Shown: one piece after another, positions 1 through 58,322 of the stretch | Layout: every line of letters starts with the position of its first letter | How positions within the stretch are numbered: position 1 is the stretch's first letter | Virus record (IMG/VR): IMGVR_UViG_3300034069_001746 | Direction: 5' to 3' (one strand) | DNA: 58,322 nt | Origin: a virus | The notes under the pieces: model-generated | Databases searched by the model: none | Seen by the model: only the letters and a program-made list of their open reading frames with translations | Told to the model about the DNA's origin: nothing | Made by a program: the position numbers and the translations under genes

Positions 1-2
1 AC

Positions 3-1244
3 ATCGGTCATAACGATTTTATCTCTTATGGAGAGGTTCCTGCCAAGGATATCAGCCCTAATGATTTTATCATGCAAGGTGATATCCTAACGGCGCTTAA
101 TGAAGACATAGGAGCCCCAGCCTCACACATGACGTTGGGATGTCCTTTGGCGGTAATGGACAAAGGAAGCAACAACACTCACATTCCGTTGGTGAAGACG
201 TTTGAGTGCACCCCTGATCCTCTGCGAGACAAAGGTTATGTATACTCAGAAACTCTTCATTATCTCACCCCCGCCAAACTTCTTATTCCTTATCGCACCA
301 AGATTCACTCAGGTATAGGGCAAGGACTGCGCTTAACTCATCTGCCTAGTCTTAACCTAATTCGGCAAGATCTAACAGGTGACCGATTGAACGTTATCGA
401 TCCCCGACAGGAAATTGTCTTTGACTTGATGTACAAAGACCCAGCCTTTACCAGGCAGCGCAACTTACCATTGCACGATTGGTTAACGGAAGAGCTCACC
501 AAGTTCTTATCGCATTATCCGGTTAATGAACTCAGCTTTCATAAAGAACCAATCATGGCCATGGTGCACAATTATGTAAATCAAGTTGGCCAAACATCAT
601 CTGAACTAAATAGCAACAATCTGAGAAAGATTGTGCAAACAATTACGCCGCCATCCAATCCTGTCCCCTCCCGGTACTTTTCACCCAGACCCATTGAGCG
701 GCATATTGGTGAGTTTCGTCAACACTGTATCAACAGTCCAGTTGATTTTACCGCCAGTGGTAATCTTGATACCGAAACGCTTGATTGTCTTGAGTATAAT
801 TCTCCTGATTTTAAAGATATTTGTGACTTCATTGACCGACTACCTCTAACCGACTTTAATGTCGATCTGGTTGTTAACAGGCATAATGAAGTGGAATTCT
901 ACCATGAACATGTAGCGGTTAATCGGTTCAATCTGTTTGAAGATCAGCAGGCCTTTCGCTACCAGCGCAATGATTTCATGGAGCTTTTTGACTTTCACTT
1001 TATCAATGATCTCTTGGGTAAATTTGTTTACTTTCACGGGGGGATAACGCCTGAAATCATCGATATCATTACCAATGAGCCCATCAAAATCAAGCTGATC
1101 AAAACCATCAGTGACGAAGCGGTTGTGCTGTTATACCGCTATAACGCTGATAGCAATGGACGTCCTCTTTGTGGAGCTTATTTTGACCTAGCTGTTCAAT
1201 CACTATCACCGTTGTCGATTATTCCTGAATCAGTCATCAACTGA
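3..1244 (+). CDS. Hypothetical phage protein, probably truncated at the 5' end by the window edge
   Basis: The frame of ORF 72..1244 is open back to position 3, so the true start may lie upstream of the window. No motif recognised. Confidence 0.6.
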   Translation: MGHNDFISYGEVPAKDISPNDFIMQGDILTALNEDIGAPASHMTLGCPLAVMDKGSNNTHIPLVKTFECTPDPLRDKGYVYSETLHYLTPAKLLIPYRTKIHSGIGQGLRLTHLPSLNLIRQDLTGDRLNVIDPRQEIVFDLMYKDPAFTRQRNLPLHDWLTEELTKFLSHYPVNELSFHKEPIMAMVHNYVNQVGQTSSELNSNNLRKIVQTITPPSNPVPSRYFSPRPIERHIGEFRQHCINSPVDFTASGNLDTETLDCLEYNSPDFKDICDFIDRLPLTDFNVDLVVNRHNEVEFYHEHVAVNRFNLFEDQQAFRYQRNDFMELFDFHFINDLLGKFVYFHGGITPEIIDIITNEPIKIKLIKTISDEAVVLLYRYNADSNGRPLCGAYFDLAVQSLSPLSIIPESVIN

Positions 1245-1245
1245 C

Positions 1246-1266
1246 AATCGCTATATTACTCATCTG
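1246..1266 (+). promoter_or_regulatory. Early (virion RNAP-type) promoter, AATCGC-TATATTAC-N5-TG
   Basis: TATATTAC at 1252-1259 matches the phiKZ early promoter motif. The same extended motif recurs at 7816, 23085, 29407 and 55626, with a variant at 51196. Confidence 0.7.
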
Positions 1267-1295
1267 ATAGTGTAAACCATAAGGAGAACCACGTC

Positions 1296-2981
1296 ATGTC
1301 TCTTAACCTAGGTCCGTCAATGGACAATGCTGGTTTCGGCTTTTCCAGTCAGAATGCCGGCGGGGTCATGGATACCTCGCACGGTGCTATTTTGTACATC
1401 TTTAAGCCTTATCGTGGCCAAATTGGCGACGTCGCAATGCGACCCTTTCAGTACACATTTGATGACAATTTCCTTAACGATGTTGAGGAACGCATGGACT
1501 TGTCTTCCAAGGGTTCTGCGCGAGCAGCAACATTGGTTGATAATCTCATGGATAGTACCAACCTAACCAATTACATGATGCCTTCGCACAAACCAGCGAT
1601 GACGTTTCATGGTAACCACCTTGATCGTAACTATCGGTTTATCCTAATCTTCACCACCAAAGCATCCAGTCTTAATATTGGACAAACGGTGATTGGTGCT
1701 GGCTCCAATGCGATGATCCGGCGAATCTACACGGGATATTTTACTGACGACCCGGTTAACATGGCAACCTTTAGTAGCAATCGTCATACCCTTAATCCTA
1801 ATGCTTACATGGTTATTACGCACAAGACGATTGTTAATAGTGGTATCATGCACAATGCGTACGGCTCAAGGAGCGTCCTTAACACCAAAGCATCAGAAGA
1901 AGTGGTCCACGGACAGATCTCACTTAATCTGACCGGCCTCAACGGTCCTCGTAATGATCTGTATCTGATGACGCCTGAAAATTGCTTTAACTCTATTGTC
2001 AGTGGAGACGGACAAACTCACATTGCGGTACCGGGTGCTTATAGTTCTCTCAATGGAGACAAGGGCGCTAATGTTGTTGCCGATGTGCTAGAGATGCCCA
2101 AGCACAATGTAGCGCAAGTTGTCAGGGGAATGATCCGTTATCGAGACGAAGTAACCACCAAAGAACAGCTCACTATGTATCGTCAGGATCGCTTGTTCGA
2201 CGATGAACTACTCGACGAAGCCCATCACCGGATGAAGATTGCCGGTCATATGGCGCTTCCACGTAGTAATAAAATGGATGAGTTTGATCTAGATCTAGAT
2301 CGACCAGTGTCACCTGTTGATTTGGAAAAACTGGTAAACGGGGATCTTCAGGTTATGCCTTTTGATCTTGAACGGCCGATGTTCTACGAAACAGCCGACC
2401 AGCAAGATCTCTCCATTACCAACATGTATTCATCCCTGATTGTTAGTGTGATTTGTCCACTGATGAGTGCGGCCGGTCTCAATGCCATCCAGTTTACCTA
2501 CGAAATCGCGGATCGTCAAGGTCAGGTCTTTGATGACTTTATTCCCGTCAGCGCAGAACCACTAGTGACCATCAGTAACCCTGATGTGCTCAAAATGGTG
2601 AAAGCTGTATCAGTGGAACTGATCAACGGTGTGTTTGATGTTATCTTCAAATCCAAGGGGGCATTTACGGTGATGGTAAGTGCCAACACCACGGGAATGA
2701 CTATTGTACGATTGAGCTTGATTGGAATGGGATTAACCAACCGAGTCGACTTTGAGATTCCCTCTTGTATGGGAGGATTGATTTCCCCTCTCCTTGGCGA
2801 CGCTGCTTCAAATGCTAATAACTCTGAAGCTGTGGAAGGACTTTACAACACCGCAACAGGAACGCGTGACTTTACGGAAAACGACAAAACCTTCACCAAC
2901 CTGGCGTATGATTTTGCCAACAGCAATGTTGGTGCAATTGATACCGATTGGACAGGTGGTAATGCTGTTGAAATTGATTAA
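1296..2981 (+). CDS. Probable non-virion RNAP sigma-like subunit (phiKZ gp68-like)
   Basis: 561 aa with an AAGGAG RBS. Its position upstream of the nvRNAP beta, beta' and helicase block mirrors phiKZ gp68-gp75. Assignment rests mainly on synteny and size. Confidence 0.5.
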   Translation: MSLNLGPSMDNAGFGFSSQNAGGVMDTSHGAILYIFKPYRGQIGDVAMRPFQYTFDDNFLNDVEERMDLSSKGSARAATLVDNLMDSTNLTNYMMPSHKPAMTFHGNHLDRNYRFILIFTTKASSLNIGQTVIGAGSNAMIRRIYTGYFTDDPVNMATFSSNRHTLNPNAYMVITHKTIVNSGIMHNAYGSRSVLNTKASEEVVHGQISLNLTGLNGPRNDLYLMTPENCFNSIVSGDGQTHIAVPGAYSSLNGDKGANVVADVLEMPKHNVAQVVRGMIRYRDEVTTKEQLTMYRQDRLFDDELLDEAHHRMKIAGHMALPRSNKMDEFDLDLDRPVSPVDLEKLVNGDLQVMPFDLERPMFYETADQQDLSITNMYSSLIVSVICPLMSAAGLNAIQFTYEIADRQGQVFDDFIPVSAEPLVTISNPDVLKMVKAVSVELINGVFDVIFKSKGAFTVMVSANTTGMTIVRLSLIGMGLTNRVDFEIPSCMGGLISPLLGDAASNANNSEAVEGLYNTATGTRDFTENDKTFTNLAYDFANSNVGAIDTDWTGGNAVEID

Positions 2982-3089
2982 CCGCATTAAAAAATATTAT
3001 TAATTACGCTGACAATAATGTAAGGGATCATGGGGAGGGACAACCTTTCCCGTGATTACCTGTAGGATTTTGGCACAAAGGAAATCACC

Positions 3090-4421
3090 ATGGCTGATAC
3101 TGTTTCGGTTAACGATGTAACAACCGATTTGGCATTTTTGATGTCTCTCACCAAGATCATCACGGTGGATGAGCAAAACTTCTGGTACGATCCAGTTACT
3201 AAGAAGCGATTCCTTCATAGTCACGGTGATAGTGACCAAGGTCGCGAAGTGGCATTGTTTCAGGATCCCATGCCTCGGGGTGACGTGCTGTTCTTTAATC
3301 CTTTTGCAGAAGGTTTTGGAGGAAAGTCACCAGCGGTTAATGTCTATTACCGTTTGATCCGTATTGCGGCCAATCTCGATCTACGCACGGCTATGATGTT
3401 TGTGGTGCAGTCGATCTATAACGCTAAGGTGACGGCTGCTGAAGGAAGCGATTATTCGATTTCTCACATCGTTACACGGATGAGTTCAGTACCGGTAGAT
3501 CGTAAAACAAGCTTGTATGATCTGTGTGATGAAAAACTGGTTGATGAGTTCACTAAGCTTTTTGATCGCACTAATGATGAAACATTCTTTGTTCCATATT
3601 TGCCTCAGCAAACCAAGGGATCGGTAAAGATCGATGCTCTAACCGATCCCACGTGGGATGAGAAATACGGTAAGGATATTCGTAAAAAGAGCCTGCTAGC
3701 TTTTAAGACCGTGTTGATGGGTGTTCTTGGTATCAATAAGGTTGAAGAACTTAGTCAGTTTACGGTTAAGTATGATCCTACCTTGAAAACGTCGGCAAAG
3801 TTTTATACCATTTTGTCGGTGTACCAGCGCCTCTATACGCGGTTCAATGATATTCTTCCTGAAGCTTATGCCGCCTCCAATGGGGGTGAGGCCAAAGACG
3901 ATGAGGGGATTAACCTAGAAGAACTAGGAGCTGTTATTGAACGGTTTCCGCAATCCTATACGTTTGCTAAGCATATGGTCCAACCAGCGCCGGTAAGCAA
4001 GGGAGCAACTGATACCACCGTTAGTGACACCAGTGGTTTGCGTATCGGTGGTGCTGGGGCACCAAGGCGATTTGCTGGGCCTGAGATTGTTGACAGTTTT
4101 GGCCGCCGGGGTCTTCCGGCTCAACCCCTCCAATTGGGGGGCAACGCTGGTCAGCCGGTTCAAGCCCAAAGTCGCTTTAAACCCCATGTGATCAACGCTC
4201 AAGCTGTTGATCCTTTTGCGCCTGCTGTTCGTTCGTCAAACAGTGACGCCTTTGGCGGTGGATTGCAGTTAGGTACCACTAACTTTGGTGGTCAGTTCGG
4301 TAATCGATCGCAATTTGGCGACAACCAATACACCAACCAAGGCTTTGGTTTTAGCGGTGGTGGTCTTGATCTAAACGCCCCTTCTAACTTTGGTTCGTCT
4401 GGGAGTCGTCGATTCTTCTAA
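3090..4421 (+). CDS. Conserved jumbo-phage protein; candidate phage-nucleus import factor (gp69/PicA/Imp1-like)
   Basis: Directly follows the gp68-like gene. Folded N-terminal region (FFNPFAE) followed by a G/F/N/Q-rich low-complexity tail. Synteny-based inference. Confidence 0.4.
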   Translation: MADTVSVNDVTTDLAFLMSLTKIITVDEQNFWYDPVTKKRFLHSHGDSDQGREVALFQDPMPRGDVLFFNPFAEGFGGKSPAVNVYYRLIRIAANLDLRTAMMFVVQSIYNAKVTAAEGSDYSISHIVTRMSSVPVDRKTSLYDLCDEKLVDEFTKLFDRTNDETFFVPYLPQQTKGSVKIDALTDPTWDEKYGKDIRKKSLLAFKTVLMGVLGINKVEELSQFTVKYDPTLKTSAKFYTILSVYQRLYTRFNDILPEAYAASNGGEAKDDEGINLEELGAVIERFPQSYTFAKHMVQPAPVSKGATDTTVSDTSGLRIGGAGAPRRFAGPEIVDSFGRRGLPAQPLQLGGNAGQPVQAQSRFKPHVINAQAVDPFAPAVRSSNSDAFGGGLQLGTTNFGGQFGNRSQFGDNQYTNQGFGFSGGGLDLNAPSNFGSSGSRRFF

Positions 4422-4425
4422 AGAA

Positions 4426-4461
4426 AAGAGTAGGAGGTAGGGATCCCTACCTCCTACTCTT
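4426..4461. terminator. 36-bp perfect palindrome, probable terminator
   Basis: AAGAGTAGGAGGTAGGGA|TCCCTACCTCCTACTCTT immediately after the stop codon at 4421. Confidence 0.8.
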
Positions 4462-4479
4462 ACTGGCAGATAAGGAGAC

Positions 4480-5658
4480 ATGATGCTTGTTGATATTCAA
4501 AAAATGCCTCCTGCTTTTGGGGTTCCTAGTGATCGCCGTTTACATGTATACACAGGACCACAATTAGAATCACACGTATTATCACCCTATGTTTATTGGC
4601 CTAGTGTTCCTTTGTACCATAATAAACTTAGTGTAGGATCCTTGATTAATCAAGCTCCCACTAATCTTTACAAAGCAGTGCATACTAGCACAGATGGCTT
4701 GTGGATTTTTGAATCAGTATTTTCCACCGAAACAGACATAGGAAATAAACCTTTATGGTTAAATCTTTACACAAAAATTATCAGCAACACTAGTAGCAAC
4801 ATTGCTATCTCTTTACGGTCAGTGGAATTTTATCAGGATAGTAAAGGATCATTGTCGACCCTTACCAATCTGATTGCTCCCCTTCACCGTAACTATGAAA
4901 ACATGTACACAACAGCTCTTGCTTTTACCTCAACTGCCAGTGATCTGATTGTTCCTCCCTTGTTGGATGAAAAATCGCTGTGGACCATGATTGATCGTAT
5001 CACTGACATTAGATCACGAGGGATTAGTCCTGATCAGTTTGGTCTTGTTTATAAACCATTGTACGATCATGAACCACGATTGTTTGAAGCCTTAATGCAA
5101 GGTAATTTTAGTCGTTCTCCTTTTTATGATTTACCAGGATATCACCCCTCATTAATGATTCATCAGGAACGATGGTTCTTATACGAAGAAGTACGAAATC
5201 ATTCAGAAGCCAGAGGTTTTGATGTTAAGATCAACCATCCTGGCTTTGATGTACTTGCCCTTGAAATGGTTAATTTGTTTGCTGGTAAGATTTCTCTTCA
5301 ATGTTTGATGACCCATGCTATCGATGGTCTAAAAGATATCTGGTTAACCAAAAACTACCATAATCCTTACCATTATTATTTTCAACACAGTAGCAGCACT
5401 CATTTCTTTAGTCAGCGGCTAGAATCAATTTTCTATCAAAGTGTAATGACCTACTGTCGAATCTATTCAATCGATAGTGATATGTTCCTAGATGGTGTTT
5501 CATTACGGTCTTCAGAAACCTCTTCGATCACTATTACCAAGAATCACTATGATGAAGTAGTGTTCACGTTCCACGACACTTTAAATCATCGCTATGTGTC
5601 GTTCTATAGTTCTTTTCCCACCTTGATGCTGTCCACCCTAGCTGTTGGATCGTATTGA
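4480..5658 (+). CDS. Hypothetical protein
   Basis: 392-aa ORF with an AAGGAG RBS; no motif recognised. Confidence 0.7.
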   Translation: MMLVDIQKMPPAFGVPSDRRLHVYTGPQLESHVLSPYVYWPSVPLYHNKLSVGSLINQAPTNLYKAVHTSTDGLWIFESVFSTETDIGNKPLWLNLYTKIISNTSSNIAISLRSVEFYQDSKGSLSTLTNLIAPLHRNYENMYTTALAFTSTASDLIVPPLLDEKSLWTMIDRITDIRSRGISPDQFGLVYKPLYDHEPRLFEALMQGNFSRSPFYDLPGYHPSLMIHQERWFLYEEVRNHSEARGFDVKINHPGFDVLALEMVNLFAGKISLQCLMTHAIDGLKDIWLTKNYHNPYHYYFQHSSSTHFFSQRLESIFYQSVMTYCRIYSIDSDMFLDGVSLRSSETSSITITKNHYDEVVFTFHDTLNHRYVSFYSSFPTLMLSTLAVGSY

Positions 5659-5759
5659 TCTTTAAAAGGATGATGCTATCGGTCATCCTTTTATTTTTTT
5701 GCGTAGAGAATTGACTTTAATGCTATTGATATCCTTTTTTATAGAATGAACGTGTTACC

Positions 5760-6803
5760 ATGGACCCTATTAAAAAACCTATTCGTACCAGTCCCTACAC
5801 TGTTTATAGCGGCATTGCCGCAGAAGATATTGCTAAAGATGCCATTGAACTTCAGGTTATCTGTCCAGAGCTTACGCCTCACGCCCCCTTTGGGACGGTG
5901 GGCGCAGGCATTACGCAAACACCTATTTCCCTTACCACCAGAGACGGAAACGCCATTGCTGCCTCGGTGACTACCGCTAACCACCTAGTCTGTACATGGG
6001 AGGGTTCGTCCAACACACGTGTTCCCCCCATGATCAGAAAAGGTGAACCTGTTGAGGTATATAAAAACACCACCCAGGATAAATTCTACTGGAAGGCAAC
6101 GGGGCGTGGTCGGGACTTTCGAACAACTGATCGTGTTCACATGGAAGTGGCTGCTACCGATCCGACAAAACCAGGGGTGACCAAAGACGACACTAACACT
6201 TATAGCGGATGGATGGATTCAGATGCTCAGACCATGGGGCTCAAGAATTCTAAAGCCAATGGAGAAGCCGTTGCTTTTTCCTGCCAATTTGATTTAAAAA
6301 AAGGTATTTTTCATCTGTCGGATGATAGTGCTGATCCTGCTAACCGTATCTATCTAGACACCGGTACTGTGTCTGGTACTCCAGCGTTTCAGGTTAACCT
6401 ATCGTCAGGTGCAACCTTTAAATTTGAAGGCGACAATGCTTTCATTAAAGTTCCTGGTAAATTTGAAATTGATGCAGGAGACAGAATTATCTTCAATGCT
6501 CCTCTTACTGTTTTCAATCTGACCAAAGCGGGAACCTTTATTGTTAATGCTTCATCCCTTGCCTTTAATGCCGCTAAAGATCTAGTCATAACAGCTGGTA
6601 ATGTGGTAGGTATCAATGCGGCTTCCACCAAAGTATCAGGATTCCTTGGAACAGCAATGCTTCGTGCTACCAATGCCGTTAAAGGGGCTTTTGGGAGTGG
6701 TTATGAGTCCAGTAATGTCAGCAGTCCCGAAGATGGTAGTGTCACGGCTGTCAGCAACAATGCCGACACTGACATGACAGGTTTTCCTTATCAAAGTGAG
6801 TAA
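5760..6803 (+). CDS. Baseplate central spike / tail-tip protein (phiKZ-like)
   Basis: N-terminal region PPMIRKGEPVEVY...DKFYW followed by beta-strand repeats (KFEIDAGDRIIFNA, LAFNAAKDLVITAG), as in gp5/gpV-type spikes. Confidence 0.6.
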   Translation: MDPIKKPIRTSPYTVYSGIAAEDIAKDAIELQVICPELTPHAPFGTVGAGITQTPISLTTRDGNAIAASVTTANHLVCTWEGSSNTRVPPMIRKGEPVEVYKNTTQDKFYWKATGRGRDFRTTDRVHMEVAATDPTKPGVTKDDTNTYSGWMDSDAQTMGLKNSKANGEAVAFSCQFDLKKGIFHLSDDSADPANRIYLDTGTVSGTPAFQVNLSSGATFKFEGDNAFIKVPGKFEIDAGDRIIFNAPLTVFNLTKAGTFIVNASSLAFNAAKDLVITAGNVVGINAASTKVSGFLGTAMLRATNAVKGAFGSGYESSNVSSPEDGSVTAVSNNADTDMTGFPYQSE

Positions 6804-7344
6804 CACCATGGCTTCTAGTTTATTTATTTATCAAAACCCTTTTGTGGTTAAAGATACCTCAAGTGAACGAGATCAATATCTTTTTGATTATTTATCAGAA
6901 CAAGAAAGAACTGATGAAAAAACAATATTAAGCATGCTGTTAAGCTTTGCTGTAACCCATGAACTATTGAAACACATTAACGCTCAAACCACAGGATCCA
7001 CCTCAAATAACATGGGGTCATGGAAGTGGATCGTTAGTTGGACTAATTTTAGATCGTTAGTGGAGCAAGAGACATTCTACAAAGTTCTTGGTAGTTTACA
7101 AGCTGACGATCAGCACGCACTTGGTTTAGTTATTGATCTACACGTGAGGATGGGAAGTTTATTCCACCCCAAGTTACTTAACACTTTAACCAATCGGATT
7201 ATTCAATCGGTGAAACTTATTCCGCATGACACAGTCAATGAAAACATCATGACGTGGGAGGACATTCACCAACAAGCCCCCTTTATGTGGGTGCTTATTC
7301 TTTTACAAGTTGTTATTAAATCGCACAACGGAACCAATGTGTAA
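6796..7344 (+). CDS. Hypothetical protein
   Basis: 182-aa ORF overlapping the spike gene stop codon. Confidence 0.65.
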   Translation: MSNTMASSLFIYQNPFVVKDTSSERDQYLFDYLSEQERTDEKTILSMLLSFAVTHELLKHINAQTTGSTSNNMGSWKWIVSWTNFRSLVEQETFYKVLGSLQADDQHALGLVIDLHVRMGSLFHPKLLNTLTNRIIQSVKLIPHDTVNENIMTWEDIHQQAPFMWVLILLQVVIKSHNGTNV

Positions 7345-7345
7345 A

Positions 7346-7373
7346 CTAAGAGAGGGATAACACCCTCTCTTAG
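7346..7373. terminator. Bidirectional hairpin between convergent genes
   Basis: CTAAGAGAGGG-ataaca-CCCTCTCTTAG. Confidence 0.75.
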
Positions 7374-7382
7374 CTTTCCTTT

Positions 7383-7721
7383 TTAAGAATTAGCTACAAT
7401 GGCGATGTAGACGTGATAAAGATCGTTGATAAGTCTATCGGTAGGTATCTTGTAATTACCAGGCTGGTCGAAATCAAAGTCATTAGCCATGTCGTTTAAA
7501 AGAAGCACAATCCAAGCAATATCTAACTGACGGCTAAGTTCATTCTTTAAATAACGGGTAAGATCATATCTGTACTGATTGATTAGAACCGCATCAATCG
7601 TGAAACTTTGGGACTGGCCGGCGATATAGTCTAGGTGATCTAAAACATATTGCCGCCAGGTAGCCTGATCGTCACTTAAACTATTTTGCTGGCTCGCTGC
7701 TAACAAATCTGATAATGACAT
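7383..7721 (-). CDS. Small protein, possibly baseplate wedge (T4 gp53/LysM-like)
   Basis: Pattern YRYDL...AWIVLLLN...YKIP. Confidence 0.4.
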   Translation of the reverse strand: MSLSDLLAASQQNSLSDDQATWRQYVLDHLDYIAGQSQSFTIDAVLINQYRYDLTRYLKNELSRQLDIAWIVLLLNDMANDFDFDQPGNYKIPTDRLINDLYHVYIAIVANS

Positions 7722-7809
7722 AATTAGAAGATCCTTTTGTTGAAAAGTTTGTGTTGATTGAAATAAATGCCTTTAAGGCTACAGATCATGTGTATATTCA
7801 GTGTGTGCG

Positions 7810-7830
7810 AATCGCTATATTACTTAGGTG
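7810..7830 (+). promoter_or_regulatory. Early promoter, AATCGC-TATATTAC-N5-TG
   Basis: TATATTAC at 7816-7823, upstream of the RNAP beta gene. Confidence 0.7.
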
Positions 7831-7864
7831 ATTATTCGTAACTAACCCCGAAAGGATATTTGTT

Positions 7865-10219
7865 ATGCTGAACGATGATCATCCCTACATCGGTAACGTT
7901 CAAGCTGATCCCCGGCTTATCGGGGTACCTAATGTCTTTTCACCTTTTACCCAATTCAACAGTGCTCCTCGCATTGCGATGTTTGGTCATCATCTTGCCC
8001 AAACTATGGTTATTGACAAGCCTGAGTTTAACAAAGCGTTCACAGGCATGGAACATCACTTAATTGATTACACGTTTAACTCTTCAAAACGTGATCATTT
8101 GTGTGAAGTAATTGCTGTTATTCCCAAATACAGAGAGCCATTGATCAATCGTGATGTGTGTCCTCAGTTTTATGCAATTGTACTGACGTTGGATGAACCC
8201 AATGGTGAACAACGCCTAGACTATTTCACCGTGGACCGCTACTTCATGGGACAGAATGGGTTTGGCTGGATTCCCACATTTGCTAATGTAGGTTTGGTGA
8301 AGCCTGGTGAAATCATCGAAAAACATATTCCCATTACTCATTCACCCGCCGTCCGCGATGACCAATATTGTCTGGGAGCCAATCTTAACACCATTTATGG
8401 ATCGTTCCCTGAGACCATTGAAGACGCTTTTATTATCTCTGAAAGTGCTGCAGCAAAGCTCACTACTCAGCAAGTTTCGCAAATCACGATTAACTGTCGC
8501 CAAGATCGCCGACCCTTGAATCTGAATGGTAACGAATACGAAGATAAGTTTCTTCCATCGCTAGGTTCTCATGTTCGTGATGATGGAGCATTGTGCGCTT
8601 TTCGTCCTATTCATTGGACCACCTGTATTGCTGATGGAGATCCTGAGGCTCTACGGGAACCTCTGCCTTTTCAAGACGATATCATCTACATCGAACCCGG
8701 TGCAAAGATTGTTGATATCACCTTTAACATCAATCGTGCTAAACTTAACAGTAACAATTACTACGAACAAGCCCTTCAGTACAATGTTAACAACACCCGG
8801 TGTTGGGAAGACATCTACAATACTTACATGAAATATAAGGGGAAATATAAGCTCACCCCTAAGATGTCAACCTTGGTTACTACGTCTATTTACCGTATGA
8901 TTGCCCAAGGAACACATGTACCTTCATTCCAAAATGATGAGGTGTTTCGTAAGGCTGCTCGTAACTTTGATGTGGAAGGCGTTAACGGTCATACGGTTGA
9001 TTTCATGCAAGTGGTGGTGGCGTACACGGTTCCTCGCTTTGTCAGTAACGGCAGCAAGCTTAGTGATTTAGGCGGCGCGAAAGGCGTGGTGGGTAAGATC
9101 TATCCTGATCACGCCATGCCGGTTGATGAATATGGTATTCGAGCCGATTTGTGGATTGATGCTAGTTCGCCAGTCAGCAGAAACAATCCTGGTCAGCTGT
9201 ACGAAACCGGGGTTAATCGCATCAACGAATTTGTTCGGCGTAAATGTGAAACGGTGTATAAGGTACAGGGTTCTGACCCAGCGTTTGAAACGTTGATGGA
9301 CTGGTACAACGATGTTAATCCTAATTACGCCAAGCTTATTGAAGATAATTGCCATAACTTTAAAGACCGCGCCAATGTTGTTGAAGACGCTATTGCGGAT
9401 TCACCTAAGCTTTGGATTCCGCCGTTTCTGAATTCATTAACGCCAAAGCCTGATGATTTTTGGCATGCGTTGAAAAACATTAAAGCATGGGCAACTAAAT
9501 GGGACGTTAAACCATCACGCGTTACGTACAAATCTCTTCAGGCTGATGGAAGCTGGAGAGAATTTGTTACCGAATCAAAATTCTCGATTGGATCAAAATA
9601 CGTCATTCATCTCCATAAGCTTCCCGAGATCTTTGCCCCAGGTCCTGCAGCGGTTAACCATATCGGCGTCCCTACTAAATCGACGTTTGAAACAAAACAT
9701 TACCCGGTCACGGTTAACCCTTACCGCTTCGGTGAAGACGAATTACGGGTCATGGCCATGGACACCGATATCAATGAAGTGACTAGGTTCCAGAACTTGT
9801 TTTCTAATTCACCCCTGGGTGTTAACACAACCATTCAAGCGTTGTTGACCACGCCTGATCCCACCCGTATTAAACGAATCAACGTTAGCAACGGTGATCT
9901 GTTACGAAGCAGTGCGGTGTTGAAACTGTTTCACAGTATCACAGCGACACTCGGGATTGAAACCAAGAACACTAAAACAGAACCCTTTGATGTTCCTGAT
10001 TGGCTAGCTGATTCTATCTGGGCTACTGATTTTGAAAAGGGGATTGATGGAAGAATTAGCGGAAGTGATGATGAAGAGCGATCCATTAAACGTGCCACTG
10101 CTAAACGTGGTAAAGTACAAAAGATGATCGAGTCGATTGACACGGATAGTGAACTAGATAGTGATGATGAAGAGCTAGAAGAAACCCTTGATCTAGCAGA
10201 AGATGGTAGTGCGGACTAA
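7865..10219 (+). CDS. Non-virion RNA polymerase beta-like subunit, C-terminal part (phiKZ gp71-73-like)
   Basis: RpoB C-terminal motifs IEDAFIISES, GSKLSDLGGAKGVV, MPVDEYGIRADL, SRNNPGQLYE and RFGEDE; acidic tail. Confidence 0.9.
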   Translation: MLNDDHPYIGNVQADPRLIGVPNVFSPFTQFNSAPRIAMFGHHLAQTMVIDKPEFNKAFTGMEHHLIDYTFNSSKRDHLCEVIAVIPKYREPLINRDVCPQFYAIVLTLDEPNGEQRLDYFTVDRYFMGQNGFGWIPTFANVGLVKPGEIIEKHIPITHSPAVRDDQYCLGANLNTIYGSFPETIEDAFIISESAAAKLTTQQVSQITINCRQDRRPLNLNGNEYEDKFLPSLGSHVRDDGALCAFRPIHWTTCIADGDPEALREPLPFQDDIIYIEPGAKIVDITFNINRAKLNSNNYYEQALQYNVNNTRCWEDIYNTYMKYKGKYKLTPKMSTLVTTSIYRMIAQGTHVPSFQNDEVFRKAARNFDVEGVNGHTVDFMQVVVAYTVPRFVSNGSKLSDLGGAKGVVGKIYPDHAMPVDEYGIRADLWIDASSPVSRNNPGQLYETGVNRINEFVRRKCETVYKVQGSDPAFETLMDWYNDVNPNYAKLIEDNCHNFKDRANVVEDAIADSPKLWIPPFLNSLTPKPDDFWHALKNIKAWATKWDVKPSRVTYKSLQADGSWREFVTESKFSIGSKYVIHLHKLPEIFAPGPAAVNHIGVPTKSTFETKHYPVTVNPYRFGEDELRVMAMDTDINEVTRFQNLFSNSPLGVNTTIQALLTTPDPTRIKRINVSNGDLLRSSAVLKLFHSITATLGIETKNTKTEPFDVPDWLADSIWATDFEKGIDGRISGSDDEERSIKRATAKRGKVQKMIESIDTDSELDSDDEELEETLDLAEDGSAD

Positions 10220-10292
10220 ATACCTGAACAAGGGGGATTCTTGGTTTAAGAAATTCCCCTTTACCCTCACTTTTTAAAAAGGATCAAGGACA

Positions 10293-12317
10293 ATGGGCAT
10301 TTTATACGATCCGCAAACATCCTTGGTGACTGATTATCGTAGTTATTTCTACGATAACAGAGATACGATGTTTACTCTCCCGTGTGTTGAGGGTAATGTT
10401 GATCTCAACGGGCGATGGATGCTTCTTAATATCACTTTGTGTCAACCTCTCATTAAACGCCATAGACCTATCAATCGCGACAAGCACCTGCATCTTCAAG
10501 GAATCTATGATGCATCGGTACATGCAAAGATTGAAACGCAGATTAGCCGAACATTAGAAGAAGTTGGTTATACCCGCGAAGAATTGGGTCATGACATTAT
10601 TACAACGGTTAATGATGTTCACAATCTTTGCTATACTCATCTTGGTAGTCATATCCGAACCATGGATATTTTCTCGATTGCTGACACCGTATTGCAAGAT
10701 GACGCCATCGACATCCTCACCATGGATTATGGTGATATCAACGATAAAAACATCAACCGCATGGAAACCGCTTTTAAAGAGCGGTGCAAACACGTCGATG
10801 ATCTCTTGATGGGATCCAGTCTTGATACCAATATCTTTCGTGCGCCCTTGTTGTGTGGTGCGTTGAAACGAAAGCAATTTCATCAATTCGTTTTCTCAGC
10901 AGGTCCTCGTAGTGACACCGATGACCAAATGTTCTTGCGTCCTGTTAGAGGCTCCTTCTTGTCAGGGCAGATGGACATTATTGATCTAGCCATTGAGAGC
11001 CGAGCAGCGTCCAAAGCAACGCACTATAACAAATCGCAAATGGCTAACACCCAGTACAACAACCGCAAGATTCATATTCAAAACAGCACGCTTTGGCATC
11101 TCTACACTGGGGACAAAGGAAATTGCGGTAGCACTGTGTACATGACCTATGCTGTTCCGATGAAAGGTTATCCTAATCGTGACAGTGATTATGCTAAACA
11201 CTTTGTCGGTAAATATCTTGTCAATGACGATGGTAGCCTTAGTGAGATCATGCGCGATGATCTTGATCTAATCCGAGGTAAAACGATTCGCATCCGTGAT
11301 GTACAGGGTTGTTTGTATACCGATGGATATTGCGAAACCTGTGGTGGAACGATCACGCGCTCTTTCTCTCGCAAAGGCAATGTGGGTTTTCTCTCCAACG
11401 TCAACACAGGTGCCCCCGTTGCCCAACAGGTTCTCTCCACCAAGCATCTAACGTCTACCACGTCTATTGAGTATCAGGTACCCTATGATCTCAATGATCT
11501 GCTAATGTCGATCAACAACGACATCTATCTACGGCCGGCCATCCGACGTAAAACGTCCGTTCTCGCTTTTGGTTTTCAGCAAAAGGATATTGATCGTATT
11601 AACGATCTTAAATATATTCTGACCGACATCAGTAGTGGTGCTTATTTCTCTGACATCAAATATATGTACACGGGACGGCTCAATGATGATGGAACCATCA
11701 CACAGCATTCCAGTCGTACATCGATGAAGGGGCAGTCCAACTCATATCCCTATCTGTCGCCTGAGGTACTAGCAGTCATCAGAGACCACCCTAAGGATAT
11801 CGTAATTCAAGGAAAAATTGCGTGGCTAGTGCTACGTAATATTGACCCGGAACGGCCTGTGATGCAATGCACGGTGGTGAACGATAGCATCAAGGCTTTT
11901 GTAGATCAGTTCAGGACGTTGGTGACGATTGATGTGGAACGTTATCGTTCCATGAACGATTTCATGCGTGATTTAACTAGACTGATTTGGGATAAGGTTG
12001 ATACGCACATCACGCATGTTTCTTGTTTAGCAAGAGCATGTATGATTACTGATCGGCGTAATTTTCATATCCCGATCATGACTGATCCTGACAACGTCAT
12101 GTTTGGTATCCTGTCACGCATTATTCCCATGCGCTCGATTGGGGGTCAATTCGCCTATCAAGGCGTTGACGTCGCAACCAACAAGAGTGTCACCTACATT
12201 ACGCCTAAACTGAGTGGTATCTTTGATGAGTTTTTGGGCTACCAGGATTCGGTAGATAAGCTTATGCACTGGCCAGTAAGTACCGGAAGTGCTGTTGAAG
12301 TAGAGTCAGTGGACTAA
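10293..12317 (+). CDS. Non-virion RNA polymerase beta'-like subunit, C-terminal part (phiKZ gp74-like)
   Basis: Bridge-helix-like ESRAASKATHYNK, Zn ligands CGST...CLYTDGYCETCG, trigger-loop-like QQVLSTKH. Confidence 0.85.
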   Translation: MGILYDPQTSLVTDYRSYFYDNRDTMFTLPCVEGNVDLNGRWMLLNITLCQPLIKRHRPINRDKHLHLQGIYDASVHAKIETQISRTLEEVGYTREELGHDIITTVNDVHNLCYTHLGSHIRTMDIFSIADTVLQDDAIDILTMDYGDINDKNINRMETAFKERCKHVDDLLMGSSLDTNIFRAPLLCGALKRKQFHQFVFSAGPRSDTDDQMFLRPVRGSFLSGQMDIIDLAIESRAASKATHYNKSQMANTQYNNRKIHIQNSTLWHLYTGDKGNCGSTVYMTYAVPMKGYPNRDSDYAKHFVGKYLVNDDGSLSEIMRDDLDLIRGKTIRIRDVQGCLYTDGYCETCGGTITRSFSRKGNVGFLSNVNTGAPVAQQVLSTKHLTSTTSIEYQVPYDLNDLLMSINNDIYLRPAIRRKTSVLAFGFQQKDIDRINDLKYILTDISSGAYFSDIKYMYTGRLNDDGTITQHSSRTSMKGQSNSYPYLSPEVLAVIRDHPKDIVIQGKIAWLVLRNIDPERPVMQCTVVNDSIKAFVDQFRTLVTIDVERYRSMNDFMRDLTRLIWDKVDTHITHVSCLARACMITDRRNFHIPIMTDPDNVMFGILSRIIPMRSIGGQFAYQGVDVATNKSVTYITPKLSGIFDEFLGYQDSVDKLMHWPVSTGSAVEVESVD

Positions 12318-12382
12318 AGATGAAAGGAGAGGATCACCAATCCTCTCCTTTTCTCTATCCTCTTAAAGGAAGTTTAAGCGCT

Positions 12383-14950
12383 ATGGCTATTACAATCTGG
12401 ACAACGGCCTTAAGCTTCCGTCTTAAGGTCAATCGTAAAGGTGAAATTATTGACACGCCGTTGTCAATTATGGAGTTCACTAACAAACTCACTCAATGGT
12501 TGTGGGATAATAAAAACCGGCGTCAAGTCCTTGGAAATGAGTATTTTAAATATGATTCCAAGAATGAGATGTGCTATTTTCCTAAGTTCGAACTCGATAA
12601 CTTTAAAGAGTTTCTCACTCGCCGTCATGTGAAATTTGACATTCAGCATTTACCTGGTGAAGAAGGCCGTCACACTAATTTCATGATGCTTCCTCACATT
12701 GGTTACAAAAATGATAAACAAAAGAACGCTATTGAGTTTTTAACTAACAATGACTCAGGTCCATTACGAGGATTAGCGCTCCAAACTGGGTTGGGCAAGC
12801 TGCAACCCTTACATTCTAAGATCCTAACTCCTGATGGTTGGGACATTATGGGGAATATGAAAGTAGGAACCAAAGTTGTTGCCTGGGACGGAACAACATC
12901 CACGGTGGTAGGTGTTTACCCACAAGGTGTTAAGGACATTTATCAAATTACGTTTGAAGATGGTCGTAAAACTGAATGCGGACTTGAGCATCTGTGGAGG
13001 GTGTATTACGTTCAGTGGAAAGAAAAATGGCGAGTTATTACTACTGAGCAAATTATTCAATATCTTACTCAGCCTACCTATCGTGCTCGGATGGGTATCC
13101 AACTTCCCTTACCACCGATAGTACCTGATGTAGATCTACCCATTGATCCTTATGCTCTTGGTGTATTGCTGGGCGATGGCACTATCACTCAACAGAGTAT
13201 ACATGTATGTAAACCAGATCAGTTTGTTAAAGATGAATTGGATAAGGTACTTTATCCTTATTACAGAACTTCTCCGTGGCATGCTGATGAAAAGTCATAC
13301 ACTATTTCAAAACTAAATGCTGAAAAATCTCTTCATTTTGTATTGGAAGATCTAGGTAGTAAGGGATGTGTTAGTCACACCAAATTTATTCCTGATGTGT
13401 ACATGAATGCTTCAGCTTCTCAAAAGCTTGCTCTTCTTCAAGGACTGATGGACACTGACGGTACCGTAAATATAACCGTTGGTAGAAATCAGACTGAAAA
13501 GATCAAAGGCAAAGGCGGCACTCTTTCTTATTGTTCTACTAGTAAACAAATGGCAGAACAAGTTCAATATCTTGTTCGTAGTCTTGGTGGTCTTGCTCGA
13601 ATCTCTATACGCAATCCTTTCTTTACTTACAAAGGAGAAAGAAAAGAAGGCAAGCGAGCTTACCAAGTCAATATTAGGTTTTCTAACCCTACTACGCTGT
13701 TTCGTCTACCACGTAAAAAAGAGCGTACATCAGATGATTATCAATACGCCGATCGCTTGCGTGCTCGTATTGTTAGTGTCGAATTAGTAGGTAAAGCTGA
13801 GGCACAGTGTATTGAAATCGATCATCCTGATCATTTATATATCACTGATAACTATATTGTTACTCACAACACGGTTTCAACCATCTGGGCTTTGCAACGA
13901 CTACATCGTCGCGCCATGATTACCATGACGTCGAGGTTAGAGCAATGGGTAAAAGAAATCGTCGCTTATACCACTCTTGAAGAAGACGATATTTACGTTA
14001 TTCAAGGCGTGGGCTCCTTGACAAAGTTATTTACCCTTATTGATCAGGATCTTAAGCCTAAAATCATTTTATCATCAACTAAAACTATCCAGCTTTATTT
14101 ACAATACGGACCAACATATCAGCACCTTCCTCATCCCACAGAAATGTGTGAAAAACTGGGTATTGGTATTTGTGCTATTGATGAGGCGCATGAGTGGTTC
14201 TACACCAATTTCCTGATTGGAATGCTACTCAATCCTGCAATCTTTATTCCCATCACCGCCACCTTTGCAGCTAATGAACCTTTTACCAAAAAGGTCTTTG
14301 ATCAGTTCTTTCCCAAAAACATCCAGTTTACTGGGGGAGAATATGAAAAATATGTCGAAGTATATGCCTATGAATATCGTAGTGGGGGGTTTCTTATCAA
14401 GCCTTACACTTATAGTGGTCCCAGGGGTTATAGTTCCCAAATCTTTGAGAAATGGTTAATGGGGAGGGGACGAAAGTTTCTTGATCCTCTTATTCAAGAT
14501 GCCATTATTCCTATTGTTCGAGAACATTACATTAACCTTGCTGAAGAAGGAGAGAAGTTTTTATTCCTTTGTTCGTCTAAAGCATTATGTGATCATCTAG
14601 AAGGAGTGTTTAGAAGAGTTTTCAAAGACAAAACCGTTAGTGTGTTCTATTCTGGTATGCCAACTACTGTACTAGAACGGTATGACATGATCTTGTCTAC
14701 GCCTGGATCTGCTGGTACGGGTCGCGACGTGAAGAAACTGAGAACATGCTTTGTGTTTGAAAGTGTCGAATCTGAAACACGTAATCTTCAATTCATTGGT
14801 CGTCTACGAGGACCCCCTTCGATGATGAATACGCCTGTCTTTACCTATCTTTATATAACTGCTATTCCTTCTCACAATCGCGTAGCGAGTGCCCGAGCGT
14901 TGCTCTATGGACCTCGAAGCGTGAAATTTATTCATCGGAGTCTGTCATGA
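12383..14950 (+). CDS. SF2 DNA helicase (phiKZ gp75-like) containing an intein
   Basis: Walker A LQTGLGK/T (split by the intein), DEAH, TAT, GTGRDV and QFIGRLR. The true start is probably ATG 12383, because 12323-12351 is a terminator-like hairpin. Confidence 0.85.
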   Translation: MAITIWTTALSFRLKVNRKGEIIDTPLSIMEFTNKLTQWLWDNKNRRQVLGNEYFKYDSKNEMCYFPKFELDNFKEFLTRRHVKFDIQHLPGEEGRHTNFMMLPHIGYKNDKQKNAIEFLTNNDSGPLRGLALQTGLGKLQPLHSKILTPDGWDIMGNMKVGTKVVAWDGTTSTVVGVYPQGVKDIYQITFEDGRKTECGLEHLWRVYYVQWKEKWRVITTEQIIQYLTQPTYRARMGIQLPLPPIVPDVDLPIDPYALGVLLGDGTITQQSIHVCKPDQFVKDELDKVLYPYYRTSPWHADEKSYTISKLNAEKSLHFVLEDLGSKGCVSHTKFIPDVYMNASASQKLALLQGLMDTDGTVNITVGRNQTEKIKGKGGTLSYCSTSKQMAEQVQYLVRSLGGLARISIRNPFFTYKGERKEGKRAYQVNIRFSNPTTLFRLPRKKERTSDDYQYADRLRARIVSVELVGKAEAQCIEIDHPDHLYITDNYIVTHNTVSTIWALQRLHRRAMITMTSRLEQWVKEIVAYTTLEEDDIYVIQGVGSLTKLFTLIDQDLKPKIILSSTKTIQLYLQYGPTYQHLPHPTEMCEKLGIGICAIDEAHEWFYTNFLIGMLLNPAIFIPITATFAANEPFTKKVFDQFFPKNIQFTGGEYEKYVEVYAYEYRSGGFLIKPYTYSGPRGYSSQIFEKWLMGRGRKFLDPLIQDAIIPIVREHYINLAEEGEKFLFLCSSKALCDHLEGVFRRVFKDKTVSVFYSGMPTTVLERYDMILSTPGSAGTGRDVKKLRTCFVFESVESETRNLQFIGRLRGPPSMMNTPVFTYLYITAIPSHNRVASARALLYGPRSVKFIHRSLS
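12800..13870 (+). mobile_element. 357-aa intein with LAGLIDADG homing endonuclease, class-3 type
   Basis: Inserted at GLGK|T. Starts LQPLHSKILTPDGW; block B CGLEHLW; LAGLIDADG motifs ALGVLLGDG and LQGLMDTDG; block F AQCIEID; ends IVTHN with +1 Thr. Confidence 0.92.
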
Positions 14951-15609
14951 ATGACACCGAATATCGATCTTCTTCATCTCTTCTTTTAGGGGAGAGTAAA
15001 AATAATCTCGTTGTCTCTGGTGACGATTTTAAGGTAATCGATCGAGAGCTAAAAATCAATGATGCTTTTCCAGGATTGGACAAGCACGAACCTACAGCTT
15101 TATTGTTGGACATCAACAATCTCTTTAAGCGTACTAGAGAAAATGGTTTTAGGCTAGATTTTGCTAGACTACATTCTCTTTTCTCTAGTCGGTGTAATTT
15201 ACGATTGGCTAGTGCTTTTTCAGCCGTTGACCTGCAAAGCGATGAAGCGTTGGGATGGGTTGACTATATGCGCAAGAAAGGCTATGAGGTTGAAACCAAG
15301 CGTCTCATGCGATACACCAACAACGAAGGAGAGGTGACCACTAAGGGCAACATGGACATTGAAATCTGTCTTGCTGCCATGGATTTGTCCCCAAGCTTTG
15401 GTCACATTATTCTGGGAACATGCGATGGTGACTTTGTTCCTCTGGTTGACCGACTCAAAAGGGGAAGTTATCGACGGGTATCTGTTCTGGGTATCACCAA
15501 TAGTAACTTAACGGGGATGAGCAGGTCGTTGATGGATGCGGCTGATCATTTCTACGACATGGCCCTTGTTAAAGACTTACTCACCTACAGAAAGCATTCC
15601 TATGAATAA
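14947..15609 (+). CDS. NYN/LabA-like (PIN-fold) domain protein
   Basis: LLDINNL, KGNMDIEI, TCDGDFVPLV, SLMDAADHF. Confidence 0.85.
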   Translation: MNDTEYRSSSSLLLGESKNNLVVSGDDFKVIDRELKINDAFPGLDKHEPTALLLDINNLFKRTRENGFRLDFARLHSLFSSRCNLRLASAFSAVDLQSDEALGWVDYMRKKGYEVETKRLMRYTNNEGEVTTKGNMDIEICLAAMDLSPSFGHIILGTCDGDFVPLVDRLKRGSYRRVSVLGITNSNLTGMSRSLMDAADHFYDMALVKDLLTYRKHSYE

Positions 15610-16627
15610 TCAAATCACCGTTAGGGATGTTATTGAATACAATGATTGTGCTGGAAAGAAATACATCAGTGTTACCTCCATGGAAGAGGATGAAATTGTT
15701 CCCAGCCGATTTCTCCTCTCCCGTAAATGGATGCCAGCTGATCATAAACTAGGTCTGTCTGCAGTAGCCCCCCTAGATGTGGTCACTGTTAATTACCATC
15801 ACATCAATGGCTTATTCAACGATCCTAGTTTGGTTGGTGAGTATGTTGAAAATCTCACCGATGTTTACACAAGAGATCCGTTATGTCGGTGTGGTCACCG
15901 TTTAGTATGTGATGGGTTTGATCTTTATTGTCCTAATACCTTGTGTGCCTTAACGCTAGCTACCAAAATCAATCGGTTGGGTAACACTGTCTTCTTTGAT
16001 TCAGAGGTACTTTCTCATGATCCCTCAACAGGGGAAGCAAGAATCAGTTTAGCGATTGGGGGTGACCCTAGCTACTCACAACCTTTCTTTATGATCACAC
16101 AAGGAATGTTTTGGGGAACCAATGTTGGTACATTGGAACATACTTTACTGACCAGAAACTTTGGATCCTTGTCTCTTGCCACATTCCTGATCCAACCTCT
16201 CTTTAAAGAGTTTTTGGAAATGTTATCGCCGCAAGATGTGTTAGATAACATTGCTTATCTAAACGTTGATCGGTTTTATGATAGCATGGATCTGATCATC
16301 AACGAACGCAACATCAACAGTCCACAACAACAGCTCTTTATGAAAAGCTTTCTGTGGTGTCTGGGTATTGAGGCCTTGTTAGAAGAACATGTTGATAAGA
16401 TGATGGTTTATGAAGCAAGCTATGGTGCTGAGCTTGATCCTTTATTAACCTATGCTTATGTGTTGTGCAACCCTGGTGTTATGATTAGTGATCTTAACAT
16501 TCATCCCCTTGAAGCTTCAGCTATTGCTAATGAAGTAAAACGACGTAGTCATGAACTTCATGACATTTTTTACCATTATACTAACGAAAACCACGACATC
16601 GTAGAACTATTTAGTCACTATATGTAA
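15602..16627 (+). CDS. Protein resembling the C-terminal part of NAD+-dependent DNA ligase (Zn finger, HhH), without an adenylation domain
   Basis: CRCG-x10-CPNTLC zinc finger and HhH-like FLWCLGIEAL; start probably ATG 15602. Confidence 0.4.
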   Translation: MNNQITVRDVIEYNDCAGKKYISVTSMEEDEIVPSRFLLSRKWMPADHKLGLSAVAPLDVVTVNYHHINGLFNDPSLVGEYVENLTDVYTRDPLCRCGHRLVCDGFDLYCPNTLCALTLATKINRLGNTVFFDSEVLSHDPSTGEARISLAIGGDPSYSQPFFMITQGMFWGTNVGTLEHTLLTRNFGSLSLATFLIQPLFKEFLEMLSPQDVLDNIAYLNVDRFYDSMDLIINERNINSPQQQLFMKSFLWCLGIEALLEEHVDKMMVYEASYGAELDPLLTYAYVLCNPGVMISDLNIHPLEASAIANEVKRRSHELHDIFYHYTNENHDIVELFSHYM

Positions 16628-16654
16628 GAAGGAGGCGTTAAGCCTCCTTCTTAC
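16624..16654. terminator. Bidirectional hairpin
   Basis: GTAAGAAGGAGGC-gttaa-GCCTCCTTCTTAC between convergent genes. Confidence 0.75.
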
Positions 16655-16676
16655 CCTTGGTTTCTTTTTTGTACGC

Positions 16677-16913
16677 TTAGGACAAGGAGAGCGGCTGACT
16701 TATCCGCTTTTGCAACAATCCTTTACTATCGATGTAAAAATCGGTAGGGGCTAGAAGAAAGTTCTTGGTTCGAATATGGTAGATGATGTCGTCATAATCA
16801 AAGAACACCCAGAAAGGATCACCTGCTCGCCGGGTATCAAACAACGCTCTAGTCCCACATTCATACCCCAGAACGTTTTGATCAATCTGATTGTTGATAT
16901 GAACATGAATCAT
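16677..16913 (-). CDS. Small hypothetical protein
   Basis: 78 aa, co-oriented downstream of the structural operon. Confidence 0.5.
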   Translation of the reverse strand: MIHVHINNQIDQNVLGYECGTRALFDTRRAGDPFWVFFDYDDIIYHIRTKNFLLAPTDFYIDSKGLLQKRISQPLSLS

Positions 16914-16919
16914 AATCCA

Positions 16920-18878
16920 TCACACCCTTACGCGAATGTAGCGGACAACATCAGTCATCGAATTGGTGCTAAGAGGGGTCAAATCGACGGCGTTGAGCGA
17001 TAGAGTGACATTGTTGTTACCATCACGTCCAAGCTTAGCCGATAGAGCAATAAGCTCATTAGACGCGTCTGTAAAGGTCGTGCGCCCTGATCGTGCCCCT
17101 GACATAAGAAGGGGAAGGGGGACTTCTACATCGTAAACAACAGTGCTATCTGAATAAGACTGCAACGTCACCACAACAGTTCCCACTGTGTCAATGGGGA
17201 AATATGAAGGAAGAACCGTGTTAAACAGACTAGCCGTACTAGACTGTGTTGCCAACTGACCTAACGTGACGTTGGAGCCAGAATAAACTAAATAGCCTTT
17301 CTGGAATTGAGGGGCAAACGTCAAAACTTTGGACGACGCCCCACCAGATGACCACATCGTACTACCATCAGGTAGAACAAAATTATTGTCTTGCGGAGCG
17401 GTCGGGTTGACCGTCGAGTTACCTGTAATAAACTGACCGGTTTTATCCAGCAACCAACAGCTCTCTGTGGTAGACATATCTTCCACCACCATTCGGTCAG
17501 ATAAAGCAGTGAGTGGAAGACCGATCTGGAGACACGCGCCAGAGAATGCCTGCGAAGCCTGACTCCATACAACGCGAAGCATGGGAATAACGGGGGCACT
17601 GACCGAGACATCACCAAATAGGGTATAGCCAGGATCAAATACCAAACTATCGGTTTTAACGGACACGGGTTGACGGGTCTGATTGAGGTTAACATCTACC
17701 GTAAAACCCAAAGCGATCTTTGCCCCAGGTAAGTACACGCGACCTTTGAACTGATCAGCCGTGATGATATCGGATGATCCCTGGACCTCGTAGAGTTTGG
17801 CAATGGTCCACCAGTGACAATTAGAATCAGTGGCAGCAATAGGCCTGATCACCGATGCTCCAGCTGTAGAATCGCCATAGGTAGGTGCGCCGGTAAGCAA
17901 GCTACGCACAGTGTTCTCCTGATATGTTAAACGAGCATTAAGCGCTCTAAAAGCGGGTGTTTCTGAAACAGTGGATGAAGTAATAAACACATTGTCGCTA
18001 AGGAAAGATTTGATGGCCAGCATTAACTTCATGGCGGCATCAACATCACTGCGCTGAACATCACCCCCTACGGCGTGATACGTGACACTGACATCACCAG
18101 TAACAGCGCCGGTAAGTAAGATGTACTGATAGATACCGCCTGTTTTTACCGTTTGACTGGTGAGAGGTGAGAGAATAATGGGAAGATAATCTGTGTTACA
18201 GTTTAAAGGATTCCCGTTATAACTAAGGACCAATCCGTCAGCAAAGAATGCGCCTTGAGTGAGACGCAACACTTTTCCTCCAGCCACCGTATTAACTGGG
18301 ATCACTTCACCTGTAATAACATTGCCCGCTAATGTTCCATTGATATCAAAAGGTAGCAGTGCCGGAGGAGCATCATTGGGGGCAAGTGGAGAACTCACCT
18401 GAGCGAGTTGCTGACGTGCATCAGCTAAGCCTGAAATCAATCCTTTCATGACATCAGGGGTGAGTTCCAGTGGACTACCATCATCAAAACCATGGGGCGT
18501 CGTTGCATAGAACATCTGAAACGACATCGCTACTTTAACTTTAAGCGCTTTAGTCGTTGAGATCACCGTGACCGATTTAACAAGAGTGTCGGTGAAATTA
18601 GGGTTTTCCAAAAACGCTCTAGACATGGCGAGTTCGTCGATGTCGTCAGGGTTAACCTTCCAATCGACATCTTGTACTAGCGGTGTGCTCAGTCCATCGG
18701 TGGTGACAATACGTAACGATGATGTAAAGATAGGCGATGGGGGAAAATAAAGCTTTTGACCGTTTTTGAAAATAAAGGTTGGAAAATTAGAAAGATGGTA
18801 ATCGGGATTTTGTCCAGTAATATCGGGCTGATAGTACTGTGTCATAAAGGAGGGTCCTTCCTTTGAAAAAGTAAACAA
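16920..18878 (-). CDS. Virion structural protein (tail/baseplate-associated)
   Basis: N-terminal PDITGQNPDY and FDINGTLAGNVITGE repeats typical of phiKZ-like virion proteins; beta-rich composition. Confidence 0.55.
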   Translation of the reverse strand: MFTFSKEGPSFMTQYYQPDITGQNPDYHLSNFPTFIFKNGQKLYFPPSPIFTSSLRIVTTDGLSTPLVQDVDWKVNPDDIDELAMSRAFLENPNFTDTLVKSVTVISTTKALKVKVAMSFQMFYATTPHGFDDGSPLELTPDVMKGLISGLADARQQLAQVSSPLAPNDAPPALLPFDINGTLAGNVITGEVIPVNTVAGGKVLRLTQGAFFADGLVLSYNGNPLNCNTDYLPIILSPLTSQTVKTGGIYQYILLTGAVTGDVSVTYHAVGGDVQRSDVDAAMKLMLAIKSFLSDNVFITSSTVSETPAFRALNARLTYQENTVRSLLTGAPTYGDSTAGASVIRPIAATDSNCHWWTIAKLYEVQGSSDIITADQFKGRVYLPGAKIALGFTVDVNLNQTRQPVSVKTDSLVFDPGYTLFGDVSVSAPVIPMLRVVWSQASQAFSGACLQIGLPLTALSDRMVVEDMSTTESCWLLDKTGQFITGNSTVNPTAPQDNNFVLPDGSTMWSSGGASSKVLTFAPQFQKGYLVYSGSNVTLGQLATQSSTASLFNTVLPSYFPIDTVGTVVVTLQSYSDSTVVYDVEVPLPLLMSGARSGRTTFTDASNELIALSAKLGRDGNNNVTLSLNAVDLTPLSTNSMTDVVRYIRVRV

Positions 18879-18904
18879 GGAGGAAGCCTTGTTGATGTGA
18901 TTGA

Positions 18905-19513
18905 CTATGAAGACAATTGCTTGATCAGTGCTTCATAAGCGTTAATCTTTGCCGCAAGGACAGCATTATCATCTTGTGCTTGTTTGAGCTGAAGACTCAA
19001 AGGAATAAGTGCATGAATCGATGCTTGTCTGGTTGCCTCTAAGGTTTGGTATTGGGTGTCCGTCAAATACACTTTGTTTTGAGTGTTCGTCATCACGAGC
19101 AAAGGATCGGTGATACCGAGACTTGCCTGAATCAAATCTTTGAGCTGATCAAGAAGCGGGTAGATCCTTTGGGTGTTTTGATGAACGCCCAAATTCATGG
19201 TAGCCATCAAGGGCACAAACTCTCTCACCGTGGGATCAGGAATCGTTTGAAAAATAGACTCCGGGACGTAATAAACGGTTAAGGGAGTTGATACTGATTC
19301 CAACACCAAGACCTTATCATTGAGGTAACTTGGATAATCAGTATTAAAGTCAGCTTGACCCAGTCCTGCTGGTGTGTAAAGATACGTTATAAAATCTGTG
19401 TTTGATGCAACAGCATCAGCAAAACTGGTTTCTGCGCGAACCCTGTACACTCCGTTCAAAGGAGAGAATTTAGTTATAAAGGTAAATAAACAGGTGGAAC
19501 TAACCTCAACCAT
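18905..19513 (-). CDS. Probable virion structural protein
   Basis: Within the structural operon; C-terminal coiled coil. Confidence 0.5.
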   Translation of the reverse strand: MVEVSSTCLFTFITKFSPLNGVYRVRAETSFADAVASNTDFITYLYTPAGLGQADFNTDYPSYLNDKVLVLESVSTPLTVYYVPESIFQTIPDPTVREFVPLMATMNLGVHQNTQRIYPLLDQLKDLIQASLGITDPLLVMTNTQNKVYLTDTQYQTLEATRQASIHALIPLSLQLKQAQDDNAVLAAKINAYEALIKQLSS

Positions 19514-20955
19514 TACTGGGTGCTCCCCAGAATATCAGCGTAGCACGCACTGGTAATGACGCATACTTCATAATCACCCATGGTGAAGATGTAGAAGGTT
19601 AATTGACCTTCCGTGTTAGGCGTATAAACACCAGGTGGTTGTGCTCCTGCATCAATCGCTAACATCTGATTGAGATTACGGGCAAACAACTGAGTTAAAG
19701 GAAGCATGTAATTGAATTGATCGTCGGTGGGAGAATAATCCTGATAGTCTCCAATCAACGTACTAAGATGACTAATAGCAACGGTACCCGACAGATCAGG
19801 GATCACCGAGGCCGTCATGCGGTTATAGTAGACCCCGATAACATCCACATAGTCAGATACATCCCCATAGCCAAGTGGGGTCATGATCTTGTTGGTTAAT
19901 TCAGCATAACTACTAAGAGGGGCAATACGGGGGAAAATAACCTGATCAGGTTTTGTGTAGGTTTGACTATACAAAGGGATTACATAAAAACGCCCGGAGA
20001 CAAACACGCCAGGAATTCTCGCTTTCCAACTAGGGGCGTCTCCTACACCACTGCCCAGCAACGCTGTTTTAATGGCATTACGGATCTCAAACTGTGTTGG
20101 AGCACGTCCTTTGTATAAAAGATTGAACGGTACTGAAGTTGTAGCACTACCATCGGTGATGATGGCTTTGTATTCCACCACCCCTGACACAGACACACTA
20201 CCTAGTAGCGCTGCTGTAGTGCTGTAATTAAGTTCCGCTGTTACTGTTGCTGTAGCAAAGATATTGGCGGTGGTAGTCACCAATGGTGCACTAAAGATCT
20301 GACTAAAGGGGAGAGGATTAATGACTTGGACAATGGTGGAATAATTGTATTGTGCTAGCCATGCAGCAACCGAGGTATAAAGCTTAAGAGCAAATGTGGT
20401 CTGGGTTGATCCTGTTGGTAGCGTGATAGAAAATGTAATATAGGAAGGTACGGTTACCTGCAGGCTTGCCCCATTGGTAATGTACACAGCGTCGGTCAAT
20501 AGCGTTGTTGACTGCGCAAAAGATCCTGGTTGATAAATAGCCGCAATATCAGCATCAGCTAACAGGCTAGCTTCTTTAGCAGCATGCGATGCGGTTGGCT
20601 GATAATAAAACAACAGTAAATCAATAAGCTTAAAAAATCCAGCAGGAGCTGAGTTACTAAGACCATTGATGGTGGACACAAACATTGGAAAAACGGTTTC
20701 ATCGATCACTAAATGAGGTGATGAAACCGCTGGCCAATTAACCGTTCGGCTAGCAGGTGATCGTTTGTCATCGAACACGGCAGGTTTGTTAAAATACGAC
20801 AAAGCCTTGATTGTCAAGGCACCAACATTGATACCATCATCAACATAAATGTCATTGATGTTCTTGCTGGTGTTGACAAAAGCATTGTCGGTAACAAATC
20901 CTTCAATGGTAACACTCTGGTCATTACCAGACATTGGGTGTATTCCTTTGGTCAA
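19513..20955 (-). CDS. Probable virion structural protein
   Basis: 480 aa, coupled to the downstream gene; W-x-x-R-I-P-G-V-F motif. Confidence 0.5.
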   Translation of the reverse strand: MTKGIHPMSGNDQSVTIEGFVTDNAFVNTSKNINDIYVDDGINVGALTIKALSYFNKPAVFDDKRSPASRTVNWPAVSSPHLVIDETVFPMFVSTINGLSNSAPAGFFKLIDLLLFYYQPTASHAAKEASLLADADIAAIYQPGSFAQSTTLLTDAVYITNGASLQVTVPSYITFSITLPTGSTQTTFALKLYTSVAAWLAQYNYSTIVQVINPLPFSQIFSAPLVTTTANIFATATVTAELNYSTTAALLGSVSVSGVVEYKAIITDGSATTSVPFNLLYKGRAPTQFEIRNAIKTALLGSGVGDAPSWKARIPGVFVSGRFYVIPLYSQTYTKPDQVIFPRIAPLSSYAELTNKIMTPLGYGDVSDYVDVIGVYYNRMTASVIPDLSGTVAISHLSTLIGDYQDYSPTDDQFNYMLPLTQLFARNLNQMLAIDAGAQPPGVYTPNTEGQLTFYIFTMGDYEVCVITSACYADILGSTQ

Positions 20956-21020
20956 AGGGGGAATAGTTTATATCCCCATGGCTTCATACGATATGACTCA
21001 TTTTCACAACAGAAGAGGGC

Positions 21021-21689
21021 ATGATGATCCGTAAGTTCCTTGAAGATATGATTAAAGACGTGTTGAAGGTGAGTTCAACAGGCGTTTTAACCGATGAAGA
21101 AATTACTAAATTGTGTATCGATTACCAACGACCCATGATTGAGCCTTTTGTTTCCAGTCAGATCAAAGACCGCCTCTCTACAACGTGCGTTGATTTACCG
21201 TGCAGTAAACCCCTTCGTGAAAAGATTATTTCCTATGGTACATCTAGCATGGGATACGATGTTCGACTAGCCGACAAGTTCAAGATTTTCACCAACGTGT
21301 ACGGGGCCGTTATTGATCCCCTTAAAATGCCTGATGATGCCTATATCGATCATGAGGGAGAATATGTTGTTATTCCTCCCAACAGTTATGTTTTGGGTCA
21401 CACCATTGAGTATTTCAGAATGCCTGATGATGTGATGGCGATGTGTGTGGGTAAATCTACCTATGCCAGAGCAGGATGTGCTGTCAATGTTACGCCGATC
21501 GAACCGGGCTTTGAGGGAAATGTAGTCATTGAAGTAGCAAATCAGACCACATTACCGATGAAGGTGTATAGCAACATGGGCATCTCGCAATTTGTCTTCT
21601 TTCGCTCGGTCAGCAAGTGCCGAACGTCTTATGCTGATCGTAAGGGAAAGTACCAGGGTCAACGAGGGATTCAAACAGCTTTAGTGTGA
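21021..21689 (+). CDS. dcd: dCTP deaminase
   Basis: ISYGTSSMGYDVRL, GKSTYARAG, VNVTPIEPGFEG, SYADRKGKYQGQ. Confidence 0.95.
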   Translation: MMIRKFLEDMIKDVLKVSSTGVLTDEEITKLCIDYQRPMIEPFVSSQIKDRLSTTCVDLPCSKPLREKIISYGTSSMGYDVRLADKFKIFTNVYGAVIDPLKMPDDAYIDHEGEYVVIPPNSYVLGHTIEYFRMPDDVMAMCVGKSTYARAGCAVNVTPIEPGFEGNVVIEVANQTTLPMKVYSNMGISQFVFFRSVSKCRTSYADRKGKYQGQRGIQTALV

Positions 21690-21694
21690 CCAAT

Positions 21695-21725
21695 TAATAG
21701 GAGGGCTATCAAAGCCCTCCTATTA
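21695..21725. terminator. Bidirectional hairpin
   Basis: TAATAGGAGGGCT-atcaa-AGCCCTCCTATTA. Confidence 0.7.
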
Positions 21726-22070
21726 CTACTTTTTATTATTGCTGAAGTAAACTTTCACAGCATTTTGCAAATAGAGATCATGAAGTTTATCAGCGGCAGG
21801 AATAAAGCTTTCCCAAGCATCGTTGACATCGATATGCTTACCGCCTGTCTGGGACGCTAGATACTTAGCAAAATTGTTGATACCCTCTTCGTCCTTAGCA
21901 GCTGCTACGAACTTGATGTAATGAAGATAAGGAAGACCGATGTAGAAAAAGGTCATGGCTAGAAACAATCCCACCGTGATCATCACCGGTAGGAGATGAT
22001 TAGCAATGGTTTCAATATAGTGCATGGTAAAAAATCCTCTTGATCTCAAGGGAGTGACAGTGAATGTCAT
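21726..22070 (-). CDS. Small membrane protein
   Basis: One hydrophobic segment (LLPVMITVGLFLAMTFFYIGL). Confidence 0.55.
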   Translation of the reverse strand: MTFTVTPLRSRGFFTMHYIETIANHLLPVMITVGLFLAMTFFYIGLPYLHYIKFVAAAKDEEGINNFAKYLASQTGGKHIDVNDAWESFIPAADKLHDLYLQNAVKVYFSNNKK

Positions 22071-22144
22071 AACATCTGTTTTTAAACATTATTGCAGTCT
22101 TTGCTAACCAGATAATGTGACAGTATTAGGGACACTATCTTCTA

Positions 22145-23080
22145 ATGGACAAACAGAACTTAGTGCGTTTGGGAACACACGACGGAAATTTTCATGGTGA
22201 TGATGTTTTAGCCATGGCTATTTTGTCAACATTATACCCTTATCATCAGATCATTCGCAGTCGCGATCCAGACCTTCTTGATTTATGTGATATTCTGGTT
22301 GATGTGGGAGGTCACTATGACCATCACGGTAAACGCTATGATCATCACCTACACAATCCTCCCCTGGATAAAAACAAACATGTTCTATCTAGTGCTGGAT
22401 TAATCTGGCGTCACTATAGCACCGATTATCTTACAGCTATTGGTATTCCTAAGTCTTTTGACTATCAACAAAAAACCATTCATCTGATGAATGAGATTGA
22501 ACGCAACATTAATACCCATTGGATTGTTCCCATTGATCGATTGGACAATGGCGTCACCCAAGGATTTACGGCTATCTCTGAAGTGGTACGGGCCATGCGT
22601 CCCACTGATCCTCAGAAAACGGAAGCGTCGTTCAATCAGGCTTTTCTAGACACCGTTTCCATGGTGGCTCATCTATTTAAGCGTGCGTGTTTTCATTCAG
22701 CCGACCACATCATTGCTAAAACCAAGTGTATGATGGGAAAGAAGACCTTGTTGGAAGAAGGACAGATTGTGATATCAGAGTATCCTGTCCACTCCATTAA
22801 AGCTTATGTTGACAGTGTTGTTCATTTTGTTATCTATCCCTCATTTGAATATAAAGACAGTGATGCTGGTTTTGTGATACGTCTTATTCAGAATGCTGAT
22901 AAAGAATATCGTACCCCATTTCCTGAATCAGTGCTAGGATTACGAAGTGACGCCATTAAACAGGTATTAAACATAGATGGGATCTCCTATGTTCACCATG
23001 CTGGGTTTATGGCCCTGGCTGATACAGAAGAAAACGCTATCACATTGTGCCGTAAACTTCTGACATTCAGTAGTGAGTAA
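22145..23080 (+). CDS. MYG1 (UPF0160) family DHH-like exonuclease
   Basis: THDGNFHGDDVLA, RSRDP, LVDVGG, YDHH, LSSAGLIW, VHHAGF. Confidence 0.9.
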   Translation: MDKQNLVRLGTHDGNFHGDDVLAMAILSTLYPYHQIIRSRDPDLLDLCDILVDVGGHYDHHGKRYDHHLHNPPLDKNKHVLSSAGLIWRHYSTDYLTAIGIPKSFDYQQKTIHLMNEIERNINTHWIVPIDRLDNGVTQGFTAISEVVRAMRPTDPQKTEASFNQAFLDTVSMVAHLFKRACFHSADHIIAKTKCMMGKKTLLEEGQIVISEYPVHSIKAYVDSVVHFVIYPSFEYKDSDAGFVIRLIQNADKEYRTPFPESVLGLRSDAIKQVLNIDGISYVHHAGFMALADTEENAITLCRKLLTFSSE

Positions 23081-23099
23081 TCGCTATATTACCGTTATG
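23079..23099 (+). promoter_or_regulatory. Early promoter, AATCGC-TATATTAC-N5-TG
   Basis: TATATTAC at 23085-23092. Confidence 0.7.
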
Positions 23100-23119
23100 T
23101 AATTACAGAGGAGGAATGT

Positions 23120-24052
23120 ATGATTGACGATATTACCATTGTTGAATTTGATTCAAACAATAAAGCTCAGGTATCACGCGGAGTTGCTCTTATCACAGAC
23201 AACACCGATCCTGTTCTTTCATTTATTAAAAGTAACCAACCAACCATTACTTTTCAAACTCAACCTTTTCTGAAGATAGAAAGTTCTCTTGCTCCTGGTA
23301 CGAAAAATCTGATGCTAGAGAATTGGACAGAATGGCTTTCAATTTTGGTTGATACAGCTAAGCTGTATGTTGTCAATGGCGCTGCGATATCGCTTCCTTC
23401 TACACCCGGTAGATGTGTTTTTCGTATTTACTTGAATGAAAAGGTGTTCTACATCATCACCCGTCATGATGCCACTCATCAGGAAGTAGGAATTCCTCTT
23501 GAACTTAAAATGTTGAGAGGCGTTTGGGGAAACCCTGTAAAAGCACTTGTGCTTCAGGATCGACTAAAAGTTAGTGTTGATGCTAAAATGGTACCAGATG
23601 ATAAAGTAACAGAATGGAACCTGATATTCGACAAGCCTTTGTACGATTCAGAAATTGCCCAGCTTTGTCACTTTGGTAAACTTCAAGACGCCTATGATTT
23701 ATTCAGTAAAACTCACAATAACTACGTCGCAAGAGGTCTTAAAAACAGTATCGTTGCTAAAGAAATTGGTAAGTATCATTATTTTGAGTCAAATGACGGC
23801 TTAGTAAGATTTGTTGAATCATCTAATAATTCTGTTCTTCTTGGTAGTATCAGGTTAGCTATCAGCGCTATGTTTCTTCCTGATCACCTTAAGGCTTTGT
23901 TTCTTTCCAGGTACAATGAACTTGCTGCTGATGCTCTAGCCTATAACCAATCTGTAGATAATGCATCCATTGATTTTTATGACAAGCTGAGTGAGCTTAC
24001 CAGTGCGTGGAATTTCCTTCTTCCTTCTCAGCAGAACTATTATCAAGGATAG
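23120..24052 (+). CDS. Hypothetical protein
   Basis: 310 aa with a strong GGAGGA RBS. Confidence 0.7.
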   Translation: MIDDITIVEFDSNNKAQVSRGVALITDNTDPVLSFIKSNQPTITFQTQPFLKIESSLAPGTKNLMLENWTEWLSILVDTAKLYVVNGAAISLPSTPGRCVFRIYLNEKVFYIITRHDATHQEVGIPLELKMLRGVWGNPVKALVLQDRLKVSVDAKMVPDDKVTEWNLIFDKPLYDSEIAQLCHFGKLQDAYDLFSKTHNNYVARGLKNSIVAKEIGKYHYFESNDGLVRFVESSNNSVLLGSIRLAISAMFLPDHLKALFLSRYNELAADALAYNQSVDNASIDFYDKLSELTSAWNFLLPSQQNYYQG

Positions 24053-24057
24053 TCGCT

Positions 24058-24711
24058 ATGCCGAATGCGTCTTTAGCTATCATTGGAACAGCAGGAAGAG
24101 GCTCGGACAAAGACAAGCTTTCTGCAGATCATTACAAGCGCATGGTAAAGGTCTCGACCAAACTAATTGATCACCTGGGGTTCAATAAAAAAGAACTCCG
24201 GGTGTTTTCTGGCGGTGCTGCATGGGCTGACCATGTTGTTGTGACCCTAGGATTGGAAGGGGTAGTTGCTCCAGAGAATGTCACGCTGTACCTACCATGT
24301 GAGTATGATGAACGAGGCTTTTTAGGATATGGTGATAAAGCCGCTAAGACTGCTTCTACGGCTAATTATTATCACAGTGTCTTTTCCAAGATCATTGGTC
24401 AAAACAGCTTTGGTCAGATCCTAGAGGTAGCAAGACGGGGTGCTGCAGTATTTCCTGGTAATGGAAACTTCTTTACCCGTAATACCTTGGTTGCTCAATC
24501 CGTATCACCAGACGGAGTGTTACTGGCCTTTACCTTTGGTCAAGAAGGAACTGATCAAAAACCATGGACTCTTCGTCCAGCTGACCGAAACGCTATGGGA
24601 CGTGAAGGCGGTGTAAAAGACGGAGGAAGCGCAGATACGTGGGGAAAAGCTAAGTGTTTAAAATATCACGGATTACTGGGTTCGATTAATGAACAATTAA
24701 AACTGATATAA
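24058..24711 (+). CDS. SLOG-superfamily (DprA/YspA-like) nucleotide-binding protein
   Basis: AIIGTAGR, SGGAAWADH, FFTRNTLVA, GGSADT. Confidence 0.65.
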   Translation: MPNASLAIIGTAGRGSDKDKLSADHYKRMVKVSTKLIDHLGFNKKELRVFSGGAAWADHVVVTLGLEGVVAPENVTLYLPCEYDERGFLGYGDKAAKTASTANYYHSVFSKIIGQNSFGQILEVARRGAAVFPGNGNFFTRNTLVAQSVSPDGVLLAFTFGQEGTDQKPWTLRPADRNAMGREGGVKDGGSADTWGKAKCLKYHGLLGSINEQLKLI

Positions 24712-24723
24712 AGGTGAAAGATC

Positions 24724-25368
24724 ATGTCAGACAGCGTTGTTACAAAGAAAGGTATCTGTCTTCTTAACCCCGCCACACTTACTGCTGCTGTGAAGAAGAT
24801 CGAAGAAGATCATCCTGGTTGGTGGTGGAGTCTTTCACAGCGTCCAGGTAAAATCTCTTTATCTCTAGGACCAGGTCGCAATGGTCCTTCTCTTAATGAT
24901 CTGAAGCTTGCCTTTACCCATCAAGGTGACAGTGGTTTTCATTACGATGTTCACGTTAACCCGCATCAGCAAGAAGAAGAATTACTGATCTGGCTTAGTA
25001 CCGTTTCTTTGTCTATAAAACAGTCTCGTAACAATGCTGTTTTTCAAACAGGTGATCCTTTTGACCATCTTGTTGTTAGTGGTGAGTGGTATCGCAAACA
25101 AAGTGATTGGGATCTTGATTTCCTAAATCAGCAATATAGCCTATTCCTTAGTGATCTCCCCATGATCGAAGACAAGGGTCATTTGCTGAGTGAGATCTAC
25201 CTTGGTGCTTGTGATACCACAGCCGATTGTTCCTTAAGAGGTACAAGAGCAGATCACTCTAGCTTTGATGTTAGTGTTGATATTGCTGACCGAGATAAAG
25301 GAATTGGTGATTCTCTTCATTGGTCATTGATAGAGTTGAAAGACGATATTCTTACCACCAACGGTTAA
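24724..25368 (+). CDS. Hypothetical protein
   Basis: 214 aa; PGWWWS...GFHYD motif. Confidence 0.6.
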   Translation: MSDSVVTKKGICLLNPATLTAAVKKIEEDHPGWWWSLSQRPGKISLSLGPGRNGPSLNDLKLAFTHQGDSGFHYDVHVNPHQQEEELLIWLSTVSLSIKQSRNNAVFQTGDPFDHLVVSGEWYRKQSDWDLDFLNQQYSLFLSDLPMIEDKGHLLSEIYLGACDTTADCSLRGTRADHSSFDVSVDIADRDKGIGDSLHWSLIELKDDILTTNG

Positions 25369-25397
25369 AGAGTGTTTCTGACAAACACGGAGTAACT

Positions 25398-26818
25398 ATG
25401 TACATTCTTGCTTTAGCTATTGTTGTGGCAGCTCTTATTCTTCGTCGTTCGTCTCCTGTTAAGAGAGGGGGTCATCAACCTATGCCGGGAGGAAAACTAG
25501 GTAATCCTCCTAGGAGTATATCTGTCGTTTATCGACCGACGGGCAGACCTCTCCCTAGGACTCCGCCTCCCTCAGGAAATGATTAACATGACAGAATTAG
25601 ACCAGTTTATAACAGATCTCCATTCATCATGTGCTGTTCTTAGTCGTGGTAAAGCTACCATTATGAACAGCACCGTTGATGCTGTAGAGGTTAGAAACCT
25701 CTATGGTCAACATATTGTCTGGGGGATGTTTAGCATCGATAACCGAAAGGGTAAGTTTGTCGGCAAGCTTGCTAACAACGCTAACACTGAAGGAGTGATC
25801 TATGAACAAATTAACTGATTATCATCTAGTCCCAAAGAAGATCACTGAGGCCCAGGCTGATGTGCTAGGCATGCCTAGTCAAGTGTACGAGAAGGCTGTA
25901 GCTCACGCTGCTGGCTGGTCTGTAACCGGTTTTATGAATCGTGCTACCAGTAACAACGCACCAGCAGATACTCTTCCCACTCCCAGGTTAGCAATGCCTT
26001 TAGTGTCGGCCCGAATTAATCCTGATAAACTTGTTAAGAGCAGTCTTACTGTTCCTACAGAAGACCGTATTGAAAAGCTTCAGCCTCCTTTCTATATTCG
26101 CTGGACTAGGGGTCTTAATTACGAAGAGGCTTTTCTATGTGTGGAAGATGGTGAGCCTGACATGAGGGAATTTGCTACCGTTTCATACGGAATGGCTAAT
26201 CTATTCAAAGCAGGTCTTGAAGCACTTGCTTTAATTGAAAAGGAAAAAAGTCGTGGTTAAAATTGTTGATGAGCTTACCGCTCGTTTGGATAAAGCCGCC
26301 ATTGCAAGCTCTGACTTTAGTAGGAGAATGGCTGAAGATAAGTCTCTTCGTCAAACTGATAATCCTGAAGGTCGTAAAGATCTTTACATGTTTGCAAAGC
26401 CAGATCAAACATTAGAAGGTCAAGCATCCGATTTCATTAAAGGAGTAAAGGAGACTCTTGATGAAGCATTAAAGCGGTATCCTGATTCACATGGAGGACT
26501 TGCTTGGCTCGCTACTGCATGTGGAATTAACGCAGAAACACCTAGTGATATTCAACTAGCATGGGCTAAACAAGCTATAGAAGATAAAACAAGGTAACTA
26601 AAATGTCTTCTCACCTCTGGATTCTCTTTGGAATTATCTGGGTCCTATTAGGTCTACAAGGCCAACGCATGTTTGTGCGGTACATGAGATATCAATCTAA
26701 AGGATCAATGTACCGAGGTAAAATAAACAGGTGGATTTATGCAGCAATTATGGGACCTCTTGCTATTTTACTTATTCTACTTTTGATTTATCAATGGCAT
26801 TCTTCTGACGATGATTAA
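25398..26818 (+). CDS. Cluster of five small hypothetical genes (25398-25586, 25579-25818, 25802-26260, ~26253-26597, 26603-26818)
   Basis: Tightly packed, co-oriented ORFs; the first and last have hydrophobic segments. Confidence 0.55.
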
Positions 26819-26897
26819 CCAGATTAAATAGAGGGGGATTTAACCCTCTCTATTTTTTTTGTGTCTATGTTGTGATCTCTAATGAAAGATCACCGAT

Positions 26898-27221
26898 ATG
26901 AGTAATGTCACGGATCAGTTCACCCACAATCACCGCATCTATGATTTGGCTAAACTGCGAATCTTGATGCGTCCTTACAAAACAACATTCTTTCCCACCG
27001 ACAAACTTCTCTGGGTACTCAAATGGGATCACCCTCAAGAAGAGCGCGTCCAAAAGGCTAAGTTCAGATGGCCTTTGTTTATCACAAAAGACGGTAATCG
27101 GTATGTCGTGATCGATGGACTTCACCGATTGGAGAGAGCCCGACGATTGAAGTTGGGAATAGTTCCTGTTAAGGATGTTCCTCCTGATATTCTCAAACAA
27201 TGTCTTGTTACCCATAGTTAA
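26898..27221 (+). CDS. Stand-alone ParB/Srx-like domain protein
   Basis: PLFIT...YVVIDGLHRLERA...VPV. Confidence 0.7.
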   Translation: MSNVTDQFTHNHRIYDLAKLRILMRPYKTTFFPTDKLLWVLKWDHPQEERVQKAKFRWPLFITKDGNRYVVIDGLHRLERARRLKLGIVPVKDVPPDILKQCLVTHS

Positions 27222-27232
27222 AGAGACCAGGC

Positions 27233-27260
27233 CGAGAGAGGGCGTTAACGCCCTCTCTCG
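27233..27260. terminator. 28-bp perfect palindrome between convergent genes
   Basis: CGAGAGAGGGCGTT|AACGCCCTCTCTCG. Confidence 0.75.
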
Positions 27261-27263
27261 CCA

Positions 27264-27641
27264 CTAAGCTGTTTGTGATTTCATATAGTCGATGTAAGAC
27301 AAGACCACGCTTCTAAATAGCGAGTCTTTATACTTAGCAACAAGGGGTAACTGGTCGTAGGGTAAAAGACTGGGATGAGTCTTTAGCTGATCACTTTTGA
27401 TCGCACCATAACGCCAGCCCTGCTGAAGCTTATTATCTACCCAAGCTTGATGAGATTCTGCAGGAGTACGATTAGGCTTATCGAAATAGGCTTTTACGCC
27501 AGCAATGGCTGAAATGCGATTATGAGCTGGAGCTTCTACCCAAGGTTTTTGACTATAATCTCCTTCAGATTCACAATAAGCTTTGTTAGCTTCATGAGCC
27601 ATTTTTGCTATGGCAACAAAGTGCTTGGCCTCCACGTTCAT
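27264..27641 (-). CDS. RyR-domain protein, paralog 1
   Basis: HEANKAY...HQAWV..K.QQGWRYG..KS..LKTHPSLLPYDQLP...KYKD. Confidence 0.85.
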   Translation of the reverse strand: MNVEAKHFVAIAKMAHEANKAYCESEGDYSQKPWVEAPAHNRISAIAGVKAYFDKPNRTPAESHQAWVDNKLQQGWRYGAIKSDQLKTHPSLLPYDQLPLVAKYKDSLFRSVVLSYIDYMKSQTA

Positions 27642-28018
27642 GACAGATGTTCCTCCTTTACAAAATCAGCATAACTCTTGGTGACATAAAGCACTAACCA
27701 GTCCTTATATTTCTCAACAGAGCTGAGCTCAGCGTAAGGAATCATGGAAGGATGGGTCATTTTATCTTTGTCTTTGGTAGGACCGTATTTCCACCCATCA
27801 GACTTTTTGGTTTCAATCCAGATCTTGTGAACATCGTCAGGACTAAGTGTTGGACAATCACAAATAGCCCGCACCGCAGCCATGGCTGAATGGTGATTGT
27901 ATTCGGGAGCTTCAGACCAAGGTTTCTGGCTATTGTCTCCAATGGATTCACAAAATGCGCGGTTAACCTCATGCACAATTTGGGCTAAATCTTTTACAAC
28001 ATCGTCAGACACAAACAT
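27638..28018 (-). CDS. RyR-domain protein, paralog 2
   Basis: HEVNRAF...HKIW..K..DGWKYGPTKD..KMTHPSMIPYAEL...EKYKD. Confidence 0.85.
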   Translation of the reverse strand: MFVSDDVVKDLAQIVHEVNRAFCESIGDNSQKPWSEAPEYNHHSAMAAVRAICDCPTLSPDDVHKIWIETKKSDGWKYGPTKDKDKMTHPSMIPYAELSSVEKYKDWLVLYVTKSYADFVKEEHLS

Positions 28019-28088
28019 ACTGGATGCCTCTACGGGTTAAGGGAAACTGTATAAACATTACCATCATTCTTGTTGAAGGTAAAGATCG

Positions 28089-28367
28089 TTACTGAGGAGA
28101 ATGATAGGCATCACGGTGTTGTTGCATCAATGCGGGCTTTACCAATGTCTGGCAGGTTCCACAAGGAACTCGCTGTTGTTCATTTTCTTGTCGGTAGTGA
28201 TTAGTTAAAAAAGCAATATGTAGTTGGCGTCTAGTAAATTGGTGAAGATATTCTTCGGCAGATCGCCTGGTACCTTTATTAAGCTGTTTTTTCTTTTTAT
28301 GACCGGGGTGTACAGTATCATCATCGAATATGTGATCAGCAGCGCTAGTGGATTCAGGGTCAAACAT
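28089..28367 (-). CDS. Small protein with a C2H2-like zinc finger
   Basis: CGTC-x10-H-x4-H at the C-terminus. Confidence 0.5.
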   Translation of the reverse strand: MFDPESTSAADHIFDDDTVHPGHKKKKQLNKGTRRSAEEYLHQFTRRQLHIAFLTNHYRQENEQQRVPCGTCQTLVKPALMQQHRDAYHSPQ

Positions 28368-28462
28368 GGTTGGGTATTCCTTGCAACCATCTCAATATTA
28401 AGTGGTTCACAAAATAGTAACTTCTATGTAAGTAGGAGGAATCGTCCTCCTACTTACATCAT

Positions 28463-28975
28463 TCACTGACCCGAACGAACCAAATCGGTTTTAAGCTTTT
28501 CACGAATTTCCATCCATAATTTTCCTAGAGCATTTTGTCCGTCACCATTCGGTCCAATCCCGTAAAAATCATCTCGCCAGGAATTCTCTATAAGTTCACG
28601 GTTACCCGTCTGCATAAGCTTACGACGAACGTACTCGTGTTGTCTAACTTTGGTCATGAGAATAGCACGCATGATCCCAAGTTTGATTTCATCCCAATCC
28701 GGGCGTCTCATGGACTTATACGCTTGTGCAATCTGAAAGGCATCATGAGCAGAAGGAGCTGTTCTAATTCTTTCTTGAAGAATGTCTAAATCAATTTGTT
28801 TGTTGGGATCCAAATAGTTAAACTTCTCCCAATGATACACTGCATCAGAGGTATCAAAGCGCAGATTCTTCCAGATTACTGTAAAGGAACTAAAATTCGA
28901 GAGCCCGTAGTATTCCTGTTCGTAAAAGAAAACTTTGTCATCAGTGTCCAAGCCATGACATTCGTGATTCATCAT
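28463..28975 (-). CDS. NADAR (YbiA-like) family protein
   Basis: FFY...LSNF, RPDWDEIK, K..QH, L..TGNRELIENSWRDDFYG..G.GQNALGKLWMEIR. Confidence 0.92.
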   Translation of the reverse strand: MMNHECHGLDTDDKVFFYEQEYYGLSNFSSFTVIWKNLRFDTSDAVYHWEKFNYLDPNKQIDLDILQERIRTAPSAHDAFQIAQAYKSMRRPDWDEIKLGIMRAILMTKVRQHEYVRRKLMQTGNRELIENSWRDDFYGIGPNGDGQNALGKLWMEIREKLKTDLVRSGQ

Positions 28976-28985
28976 AGACTCCTAC

Positions 28986-29303
28986 TTATCTTGACGTTGA
29001 TCTAGTGTTGAACTGTGATAATGAAACTGAAACTGTTTGGGGACAATCAATAATACCTGCTTTGGTGTAACGGATAGTGATTCCTGTTCCTGTGGTAAGA
29101 TAATGACAACCAGTTTGGACGTCTTCCCAGACACTTCCCACTGCACTTGGATTCGAGTTGCCTAGTTCCTTTAAAACATCTGGGTCGTAAGCTATATGTT
29201 TGGCTTCTTCTTTCTTTGAATCAGGAAAAGAACATTGTGCTACCCCGACCGCCGCAACAGCAATCAAAGCCGCAACAAGACCATATTCTATCGCTGTTGC
29301 CAT
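28986..29303 (-). CDS. Flp/Tad pilin-like N-terminus fused to a small Cys-containing domain
   Basis: AAGGA RBS upstream of ATG 29303 gives M-ATAIEYGLVAALIAVAAV; C-terminal D-x2-TGCHYL...GIT-x-R motif. Confidence 0.7.
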   Translation of the reverse strand: MATAIEYGLVAALIAVAAVGVAQCSFPDSKKEEAKHIAYDPDVLKELGNSNPSAVGSVWEDVQTGCHYLTTGTGITIRYTKAGIIDCPQTVSVSLSQFNTRSTSR

Positions 29304-29400
29304 TCTGATATCCTTTTTAAAGGTAACGTACATTGATCTTCATGACATCACATGCTTCAGTTGTTTTATTTCTTTCCCTGTGAAGTCACCAATAAAGCTG

Positions 29401-29421
29401 AGTCACTATATTACCTACATG
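29401..29421 (+). promoter_or_regulatory. Early promoter, TCAC-TATATTAC-N5-TG
   Basis: TATATTAC at 29407-29414. Confidence 0.6.
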
Positions 29422-29516
29422 TAAGCAACTGAACAAGGAGATGTTTTTAATTTAACTCTCTTACCTATCTATGATTTGCAAGAAGCCTAGCTTTCTTGTG
29501 TCTTTAAACGTCTTTT

Positions 29517-29992
29517 GTGAACGGAAACAATAACATGACCGATACTACCGAACAGGGCAGTGAGAAGACCTACGACATCAACGATCATCAGCCCAACGAA
29601 AATGAGCATGTTGACGCTGGCGAGAACTCCAATGGTGGTCTCGACATGGGCGAGACCGCTGCTCAGCCTGATCCAGACAATGCCGACGAGTCGGGCAGCA
29701 CTGATGACAGTGACGGTGACAAGAGCTAATTGATTAATAATAAAGGAGAGCTGTACAGCTCTCCTTTATTACTGGAGGATATATGGGACAAACTCTAGAC
29801 GATCTTGCTACGGCCACCGACAATGACATAGCAGATCTTTCTTCTTTCAAAATCTCCAACAAGCTTTTGAATAAGATCGGTGAGCTAGCCCGAGACGCCT
29901 ATAGCTTGAAAGACAATTCTGACATGGAAGGATTGACCAAAGAAGAGTGGACATTGATTGAGGAAATTATCACGGGTTTTGAGAACCGTTAA
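29517..29992 (+). CDS. Two small acidic proteins (29517-29729, 29783-29992)
   Basis: D/E-rich short ORFs separated by a 34-bp palindrome at 29738-29771. Confidence 0.55.
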
Positions 29993-30012
29993 ACGTCAGA
30001 AGGATACCCATC

Positions 30013-30333
30013 ATGGCTAGTTTCTATTTCAACGCAGAAGGTCTTGAGCTGAAGAAGAAGACCGGCACTGTAGTATCTAGTGTTAAGGGTTCCACCATTA
30101 CGCTAGAACACACCAAAGATAAGCCAATCGAACTTTCTGAAGATACCATCAACAATCTAGGATTGAAGAAAGGCAGTAACGTTACGGTGGAGCCGATCAG
30201 TAACGGTTTCTTGATCAGTGCTACTCCAGCTAAGAAGCCAGCTGCATCCGCTACTAAAGGTAGCTCTCCTAGCGTTAGTGCTACACGCAGCGCGTCTGGT
30301 GGTATCCTTGATAAGCTTAAATCGCATCGTTAG
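30013..30333 (+). CDS. Small basic protein, possibly with an AbrB/MazE-like fold
   Basis: IELSEDTINNLGLKKGSNVTVEPISNGFLIS resembles the swapped-hairpin consensus. Confidence 0.4.
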   Translation: MASFYFNAEGLELKKKTGTVVSSVKGSTITLEHTKDKPIELSEDTINNLGLKKGSNVTVEPISNGFLISATPAKKPAASATKGSSPSVSATRSASGGILDKLKSHR

Positions 30334-30401
30334 TAGATAACACATTGTTAATTCAGGGGGCCTAAAAACCCTCTGGATTAGTGATTGCGTTGAAAGGTAG
30401 T

Positions 30402-31013
30402 ATGACTATGTCTACCGTTGTTCTTACCCCCACCCACATGGCATGCGATCATACTGTTCTTCACACCACCTATCCCCACCAGGCTGTGGTAGACTGCCAC
30501 CACCAAAAGATCTTCATCCCTCCCCACAAGAAATACATTATTGGTCATGTAGGTGAGTTTAACCCTGACGATATCAACCGTGATGAAACATGGGATCATC
30601 TGGGTTTATTGCTAGCGCTTCTTGTTGCTCATCAAAACAATAATGGATTTACGGTTTATGTGTTTCTAGATCAAATAAACCTAGCAGATACCGATCAATT
30701 TCTTAATTGCAAAAAAGCTCTTGATTACTACAAGAAAACTTTTGACTTTCTTTCCAAAACAATCATCGCCACCAAAACACAACGCTTTATTATTCAGTAT
30801 GACACAGAACACCATCATTTATTTGGTCGAGCGGTGGGACCTTATGTGGGTATTGGATCAGGAGGGATGCTAGCAGCAGGGATGCTTATTGGTAAAATGC
30901 CTTTAGAGACGATCTGGGAGCCTTTAAACAAGATGGATACCCAGACCTCTAGGGAACACACTAGTGTAGCTCTATCGTCTTTAAAATCAGCTCCTCTTAA
31001 AAGGAAGACCTAA
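30402..31013 (+). CDS. HslV/proteasome-beta-like Ntn hydrolase
   Basis: N-terminal (M)STVV...MACD, QKIF and IGSGG motifs. Confidence 0.6.
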   Translation: MTMSTVVLTPTHMACDHTVLHTTYPHQAVVDCHHQKIFIPPHKKYIIGHVGEFNPDDINRDETWDHLGLLLALLVAHQNNNGFTVYVFLDQINLADTDQFLNCKKALDYYKKTFDFLSKTIIATKTQRFIIQYDTEHHHLFGRAVGPYVGIGSGGMLAAGMLIGKMPLETIWEPLNKMDTQTSREHTSVALSSLKSAPLKRKT

Positions 31014-32854
31014 TGGGTGTGATCTTGTTTGGTAAAGGTTACCAGTTCGCTGTTCCAAAACCAGGATTGCTCCCTGATTGTCTGTCACCAGATACCTATT
31101 ACACACACCCCACGCTTGATTCTTGCTATTCTCCTTACGGGTTTGCTTATCCCCTTGACGGTCAAGGTGTTCCCCTTGATGTACTACTTGATGGTAAACT
31201 TCCTTTGCTTGGTTCCAAAGTTAAACCCTTCAAACTTGATCATCAATTTTTACTGGTTGATTTTCAGCGTCGCTTGTGGAAAGTTATTGTTCTGGGTGAC
31301 GATGATGACCCAAAGAAACTGTTAACGTCGATAAGCTTGATTGATCATCAGCAACCAGGATGGTGGATTACCACACGAGCGGGTGATGCTGGCGCTGGAT
31401 CCCCTGATGTTGCTCTAACGATTGGATTTCTAGCTAGTGATCCTACACCTAGAGAGGTTGATCAGTTCTGGTTTACCTATCATGGTACCAAAAAGCTTCA
31501 ATGGATGTCCCTTACAGAAATTCACCAAACGCTGGAAGAAAGATTTTACAATATCCCGATCAGTAAAAAGGAGAAGCTTTCATGACACCTGATACTACCC
31601 TTAAAGAAAGCCTGGGGATAACCCTGGAAGATTGGAACTGGTTTGAAAACGAACTAGAACAAGCCCGCAATGCTCAAATCAATGATCTATGTGTTGATTA
31701 CGAGAAAGACTTTAACGACAGCGATCAACGTCTAGAAAAGATATGGGCAGCACTTAACGCTTTTCTGAAGCCTCTTCTAGAGATAGCCTCTTATCCTGAT
31801 GCACCAAGCCCCAACACCGAACTCTCCCAAAGCCATCTTCCCTTTACCGATAAAGGCACCCAAGCCCTCCTAGGCAACGATGATGCTGTGTTGATGAGCA
31901 ACCAAGATCGTCAACGCTTGTTTCGCTCTGGCATCCGGAGTGCTCAAAACAGGATGCTGAAAGGCTTGCCGTTAAAGCTTCCTGAAGATATCGTGGGAAC
32001 AACAAAGGTAGTGCTAGCAAAGCTCCATGAACGCAATCGTAATTGGCAGGATTATTGTGATCGGGTAATCGCTGATATCAAACAGCAAAACATTGAGTTT
32101 ACCCAAGAGCATGAAGAAGCGATGCGAGCCACGCTCGACCGCGATGCTGCTGATCTTCTAGCCGTGGCGTTGTTCAACACGCATAGCTTTCATCCAGATG
32201 TAGAAAGCTATCCGCTTAAAGCGGCTATTTGGAAACGTAAAACACAAGACGCTTATGAATGGGTTCTAGAGATCGCAGGCGTAATCAACGATACCCACTT
32301 CACTAACAGGCATACCCAGTCCCTTAAAATCGCCCCACAAGACGTTGCAGGTCTCCCCGAGCTCTATTCCCACAAGATCATCCCCCATGATGCTTCGTTT
32401 GAAATCAGAGGAGGTAGTAAAGGGTTTAGTGTCATCATAGAGCTAGACGATCTACCAGATCAGGCAGGCACAAGAAGAAAAGAAGCTGATGCTCTTGCTT
32501 ACCAGCTTAGTGAAATGAGAAAGGATAAACCCGATGGGCTTAGCTGAAAAAGACGTCGATCCTCTAGCACCCCAAGAAAATTATATCCATCCTCTTCCCA
32601 CACCTATTGGTGTGATTACCCAGATGGATGTAGCTGAGGCTAATAAGTGGTTTGGTGAACTAGGTCGAAAAGATAGTCAATTCACCCCTCTCCACTTAGC
32701 CATTGTTTTAGCTAATCACCGTGCAACTGAAAGAACACAAGACCCTATCACCGATATAAATCGACTCCAAGAAGAATTCAGATTACGCCGTGGGAGTCCT
32801 GACTATCACCGAGGCTATGAAGAAGCCTTTGGAGCTGTGCTAGCTTTGCTATAA
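31013..32854 (+). CDS. Three hypothetical genes (31013-31585, 31582-32547, 32534-32854)
   Basis: Translationally coupled ORFs ending at the hairpin 32863-32893. Confidence 0.6.
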
Positions 32855-32896
32855 AGATCATGGGTAAGAGGAGGCTTTGTGCCTCCTCTTACCACC

Positions 32897-33232
32897 TCAT
32901 TTATTTTTTGCTAAAAAGTCTTTAAAGAAGCGACCCTTGCGCTTTACCACGATAGCCGAGCGATCATGAACTTCACAAGCCTTAATGATGTTCAGCACAT
33001 CATCATTACGCTGATTAGCCTTATCTAACTGTGCTGTCTGATTATCGCCAAAGTGAAACCAATTCCCATCACCATCCACCACGGGTAACGCCGTTCCTGC
33101 GACCGGCTGGGTTAATCGAGCAGGGACCACTGTAAAACAAGGCTTTGTGTGCACCACTTCTAACTGGGTTACACAGCCTCCTAAACTCAGTAAACACAGG
33201 CATGTTAAACTAACTAGAGCTATTTTTTGCAT
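32897..33232 (-). CDS. Rz1-like outer-membrane spanin (lipoprotein)
   Basis: Lipobox LGGC, Pro-rich linker, then QTAQLDKAN..R...CE helix. Confidence 0.65.
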   Translation of the reverse strand: MQKIALVSLTCLCLLSLGGCVTQLEVVHTKPCFTVVPARLTQPVAGTALPVVDGDGNWFHFGDNQTAQLDKANQRNDDVLNIIKACEVHDRSAIVVKRKGRFFKDFLAKNK

Positions 33233-33573
33233 AAAGCATTTCCTCGATAAACATCATGGTGACACAACATGGACATCCAACCAGGATGATCTTTTCTCTT
33301 TCCCTTAGCTCGTTCTATCACCATAGGCTTTTTGACCACTTGCTTAGGTACATCACCTACCATAGGTAAAGGAGATACCAGATCATGTTTAATGATGATC
33401 TCTTCCATGGAGGAACGAGGAGCTACCTCCACATAAGAAGGGGGAGACCAGAATTGATTAATAGCTGGTATTAATACATCACTGTAATACCACAGAGTAA
33501 AACCAATCAAGGTTAAAAAGAGCACCATTCCACTGGTCACCCTCACCACTGTATTACTTAAAACCTTTCTCAT
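33220..33573 (-). CDS. Single-TM protein; candidate Rz-like inner spanin
   Basis: N-terminal TM segment; overlaps the start of the lipoprotein gene. Confidence 0.4.
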   Translation of the reverse strand: MRKVLSNTVVRVTSGMVLFLTLIGFTLWYYSDVLIPAINQFWSPPSYVEVAPRSSMEEIIIKHDLVSPLPMVGDVPKQVVKKPMVIERAKGKRKDHPGWMSMLCHHDVYRGNALCKK

Positions 33574-34039
33574 GACTCATCTCTTGTTTTTTCTTCAAAA
33601 AGAGGATTGTTCATAATAAAGACTTTATCTTCAAAATTGACAAATCTCTTTATGGATATTAAAATAAGAATAGTCTCTCACCACCAGTCCTATAACAGGA
33701 CCAGTGATGTTTTTAAATTTTTGTAAAAGAATCAAACAAGGGTAAAAACCCTTTCCCCGCACCCCTTTCCCATGTTTATCTCTTCTAATGAGATAGTCTT
33801 TGATAAGACTATCTATCTCTTTATATCTCTTTATATTTTCTCCTCCCACCCTTTGCCTATTAAATCATCCCTATAGGGGATTCCTATAGAGGAGTGAGTT
33901 AATCATTAAATAAGAGAAGACAAAAGCATCACTTTATATCAATAACTAAACAAGTAGATTCTATTTGTTTTTACTCAAACATATCTTCTCATACATTATG
34001 GGAAACTACTTAAAAACCTTAAAGGATGTTGCGTGATCT

Positions 34040-34564
34040 ATGATACACTTACCTGACTTTAACACCTTAGTTAATCAGATTACCCAGTGGGGAAAAGACA
34101 GAAACATTATTGGTGAAGGAAAAGCTAAAGACCAGTATCTCAAACTGATGGAAGAATTTGGAGAGATACTGGAAGCTAAAGTTAATAGTGATATTAAAGA
34201 TGCCATCGGTGATAGCATGGTGGTCTTGATCATGCTGGCAGGTATTGAAGGTTTGACGATCGCTAAACAGCATGTGTCGCTGGAAAAGGGATGGTCTGTT
34301 TTAACAAAGAATAGTTTTATCGCCCTGAGTAAACTTGCTCAAGCCATTGCTAAAGATGATAAGCCTGTTTTACAGGACTTACTCGATGATCTGGTTGCTA
34401 TTTTGACAATGTGGGCAACAGGTCACCTAATGGACATTGAAGAATGTATGGATACAGCCTACCAGGTTATCAAACATCGTAAAGGCGTGTTGTTCGACGG
34501 GGTGTTTGTTAAAAGTGATGATCCTACCTATGTAGAGGTACTTGCTAAACTGCGCAATAAATAA
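34040..34564 (+). CDS. MazG-like nucleotide pyrophosphohydrolase
   Basis: WGKDRNI, KLMEEFGE, DAIGD, AYQVIKHRKG...GVFVK. Confidence 0.85.
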   Translation: MIHLPDFNTLVNQITQWGKDRNIIGEGKAKDQYLKLMEEFGEILEAKVNSDIKDAIGDSMVVLIMLAGIEGLTIAKQHVSLEKGWSVLTKNSFIALSKLAQAIAKDDKPVLQDLLDDLVAILTMWATGHLMDIEECMDTAYQVIKHRKGVLFDGVFVKSDDPTYVEVLAKLRNK

Positions 34565-34610
34565 AAAGAATAGGTCAAAGGGTAAGAGAGGAGGCGTAAA
34601 GCCTCCTCTC

Positions 34611-35162
34611 TTATTCCTTGAAAGGTTTAGGACTTAGGTGTTCAGTTAAGCGATCGAATCGTTCCTCGATGCGATCCCGCATGAGATCGACCTTACTTTC
34701 CAGGCGACCGTTGTTGCTTTCCAGAATCTCAACCTTGCCTCTCAAGAGAGCGGCATTTAATTTAAGATCACCGATCTCGTTTTGGGTTGTTTTAATAGCA
34801 GAAGAGAATTGATCGTTGATAAGGGACTGGTTATTTTTGTGGTGAGCAATTTTGTCATCGAGCCGGGTAAACTCTTTATCAAGATATTCCACTGAACGAA
34901 AAGAAGCAGATACTTTTTCTAGCTGTTCTACCCGGTGTTCAGTGGGAGAGTTTCGTTCCTTGTCAGCGGCTTTACGCTTTTCAAAGACTTCTACAATTGC
35001 CTTGATCATGGATAAAATAGCATTAACACCGATCACCGCTGCAACAATCCCACCAAAGACTAGCTTGTAAGCACTCCATTCGTCATACGCAGGAGCAGTG
35101 GGAGGAGTGGTGGGAATAAGAATACTAGTCGACGTGGTATTACCGGTCATGGATTCCTCCAT
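34611..35162 (-). CDS. Single-TM coiled-coil protein, possibly lysis-related (holin/antiholin-like)
   Basis: TM LVFGGIVAAVIGVNAILSMI plus coiled coil; lies between the endolysin and spanin genes. Confidence 0.4.
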   Translation of the reverse strand: MEESMTGNTTSTSILIPTTPPTAPAYDEWSAYKLVFGGIVAAVIGVNAILSMIKAIVEVFEKRKAADKERNSPTEHRVEQLEKVSASFRSVEYLDKEFTRLDDKIAHHKNNQSLINDQFSSAIKTTQNEIGDLKLNAALLRGKVEILESNNGRLESKVDLMRDRIEERFDRLTEHLSPKPFKE

Positions 35163-35437
35163 GATTAACAGCCATCGTCATGGTTGTGTCTTCTTGTGGT
35201 TAAATAGACCTAGTGATCCTGTCAGCTAAGTCTGTGGTTACCATTTGGGGCAATCACCCCAAAAGAACAATGTCTTTTAACGTGATTGCAAATTCCCTAG
35301 CACCTATCTTACCTGAGACATCTTGTGTCATCGAAGTGATATTAGCACTATATTGGGAGAGTGTTGTTTTAGCTCTTACATATAGAGAGCCATAACATAA
35401 CAATATATTTTTTGTCTTATCACCTTCTATAGTTATA

Positions 35438-36067
35438 TCAGCAGTTGGTTAAGTGACCCTGATGTAAAAAGCCATGATACGACCCACAGACAATCGAACC
35501 TGCTCCAGCAGCACAGGTGTAACCATTCTTGTCAACATGTAATGTACCGTCCTCGGGACGTCCGTGTCGCACCCAGCAACAATGAACATCATCTTGAGGT
35601 ATGGTGCAATTCAATGCTCGTGAATCAATGACCCATTCGCCCCCTGGAGTTTTAACCACTAAACAACGACCATCACTCCCTGCTTTAAAGCTGCCTACTT
35701 TACGATCAACAAACCAAGAGGCGTTCCAACAAGCACCTACTGGTGCTGTTTGGATAGACATAGTCTCACCTGTATCAAGTCGTCGGTATTCAGCCGGTGC
35801 AAATAACTGCCAGGTGTCATGTTCCTGAAAAGCATAACCACACCCACAATGACTAGGCCAGCGCGAATCGTTGTGGGAATAGCTGTCACCAGATGTGACA
35901 TTCTTGGGACCTTGTCCAATGGCTGTTTTAGCATCATGAAGACTATACTTACCCGGTCGTAAAGGACAATTACCCTCACTATATCGACGCAGATAAAGAA
36001 GGCTAAACCCAGTAGGTTCAATAAAAAACACTTTAATCACAAAGCAATCCTTTTTACACAACACCAT
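35438..36067 (-). CDS. Cys/His-rich putative metal-binding protein
   Basis: CGCG; C-terminal HCCWVRHG...TCAAGAGSI...YHGFL. Confidence 0.6.
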   Translation of the reverse strand: MVLCKKDCFVIKVFFIEPTGFSLLYLRRYSEGNCPLRPGKYSLHDAKTAIGQGPKNVTSGDSYSHNDSRWPSHCGCGYAFQEHDTWQLFAPAEYRRLDTGETMSIQTAPVGACWNASWFVDRKVGSFKAGSDGRCLVVKTPGGEWVIDSRALNCTIPQDDVHCCWVRHGRPEDGTLHVDKNGYTCAAGAGSIVCGSYHGFLHQGHLTNC

Positions 36068-36116
36068 AATAGATAAGAGAGGAGGGCTAACACCCTCCTC
36101 TCTTATTTGTTACAAA

Positions 36117-36518
36117 CTAAACAGCTTTGGCGACAGCGTCAATCGCCTGGCTAGCAACGTTCTTAAAGTCACTGACTTCATCAGCAAAGAACTGTGTCAC
36201 GCCGGCAACAATAGCATCCTTGATACCACTAAAATTAGCAATCGCCTCAGGCAGAACAGCAACCACGTCGAGACCAACCTTAACGGCCTTCTCACCACCA
36301 CTGAGTGAGGAATCCTTCATGTCTTTGATACCCTGCTCAATGGTCTGAGCGATATGAGGGTATTTGTTCATGAGGACCTGCAAGAAGGTCGCCGTGTTAC
36401 TCTTAAGCGAGGTCACCTCAGCATGGCCAGCGGCGGCCAGACCAGCCTTAGCAGCTTCCCACTGATCATTGTTGAATACCTTAACGTGAATACCAAGCAT
36501 AACCATTCCTTTAGTCAA
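36117..36518 (-). CDS. Hypothetical helical protein
   Basis: 133 aa, downstream of the endolysin. Confidence 0.6.
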   Translation of the reverse strand: MTKGMVMLGIHVKVFNNDQWEAAKAGLAAAGHAEVTSLKSNTATFLQVLMNKYPHIAQTIEQGIKDMKDSSLSGGEKAVKVGLDVVAVLPEAIANFSGIKDAIVAGVTQFFADEVSDFKNVASQAIDAVAKAV

Positions 36519-36593
36519 AGCTCTAGGCTAGAGCCACATCATTGTATTGAAATATTACCAGTATTTAAATCACCAGCAATCATTTATTGTAGG

Positions 36594-37181
36594 TCACATT
36601 TTATAAGTGCCTAGGCAGATCTTGCTTTCTTCGAGTCTTCTGGTAACCAGACCACGTAACTCACATTTATACATACCAGGTTTACCTGGATGAGGAACAC
36701 ACTTCAAACCACGCTGTGGCTTTGAGTATGTGGCCCCAGTGTAGTAACCAATGTAACTCAAACAAGCTTTGTTTTTCTGACCTGCTTTAGAGTAAGCAGA
36801 CATCGGAGAACTAGCCCAAGCACCTCCACCTGTATTGAAAGCAAAATCAATAGCTGCTTCTAATCCATGGGGATTATCTACTAATTCTGGGTTGGGTCTA
36901 ATAACGTCATTACCGTGTGCTATCTGATCTTGGATCAATAGCTCTTCACATTCTTTATCGCTTGCTACTTGGCCCATATGAACACCTTTGGTGTGTCCTG
37001 TACAGATAGTAGGAATTTTAGCAGGGTCAAGATAGGCAACACGCTGCGTTGATTCTTTGGTGCGGGTAAACGGAGACACCGCCATGGCAGCTGCTAGAAT
37101 AGCAGCAGCAGCTTTTACTTTAATAGGAATAGGCTTGGAATTAGATCTAGATGTATTAGGGGGTGGTTGTTTGTCAACCAT
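36594..37181 (-). CDS. GH24 lysozyme, SAR-type endolysin
   Basis: Ala-rich SAR segment (AAAAILAAAMAV), E-x8-D-x5-T triad (KES...YLD...PTICTGHT), DFAFNTG, GLVTRRLEE. Confidence 0.88.
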   Translation of the reverse strand: MVDKQPPPNTSRSNSKPIPIKVKAAAAILAAAMAVSPFTRTKESTQRVAYLDPAKIPTICTGHTKGVHMGQVASDKECEELLIQDQIAHGNDVIRPNPELVDNPHGLEAAIDFAFNTGGGAWASSPMSAYSKAGQKNKACLSYIGYYTGATYSKPQRGLKCVPHPGKPGMYKCELRGLVTRRLEESKICLGTYKM

Positions 37182-37301
37182 AACAATCTCTTTTCTTATC
37201 AGTACGGATTAAATTTATCCATACCATCGGTAAAGGAGGGGTGTTACCTCCTCCTTTCCTTTCACGTTAAACGGGCTGACGATGTTGGTAGAACGGTATA
37301 A

Positions 37302-38621
37302 CTACTGACCAAATTGAGAATTCAAGAAAAAGGAAGACTGCGCTGTGCTACCATTAGTATACTTACACTGAAAGTAGCGAGCAATAATACGGGACGATGT
37401 CATCACTGGTGTTGCTGCTGCAACACTGGTGGTGGACAAGGGAAAATAAGTACTACCGTCATTGCTAGCTTGTACCACCAAAGTCCCTGCAACATTAGAA
37501 TAAGCGTAACAGGTAAAATAATTGTAAGGATTAGCACTGGCTAAAGCACCTGCATCACGTGCTGTACCGGTGAATGCCGCGCTTGCCGCTAGTGATGCTG
37601 ATGATTCACTGAACGCAATTGTACGAAGCAGGTTACCCATAACGGCGGTACCAGCAAGATTGGTGACGTTTAGGTTTGGTGCCGTACCGATGTTTGCGGT
37701 CACCGTCCCACTAACAGGCTGAGTCACACCAGACCCATCAACACGTAGTGCACCAGCTGTGGTTAAGCTAAGTGAAGCAGTGTTGCCATTGGTGTAGCTC
37801 GGTGCAGCTGTCGTTACCGCCGCCTGATTAGTTACCAGACCAATTGAGTTTGTGCCAGCAGATAGAGCCGGAAGCGAGGTGACACCTACTGTACCGATGG
37901 CATTGCTACCAGCGCTAAGACCAACATTCCAGGTACCAGACTGGGTAGCACCAAAACTTGTGTTAGTGATACTACCAATGGCGTTTGTACCGGCGGCTAA
38001 AGCTGGTAATGATCCGATGTTAACAGTGCCACTAACGGGTTGAGTTGTAGCACTACCATCAATCCGCAGGGCTCCTGCGGTGGTAAGGCTCAACAAATTG
38101 TTGTTACCATTTGTGTAAGACGGGGCAGCTGTTGTTACTGCTCCTTGAATGTTGGTGGTTAACGTAGGAACTGTTCCTACGTTAAACGTGGGGGTACTAG
38201 CAAATGCTGGAAGTGTACCAGAAATACCAAAAGCTGTGTTGGTGATGGAACCAATAGCGTTGCTACCGCTAGGAAGAGCAGGAAGTGCTGTGACGCTTAC
38301 GCTACCGATAGCGTTAGATCCAGCAGGTAATGCTGGTAATGTAACAACGTTAACACCACCAATGGTGTTGTTTCCTGCAGGAAGAGCAGGAAGAGAGTAG
38401 ATCGAGCTGATCAATCGTCCAGCTGTATCCGTTTGAAGAGTTTGACTATTGGTGCCATCACTACCCATTACCTGAGTACCAGTAGGAGGAGCTGGCTGAC
38501 CAACAGTAGCTGGTTGGGTTTGTCCGCAAGGAACACCGTTTTGATAACATTGCGAAAAACCCTCTTGCGGCACTAAAGCAACACTTGCCGCAAGAACAAC
38601 TGCCGAATAAAGATATTTCAT
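37302..38621 (-). CDS. Signal-peptide protein with LPALPAGxNxIG repeats and a C-terminal beta domain
   Basis: Sec-like leader MKYLYSAVVLAASVALVP; about six short repeats and two ~42-aa repeats. Confidence 0.75.
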   Translation of the reverse strand: MKYLYSAVVLAASVALVPQEGFSQCYQNGVPCGQTQPATVGQPAPPTGTQVMGSDGTNSQTLQTDTAGRLISSIYSLPALPAGNNTIGGVNVVTLPALPAGSNAIGSVSVTALPALPSGSNAIGSITNTAFGISGTLPAFASTPTFNVGTVPTLTTNIQGAVTTAAPSYTNGNNNLLSLTTAGALRIDGSATTQPVSGTVNIGSLPALAAGTNAIGSITNTSFGATQSGTWNVGLSAGSNAIGTVGVTSLPALSAGTNSIGLVTNQAAVTTAAPSYTNGNTASLSLTTAGALRVDGSGVTQPVSGTVTANIGTAPNLNVTNLAGTAVMGNLLRTIAFSESSASLAASAAFTGTARDAGALASANPYNYFTCYAYSNVAGTLVVQASNDGSTYFPLSTTSVAAATPVMTSSRIIARYFQCKYTNGSTAQSSFFLNSQFGQ

Positions 38622-38645
38622 GACGCAATCAATCCTTGTGTGAAG

Positions 38646-39341
38646 TTACATACCAAAAGAAGAGTTCATGACCAACATGGTTTGGTCAACCGAACCATTA
38701 ATAATTTGACATCGCCAATATTTTGCAAACATTCCTTGGCTAATGTAAGTGCTAGTAACAGACGCGTTCAGTGAACGGGTTTGTACTGTGAACCAACCAT
38801 TGTTATCATTGGACGCTTGCATGATAACAGTGCCGGGTTGATCAGAAGTAACAAAACAAGCAAAGACATTCCATTTACTAGGAACACCTGTGGTACTACC
38901 TCCATTATCACGACCAGCCCCAGTAAATTTCCCATTTCCCCCCAAAGGAGAGGTGGTTTCATTCCAGAATAACCGACGATCTGCGGCGCTCGGGCTATTA
39001 CCTTCACTACTACCCCCAGCGCAATTGGCGCATGATACTGGTAGAGGATTGGTTGAACTAACCGTGCTACCGTTAATAACCGGAATGGTGTTGATAGGAT
39101 CACTGGGACTTGCTTTAATAAGGGAAGACCAATCCAAAGCATCTCCTGTAATCTTATCAACTGGTACCACACCTGTACAAGGAACATAGGTTTTGCTGTC
39201 GGGATATTGTAAACATTTAGGAAGTCTGATGGTTGCCTGGTTAGCTGGGATAGACACTTCTTGCGAAAGACCGGCCACAGCAGGCGAAGTGAATAAAAGG
39301 ATAGAAACAGCCGCCACGAATACTCGCACTGACCTCATCAT
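38646..39341 (-). CDS. Signal-peptide protein, paralog of 37302 (C-domain) and 45655 (N-domain)
   Basis: AAGGAGG RBS then MMRSVRVFVAAVSILLFTSPAVA; shares domains with both paralogs. Confidence 0.75.
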   Translation of the reverse strand: MMRSVRVFVAAVSILLFTSPAVAGLSQEVSIPANQATIRLPKCLQYPDSKTYVPCTGVVPVDKITGDALDWSSLIKASPSDPINTIPVINGSTVSSTNPLPVSCANCAGGSSEGNSPSAADRRLFWNETTSPLGGNGKFTGAGRDNGGSTTGVPSKWNVFACFVTSDQPGTVIMQASNDNNGWFTVQTRSLNASVTSTYISQGMFAKYWRCQIINGSVDQTMLVMNSSFGM

Positions 39342-39420
39342 TTCCTCCTTTCTGTAATAGAAAAATAGTCTATCACATGATAGTAGAAAAGAATTAAATT
39401 CATCAAAGAAAGATTCATTT

Positions 39421-39654
39421 ATGATTCCCAAAACGATGCGATTGATAGAATGGGACGGACCTCTGCCAGAGATTGGTCATTATCTACAAAGTCAAGGAGG
39501 ATCAATGTATTTGGTTATTCAGGTAACGCCTAATACCAGACCCGAGCCAAAAAATCTTGCCAAGCTTAGTTTGTTGAAGCTTAGTGCAGAAAACAAAAAT
39601 GATGTTCCAACTGATTGCCTTATCCACTCTGTACATTGGATGTCAAGACGCTGA
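39421..39654 (+). CDS. Small hypothetical protein
   Basis: 77-aa ORF upstream of the kinase. Confidence 0.5.
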   Translation: MIPKTMRLIEWDGPLPEIGHYLQSQGGSMYLVIQVTPNTRPEPKNLAKLSLLKLSAENKNDVPTDCLIHSVHWMSRR

Positions 39655-39675
39655 TTATTATAATGTTACTTTTAT

Positions 39676-41175
39676 ATGGATTCTGATCTGTTTAGTAGGC
39701 AAAGGAATATGCTTGAATATTTATACAAGTTTTTCTTAGTACCTGGTGTTTTCACCGCCGATCTTATCACTGCCACCAGCTACGTTATTATTTCTTTGTT
39801 TTTGATGCGGCTTGCTTGGCACCGTGATGACATCAAGAAAAGTAAACTGTTTTGGTTTTTCACACTAGCTTTGATGTCAAGAGCCTTTATTCATTGCTTT
39901 ATGGCGTTTAACACCGTTCGCAATCGGTTTGACATTCTGATTCCCACCAAGATTGTGTACGCCGTTTCATCAATTGGTTTGATTTACTTATTGTGGAAAG
40001 TGTTTCCTCAATTAATAAAGCTTCCCACCTTTGATCATTTAGCTACCGTTAACGCTCATCTTGAACAAACCATCGCTGAACTCACTGATGAAAAAGAACA
40101 GCACCTAAAAGTACAAGAAAAGCTGATTCAATCACAAAAGATGGAAGCAGTGGGTCAACTCACTGGTGGTATTGCTCACGATTTTAATAATTTACTTCAA
40201 GCCATTGGTGGTAATCTAGAGTTAATCAGGCGCAATCCTCTAAGTTCCAAGATTGATCGGTGGCTTGGTAACAGTATTGAATCGGTGGCGCGTGCGGCCC
40301 ATCTCACGGGTCAGTTGCTGACCTTCTCACGCGATCAAAAGCTGGACTTAAAAGAGATTTCTTTACTTACCTGTATGACCAATCTTAAAAACATGGTTAA
40401 CCGGGTAATGGGAATTGCCATCACCATTGTCATGGAAGACATTGACGATGTTATCATCTTTGTTGACCCTATTCAGCTAGAACTTGCCTTGCTTAACTTA
40501 TCGCTTAATGCAAGAGATGCCATTGTCGATAAAGGGACAATTACATTTTCAACCCAGTGCGATGATCACCATGTGGAAATCAATGTCACGGACACAGGAC
40601 ATGGTATCCCTGAGCCCATCGCGTCTAAAATCTTTGATCCTTTTTTCACCACCAAAGATATCGGTAAGGGCACTGGATTAGGGTTGAGCATGGTTCACAG
40701 CGTCATGCTTCAATTTGAAGGAGATGTTTACATTAAGCAAACATCCCCCAAAGGAACCACCTTTACTCTTAGTCTTCCTTTGGTAGCAAATCGTCCTGTT
40801 CCTGCCAAACACGATGTTGTTGTCGTCTCCGATCAAAAGCATGTGCTAGTGATTGATGATGAACGAGTGGTACGTGAAATTCTAGAAGACTTTGTTCAAG
40901 AAGCAGGGTACCGGGTAGATACGTGCGAGGATGGTGCTGAGGCATTAGTGTTTCTCAAAACAACCAAGCCTGATTTAGTTCTTTGTGACTTTGCGATGCC
41001 GATGATGACGGGTGATGAAGTGTCACGCGCTATTAAGATGATCTACCCTGATCTTCCTTTAGTGTTTGTTACAGGCTATGCAAAGAGCGACACCATGGGC
41101 GATCACCTGGTGCTAAAGAAACCCTTTGGCGCTGATAAAATCAAAGCTATCATTGAAAAGGCTTTACAACAGTGA
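39676..41175 (+). CDS. Hybrid sensor histidine kinase (3-TM ethylene-receptor-like sensor, HisKA, HATPase, REC)
   Basis: QKMEAVGQLTGGIAHDFNNLL, NARDA, DTGHGI, FFTTK, GTGLGL, REC domain VLVIDDE...CDFAMP...KPF. N-terminus aligns by eye with the ETR1 sensor helices. Confidence 0.92.
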   Translation: MDSDLFSRQRNMLEYLYKFFLVPGVFTADLITATSYVIISLFLMRLAWHRDDIKKSKLFWFFTLALMSRAFIHCFMAFNTVRNRFDILIPTKIVYAVSSIGLIYLLWKVFPQLIKLPTFDHLATVNAHLEQTIAELTDEKEQHLKVQEKLIQSQKMEAVGQLTGGIAHDFNNLLQAIGGNLELIRRNPLSSKIDRWLGNSIESVARAAHLTGQLLTFSRDQKLDLKEISLLTCMTNLKNMVNRVMGIAITIVMEDIDDVIIFVDPIQLELALLNLSLNARDAIVDKGTITFSTQCDDHHVEINVTDTGHGIPEPIASKIFDPFFTTKDIGKGTGLGLSMVHSVMLQFEGDVYIKQTSPKGTTFTLSLPLVANRPVPAKHDVVVVSDQKHVLVIDDERVVREILEDFVQEAGYRVDTCEDGAEALVFLKTTKPDLVLCDFAMPMMTGDEVSRAIKMIYPDLPLVFVTGYAKSDTMGDHLVLKKPFGADKIKAIIEKALQQ

Positions 41176-41498
41176 AAAAGGCTAAGGTAACCCTAGCAAC
41201 TCGTCTTACCTGTTTACCCGATCAAACAGGTGATCATCCCGTTATCTTAGTGTACACCGATTTACCGGCTGGAGGCAATAACGCTTTTTACATTGATACC
41301 AAAGATCTAAAAGGACAGGTGATTCACCTATCATGGGATCATCCTCCTGGTGATACACCAGATCCAACCGAGCTTAATAGTGGTGACACGATTGAGTTTG
41401 ATTGTCAAGATGGTATTTTCCATAAAGCAGTTTTGTGGAATAAACGTAAGATTCGTCAGATTGGTTATTCATTTGACGACTATGCTTCTACCAAATAA
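41172..41498 (+). CDS. Hypothetical protein coupled to the kinase
   Basis: GTGA overlap with the kinase stop codon; followed by hairpin 41511-41540. Confidence 0.6.
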   Translation: MKKAKVTLATRLTCLPDQTGDHPVILVYTDLPAGGNNAFYIDTKDLKGQVIHLSWDHPPGDTPDPTELNSGDTIEFDCQDGIFHKAVLWNKRKIRQIGYSFDDYASTK

Positions 41499-41574
41499 AG
41501 TCAAGTAGGTGTAACAGGGGGCATTCGCGCCCCCTGTTACGAATCCTATGATCTTAGTTATGTGACAATAAACC

Positions 41575-41631
41575 ATGAGAAGTGTAGATAGATTTAACAA
41601 GTTTTTTGGTCTTGTGAAAGTTTTTTATTAG
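41575..41631 (+). pseudogene. Orphan diverged 5' fragment of the SNF2 helicase gene
   Basis: Translates MRSVDRFNKFFGLVKVFY*, versus the helicase start MQFIERANKFFGRIKIK (8/16 identical). Confidence 0.75.
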
Positions 41632-41681
41632 AACTTATTAATAGTCAATCATTAGAGTTGATATGTAGCAGGACAGTTCTA

Positions 41682-42419
41682 ATGACTGAAAAGATGTGTA
41701 AGAAATGTAAAGAAACAAAGATCACAGAGGAGTTTCCCTTACATGGAGGGCTTTTGTGTAGAAAATGTAAAAGCAGACAAACTACAGAACAGCGATCGTC
41801 AGGAAATTGGGTTCCTCCCATTGGGTTTGTTGAACGCAGAATATTGTCGGGGATGAAATCAAGGTGTTATAACAAAAAAGAAGACAATTACCAGTATTAC
41901 GGAGGAAAAGAAGAAAATCCAACCTCTATTTGCGATAGATGGTTGGAAAGTAGTGATAACTTTATTGAGGACATGGGATACAGACCTTCCCCAAATCACA
42001 GCATTGAGAGAAAAGATCCAAATGGTAGTTATGAACCAAGTAATTGTGAATGGAAACTTAAAAAATTGCAGGCCAGGAATAAAACTAATAATGTGCTTTT
42101 AGAAATTAATGGGGAAAAAATTGTAGCGGCTGAAGCATCAGAAAAGTATGGATTAAAAGAATCTACGATTAGTGCTAGAAATAGGCGTGGTTCTAACGTT
42201 GATAAATCCGGATCAAATCTGATAGCTCCCCTTAGACAAGCCGATTTGTATGAGTATCAAGGAAGAAACTACAAAATTCAAGAACTTGCGGACATGGTAG
42301 GCGTTAAGCATGGTACTATGCACTACCGGCTAAAAGTAGTAGGAAAAACTGTCGAAGAAGCCCTTACTCAATCTAAAGATAATCGAGGAAGCTACAAAAG
42401 AAGTAAGCCAGTAGAGTAG
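41682..42419 (+). mobile_element. Free-standing HNH-type homing endonuclease gene 1
   Basis: MKSRCYN..YYGG...ICDRW...FIEDMGYRPS..HSIERKD.NG.YEPSNC.W...QARNK, HTH-like C-terminal repeats; AT-rich. ATG at 41682. Confidence 0.85.
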
Positions 42420-42445
42420 AGAGGGACATCCCTCTCTACTCTATG
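42412..42445 (+). terminator. Hairpin followed by TATG (late-promoter-like) upstream of the helicase
   Basis: TAGAGTAGAGAGGGA-ca-TCCCTCTCTACTCTA, with TATG at 42442. Confidence 0.65.
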
Positions 42446-42470
42446 ACATAACAGTTTGAGTAAAAAAGGC

Positions 42471-44522
42471 ATGCAATTCATAGAACGAGCCAATAAGTTT
42501 TTCGGTAGAATTAAAATAAAAGAAGCTGGTAATCAGGTTCGCATTACTGGTATTGATGGTACCATTATGCGCCAACATCTGAGTCGTGTTTTTGAAACTG
42601 ATCAGATTGCCAAGCTGATGTTTACCTCGATTACTGATACATCGATAACGCTTAACTCTTTCTTTATTCCAGACTTTATCTACATGCTGGAAGTTTTCAA
42701 AGAAAACCCTAAATGCCGGTGGGGTGCAAAGCGCACCGTGGATAAGATCATTCAAGGTATCATGAAAAATACATGGTACAAGATCACCATGCAACCGTTT
42801 AAACCTATGGTTGATCTAAAGAAAATGGATCGACTTAAATGGAAACCTCTTCAAAAACAAATAGATTTTCTTTCAACTTACGGTCATGTACTTCCAAAGT
42901 ACGATCTTAGAGGTTTCATTATTGCAATGATGCCTGGTCTCGGAAAAACGTTCGCAGATTTGTTATTGGCAACATGTATTATTCCAGACAGTGTCGCCGA
43001 AGTTAAAATCATCATCTCTCCCAAGAAAGCACTGCATTTAGTGTGGGAGAAAACAATCAACGAGGTATTTAAGAAACCTGTAACTTCTTGGGTCTGTGAT
43101 TCTGGCATCAAGATGCCCTTGGACAAAACAGAATATTACGTGTTTAACTTTGAAGCACTAGATAAAGCCATTGAACTAGGACGGCATCTGCTCTCAAAAG
43201 GTGTTCGTTATTTCACCATCGTTGATGAATCACACAATTTTGCTGACTATCGTTCCAACCGCACCCAAAAGCTGGTGCAGTTACAAACCCTAAGAGATGA
43301 TCTATATTTCATCTGGACGTCTGGTTCACCCATTCTTAAATCAGCTGCTGAGCTAACATCATTCCTTAAATGCTCGGATCCTCGCTACGACGACGATGCT
43401 GATCGTCGGTTCAAGCGTATCTTTACAGCAGCGCCTGGCCGGGCTAATCAGATCTTTAATCACCGTTTAGGTCAGATGATGGCGTTTCTGGCCACCAAGG
43501 AAAGACCTGATGATGAAAAGCCTATCATTAAAGAACTCCCCGTTAAACTTCCTCCTCAGATCGCTCATCGTTTCCTGATTTCCACCGTGAGAGAAGAAAT
43601 GAAGGAGTTTATCAAGAAGCGGTTGGAATTCTACAAAGAAAACATTAAAGAATACCAGATTATTGTTAGTAAGGGAATGACCTATCACGAAAGCAAGCTA
43701 AAGACCAGGGGAGAAAGAAGAGCTTTTGCCGAGTATCAGCAAAATGTAAAGATTATTTCTCGTGCTCCTGATCTCATGTTATCTGATCTCATGGCTTCCA
43801 CTAGAACCTATGAACGCACCAAACTCTTTCCATCGCTTCCTTCTACTGAACGTAGACCATTCCGTAACGCGTTATCGGCAACCAAGAATGTTAAGCTAAA
43901 GGTAAGAGGTGAGGCATTAGGTACTGTTCTTTCTAAGCGTCGTTCTGAATGTGCAGCGATGCTTGGGCTTTATTGTAAGCCTGAAGAGATCATGAAAGAG
44001 TCGTTATCAAAGACCCTGTTCTTTGCGTCTTCTATTCTTCCTATTCAAATGCTGGAGAAGAAGCTAACAGGGATGGGGTTTGAACCCATGTCGGTTTATG
44101 CTGATACCAACAGTCAGTTGACCCAAATCATTAATCGATTTGACAATGATCCTAATGCTAATCCTATTTGTGCTACTATGCAGTCGTTATCAGAAGCAGT
44201 ACCTGTTACGTCTGCCTCCACTGTAGTTTTGTTAAACAGACCTTACAGGCATGCACAGTGGGAGCAGGTAGTGGCTCGTGCTGACCGAAATGGTCAAAAG
44301 TACCGGGTTACGGTTATTGAAGTAACGCTGGACACCGGGGATGAGCCTAATGTGTCTTCTACAACTGATGCCATTCTAAGCAACGTTAGAGAACTCATTA
44401 ATGACATCGTTGGTAGTGAGTTCGCTGGACCAGATCCTAGCCAACGACAGATTCAGGAAGTCATAGACGCTTCCAAACAGGACCCCAACATTTCCATTTT
44501 AGATCAAAAATTGAATCTTTAA
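42471..44522 (+). CDS. SNF2-like SF2 helicase
   Basis: MPGLGKT, IVDESHN, SGSP, SLSEAV, EQVVARADRNGQ. Confidence 0.88.
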   Translation: MQFIERANKFFGRIKIKEAGNQVRITGIDGTIMRQHLSRVFETDQIAKLMFTSITDTSITLNSFFIPDFIYMLEVFKENPKCRWGAKRTVDKIIQGIMKNTWYKITMQPFKPMVDLKKMDRLKWKPLQKQIDFLSTYGHVLPKYDLRGFIIAMMPGLGKTFADLLLATCIIPDSVAEVKIIISPKKALHLVWEKTINEVFKKPVTSWVCDSGIKMPLDKTEYYVFNFEALDKAIELGRHLLSKGVRYFTIVDESHNFADYRSNRTQKLVQLQTLRDDLYFIWTSGSPILKSAAELTSFLKCSDPRYDDDADRRFKRIFTAAPGRANQIFNHRLGQMMAFLATKERPDDEKPIIKELPVKLPPQIAHRFLISTVREEMKEFIKKRLEFYKENIKEYQIIVSKGMTYHESKLKTRGERRAFAEYQQNVKIISRAPDLMLSDLMASTRTYERTKLFPSLPSTERRPFRNALSATKNVKLKVRGEALGTVLSKRRSECAAMLGLYCKPEEIMKESLSKTLFFASSILPIQMLEKKLTGMGFEPMSVYADTNSQLTQIINRFDNDPNANPICATMQSLSEAVPVTSASTVVLLNRPYRHAQWEQVVARADRNGQKYRVTVIEVTLDTGDEPNVSSTTDAILSNVRELINDIVGSEFAGPDPSQRQIQEVIDASKQDPNISILDQKLNL

Positions 44523-44569
44523 ACATATTGTTGGTACTTAGTATATGATCCCTAGAAAAGGATTTTTAT

Positions 44570-45379
44570 GTGAGTACCAACCAACCTACCGACATCCTTT
44601 GCGAAAAACACGACGTTCTTAAATACAGAGATTCAACGGGGCATCTGAGATGTCGAATATGCAAACGAGAATCTACGAATAAAAGATATCAACGGCATAA
44701 AGAATCTATTCGTGAAAAAGCGAATGAATCTCGTGATCCCATTTACACAATATGGGACGCAATCAATCAACGTTGTTATAATCCAAATTGTTCTGCTTTT
44801 ATAGATTATGGAGCTATTGGAACTTATCTTTTTGAACCTTGGAGAAGATTGCCGGGAGGTAATCTTGTTAAAAAAGAGAATGTTTTAAGATTCTCTAGAT
44901 TCAAACAATATATTTTGGAAAATCTAGGCCCAAAGAAAGAACAAAATTGGTCTATCGACAGAATTGATACATTGCAGTCTTACTTGCCAAATAATTTAAG
45001 GTGGGCTACTCCCAAAGAACAATGTAACAATCAAAAAACTAACAAGATTTACAAAGAATCAATACCTGATGACAGTCCTATTTATTATCCATACAACATA
45101 CTTAATACCATTGACGAATTTGCTAAACAAACCGGTATATACTTAATTGTAGTAAAATATCGTTACGCTCAAAATTGGGATGCCGAGTGGATATTGGACG
45201 ATGAATGGGATTGTCGGTATTTTATCTATGAAAACCACAAGTATAATTTAGCAGAATTATCTCTCATATCTAAATATCACTTTTTCAATGCTGGTTATTC
45301 CACTATCCAGGCAAGACTCAAATACGGATGGTCTGTAAAAGAAGCCGTTGAGAAGCCTCTTAGAGATAGCAGAGTATAA
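44570..45379 (+). mobile_element. Free-standing HNH-type homing endonuclease gene 2
   Basis: IWDAINQRCYN..YGAIG...WSIDRID....Y.PNNLRWAT.KEQCNN; C-terminal RLKYGWSVKEAV; AT-rich. Confidence 0.85.
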
Positions 45380-45386
45380 AGGGTGG

Positions 45387-45485
45387 GCTGGACCAGAACC
45401 GTCACAACGGCAATATAGTGAAGCCATTGATGCCTCAAAAGCAGATCCGATTGTTCTACACCAAGATTCTAAACTAGATTTGTAA
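45387..45485 (+). pseudogene. Orphan diverged 3' fragment of the SNF2 helicase gene
   Basis: AGPEPSQRQYSEAIDASKADPIVLHQDSKLDL* versus the helicase end AGPDPSQRQIQEVIDASKQDPNISILDQKLNL* (20/32 identical, both 99 nt); followed by hairpin 45487-45514. Confidence 0.9.
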
Positions 45486-45654
45486 AATAAGAGGAGGTTA
45501 ATTCCTCCTCTTATCCAATTTGTTGTTATTTTGTAGCTTTATTATCCAAGAGATTACAGTCATAAATAAAACTACTTAATGGTATGATCCGTTTTCAATA
45601 AGGATCGCTTATGCTGTCCCCCAAGCCCGTAATCAGTACAGATGTAATTTAACA

Positions 45655-47184
45655 ATGGAGAACATGATGCGCGTTTCTACCAAGATTCTATTATCGGTGT
45701 CAGTACTGGCAGGTTGTGCACCGGTTGCCGTACCCTCGCTGGCTCAGACAGCTACCGTGAAAGTTCCTACCTGTCTTCAGGTCCGTGACGATGTGAAGTA
45801 TTTCATTCCTTGCACCGGCGTCGTACCGGTGGATACCGCTACAGGTAATGCCCTTAGTTGGGCTGACCTGCTTGCGGGAAATAGTGGTAATGGTAGCGGT
45901 AGCACCTCTACTACTACAGCGCCTAACACGCCTAGCAACAGTGTTACCCCAGTGCAGAATGCTGATGGTAGCAAAATTGCCACCGACACTAATCTGTTAG
46001 CCCTTAAGACTGCTCTGGGTAATCCTTTCCAGGCTGGTGGTTCTGTTAGCAACACTTATTTTGGTGCCCGGTTGCAGGATCCTATGGGAGCGGCGTTGGG
46101 TACGTCTACTAACCCGCTGTATGTCACCGGTAACACCGCTGGTAGTAGCGGCTCCAGTCTGCCTTCGGGAGCTGCTGGTTTTCCTAGTGCCTCAGTGGTC
46201 ACCGTGCAGGGTATTACCGGGGGCACAACTCTTCCTGTTACGGTAAGTAACTTTCCCTCATCGACCACGGTGACGGGTAATGTAACGCTTAGTGGATCAC
46301 TGCCTGGTTTTGCTAACACCCCCACTGTTAACATTGGTACGATGCCAACGCTGACGGTGACCACGGCTCTAGCATCTGGGGCTGCAACATCAGCTAAGCA
46401 GGATGCTACCATCGCTGCCATTGGTACGCCATTTCAGGTAGGTGGTACGATCGGTAATACCGGTTTTGGAGCAAAACTTCAGGACAATACAGGTGCTGCT
46501 TTTGGTACCAGCACTAATCCGATTTATGTTACCGGTCTTTCAGGCGGTGGTAGCGGTGGTGCGGTTAGCGGTACGGTGACAGCTAATCTTGGCACCCTTA
46601 ACGGGGCTGCAACTGATGCTAGTGTGCAGGCTGTTAAGACGCAGCTGGGATCACCTTTCCAGGCAGGTGGATCCATTGCCAATACGTCTTTTGGTATTGC
46701 AGGAACGCTTCCTGGTTTTGCTAGCACGCCAACCTTTAATCTGGGTACAGCTCCTCAGCTAAACGTTAGCATAGCCGCTCAGACAGCACCGGTTAACGTC
46801 ACAGCAACATCGCTACCGCTGCCAACTGGAGCTGCGACGGCTGCCGCTCAAGCCAGTTTACTGAGTGCCGTTGGTACGCCGGTTCAGGCAGGTACTGCTC
46901 TTAGCAACGTTGTTCAGGCGGTGACCACCGATAATGGGGCCGTCGTGGGTACCACGGCCATGACGCTGATTCCTGCCAATCCAGCCCGCCGGGGTTTTTC
47001 TATCCAGAATCAATCCACAACAGCTAGCTGTTATATCAATGGCAGCGCGGCAGCGACGGCTGATTACCACAGTCTCCAGATTGGACCTGGTGGTTATTTT
47101 GAACCCGATCACCATGTCACCACTGGTAACCTTTCTATTATCTGCTCAGCAGCTGGAACGTCAGTTTATGCTCGTTCTTGGTAA
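45655..47184 (+). CDS. Exported (possible lipoprotein, LAGC) Gly/Thr/Ala-rich repeat protein
   Basis: Leader MMRVSTKILLSVSVLAGC; repeated GxPFQxGG and GxLPGFAxTPT units; N-domain shared with 38646. Confidence 0.75.
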   Translation: MENMMRVSTKILLSVSVLAGCAPVAVPSLAQTATVKVPTCLQVRDDVKYFIPCTGVVPVDTATGNALSWADLLAGNSGNGSGSTSTTTAPNTPSNSVTPVQNADGSKIATDTNLLALKTALGNPFQAGGSVSNTYFGARLQDPMGAALGTSTNPLYVTGNTAGSSGSSLPSGAAGFPSASVVTVQGITGGTTLPVTVSNFPSSTTVTGNVTLSGSLPGFANTPTVNIGTMPTLTVTTALASGAATSAKQDATIAAIGTPFQVGGTIGNTGFGAKLQDNTGAAFGTSTNPIYVTGLSGGGSGGAVSGTVTANLGTLNGAATDASVQAVKTQLGSPFQAGGSIANTSFGIAGTLPGFASTPTFNLGTAPQLNVSIAAQTAPVNVTATSLPLPTGAATAAAQASLLSAVGTPVQAGTALSNVVQAVTTDNGAVVGTTAMTLIPANPARRGFSIQNQSTTASCYINGSAAATADYHSLQIGPGGYFEPDHHVTTGNLSIICSAAGTSVYARSW

Positions 47185-47202
47185 GCGCTAACTAACCTAA
47201 CC

Positions 47203-47244
47203 TAGTAAGTAAGAGAAGATGGTACCATCTTCTCTTACTTACTA
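47203..47244. terminator. 42-bp perfect palindrome
   Basis: TAGTAAGTAAGAGAAGATGGT|ACCATCTTCTCTTACTTACTA. Confidence 0.8.
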
Positions 47245-47293
47245 ATAAAGCCATACGGCTTTTGATGATTTAAACAGTATTTGAGGATCACCT

Positions 47294-50200
47294 ATGTTTT
47301 TACAGGCGTTGTTTAACCGCTTTGGGTTAAACGTTAATAAGGTTCCACAGGCGTTGGCGGCCTCGACCACCAATAACTTTACGGGTAATCTGACGGTATT
47401 AAGCCGCCAGCTCAGCTCAACCTCCGTGATGTCGTTGCTAGGTAGTCATCCCAACATTTCCTTGAATGGTACTACCCTTCAAGTCACATCAGCGCTCGGT
47501 GACAGCGCGGCTGATGTCCTTGTGGTGCGAGAACAAGATGGTAATTTTGCCATGGAGTATCCGGTAAACATTACCACTCCAGCACCCGTTCCTGTAGTGG
47601 GTACAATTCCCGCACCCGTTGTGATGCGTCCAACCGGACCGGTTGGGATGAATGTTGGCGGTACTGGTTACTATGGGGTAAACTTTCTATTTCTTGACCG
47701 GATGAAGACGGCCAATTGGTGGTCATCCACGAATAACAACGGCAAAGCCGTGATGAACTTCGATAGTAACAACAATCCTTATCCTGCTCCCCCACAGACT
47801 GATAGTGATAACTATCCAACCGTCTTGAATCAAGGAAACCCTTATTATACTCTCGTCAATGTTGATGGGCCTCTGAGTGGGGTTGCTCAGATCTATATCC
47901 TTGAGTGTGCCAATACGACGGTCAACTTCTCTATTGGTGGCGGTGGTACCATCGTCCATAGGGAACCCACCACTGGCGGCAAGCAGCGCATCACCATTGA
48001 TGCCACCAACGCCATCAATGACCAAGGCTATTATTTCAGTCTGTATGTTGATGCGCCCTTGTCAGGTACACCAGTCACTATATTTCGGCAAGACCAGGAG
48101 ACGCTGTTTAAAGCAGGTAACGTCTTCACCCCGGAGACTCTGAGTCGATTGAACCAATTTGGTACCATTCGTTTCATGGACTGGCTCAGCACCAACGGGA
48201 CGATCGCACCCGTATGGGCAGACAGAGTAAAAGTCAGTAGCCTGAACTACTACGTCACACCACTTGAGATCTGTATTCTGTTATGTAACCTGCTCAAAGT
48301 CGATGGGTGGTTCTGTATTCCAGCCGGAGCCAGTGACGACTATATCACACAGTTCGTGACTTTGATTGAGACCACACTTGATCCCAGTTTGCGAGCTTAT
48401 TATGAGTACTCCAACGAAATGTGGAACTCTGGTTTTGGCCAATATGGCTGGCTCCAGTATACATACCAGCCACCTGTTGATCTGAGCAAGGGTGGATGGC
48501 CCGCCTTTGTAAGGGGTGGGTTTCTTTCAGCACGCGCCATGGCTCTAGTGCTGAAGACGGCCAATTTTTCAGCGCGCACCCGACCCTTGCTGATGGGACA
48601 GGCTGGATACAATGCGGTGCTTGATGTGTTCAACAATGGGGTAAACTACGCCATTGCGGACTGGTCCGACCCAACGAGCGCACGCTATGACAGTGTGTTC
48701 GCTACTCGGTGCCAGGTTTTTAATCAGATCTACTCTGGCATTGGTGTAGCTGGATATTTCGATGGGTCGCTAGGTGACGACAGTATGACACCGGCCGACA
48801 AAGCCAAAGTGGAGAGCTGGGCCAACGCCACCGATGACAGTGGTAAAGCTGCCGCTTTTCGTCAGGTTGAATTCGGTGATCAGCTCACCGTCAACAGCAA
48901 CGCGCTGGTCAACTATCCCGCGATCTTCGCGGGTCTCGCTGATCGCGCTCAGGCGTGGCAAGTTCCCATATTGGGTTATGAGGGCGGGTTTGACCTTATA
49001 TCAATGGGTGTCTGGAAAGATGCACATGACGTGAAGAATAATGATGGTACGGTCACCCATGTTCCAACCGATCCAAATCAAAGTTTGATAACGAATTTCT
49101 TCCAAGCTCTCACGGTCGATCCTCGTGCCCAAGCCATCACTCATAAGTGGGTCAATGCGATGCGGCAGCTGGATTTCAGTCTCATCTGCCAATATAACGA
49201 CGTTGGTAGCAACGCTTCTAAATATGGTATTTGGGGATCCATGACTGATGCTTATCACCCCAATTGTCCAAAGCAATTAGGTCTACTGGACGCTATTGCT
49301 AATCCCGTTAATCTTCCACCAATTTCTATCAGCACTGCGTATAACGGAGCAACCGCGGTTGGCTCTAACCCAACCATGACGATCACAACTACCGGTGGTG
49401 TCGGTAAAGTAGTGCTCACCGTAACAGGTCTTGCCGCCGGCCGTGTTTTTAACAATTGCCGCTCGGTAACAGGCGTGTATACTCAGCAGCAAACCACCAA
49501 CATTGTTATTACAGCAACAGACGATTCGGGTAACAGCCCTACGGTGATCACGGTTGCTGAAACTGTAACACCCACCAGGATCGTTCCAGGTGGCTATGTT
49601 GGATTCCGTCTCACACCTAGTGTCAACCTAAACGGGAACAAACCAGGCGACCAGTATTGGACAATCGGCATCGGTGAAATATTCTTAATGACAGATGGTG
49701 TACCTACCTATTTACAAGACTGGATACTCACCACAGATTACGGCAATGGTAACCAACAAAACATCAGTACCATCCATGATGGAAATCTGACTACAAGTTG
49801 GACTAGCAACACTGGTGGAGGCGGTACGACTTTTAAATTGATGGCACCTCTTGGTACCTCAGTTCTACCAAGTTACCTAGGAATCGGTAATCAAAACCAA
49901 GTATACTTGTGGAATATTGCCACCTTCGGACTCGTTGAAGGTACCAAGGATGGTACAACGTGGAGTCCGATTGCTACCAATGTATCTCTGACGTACAATG
50001 CTGATGGTGTAGCATCGATTCCAGTGGTGTTACCTGACTACACTGTTACAGCCCCTGTTAATCAGATGACTCTTGGGACGACATCAGGTAATTTCACGGT
50101 CACGCTCAATACTACTAGCAGCACCGCCACTACACTTACGCCTTCGGACAATGGGGCAGGAGGTACATTCACCCCCGCGTCTGTTGTAATCCCCGCTGGC

Positions 50201-50920
50201 TCGACTAGTGCTACATTTACGTATCTACCAGTAAGTGCATCAATGGCCATCAAGGTGCACAACAATAGAAACTTAATTAATCCTGATGCAATTACCACTG
50301 TAGCTTATACAACAGATGCTCCTGTATTAACAGCCAGTGCTTCTACACCTGCTAATGCTAACTCTGCGTCTACCACGACGGTTCAGCTCTCTGTAACCGC
50401 AGGAGAGTTAATCTTTGTTGGTCATGCGTTTGTATCAGGCGATACCGCTTCGGTTACCGATACTGCCGGTAACTCGTATACGGTTCTACCGACCACTAAT
50501 GATGGAAACGGAACAAGCATTGGAGCAGCTTATACTGTTGCCCAAAGTACAGCTACTCTAACAATTACATGGGCTCTTACAGGAGCTAGCACGTATCGCA
50601 CTCTCATAGCTTGTGCTTACACCGGTAGCTGCACAACGTTTGATAGCACTGTTACTAGTGTTGCACCAGGGCAAGTAACGATGCAACAAACGGGTAAATT
50701 CAGCACCACCCAGAACAGCCAGCTTGTTCTTGGTGTGGCTGAGGCACCACCAAACGTGACGGTTAGCTCGCCATTGTCAGCGATTCAGTCTGTTGGATAT
50801 GCTGCCCTTTTCGGTGGGGTGGTAGCTGCACCGGTGACAGATAAGGTAGTTAATATCGGAGTCGCGTACAATAATTACGGGGCGACCCGAGTTGTGGTGT
50901 TTAAGCGGGCATCTCACTAA
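47294..50920 (+). CDS. Large multidomain putative glycoside hydrolase / carbohydrate-binding protein (possible depolymerase or fibre)
   Basis: IRFMDW, YEYSNEMWN and GYEGG (clan GH-A-like pair of Glu residues), then Ig-like and discoidin-like (HDGNLTTSW, EGTKDGTTW) beta domains. Confidence 0.65.
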   Translation: MFLQALFNRFGLNVNKVPQALAASTTNNFTGNLTVLSRQLSSTSVMSLLGSHPNISLNGTTLQVTSALGDSAADVLVVREQDGNFAMEYPVNITTPAPVPVVGTIPAPVVMRPTGPVGMNVGGTGYYGVNFLFLDRMKTANWWSSTNNNGKAVMNFDSNNNPYPAPPQTDSDNYPTVLNQGNPYYTLVNVDGPLSGVAQIYILECANTTVNFSIGGGGTIVHREPTTGGKQRITIDATNAINDQGYYFSLYVDAPLSGTPVTIFRQDQETLFKAGNVFTPETLSRLNQFGTIRFMDWLSTNGTIAPVWADRVKVSSLNYYVTPLEICILLCNLLKVDGWFCIPAGASDDYITQFVTLIETTLDPSLRAYYEYSNEMWNSGFGQYGWLQYTYQPPVDLSKGGWPAFVRGGFLSARAMALVLKTANFSARTRPLLMGQAGYNAVLDVFNNGVNYAIADWSDPTSARYDSVFATRCQVFNQIYSGIGVAGYFDGSLGDDSMTPADKAKVESWANATDDSGKAAAFRQVEFGDQLTVNSNALVNYPAIFAGLADRAQAWQVPILGYEGGFDLISMGVWKDAHDVKNNDGTVTHVPTDPNQSLITNFFQALTVDPRAQAITHKWVNAMRQLDFSLICQYNDVGSNASKYGIWGSMTDAYHPNCPKQLGLLDAIANPVNLPPISISTAYNGATAVGSNPTMTITTTGGVGKVVLTVTGLAAGRVFNNCRSVTGVYTQQQTTNIVITATDDSGNSPTVITVAETVTPTRIVPGGYVGFRLTPSVNLNGNKPGDQYWTIGIGEIFLMTDGVPTYLQDWILTTDYGNGNQQNISTIHDGNLTTSWTSNTGGGGTTFKLMAPLGTSVLPSYLGIGNQNQVYLWNIATFGLVEGTKDGTTWSPIATNVSLTYNADGVASIPVVLPDYTVTAPVNQMTLGTTSGNFTVTLNTTSSTATTLTPSDNGAGGTFTPASVVIPAGSTSATFTYLPVSASMAIKVHNNRNLINPDAITTVAYTTDAPVLTASASTPANANSASTTTVQLSVTAGELIFVGHAFVSGDTASVTDTAGNSYTVLPTTNDGNGTSIGAAYTVAQSTATLTITWALTGASTYRTLIACAYTGSCTTFDSTVTSVAPGQVTMQQTGKFSTTQNSQLVLGVAEAPPNVTVSSPLSAIQSVGYAALFGGVVAAPVTDKVVNIGVAYNNYGATRVVVFKRASH

Positions 50921-51075
50921 AAAACAATTAATTTCATTAAGATTAATTGTTTTTTGTTAACTACGTCATAAGGGGGCGTGATATCTGACATCGTTCAGTA
51001 TCACGCCCCCTACTAAATTATAAGTCGATGTAACAATAAATATCTAGGAGGGATTGCCCTCCTAGATATTTGTTA
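50919..51075. terminator. Three consecutive hairpins
   Basis: AAAAAACAATTAAT/ATTAATTGTTTTTT, AGGGGGCGTGATA/TATCACGCCCCCT, AAATATCTAGGAGGG/CCCTCCTAGATATTT. Confidence 0.7.
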
Positions 51076-51190
51076 TGCTCTCTCTTTATTTAACCTTTAT
51101 CAGAATAAATCTATTTCATTACATAGCGTATCACTGCTATGAAGAATGGTCTTATCGACAACGTATTAGCTACCAATATCAATTTGATAT

Positions 51191-51210
51191 ATCAATATAT
51201 CACTATAGTG
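51191..51210 (+). promoter_or_regulatory. Early promoter variant, TATATCAC-N5-TG
   Basis: ATCAA-TATATCAC-tatag-TG upstream of the small-gene cluster. Confidence 0.5.
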
Positions 51211-51250
51211 GACAACGGCGCCTTTTGAATTAGCAAAAAGGAAACAAACT

Positions 51251-53939
51251 ATGCCCAATGAGCCAGAATCTAATAATCCCTTACGGGTTAAACGGGTTGT
51301 TCCCAATGAAGATGATCAACGCTGGGCTGATCAACTAGTATTGCTGTTGATCAGAGACTTTGCTAATATGGGAATAAAGGTTAACTATATATACACACCT
51401 GAATATATAGTTCAATCTTTTGCTATCCACCGTAAATATCTAGAAAAGGGGGGAGAATAAGCATGGTGCAACAAAGGGGTCAGAATCCTAGTCTTGAAAG
51501 AATAGTCACTGATCTATTTCCGGTTAATAACTCTTCCTATGAACTGCTTAAGCAATCTGTATTTATTAAAAGGGTGAAAAAGATTACAGCGCTAATGAGT
51601 GATTATAGCGCTTTCTTTGGTGAAACATTTCACCGTTTACTAAAAATGCGTATTGAAAGTTTTTGCGATCATTTTCTTTACCAAGTAAAAATTGTAAAAA
51701 CAACTCAGTATATTACGTTTGACTTAAGTCCCATTAAGGGTAATTTTGTAGAGGTAGAAAAAGCCTTTACTGATTTACAAAACACATATCGGGGTACCAA
51801 GACTTATAAGGACGTACGTCAGACTTATCGTTTACTACGTCTGTTGCGCCATCAGTATCACCGTGAAATAGAAGCAATAGATTTTTATGTTGACGTGTAT
51901 CGGACCCTTGTTTAACTATTGTTTCTATTAGTAAGAGAGGCTGCAATAGCCTCTCTTACTAATCTATTAAAGGAAATAAAGATGCCCCATGCTATAATCC
52001 TTTGGGTTTTAATGCACATTGGGCCTTGCTTACCCTGTTGAACCATTTCCTACGCATGGAAAATGGGTACAGACAAAGCGTGATTACCTTTATTCACCAG
52101 AGGACGAACGACGTTTTCCAGTGTCGTTTCCGTATAACAGGATACCGATAACGAAGAGTATTCCATCATGGCAGACATGTATTCTCTTGATCTTTTACCT
52201 CAAAAATACCGGGTGTTTAAATCTATTGTTTCGGTAGAAAACCGTCTCGGATTGTGTGAAACAACGGTATCCATCACCAATCTTTTAAAAGACCTTCATG
52301 GATTCACCGCTGATCCAGCGATTGTAAAGCTAGTGGACCGATATTTTACCTATCTGGATCGATCGTGTCTGTCTTTTGAGGTACTCAATAAACGAGCTTT
52401 ATGGTTACGAAATTATGGTCAGATTCTTGAACATCGTCTCAAACTTGCAGTTGCTCAAACCATGAAAAAACCTACGGTTCAGTCACCAGTTACTGATCGC
52501 CATTTCTTGGATAAGCTTGAGGTATTGACTCACGCGATAGCACAGTACCGCCTAAACACGGTTGGACATGATCCTCAATGGGACAATGATGCCATAGCGA
52601 TACTCGGTAAGATCACCGATTTAGCGATGCGATTAACGCCTAATCACGATCATCGTTCGTATCAAGCATTGATCATAATGATTGATCGGCTGATTGATCA
52701 TCTGCAGCAACGATCACCGCGTCTTCATGTCCAAGATACCGGATTTAACATTTTAATGCGGCTCCTGGAGCTACATTACATCGTTAGTCAGTACACGGTT
52801 TTTTAACACCCCCTTCCACAAAGGATTAGGCCTATGGCTGACCCCATTTCACACAATCTCAAACCTCATCCGGGTGTTCTCACCGCGATCGTGCTAAACA
52901 CGCACGCTCTCAAAAAGGATAACCCTCAGGCTAATGCTGTAGAAGTACTCTACCTTGTTATTAAACAAACATTGAACTCAGCCGCCATGGCTATTGCTCC
53001 CGACCTTATGGTATCAACGTGTTTTGTGTATTACATCAATGCGTACCGGGCGATGATAGCAACGGACAAGGATCCAGATAGCGAAGCATCTTGTGTCACC
53101 TATGATGACGCAGCATTGTCCTTGTTTGATCTTTATCTACAATGTCCTCACGATGTAATTGTTCGGCGAATGCTCCCTATGGTAACAGAAGCCCTACGTG
53201 AGGTAACAGTGGCGCGACAATCAGCCAGTGATCAACCTTTAAAAGAATCACTGGGATCTTTGTCTACCTTGGCGTTGTTGTCACAAACATTGCCGTTTTA
53301 TGTAAAAGGTCGCCGCCGCCAAAAGAATTACGAGTATGTCACTTGGTTAAAGACATTGTTTGAGAAAGTTATGAACAGTAATGACTTGACGTTCATGAAC
53401 CAAGATGAAAAACTTAAAGCGATTACCAAGCAGATTGTTAACCACAACCCTGTGATACTGGTAAAATAAAAGGTTTACATTTATGATTTTGGAAGTCAAA
53501 GCTCAACATCAGTATTTTAATCGCAAGCATGAACGCGTAAAAGGACTAGAAGAGCTTAGTCCGACCAACCCCCTTTATGCTCAAGGCTTTCGCTTTAGAG
53601 ATGACTGTGAGCGTACCTACAAAGCCGACGGAACATTTAACATCAGACCTATTACCAGCAAATACGATCTAGTGTCGGTTTGTCACTAGAATAAGTTTAA
53701 CAAGGAGGGTGACCATGACTAAAGTTTCATTGTTTCTTCACCAACGTCTTTGTGATCATGTTTTTCCCTCCACCACACAAGCAGTGGGTTTTGCTACGGT
53801 GCTTGATGGTAAAGGTGAACGTGATCAGTTCTTGGTGGAACAAAGGATTTGTATCCGTTGTGGTTTCACTCAAGAACGCTGGACTCCTGATCTTAGTAGC
53901 TTAGCATCCAATTTATTACCAGAGGGACTAGAGGGTTAG
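51251..53939 (+). CDS. Cluster of hypothetical early genes (51251-51460, 51463-51915, 52168-52806, 52834-53469, 53483-53689, 53709-53939)
   Basis: Co-oriented ORFs with RBSs; hairpins at 51928-51962 and 53926-53951. Confidence 0.6.
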
Positions 53940-54003
53940 CGCCCTCTAGTCTTTATTTCGGTCTCTTACTCGTTAACGTTATGAATATAGGAAAGGTCGG
54001 ATC

Positions 54004-55290
54004 ATGACAGATGATGAAATCAGAATCAAGCCTCTTAGTGACTGGAAGCCTGAAACCGATATCAAGCTGCAAAAAGCATTTGGTAAATTTGTTGAAGAGG
54101 TAGGTGAACTTTTAGAGGCCACAGAAAATTGGAATTTAAAGCCTCAAACTAATTCACTCAATATCTCCCGTTTAGAAGAAGAGATTGCAGATTGTGAAGC
54201 TGTGATCGCAATAATTGAGCACATTTCTGACAACTTACGTCTCGTTCCTCGGGAACACTATGTTAACACTGTTCAAGAAATTACAACAGGTATTAAAGAA
54301 GAAAATGTTAATGCTAATCTGTTTACGGCTAGCTTAGCTTTTGTGAGACAATATGCAGGTCAAGCTCTTTGTATTGTAGGGCGCTGTCAGATTCAAGGGG
54401 TGGCTGGACATGATCCTAAAACAAAGGAATCTAATCTTGTTGTTCTTGCTATAAAACTAGTGAGTTTCAGAGCAGCTCTTCATTGTTTGATTACTGATTT
54501 TGAATTAGATAAAGAGCGGATCAACAAACGACGTGATGCTAAGATTGACACCAAGCTTCCTTGGATTTTAGGAACGGCTACCAATCTGTTACCAGACAAT
54601 ATTCCGCTGAATCAAATCAGTCATCCGGCGGGAACAGTAGTAAAGGTAAAAATGAAAAGGATGGATGCTTTAGATACATCATTTTTTGCTCCATCAATTG
54701 TTAAAATCGATGCTTGGTCTCCAAATCTGATAAATCAAAATGATGTTGCTTTTCACGCTCATCCGCAAGGTGCGCCTTCTCCTCTTCGCTGGTATTCATC
54801 AGAAAATTGGATAGTAGAAACTGTTGTTGCTATCCCTGTTGTTCCTGAAAAGAAAGAACCGATTATGAATTTTTGTATCAATAAACAATCGATTCGTGCT
54901 CTTGCCGAAAGTTTCTGCAAAACAACTCTACCAGCAGGCGTCGCTGCTGATCCTTGTGCTACCAACGCACAATACCCCCATTCTCGCTCAGGTACCAATC
55001 TTTTATCAGTTGATCAAGCTGAAAAGATGCTCGACACTATTCTGTCCGATTACATTACTAACAACGTCGTCGGCGGTCTTTCAGAGGACACAGTTGTAGA
55101 AGATATCTCTTTTCAAGAATATTGTGTTTATACTTATCCAAACAGAACCACATTTAGAGTGGATAACCCAGTAAAGCTTTACCTTCATGATAATGGATCT
55201 GTCAGAATTCTTGATGCTGATGGAGTAACTCACTACCCTATCCCCGATTGGGTTGGAGTATCGTGGAAGGATAAAGACATTGGAGCATAG
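54004..55290 (+). CDS. Protein with an N-terminal MazG-like domain and additional C-terminal domains
   Basis: GKFVEEVGELLEA...LEEEIADCEA. Confidence 0.6.
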   Translation: MTDDEIRIKPLSDWKPETDIKLQKAFGKFVEEVGELLEATENWNLKPQTNSLNISRLEEEIADCEAVIAIIEHISDNLRLVPREHYVNTVQEITTGIKEENVNANLFTASLAFVRQYAGQALCIVGRCQIQGVAGHDPKTKESNLVVLAIKLVSFRAALHCLITDFELDKERINKRRDAKIDTKLPWILGTATNLLPDNIPLNQISHPAGTVVKVKMKRMDALDTSFFAPSIVKIDAWSPNLINQNDVAFHAHPQGAPSPLRWYSSENWIVETVVAIPVVPEKKEPIMNFCINKQSIRALAESFCKTTLPAGVAADPCATNAQYPHSRSGTNLLSVDQAEKMLDTILSDYITNNVVGGLSEDTVVEDISFQEYCVYTYPNRTTFRVDNPVKLYLHDNGSVRILDADGVTHYPIPDWVGVSWKDKDIGA

Positions 55291-55326
55291 GCTACTGCTT
55301 AATTGGGTTAATGAAAGGAGTCAATC

Positions 55327-55572
55327 ATGATTGATGAAGGACTTCTTGTTCAAACATTAATTGAAGCCAAAGGCCAAAACAAAATTAGTAACACTGAGTT
55401 TGTTTTGCTTCGAATGGTTAGCAATAAAGAACCTTATGTTTACTGGCGGGCAGAAGCTGGTAATCCTAGCCCGTTTAATTATCTTGGTGAATCATCAGGT
55501 GAAATTAGTTCCGCTGATACTGAAACAGCACAGCAAGCAGTTGCTGATCTGATTCAAAAACTAAAAGAATAA
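55327..55572 (+). CDS. Small hypothetical protein
   Basis: AAGGAG RBS; followed by hairpin 55581-55609. Confidence 0.6.
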   Translation: MIDEGLLVQTLIEAKGQNKISNTEFVLLRMVSNKEPYVYWRAEAGNPSPFNYLGESSGEISSADTETAQQAVADLIQKLKE

Positions 55573-55620
55573 GTAAAGAAGATAGTGAGAGGAAAAACCT
55601 CTCACTATCATTCTAATTAC

Positions 55621-55640
55621 ATCGGTATATTACCATCTTG
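55621..55640 (+). promoter_or_regulatory. Early promoter, TATATTAC-N5-TG
   Basis: ATCGG-TATATTAC-catct-TG, with TATATTAC at 55626-55633. Confidence 0.65.
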
Positions 55641-55655
55641 AGGTAAAGGAAATAG

Positions 55656-58322
55656 ATGATGCAAAAAAGAGCCTATCCTAGAACTCCGCTAGAACGGCAG
55701 GGTCAGGTCAATCTACGACGTGATACAAGTCCTGCTGCTGTTGAAAGAAGGCGTTGGTTCAACAGACAGATTCAAGAACCGGATTGTGTCATCAACGTAA
55801 CCAAACGCAAAGAAACATTTGGTCTTCTTGATAACCGTGAATCTCAACCGATGTCTCTTGCTAGTTCTGAGATCATGTTCAATCATTTTCCTCAGCACCT
55901 GTTCTTTCGTTACCGAGTAAGAGTGTATTTGAAACAAGAATGGGAAAAAGGTAATGAAGAAGATAACTCTCGAAATTGGTAGAACATATGTTTCCCGAGA
56001 AGGTTTGCTAATAACGATCAAAAGAGTTCTCGATAATGACGATCCGCTTCGAGAAAAAGGTTATGTTTTTGGAGGAAGATCTCAAGGAGGCGTTCATGAG
56101 AAGCACTATACCGAATTCGGTAAGGCAGATCCTCTAGACAATTCTAAGCACAACGATGATCTAGTTAGAGCAATTCTCTCTGAAGAAGATGTTGTAGATT
56201 CTTTGTGGAATGTTCCAGGGCAGTCTATGGAACAACTGTTGAAAGAAGTCAAAAGTAGAGACGAACGGTTGTTCATTAGACATGCAATGATGGACAAACT
56301 TATTTTTGAAAACAGAGTATCGGTACTACGGTATACAACATATGCTCCCTCTTTGAAAACAACGTTTTTCTATTTTGCAACAGAGCATGGTCGATTAGAG
56401 ATCATCAATAATAAACCTGTTGATTTTGCTGGTTTTCAAATAGGACATGTACACGATCCCATGGGTTTGTGGGATACCAGAATGGATGACGCTTTAAAGG
56501 ATGGGTAATGATCAGAAAAGAACTCAGAACCTGGTATTATTTTGGCTGCAGGCATTCAACAGGTCATCATCTTACTAGTCGTTCTGGGATGACCTATTAT
56601 TTACCTGAACTTAGTGATCTAGATGGTCAACTGTGTTTGGAAGACCGGGGTTTGTACCAAGCAGTGCTTACCCGTCTTCCGCATCTAGACTATTCTGCTC
56701 TAGCGTGGTGGGATCAAAGTGTTGATCACCGTAGAGGATCGAACAGCATTATCTTTGCTCCTTCTCTTACCTATTCGCTAGACACTATTCGAACAGCCAT
56801 GACTAAATGGTTTCCCTGGGTTGAAGCAAGACTTCCCCGACCTTTAATAATTGTTAATCAAGAAAGGATTTATCATAGATAATCAAGCGATTGTAAATGG
56901 TGAGCGCTGGCGCTATGATGGCACTAGTCGCCATTTTATTTCGTCTGACTCGCGCTACGGTCCGATGTGGATGTATGTAACTGTCGTTTATGATGACGGT
57001 GAAAACGTCCACTACCGAGCAGACCATAGTCCCAACAAGGTGAGCCAAACACCTCGTGAGCGTTTCTTTGAAGTGGCATCTCGTGCTCCCGTCGAGGAAT
57101 ACGGAAAAGGTCAAAAGGAGTATAGTTTTGCTGAGTCTTACCTGATTGACTTCAAGCTTGATCAAAGGAGTTCATCGTGAGGTGTGACACATGTCAGCAT
57201 TGGAAGAAAGACGAACAAGAAGAGAACCACCGGGTTAAAAGTGTAGGGTTCCACGAATGCGGTGCTATTCGAGAACCCTGGGTGATTGAGAATGAAGCCA
57301 CTAAAGATCTACCATGGCCTGGTGGTCCTCACTTAAAGTGGAAGTATGACCCTGAGTTAGGTATAGACGTAACGGATGATGCTGCTTATAACGCGTATCA
57401 GCAGCGAGAGATAGAGGCTGTTAAAACCGAACAAGCGTTCGTCAGTGATGCCAGTCAATATCGGGCTGAACTCTATACCGCCCCTGATTTTTTCTGCGCC
57501 AGATATGAACAATTAAAGGAAGTCCAACCATGCTCATCGAATTAACCCTTGATTCTGTTGGCGGTATATTCCGCAACGCCGAAGGTCATTTCATCAAGAT
57601 TTACGCCGATGTTCCGGTTACCAAACCAGAGTACGCGCAAGGTTTTCGTTTCCTGGACACCGAAGATAGATTCTATCGTCCTGATGGTACGGCCAAGAAA
57701 ACTAGTTCGTTAGTTGAAGACGTCACCGCATTCATGGCCCAGATTGTCTGGGAAGGTGGTCGTGTTACCAAAACCAGCGATGACGCCACCAATCTTCTAT
57801 TCAAAGATAAGCTTAACTTCCCTCATGGTTTTGCGCAGTGGAAGGGTACCGATATCTGCATGGATATTCATTGTCGCTGTGGGTACCATAGCCATGTTGA
57901 TGGTTATTTCGCTCACCGCGTTGAATGTCCCGCATGTCACCGAACCTATGTCGCTAATTTCAACATCGAGCTAGTTGAGTATACCGATCGTCGTAATCAA
58001 GATGACGGTTCGGTGTTGATGGACAACGAGGTAGAGATCGACATGTCGTCGTTTGATCGCAGTGAGGACAGAACACGATGACCGACAATATCGTATCAAT
58101 ACAGCACGCCCGCCTTAACCGATTACAAGCCAAGGCTGATGTCATCACAGACGGTAGTAAAGATAAAGCAAAAGCTATTTTGACTGCGTTGGGAATGTCA
58201 GAAGAAACAATCGATTTCTGCCTTAACTGTACCAAGGTTGAGGATTGGTTGGATTTTATTCAGTCTGTCACCGACGCGGCCAGTGTTTTGGGTAAAAGGA
58301 TACACTATAAAACGCCAGAACG
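55656..58322 (+). CDS. Operon of small hypothetical genes (55656-55982, 55954-56508, 56508-56882, ~56851-57180, 57177-57545, 57530-58081, 58078 to window end)
   Basis: Overlapping start and stop codons; several Cys-rich ORFs. Confidence 0.6.

Follow-up and report, generated by a model that had tools for sequence, protein, structure and literature searches.

How does a phage gene come to encode a protein that begins with the N-terminus of a processed pilin, and what might such a protein do to the host? These questions were raised by a minus-strand ORF at positions 28986–29303 of a 58,322-nt stretch of viral DNA (IMG/VR record IMGVR_UViG_3300034069_001746; the whole stretch is referred to here as the window). 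Its 105-aa product begins M-ATAIEYGLVAALIAV, and its residues from the start read MATAIEYGLVAALIAVAAVGV. The window contains split RNA polymerase beta genes together with baseplate and virion genes and is phage DNA. Protein identity to phiKZ-like phages was only about 24–28%, and the source is an uncultivated jumbo phage of the phiKZ-like kind.

The position of the start codon was examined first for its translation signals. The ATG at 29303–29301 is preceded by AAGGA (29315–29311) with a 7-nt spacer. In a crude set made up of the 48 long ORFs of the window, AAGGA was the commonest SD sequence (13/48), mostly lying 6–9 nt before the ATG. A second in-frame ATG at 29331–29333 has no SD; reading from there gives a 115-aa protein (MYVTFKKDIR followed by M...), and the JGI annotation of the gene (P0010) is this 115-aa form from ATG 29333. 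We took 29303 as the better start because it has the consensus SD of the phage and 29333 has none, so that the RBS support claimed for 29303 in a first-pass annotation of this DNA was borne out by the window's most frequent SD. On the basis of the ORF list, the SD-supported start and the alignments of homologs, the CDS of the leaderless Flp-DUF6440 protein (P0001) was placed at 28986–29303 on the minus strand, stop codon included. The product contains three Cys residues (positions 24, 66 and 87).

The first-pass annotation had also described the N-terminus as essentially that of a mature Flp pilin and had proposed a search against Pfam Flp_Fap (PF04964) as a check. This profile matched residues 2–23 at profile positions 8–29 with an E-value of 2.9e-7, yet the score of 30.6 bits is below the gathering cutoff of 32.2 bits, which the 115-aa form exceeds (36.3 bits). 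Analysis by phmmer aligned residues 2–20 to residues 1–19 of the mature PilA chains (45 aa) in the Caulobacter Tad pilus structures PDB 8U2B and 8U1K. Identity to mature Caulobacter PilA was complete at the tip (8/8) and 13/17 across the N-terminal seventeen residues, and the register was exact, residue 2 corresponding to PilA residue 1, which upheld the earlier description. The Glu5-Tyr6 motif of Flp pilins is present within a hydrophobic alpha1N segment (ATAIEYGL, then a hydrophobic helix), and AlphaFold2 placed the helix at residues 5–22. We therefore annotated residues 2–23 (29235–29300, minus strand) from the Flp_Fap match and the PilA alignment as an Flp-type alpha1N helix, presumably an inner-membrane anchor or docking element. 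A chance resemblance to Flp was ruled out by the Pfam E-value together with the existence of a family of eight proteins. A Met that precedes Ala at position 2 is normally cut off by methionine aminopeptidase. With this Met gone, the phage protein would begin exactly where a processed Flp pilin does.

Other features of Flp pilins were absent. There is no prepilin leader ending in Gly or Ala(-1), and position -1 is taken by the Met of the SD-supported start; without a translated leader and Gly(-1), the protein is not expected to be a prepilin peptidase substrate. Flp pilins are short, all-helical and head-less subunits, whereas the phage protein has a linker and a four-strand beta head after its helix. 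It was not filed as an Flp pilin because it has no Gly(-1), no translated leader and a globular head; judged by these features, the protein is Flp-derived and not an Flp pilin.

An exhaustive HMMER phmmer search of 1.84 billion representatives yielded seven homologs (P0002–P0008; 83–107 aa; E 8e-21 to 1e-5), in each of which residue 1 aligned to the Met of ATG 29303. The called N-termini of all seven read M-A-T/V-A/G-I-E-Y/H-G, which bears on the concern, raised in the first-pass annotation, that homologs might lack the IEYGL motif. Flp_Fap matches at E ≤ 0.1 were obtained for 7 of the 8 family members. Upstream DNA was read for one homolog, P0005, which is encoded at locus L001; this IMG/VR contig also has genes for PhoH, thymidylate kinase and HNH endonuclease. 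An in-frame TAG lies directly before the ATG of P0005, a TAGGAG is found upstream, and the stop codon makes a leader impossible in L001. The leaderless structure first noticed in a single gene is thus found in a family of eight proteins that all start at this Met, one of them with a stop codon abutting the ATG.

Conservation within the family was uneven. Mean pairwise identity was 0.89 in the Flp motif (residues 1–9), 0.35 in the rest of the helix (residues 10–23), 0.13 in the linker (residues 24–54), where lengths vary, and 0.39 in the head (residues 55–90). The Flp motif was therefore the most conserved segment, and Glu6 was invariant; such identity in a motif with a charged Glu is hard to explain if the helix were a purely hydrophobic anchor. 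Also invariant were Cys66 and Cys87, with a spacing fixed at 21–22 residues, and Cys24 was not conserved. The gene neighbourhoods differed between the window and L001, the two phages with DNA read, as expected of a mobile accessory gene; no synteny between them was found beyond HNH endonucleases. A word-based protein search returned no match except the protein itself, and an ESM Atlas search gave no usable match. In 50,697 deposited phage genomes, tblastn found nothing at E ≤ 1e-3 and, at E ≤ 10, matches to the head only and never to the Flp N-terminus. The surrounding 10 kb had no megablast match among phages.

Leaderless Flp helices were not confined to this family. Pattern scans for the leaderless motif gave 18 loci, and those other than L001 carried MATAIEYGLIAA... 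before their tails. These tails mostly had no detectable similarity to the phage family or to each other, and exactly two Cys were present in every one of the seven tails of 49 or more residues. Bacterial leaderless MATAIEYGL genes were located at L003:10001-10339, L004:10001-10369 (the same as L006 and L013), L007:10001-10291, L017:10001-10285, L014:4657-4956 and L015:2872-3150. L003, L004, L007 and L017 are plain bacterial chromosome, with dnaK-dnaJ, aminoacyl-tRNA synthetase genes, accC and rpoA as neighbours, and three of the bacterial leaderless genes lie near dnaK-dnaJ. An A24 prepilin peptidase was encoded in all five genomes searched and a canonical leader-bearing Flp in one of them, and the leaderless gene was the sole Flp_Fap match in three. 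Leaderless Flp helices with small two-Cys heads accordingly form a wider class and are not a phage invention, and the class is undescribed as far as we found; a literature search on leaderless pilins, prepilin peptidase and Tad found no paper. The scans also returned four loci from Pseudoxanthobacter MAGs (L005:10001-10705, L010, L016:1653-2357 and L018) that combine the Flp alpha1N motif with Hint_2; the two loci scanned gave Pfam E-values of 6e-41 (L016) and 7e-43 (L005). The reading frame of these genes is open upstream, and the protein may be longer, with the Met inside it.

The sequence upstream of the phage gene bears on its origin. The ten codons at 29304–29333 (minus strand; MYVTFKKDIR) were annotated from the Flp_Fap gain and the SD statistics as vestigial Flp leader codons, most likely 5' UTR now. 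They add 5.7 bits to the Flp_Fap score (30.6 to 36.3), and the match then begins at profile position 1, so the codons still resemble an Flp leader. The Met start falls on profile position 7, the site of the Gly(-1) cleavage residue, and the SD AAGGA (29311–29315) falls on two adjacent codons of the remnant, those for Lys and Asp (AAG GAT). We infer an origin from the 5' end of a normal flp gene, whose Gly(-1) codon turned into the start and whose purine-rich leader codons now act as the RBS. Among other leaderless genes, the corresponding gain was 4.7 bits in L003 (upstream KKESG-M), 4.4 bits in L008 (RKDRV-M), 4.5 bits in L015 and 2.9 bits in L014, and about 0 in L002, L004 and L011. The gains are modest one by one, but they recur in independent loci.

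The helix is followed by a variable, probably disordered linker (residues 24–54; 29142–29234, minus strand), recognized by low pLDDT, which fell below 50 for residues 25–36 in the AlphaFold2 model, and by its low identity and variable length in the family. Beyond it, hhalign, BFVD and Pfam located a DUF6440-type beta head with the elements ETGC.Y, GITIRY and G..DCP (residues 49–92; 29028–29159, minus strand), and AlphaFold2 modelled a small four-strand beta unit at residues 44–77 (pLDDT 70–83). The Pfam DUF6440 profile (PF20037) matched the window protein with 17.5 bits (E 0.0035), below its cutoff of 26.5 bits; sub-threshold matches were obtained for 4 of the 8 family members (best E 2e-4), and phrog_11767 matched with an E-value of 2e-4. 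In the BFVD viral structure library, the top matches were small phage DUF6440 proteins, and several of the small phage proteins matched there, DUF6440-named or not, were annotated as lipoproteins. For profile comparison we used four weak tblastn matches, from Bacillus phages SP-15 and Emiliahah, Ralstonia phage YL4 and 'Xanthomonas' phage Xoo-sp15. All four proteins exceed the Pfam DUF6440 cutoff and all four have a lipobox (VVGC, LAGC, LSGC and LGGC). Comparison of the head with these four DUF6440 phage lipoproteins by hhalign gave a probability of 97.9% and E 3.4e-13 over residues 49–92, and the signature D.ETGC.Y ... G.T.R ... G..C is common to them and the leaderless family.

By this profile comparison, the head is a divergent DUF6440 domain. 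The domain of about 80 aa with Cys residues that the first-pass annotation had seen is thus present, and it is this divergent head, homologous to small phage lipoproteins, and not a new kind of pilin tail. Its identity brings in a reading that the first-pass annotation had not considered, in which the helix is an anchor only. As far as the comparison goes, the head is a generic exported phage module, its lipoprotein signal swapped for a pre-processed Flp helix. Cys66 (codon 29106–29108) and Cys87 (codon 29043–29045) probably form a disulfide. Because the Cys spacing is fixed and the relatives are exported, the head would be periplasmic and disulfide-bonded, in the N-in/C-out topology of a pilin. 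Cys24 was considered as a lipoprotein site and rejected; V-A-Q-C is no lipobox, and the other members have no Cys24. Foldseek searches of the PDB gave nothing significant (weak SH3-like rows, E ≥ 1), and the best match in a wide VIA-align search (Z 4.1) was propeller-blade-like and uninformative. In the literature, a mention of DUF6440 was found only in a Listeria monocytogenes genome report, once and outside the title and abstract.

Caulobacter phages such as PhiCbK and PhiCb5 use Tad pili as receptors. In the model that we prefer, to which we give a little less than an even chance, the helix docks on the Tad pilin-handling machinery of the host and the head caps or stalls assembly. The accessory gene of the jumbo phage would give rise to a bitopic inner-membrane protein. 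With a Met start in place of Gly(-1), Met removal would leave the N-terminus of a processed Flp/Tad pilin, no prepilin peptidase being needed, and a floppy linker would connect the helix to a small periplasmic DUF6440 head, which probably has a disulfide bond. The pre-processed alpha1N helix would enter the host's inner-membrane pool of mature pilin and dock on components that handle mature Flp, such as a TadB/C-type platform or the base of the growing pilus. The bulky head would misfit the head-less Tad filament, so that assembly would be capped or stalled and functional Tad pili lost, and this loss would shut out pilus-dependent phages and alter the surface behaviour of the host. Of this chain, Met removal, the N-in/C-out topology and the disulfide are predictions, as are the docking to Tad components and the phage exclusion. 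Capping or jamming of the pilus, exclusion of pilus-specific phages and altered pilin signalling had been suggested in the first-pass annotation, and published phage copies of FimU and PilA (PMC12952977) together with the signalling segment of PilA (PMC7196804) make such roles plausible.

Several properties of type 4 filaments are relevant to this model. The prepilin leader, which invariably ends in Gly or Ala, keeps the N-terminus inside, and the peptidase must remove it before assembly; Glu5 forms a pair with the free amine at the N-terminus of the adjacent subunit; and the Tad peptidase has no methylase domain, so that Flp N-termini need no methylation (PMC10191384). Because leader removal precedes assembly, Glu5 pairs with the amine and methylation is not needed, a protein born with the mature N-terminus could pass, to the Tad platform, as an assembly-ready pilin. 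The strongest evidence against this and every other pilin-mimic reading comes from Caulobacter, where an engineered leaderless PilA (pilA15-59) did not complement, a failure that the authors ascribed to lack of translocation (PMC7196804). The longer natural proteins could permit co-translational targeting, and their relatives are exported. Prepilin topology is normally fixed by the positive charges of the leader (PMC10191384); the phage family shows a weak charge balance around its helix, the net charge that follows it being -1 to +3. Tomich and colleagues reportedly tested pre-processed Flp1, TadE and TadF in their TadV paper.

Other explanations were weighed against this model. The Flp helix might be an anchor only, tethering to the outer face of the inner membrane a DUF6440 head that acts as an effector on another envelope target, with no role for Tad. 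We consider this less likely than the docking model but the most serious of its competitors. Homologous heads are lipoprotein-anchored in Bacillus, Ralstonia and other phages, so that one anchor can stand in for another; selection acts on the head too, as its invariant Cys, Gly and Pro show; and bacterial chromosomes, at sites distant from tad genes, encode unrelated two-Cys tails behind the same leaderless N-terminus. No Flp_Fap match was found in the control genome of Bacillus subtilis, and since the same head is lipoprotein-anchored in Bacillus phages, its activity need not concern Tad pili. What an anchor leaves unexplained is that M-ATAIEYGL and its Glu are kept while the remaining helix drifts, and an acidic N-terminus without a basic residue would be a poor generic signal-anchor. 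Less probable still is a signalling role, in which the helix would imitate the reservoir of retracted pilin and act on a PleC-type kinase, raising c-di-GMP, promoting retraction and advancing the cell cycle, with a head that stabilizes the protein or helps insertion. The first 17 residues of mature PilA suffice for PleC-PleD activation, and when the PilA peptide is added, susceptibility to PhiCbK falls by 77% and attachment by 71% (PMC7196804); the phage protein is identical to this signalling segment at 13 of 17 positions, and the phage carries a Sphingomonadales-type hybrid histidine kinase. However, conservation sits in the universal Flp motif and not along the whole helix face that contacts the kinase TM segment, signalling has no need for a conserved head, PleC-type pilin sensing is documented in Caulobacter only, and the leaderless PilA construct did not signal (PMC7196804).

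Two further readings concern the fate of the N-terminus, and we hold both to be very improbable. If translation began at ATG 29333, the product would be a prepilin made uncleavable by Met at -1, which would titrate the peptidase or stay unprocessed in the membrane. The in-frame ATG, the leader-like ten residues with their gain of 5.7 bits, the Flp_Fap cutoff passed in the 115-aa form only, the JGI call of that form and the rule that leaders invariably end in Gly or Ala (PMC10191384) all fit this reading, but the consensus SD stands before 29303 and none before 29333. Moreover, all seven homologs are called from the Met and a leader is impossible in L001, so that leaderlessness is the conserved feature. 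The N-terminus might instead be an export signal, removed by signal peptidase I to release a soluble DUF6440 domain into the periplasm, as small residues near the helix end of some members (A-N-A in P0003) would allow. An acidic n-region without basic residues is against such a signal, V-A-Q before Cys24 fits no signal peptidase I site, and conservation of the motif would be left unexplained.

Compared with known systems, the phage protein shares with Flp/Fap pilins (Caulobacter PilA, PF04964) the ATAIEYGL sequence, Glu5-Tyr6 and the hydrophobic alpha1N, and differs in having a linker and beta head in place of the short helical tail and no tad genes nearby. P-FimU and P-PilA of Pseudomonas and Xylella phages are copies of host T4aP subunits, which are shown or proposed to alter T4a pili and exclude pilus phages; some PilA copies in virulent phages consist of the N-terminal helix only (Sztanko et al., Cell Rep 2026, PMC12952977). 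As in those cases, a phage gene is homologous to a pilus subunit, here for the N-terminal 23 residues only. Unlike them, it relates to Tad/Flp and not T4aP, is pre-processed and not leader-bearing, and is fused to an unrelated phage head; Sztanko et al. do not mention Flp, Tad, leaders or PilD (PMC12952977). The DUF6440 lipoproteins (SP15_117 of SP-15 and YL4_32 of the Ralstonia phage) have a homologous two-Cys head and a similar small size, with a lipobox ending in Cys where the phage protein has the Flp helix. CIP, a 17-residue segment of Caulobacter PilA, is the same pilin segment (13/17 identical) and acts from the inner membrane; it is part of a leader-bearing host pilin, and showed no activity when engineered without the leader (Del Medico et al. 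2020, PMC7196804). Tad minor 'adapter' pilins and Tip complexes (KilK/KilO, KilLMN) comprise small Flp-like subunits as well as subunits with extra domains carried on a Tad pilus, but they have a leader and cleavage motif, depend on the peptidase and are encoded in host tad/kil clusters (PMC12075869). A table entry for phage-borne Flp genes in Sinorhizobium prophages was the only published trace found (PMC12429752).

According to reviews, pilins are functional only after prepilin peptidase has removed the leader (PMC10191384, PMC12075869), and a natural leaderless Flp N-terminus would be a counter-example to obligatory leader removal. Such a protein would serve to ask whether the leader is needed for insertion, topology or assembly. 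If the model is true, the strategy of phage-encoded pilus subunits extends from T4a to Tad pili, and the pilin-mimic reading would offer a first clue to what DUF6440 does, a head domain widespread among phages. A small encoded blocker of Tad pili would also be useful for studies of adhesion and surface sensing. More broadly, and with more doubt than we attach to the model itself, there may be a natural class of peptidase-independent type IVc pilin-like proteins, in which Gly(-1) became the start and leader codons the RBS. Jumbo phages would join the ready-made helix to an exported head and use it to poison or reprogram the Tad pilus or pilin sensing, and bacterial analogues, including those of ultra-small Patescibacteria-labelled genomes, would carry unrelated disulfide-bonded heads.

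Tad/Flp pili are common in alphaproteobacteria. The window encodes a hybrid histidine kinase (39676–41175, plus strand) whose nearest named bacterial relatives are all Sphingomonadales; these relatives, at 35–39% identity, are the sole basis for placing the host, which is probably alphaproteobacterial and of Sphingomonadales type. The closest relatives of the kinase were two paralog-like proteins, 64% and 50% identical to it, encoded together on a contig of 32,149 nt. P0002, the homolog nearest to the Flp-like protein, was likewise seen on a contig of 32,149 nt, and a sister phage that carries the two genes is suggested. The first-pass annotation had stated that the window holds no other tad genes, and this agreed with our scans: a six-frame motif scan of the window found no second pilin-like N-terminus, and PHROG and Pfam scans of its large ORFs found no Tad/Cpa family.

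The Flp-like gene heads a minus-strand run that continues with a NADAR-domain gene, a 92-aa ORF and two RyR-domain genes. The NADAR-domain gene (28463–28975, minus strand), noted for context only, has its own AGGAG and starts 10 nt after the stop of the Flp-like gene. The 92-aa ORF (28089–28367, minus strand) has no family match and carries C..C ... H....H near its C-terminus, possibly a small zinc finger; the two RyR-domain genes of the same run lie in tandem at 27264–28018 (minus strand). Elsewhere in this jumbo phage, a homolog of MYG1/UPF0160-type exonucleases was found at 22145–23080 (plus strand; Pfam E 1e-51). The GC content of the window is about 0.43, and a rise to 0.49–0.51 at 46001–50000 coincides with a 1208-aa ORF (47294–50920) that has no PHROG match. 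The sequence TATATTAC occurred 7 times in the window against 2.1 expected, a count reached in 0 of 100 shuffles, and its one-mismatch copies were not enriched. Its copies lie at 1252, 7816, 23085, 29407, 51709 and 55626 on the plus strand and at 20435 on the minus strand, mostly just 5' of plus-strand genes, and the sequence probably serves the phage as a promoter element. The copy at 29407–29414 points away from the Flp-like gene, toward the opposite operon.

Follow-up and report, generated by a model that had tools for sequence, protein, structure and literature searches.

Structure of the locus

What history leaves one jumbo-phage helicase gene bracketed by two HNH endonuclease genes, each lying beside a displaced copy of one of the helicase's own termini? 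The stretch of DNA analysed here (the window, 58,322 nucleotides or 58 kb) contains such a locus, and every element listed for 41511-45514 in a preliminary description made from the sequence alone is present, in the order given there (Table 1). We consider it very probable that the helicase gene was invaded on two separate occasions by unrelated free-standing homing elements, each of which replaced the terminus near which it inserted.

The helicase belongs to SNF2/SF2 (PF00176 and PF00271, both above the Pfam cut-off) and is a member of the phiKZ gp203 family (31% identity to PHIKZ203 over 655 aa, E 3e-111). Cultured phages carry alleles of at most 34% identity only, and neither a single-protein scan of viral contigs nor a scan of genome contigs found relatives. 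The window also encodes phiKZ-type RNAP subunits.

Table 1. Features of the helicase locus, in window coordinates.
Feature	Position	Strand	Remarks
Hairpin after upstream 108-aa gene	41511..41540	+	z -4.8; no U-tract; probable resident terminator
Resident late-promoter-type TATG	41547..41550	+	at -28; now 5' of orphan and HNH1
Orphan (original) helicase 5' end	41575..41631	+	18 aa; homologous over codons 1-16, with 2 further codons before the stop
Possible hairpin over HNH1 RBS and ATG	41645..41690	+	TATG 41662 in loop; weak, z -1.4
HNH1	41682..42419	+	245 aa; alternative upstream TTG start possible at 41658
Element-borne hairpin, overlapping HNH1 stop	42412..42443	+	15-bp perfect stem, z -5.6; no U-tract
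Replacement TATG promoter (candidate by motif)	42442..42445	+	-29 from helicase start
Replacement helicase 5' end	42471..42518	+	codons 1-16
Intact SNF2/DEAD-like helicase	42471..44522	+	683 aa; interior resident
Replacement helicase 3' end	44424..44522	+	32 codons and stop
TATG, element-borne promoter candidate	44544..44547	+	-26 from HNH2 start
HNH2	44570..45379	+	269 aa; GTG start
Orphan (original) helicase 3' end	45387..45485	+	32 codons and stop
Terminator-like hairpin after orphan 3' end	45487..45514	+	z -6.0

Both orphans are recognisable pieces of helicase. The 5' orphan is identical to the helicase start at 8/16 residues and the 3' orphan to the true C-terminus at 20/32, the latter being the count already reported. 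In a chance test over six frames of the whole window they reached BLOSUM62 scores of 50 and 97, respectively, the next-best score being 25 in each case, and an HMM built from other helicases, with that of the window excluded, detects both (E 5e-6 and 1e-4). The whole arrangement is identical in an independent Logan assembly, which differs from the window at five positions, all at 33475-35552, which rules out an error confined to one assembly.

The TATG late-promoter motif is taken from published work (PMC4666361). The GAATCCTATG context of the resident TATG agrees at 9/10 nt with that in L001, the nearest allele, which is syntenic and HNH-free. HNH1 and HNH2 each have a TATG of their own (41662 and 44544). 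A sigma-70 promoter scan gave no excess, a result irrelevant to a TATG-type system. Evidence for a hairpin sequestering the RBS is weak for HNH1 and no better than chance for HNH2 (z 0.1). The hairpins before the 5' orphan and at the end of HNH1 lack a U-tract and went unflagged in a terminator scan; their role as terminators is therefore putative. The earlier claim that the 5' element brings a terminator and a promoter holds for the window but is not general: at a second two-ended locus, L062, the 5' element has no hairpin and the helicase restarts 2 nt past the HNH stop.

Such an arrangement might be produced by splicing, with the HNH segments as self-splicing introns and the supposed orphans as exons, given that HNH-encoding group I introns are described for jumbo phages (PMC11620839) and that small spliced exons are known in ICP1. 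This is barely credible here: comparison with Rfam revealed no intron, the sole hit being a snoRNA at E 0.44 attributable to chance, there is less than 100 nt of non-coding room on each side, the helicase reading frame is complete without splicing, and an intron would carry neither a second in-frame terminus nor a promoter.

Which copy is resident

If homing elements brought new termini, the displaced copies should be the resident ones, and comparison with HNH-free alleles, as proposed in the preliminary description, does place the orphans closer to the uninvaded sequence. At L040 the 3' orphan matches the uninvaded L061 at 221/255 nt (87%), whereas the in-frame end matches it at only 148/255 (58%), and the orphan groups with L061 in a tree (support 99). 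At L062 the 5' orphan shares 11/12 residues with the uninvaded L067, against 6/12 for the in-frame start, and the promoter and RBS are conserved upstream of that orphan. In the window the 5' orphan matches L001 at 35/48 nt, and the in-frame start matches it at 30/48 (scores 60, the highest of all homologues, and 45); the corresponding 3' values are 57/99 nt (score 96) and 51/99 nt (score 82). These margins are small because identity to L001 is no more than 78% and synonymous sites are about half saturated. The displaced copy is therefore the resident end and the in-frame copy the foreign one, strongly so in L040 and L062 and in the same direction but modestly in the window, where the reduced affinity of the helicase 5' end to L001 reaches about codon 40.

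This polarity also bears on a simpler origin, in which the end was duplicated locally upon insertion (target-site-like or by illegitimate recombination) and the copies then diverged neutrally, with no foreign end and no targeted homing. The 11-mer GCTGGACCAGA common to 44424 and 45387, an 11-nt identity at the 3' junction, would suit such an event, as would the duplication of host 3' ends in yeast WHO10 transpositions (PMC7282813). A dead copy should nevertheless diverge faster, yet it is the orphans that are closer to uninvaded relatives; in addition, the element-type C-terminus is common to unrelated interiors, and the same gene end has been occupied repeatedly by related nucleases. Local duplication is already contradicted in L040 and L062, and overall we consider it highly improbable.

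The two nucleases

Both nucleases match the phrog_3377 profile (E 1.5e-43 and 2e-28), and neither matches the Pfam HNH families. HNH1 combines an N-terminal CxxC/CxxC zinc finger, a His-less, putatively PacI-like beta-beta-alpha-Me domain and two C-terminal HTH-like modules; HNH2 has a zinc finger, a His-less, putatively PacI-like nuclease domain and a C-terminal module that marks one clade of jumbo-phage HNH proteins. The canonical catalytic His at the end of beta-1 (I-HmuI type) is absent from both, with E-R or D-R instead, which rejects a canonical HNH assignment; these occur with invariant Tyr, Gln and Asn, and the catalytic-motif residues R, Y and N are kept in both. Foldseek returned no significant match for either (E above 0.8). 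Among nucleases, PacI gives the best fold match to each of them (Z 5.3, rmsd 3.4, 75 aa; Z 5.1, rmsd 3.0, 74 aa), weak values on the tool's own scale. The missing His and invariant Tyr fit a PacI-type His-less variant. PacI-like His-Me finger nucleases (group 20, PMC5714182) likewise lack the His and have an invariant Tyr in a loop, although PacI itself is a restriction enzyme and only 12-16% identical to HNH1 and HNH2.

As selfish elements HNH1 and HNH2 are unrelated to each other. The reciprocal best located relative of HNH1 is the 5' HNH of L062, also in the DNA-binding half. An out-of-frame ATG-TGA overlaps the GTG start of HNH2, which may consequently be poorly expressed.

Histories of the middle and the ends

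The preliminary description had also considered that HNH1, helicase and HNH2 moved as one unit, an HEG-island, that replaced the interior of a resident allele and left the resident ends outside. HEG-islands with essential cargo and gene fragments have been described (PMC10055350), both in-frame ends outscore the orphans against the P0007/P0008/P0015 clade, an overlapping 283-aa gene lies 3' of the P0007 helicase, and L062 is a second two-ended locus. The interior, however, is sister to that of L001 (SH-aLRT 100) and not to the P0007 clade, and its similarity to L001 equals or exceeds that of the flanking genes (52-74%). L001 ranks first in 10/14 interior windows, whereas at the ends it takes 8th, 11th and 3rd place. 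L062, moreover, arose in another clade; its interior is unrelated, its 3' end is of another type, and its nucleases share only 34% and 40% identity with those of the window. Single-ended loci also occur. Transfer of one composite unit is thus disfavoured and appears unlikely, and its version with a distant donor is largely refuted. P0008, with a start resembling the replacement start of the window, has no HNH gene and represents a candidate donor lineage at most.

Separate invasions of the two ends agree better with the relatives. An atypical C-terminal tract common to five helicases forms one clade (97), whereas the interiors that carry it do not (AU p 8.6e-46; IQ-TREE, 18 taxa, 21 homologues left out), and an HNH2-type gene follows in three of the four such helicases with visible downstream DNA. 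The distinctive C-terminus therefore travels with the 3' HNH gene across unrelated interiors. L040 and L065 have a 3' HNH only, and in L067 the 3' end is of the element type but the 5' end is empty, whereas both ends are of the invaded kind in its sister L062, a contrast that points to stepwise gain. Eleven related helicase loci have neither an HNH gene nor a duplicated end. Together with the orphans' match to uninvaded alleles and the single-ended loci, this bears out the original proposal of two intron-less elements with diverged replacement termini. No orphan is detectable at L065 or on the 3' side of L062 despite an HNH gene, and L064 has an element-type end without HNH; these gaps may reflect decay or loss. 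One HNH gene of L062 is mis-called by annotation.

The same layout occurs at other genes. HNH2-clade genes are so placed at the 3' end of RNAP beta (L060) and the 5' end of a 324-aa gene (L069), the latter being the one convincing new case in an orphan scan of 80 HNH loci; the other matches were rejected as low-complexity, repeats or HNH remnants. The HNH2-clade locus L059 and most of the distant ones (L070-L148) have no duplicated end.

Proposed mechanism and implications

We hypothesize that the 5' element consists of HNH1, the hairpin, the TATG promoter and new codons 1-16, and the 3' element of the new last 32 codons, TATG and HNH2. During co-infection each nuclease would cut a conserved site near its end of an uninvaded allele, the putative targets lying around the invariant KFFG codons 9-16 at the 5' end and around or upstream of the AGP codons at the 3' end. 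Repair would copy the invaded genome, with homology provided on one side by the helicase body and on the other by the orphan fragment or flank of the donor. In this way the recipient would acquire the nuclease gene while its helicase stays intact, now with a foreign terminus that resists cutting; its own terminus would be pushed outside as an orphan and later serve as a homology arm. Because invasions recur independently in related phages, the ends of the helicase have a history different from that of its middle. Since the orphan would keep a sensitive allele beside the resistant one, the nuclease target is predicted within about 50-100 bp, which makes two uncharacterised His-less HNH enzymes directly testable.

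A broader proposal is possible, if rather doubtful: that phiKZ-like jumbo phages harbour widespread, undescribed intron-less homing elements, armed with His-less PacI-like (possibly Tyr-nucleophile) HNH enzymes, which swap resistant termini into either end of core genes. With both ends invaded, at least twice independently in the helicase, the elements might cooperate and turn the gene into a self-propagating island, a route of origin for HEG-islands. A literature search of incomplete coverage found no phage paper on replacement termini and no earlier two-ended case. As a caution, core genes of jumbo phages can acquire their termini horizontally, and annotation pipelines overlook orphans and some HNH genes.

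Comparison with known systems

T4 seg/mob endonucleases, which carry out intron-less homing, are also free-standing phage nucleases with allele-difference resistance, embedded or own late promoters and RBS-sequestering hairpins, but their genes lie between other genes, their cut sites are hundreds to thousands of bp distant, and no displaced terminus is described for them (PMC2988022). ICP1-like phages have HEG-islands, in which essential phage genes are flanked by HEGs and small cargo-gene fragments are proposed recombination substrates (Barth et al. 2023, PMC10055350). HEGs likewise lie on both sides of a core gene here; in HEG-islands, however, it is the cargo between the HEGs that moves, and the fragments were not recognised as displaced termini, whereas the interior of the present helicase is resident and its elements lie within the coding ends and were gained separately. 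Under sparse sampling the interior tracks its syntenic flanks, which speaks against horizontally moved cargo of the HEG-island kind. Displaced termini may explain the HEG-island gene fragments and offer a stepwise route to HEG-bracketed genes.

In Torulaspora/Lachancea yeasts, the WHO elements at FBA1 likewise pair a free-standing endonuclease with a replacement gene end that confers resistance (Coughlan et al. 2020, PMC7282813); the former end is displaced as a proposed homology arm, and the host gene is chimeric with discordant trees. Theirs is a LAGLIDADG/intein-zinc-finger enzyme targeting FBA1, with meiotic homing, at the 3' end only and in tandem clusters, whereas the present elements encode His-less HNH enzymes in a phage, occupy both ends and at the 5' end must replace promoter and start; HNH-type proteins and a phage helicase target rule out membership of the WHO family proper. 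In fungal mitochondrial mORF hybrids (Allomyces macrogynus atp6; Glomus atp6, atp9, cox2 and nad3) the order is inserted foreign C-terminus, endonuclease ORF, native C-terminus, and the native end matches relatives at 91-98%, the inserted end at 64-81% (PMC3630166); those enzymes are LAGLIDADG or GIY-YIG, organellar, C-terminal only and sometimes fused in frame. As in both systems, an endonuclease gene here separates an in-frame terminus from its displaced duplicate, empty alleles exist, and end and middle phylogenies are discordant. By analogy, the locus resembles a one-gene HEG-island in layout and the yeast WHO and fungal mORF elements in its working. It would extend this third class of homing element, distinct from introns and inteins, to jumbo phages as well as to 5' ends, at which a start and a promoter have to be supplied too.

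Organization of the helicase locus

The element order claimed in the preliminary description (hairpin, TATG, orphan, HNH1, hairpin, TATG, helicase, HNH2, orphan, hairpin) is present in the window sequence, and a Logan contig has zero differences across the cassette. The orphans, taken there as displaced, diverged copies of the helicase ends, hold up as such: the helicase start and end are identical to them at 8/16 (5') and 20/32 (3') residues, a chance test over the six frames of the window scores them at 50 and 97 against a next-best 25 (2x and about 4x), and HMMs from other helicase family members recover both. Folding z for the three hairpins is -4.8 to -6.0. The GTG start of HNH2 is overlapped by an out-of-frame ATG-TGA, which might have arisen when an ancestral ATG slipped by 2 nt, or might serve to lower expression.

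The helicase contains SNF2 and Helicase_C domains. Its cultured relatives, at about 30% identity, are from phiKZ-like jumbo phages; phiKZ gp203, which carries a structural-protein annotation, can be aligned to the helicase over 655 aa, and phiKZ-type RNA polymerase subunits are also encoded in the window. The phiKZ late-promoter motif is TATG, required yet insufficient by itself (PMC4666361). Of 12 relatives with a non-displaced helicase start, 9 have TATG 22-33 nt upstream of it; the motif stands at -28 and -29 relative to the window's two helicase starts, so its position is conserved. Inteins, full or mini, occur close to motif I in many alleles (P0002, P0011, P0015 and others), so that with the 5' HNH and the 3' HNH this gene is the target of three types of homing element. 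A separate 876-aa helicase-like ORF in the window shares 52% identity (aa 152-522) with the N-terminal, intein-bearing motif region of the SNF2 helicase at the related locus L001; these different helicases probably host inteins of one LAGLIDADG family. The phage also encodes, beside its lysis genes, a hybrid histidine kinase/response regulator whose N-terminal domain is ETR1-like (ethylene receptor); L001 has two copies of it.

Features of the window and of related loci (window positions unless a locus is named)
Feature	Position	Strand
Hairpin	41511-41540	
TATG	41547	
Orphan ORF, helicase 5' end	41575-41631	
HNH1	41682-42419	
Hairpin	42412-42443	
TATG	42442	
Helicase	42471-44522	
TATG	44544	
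ATG-TGA at HNH2 start	44568-44573	
HNH2	44570-45379	
Orphan helicase 3' end	45387-45485	
Hairpin	45487-45514	
876-aa helicase-like ORF	12320-14950	
Hybrid histidine kinase/response regulator	39676-41175; L001:2387-3862 and 4365-5912; L068:1401-2909	
539-aa HNH (source call, 290 aa)	L062:7218-8837 (7965-8837)	
Helicase, element-type C-terminus	L064:4001-7102	
283-aa gene	P0007 contig 3254-4105	
RNA polymerase beta case, HNH2-clade gene between gene end and orphan	L060:4888-4950 and 5895-10457	(-)
5'-end case	L069:2867-2965 and 3821-4795	

Empty and invaded alleles

A protein search returned about 40 helicases at 52-78% identity. Duplicated ends in HNH-free relatives, which the preliminary description had named as evidence against itself, occur in none of the 11 flanked loci that lack HNH genes (L001, L003, L004, L037, L038, L039, L041, L061, L064, L068, L149); the 5' end of L067 is also empty, and that contig runs out just past the gene. 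The L064 helicase has an element-type C-terminus with no HNH downstream, and may have lost its nuclease once invaded.

Three other helicase loci are invaded. L040 has, in order, helicase, hairpin, a 543-aa gene of the HNH2 clade (the jumbo-phage nucleases that include HNH2), an 84-codon 3' orphan and a terminator; L065 has an HNH at the 3' side only and no orphan. L062 is a second two-ended locus, with a 5' orphan, an HNH1 homologue (E 2e-36), the helicase and an HNH2-clade gene. This last gene, called in the source merely as a shorter product, has tandem zinc-finger repeats, a repeat-expanded type common to L062, L040 and L065. A gene overlapping the stop of helicase P0007 may be a further 3' nuclease.

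As predicted, the orphans match uninvaded alleles. The L040 3' orphan is identical to its uninvaded sister L061 at 221/255 nt (87%, against 58% for the in-frame end) and groups with it in a tree (support 99), while the L062 5' orphan matches uninvaded L067 at 11/12 residues (in-frame start, 6/12) and retains its promoter and RBS context. The window's own closest allele is L001 (78% aa identity, with synteny to either side), and the orphan resembles it more than the in-frame end does at both the 5' side (35/48 nt, score 60, versus 30/48, score 45) and the 3' side (57/99, score 96, versus 51/99, score 82), with a 9/10 nt match in the promoter context of the 5' orphan. These margins are small by themselves, but their direction agrees with the clear cases.

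Probably two elements rather than one cassette

The preliminary description had weighed two independent terminus-replacing elements against a single HNH1-helicase-HNH2 cassette that replaced the interior of a resident allele. The cassette is disfavoured by the interior itself, of which aa 41-590 are sister to syntenic L001 (SH-aLRT 100) and for which L001 is the best match in 10 of 14 windows; since the flanking genes are 52-74% identical to those of L001, the interior tracks its neighbourhood. Toward the ends L001 ranks lower: 8 for aa 1-16, 11 for aa 17-40 and 3 for aa 652-683. Identity to L001 is lowered at aa 17-40 and 591-615, where co-conversion or older events may be responsible.

Two independent elements are favoured by the interior tree, in which the four invaded helicases fall in four clades with an empty allele beside each. 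An element-type 3' end is found in both of the sisters L062 and L067 and the 5' element in L062 alone, a pattern suggesting that the 3' element was gained first in that lineage. The proposed comparison of middle and end trees points the same way. Five helicases have in common an atypical stretch that runs from motif VI through to the stop, both signatures occurring together in exactly those five; the ends form one clade (support 97) and the interiors do not, a single interior clade being rejected (AU p 8.6e-46, 18 taxa). Downstream DNA is visible for four of the five helicases, and three of these have the HNH there, direct evidence that a gene end moves together with its nuclease gene. In the window the 3' element differs: its end is not of the atypical type, and its junction lies about 53 codons downstream of that in L040.

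The layout recurs in other genes. In L060 an HNH2-clade gene in opposite orientation stands at the RNA polymerase beta 3' end, followed by a diverged copy of roughly the last 20 codons with a hairpin. In L069 another is flanked on one side by an orphan 5' end of ~25 codons and on the other by a 324-aa gene, the start of which overlaps the 3' end of the HNH gene; members of this clade can thus replace starts too.

The nucleases and a proposed mechanism

HNH1 and HNH2 both match PHROG HNH families, with the canonical His replaced by E-R or D-R and the invariant Tyr and Asn present. The best, weak nuclease match of their predicted domains (Z about 5) is PacI, a known His-less His-Me finger member that uses Tyr (PMC5714182). 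The two are distant (E 5e-5) and in separate clades; HNH1 and the L062 5' HNH are sisters (34% identity, support 91). Both 5' elements sit directly after an invariant KFFG motif, at about codons 13 and 16; targeting of this site by their nuclease lineage would produce such a pattern.

By analogy with the WHO model (yeast elements at FBA1; PMC7282813) and T4 intron-less homing (PMC2988022), we propose that the nuclease would cleave an uninvaded allele close to the junction, and that repair templated by the invaded genome would give the recipient both nuclease and resistant end. The displaced end would become an untranslated or dead-end fragment, usable as a homology arm. A 5' element would capture the resident promoter and supply the helicase with a fresh hairpin, TATG and start; this part of the preliminary description fits the window and not 5' elements in general, the simpler L062 arrangement lacking the hairpin, and of the window's three hairpins just one, the last, carries a T-rich tail. 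On the long transcript the HNH1 start may be masked by a further hairpin, of limited statistical strength, that would be missing from a transcript begun at its loop TATG (unpaired fraction 0.24 versus 0.50), as with T4 endonucleases.

Comparison with known systems

Comparative sequence evidence gives good support to the window feature as real and a variant of a known homing type. In the literature searched we found no description of terminus replacement in phages. The elements appear to function in the manner of the mORF hybrids of fungal mitochondria (PMC3630166) and of WHO elements, yet belong to neither group. The locus is laid out as a one-gene version of HEG-islands, phage genes bracketed by homing endonuclease genes, in which Barth et al. 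noted cargo fragments and did not resolve them as displaced ends; the key feature of those islands is mobile cargo, whereas here the helicase interior tracks the flanking genes.
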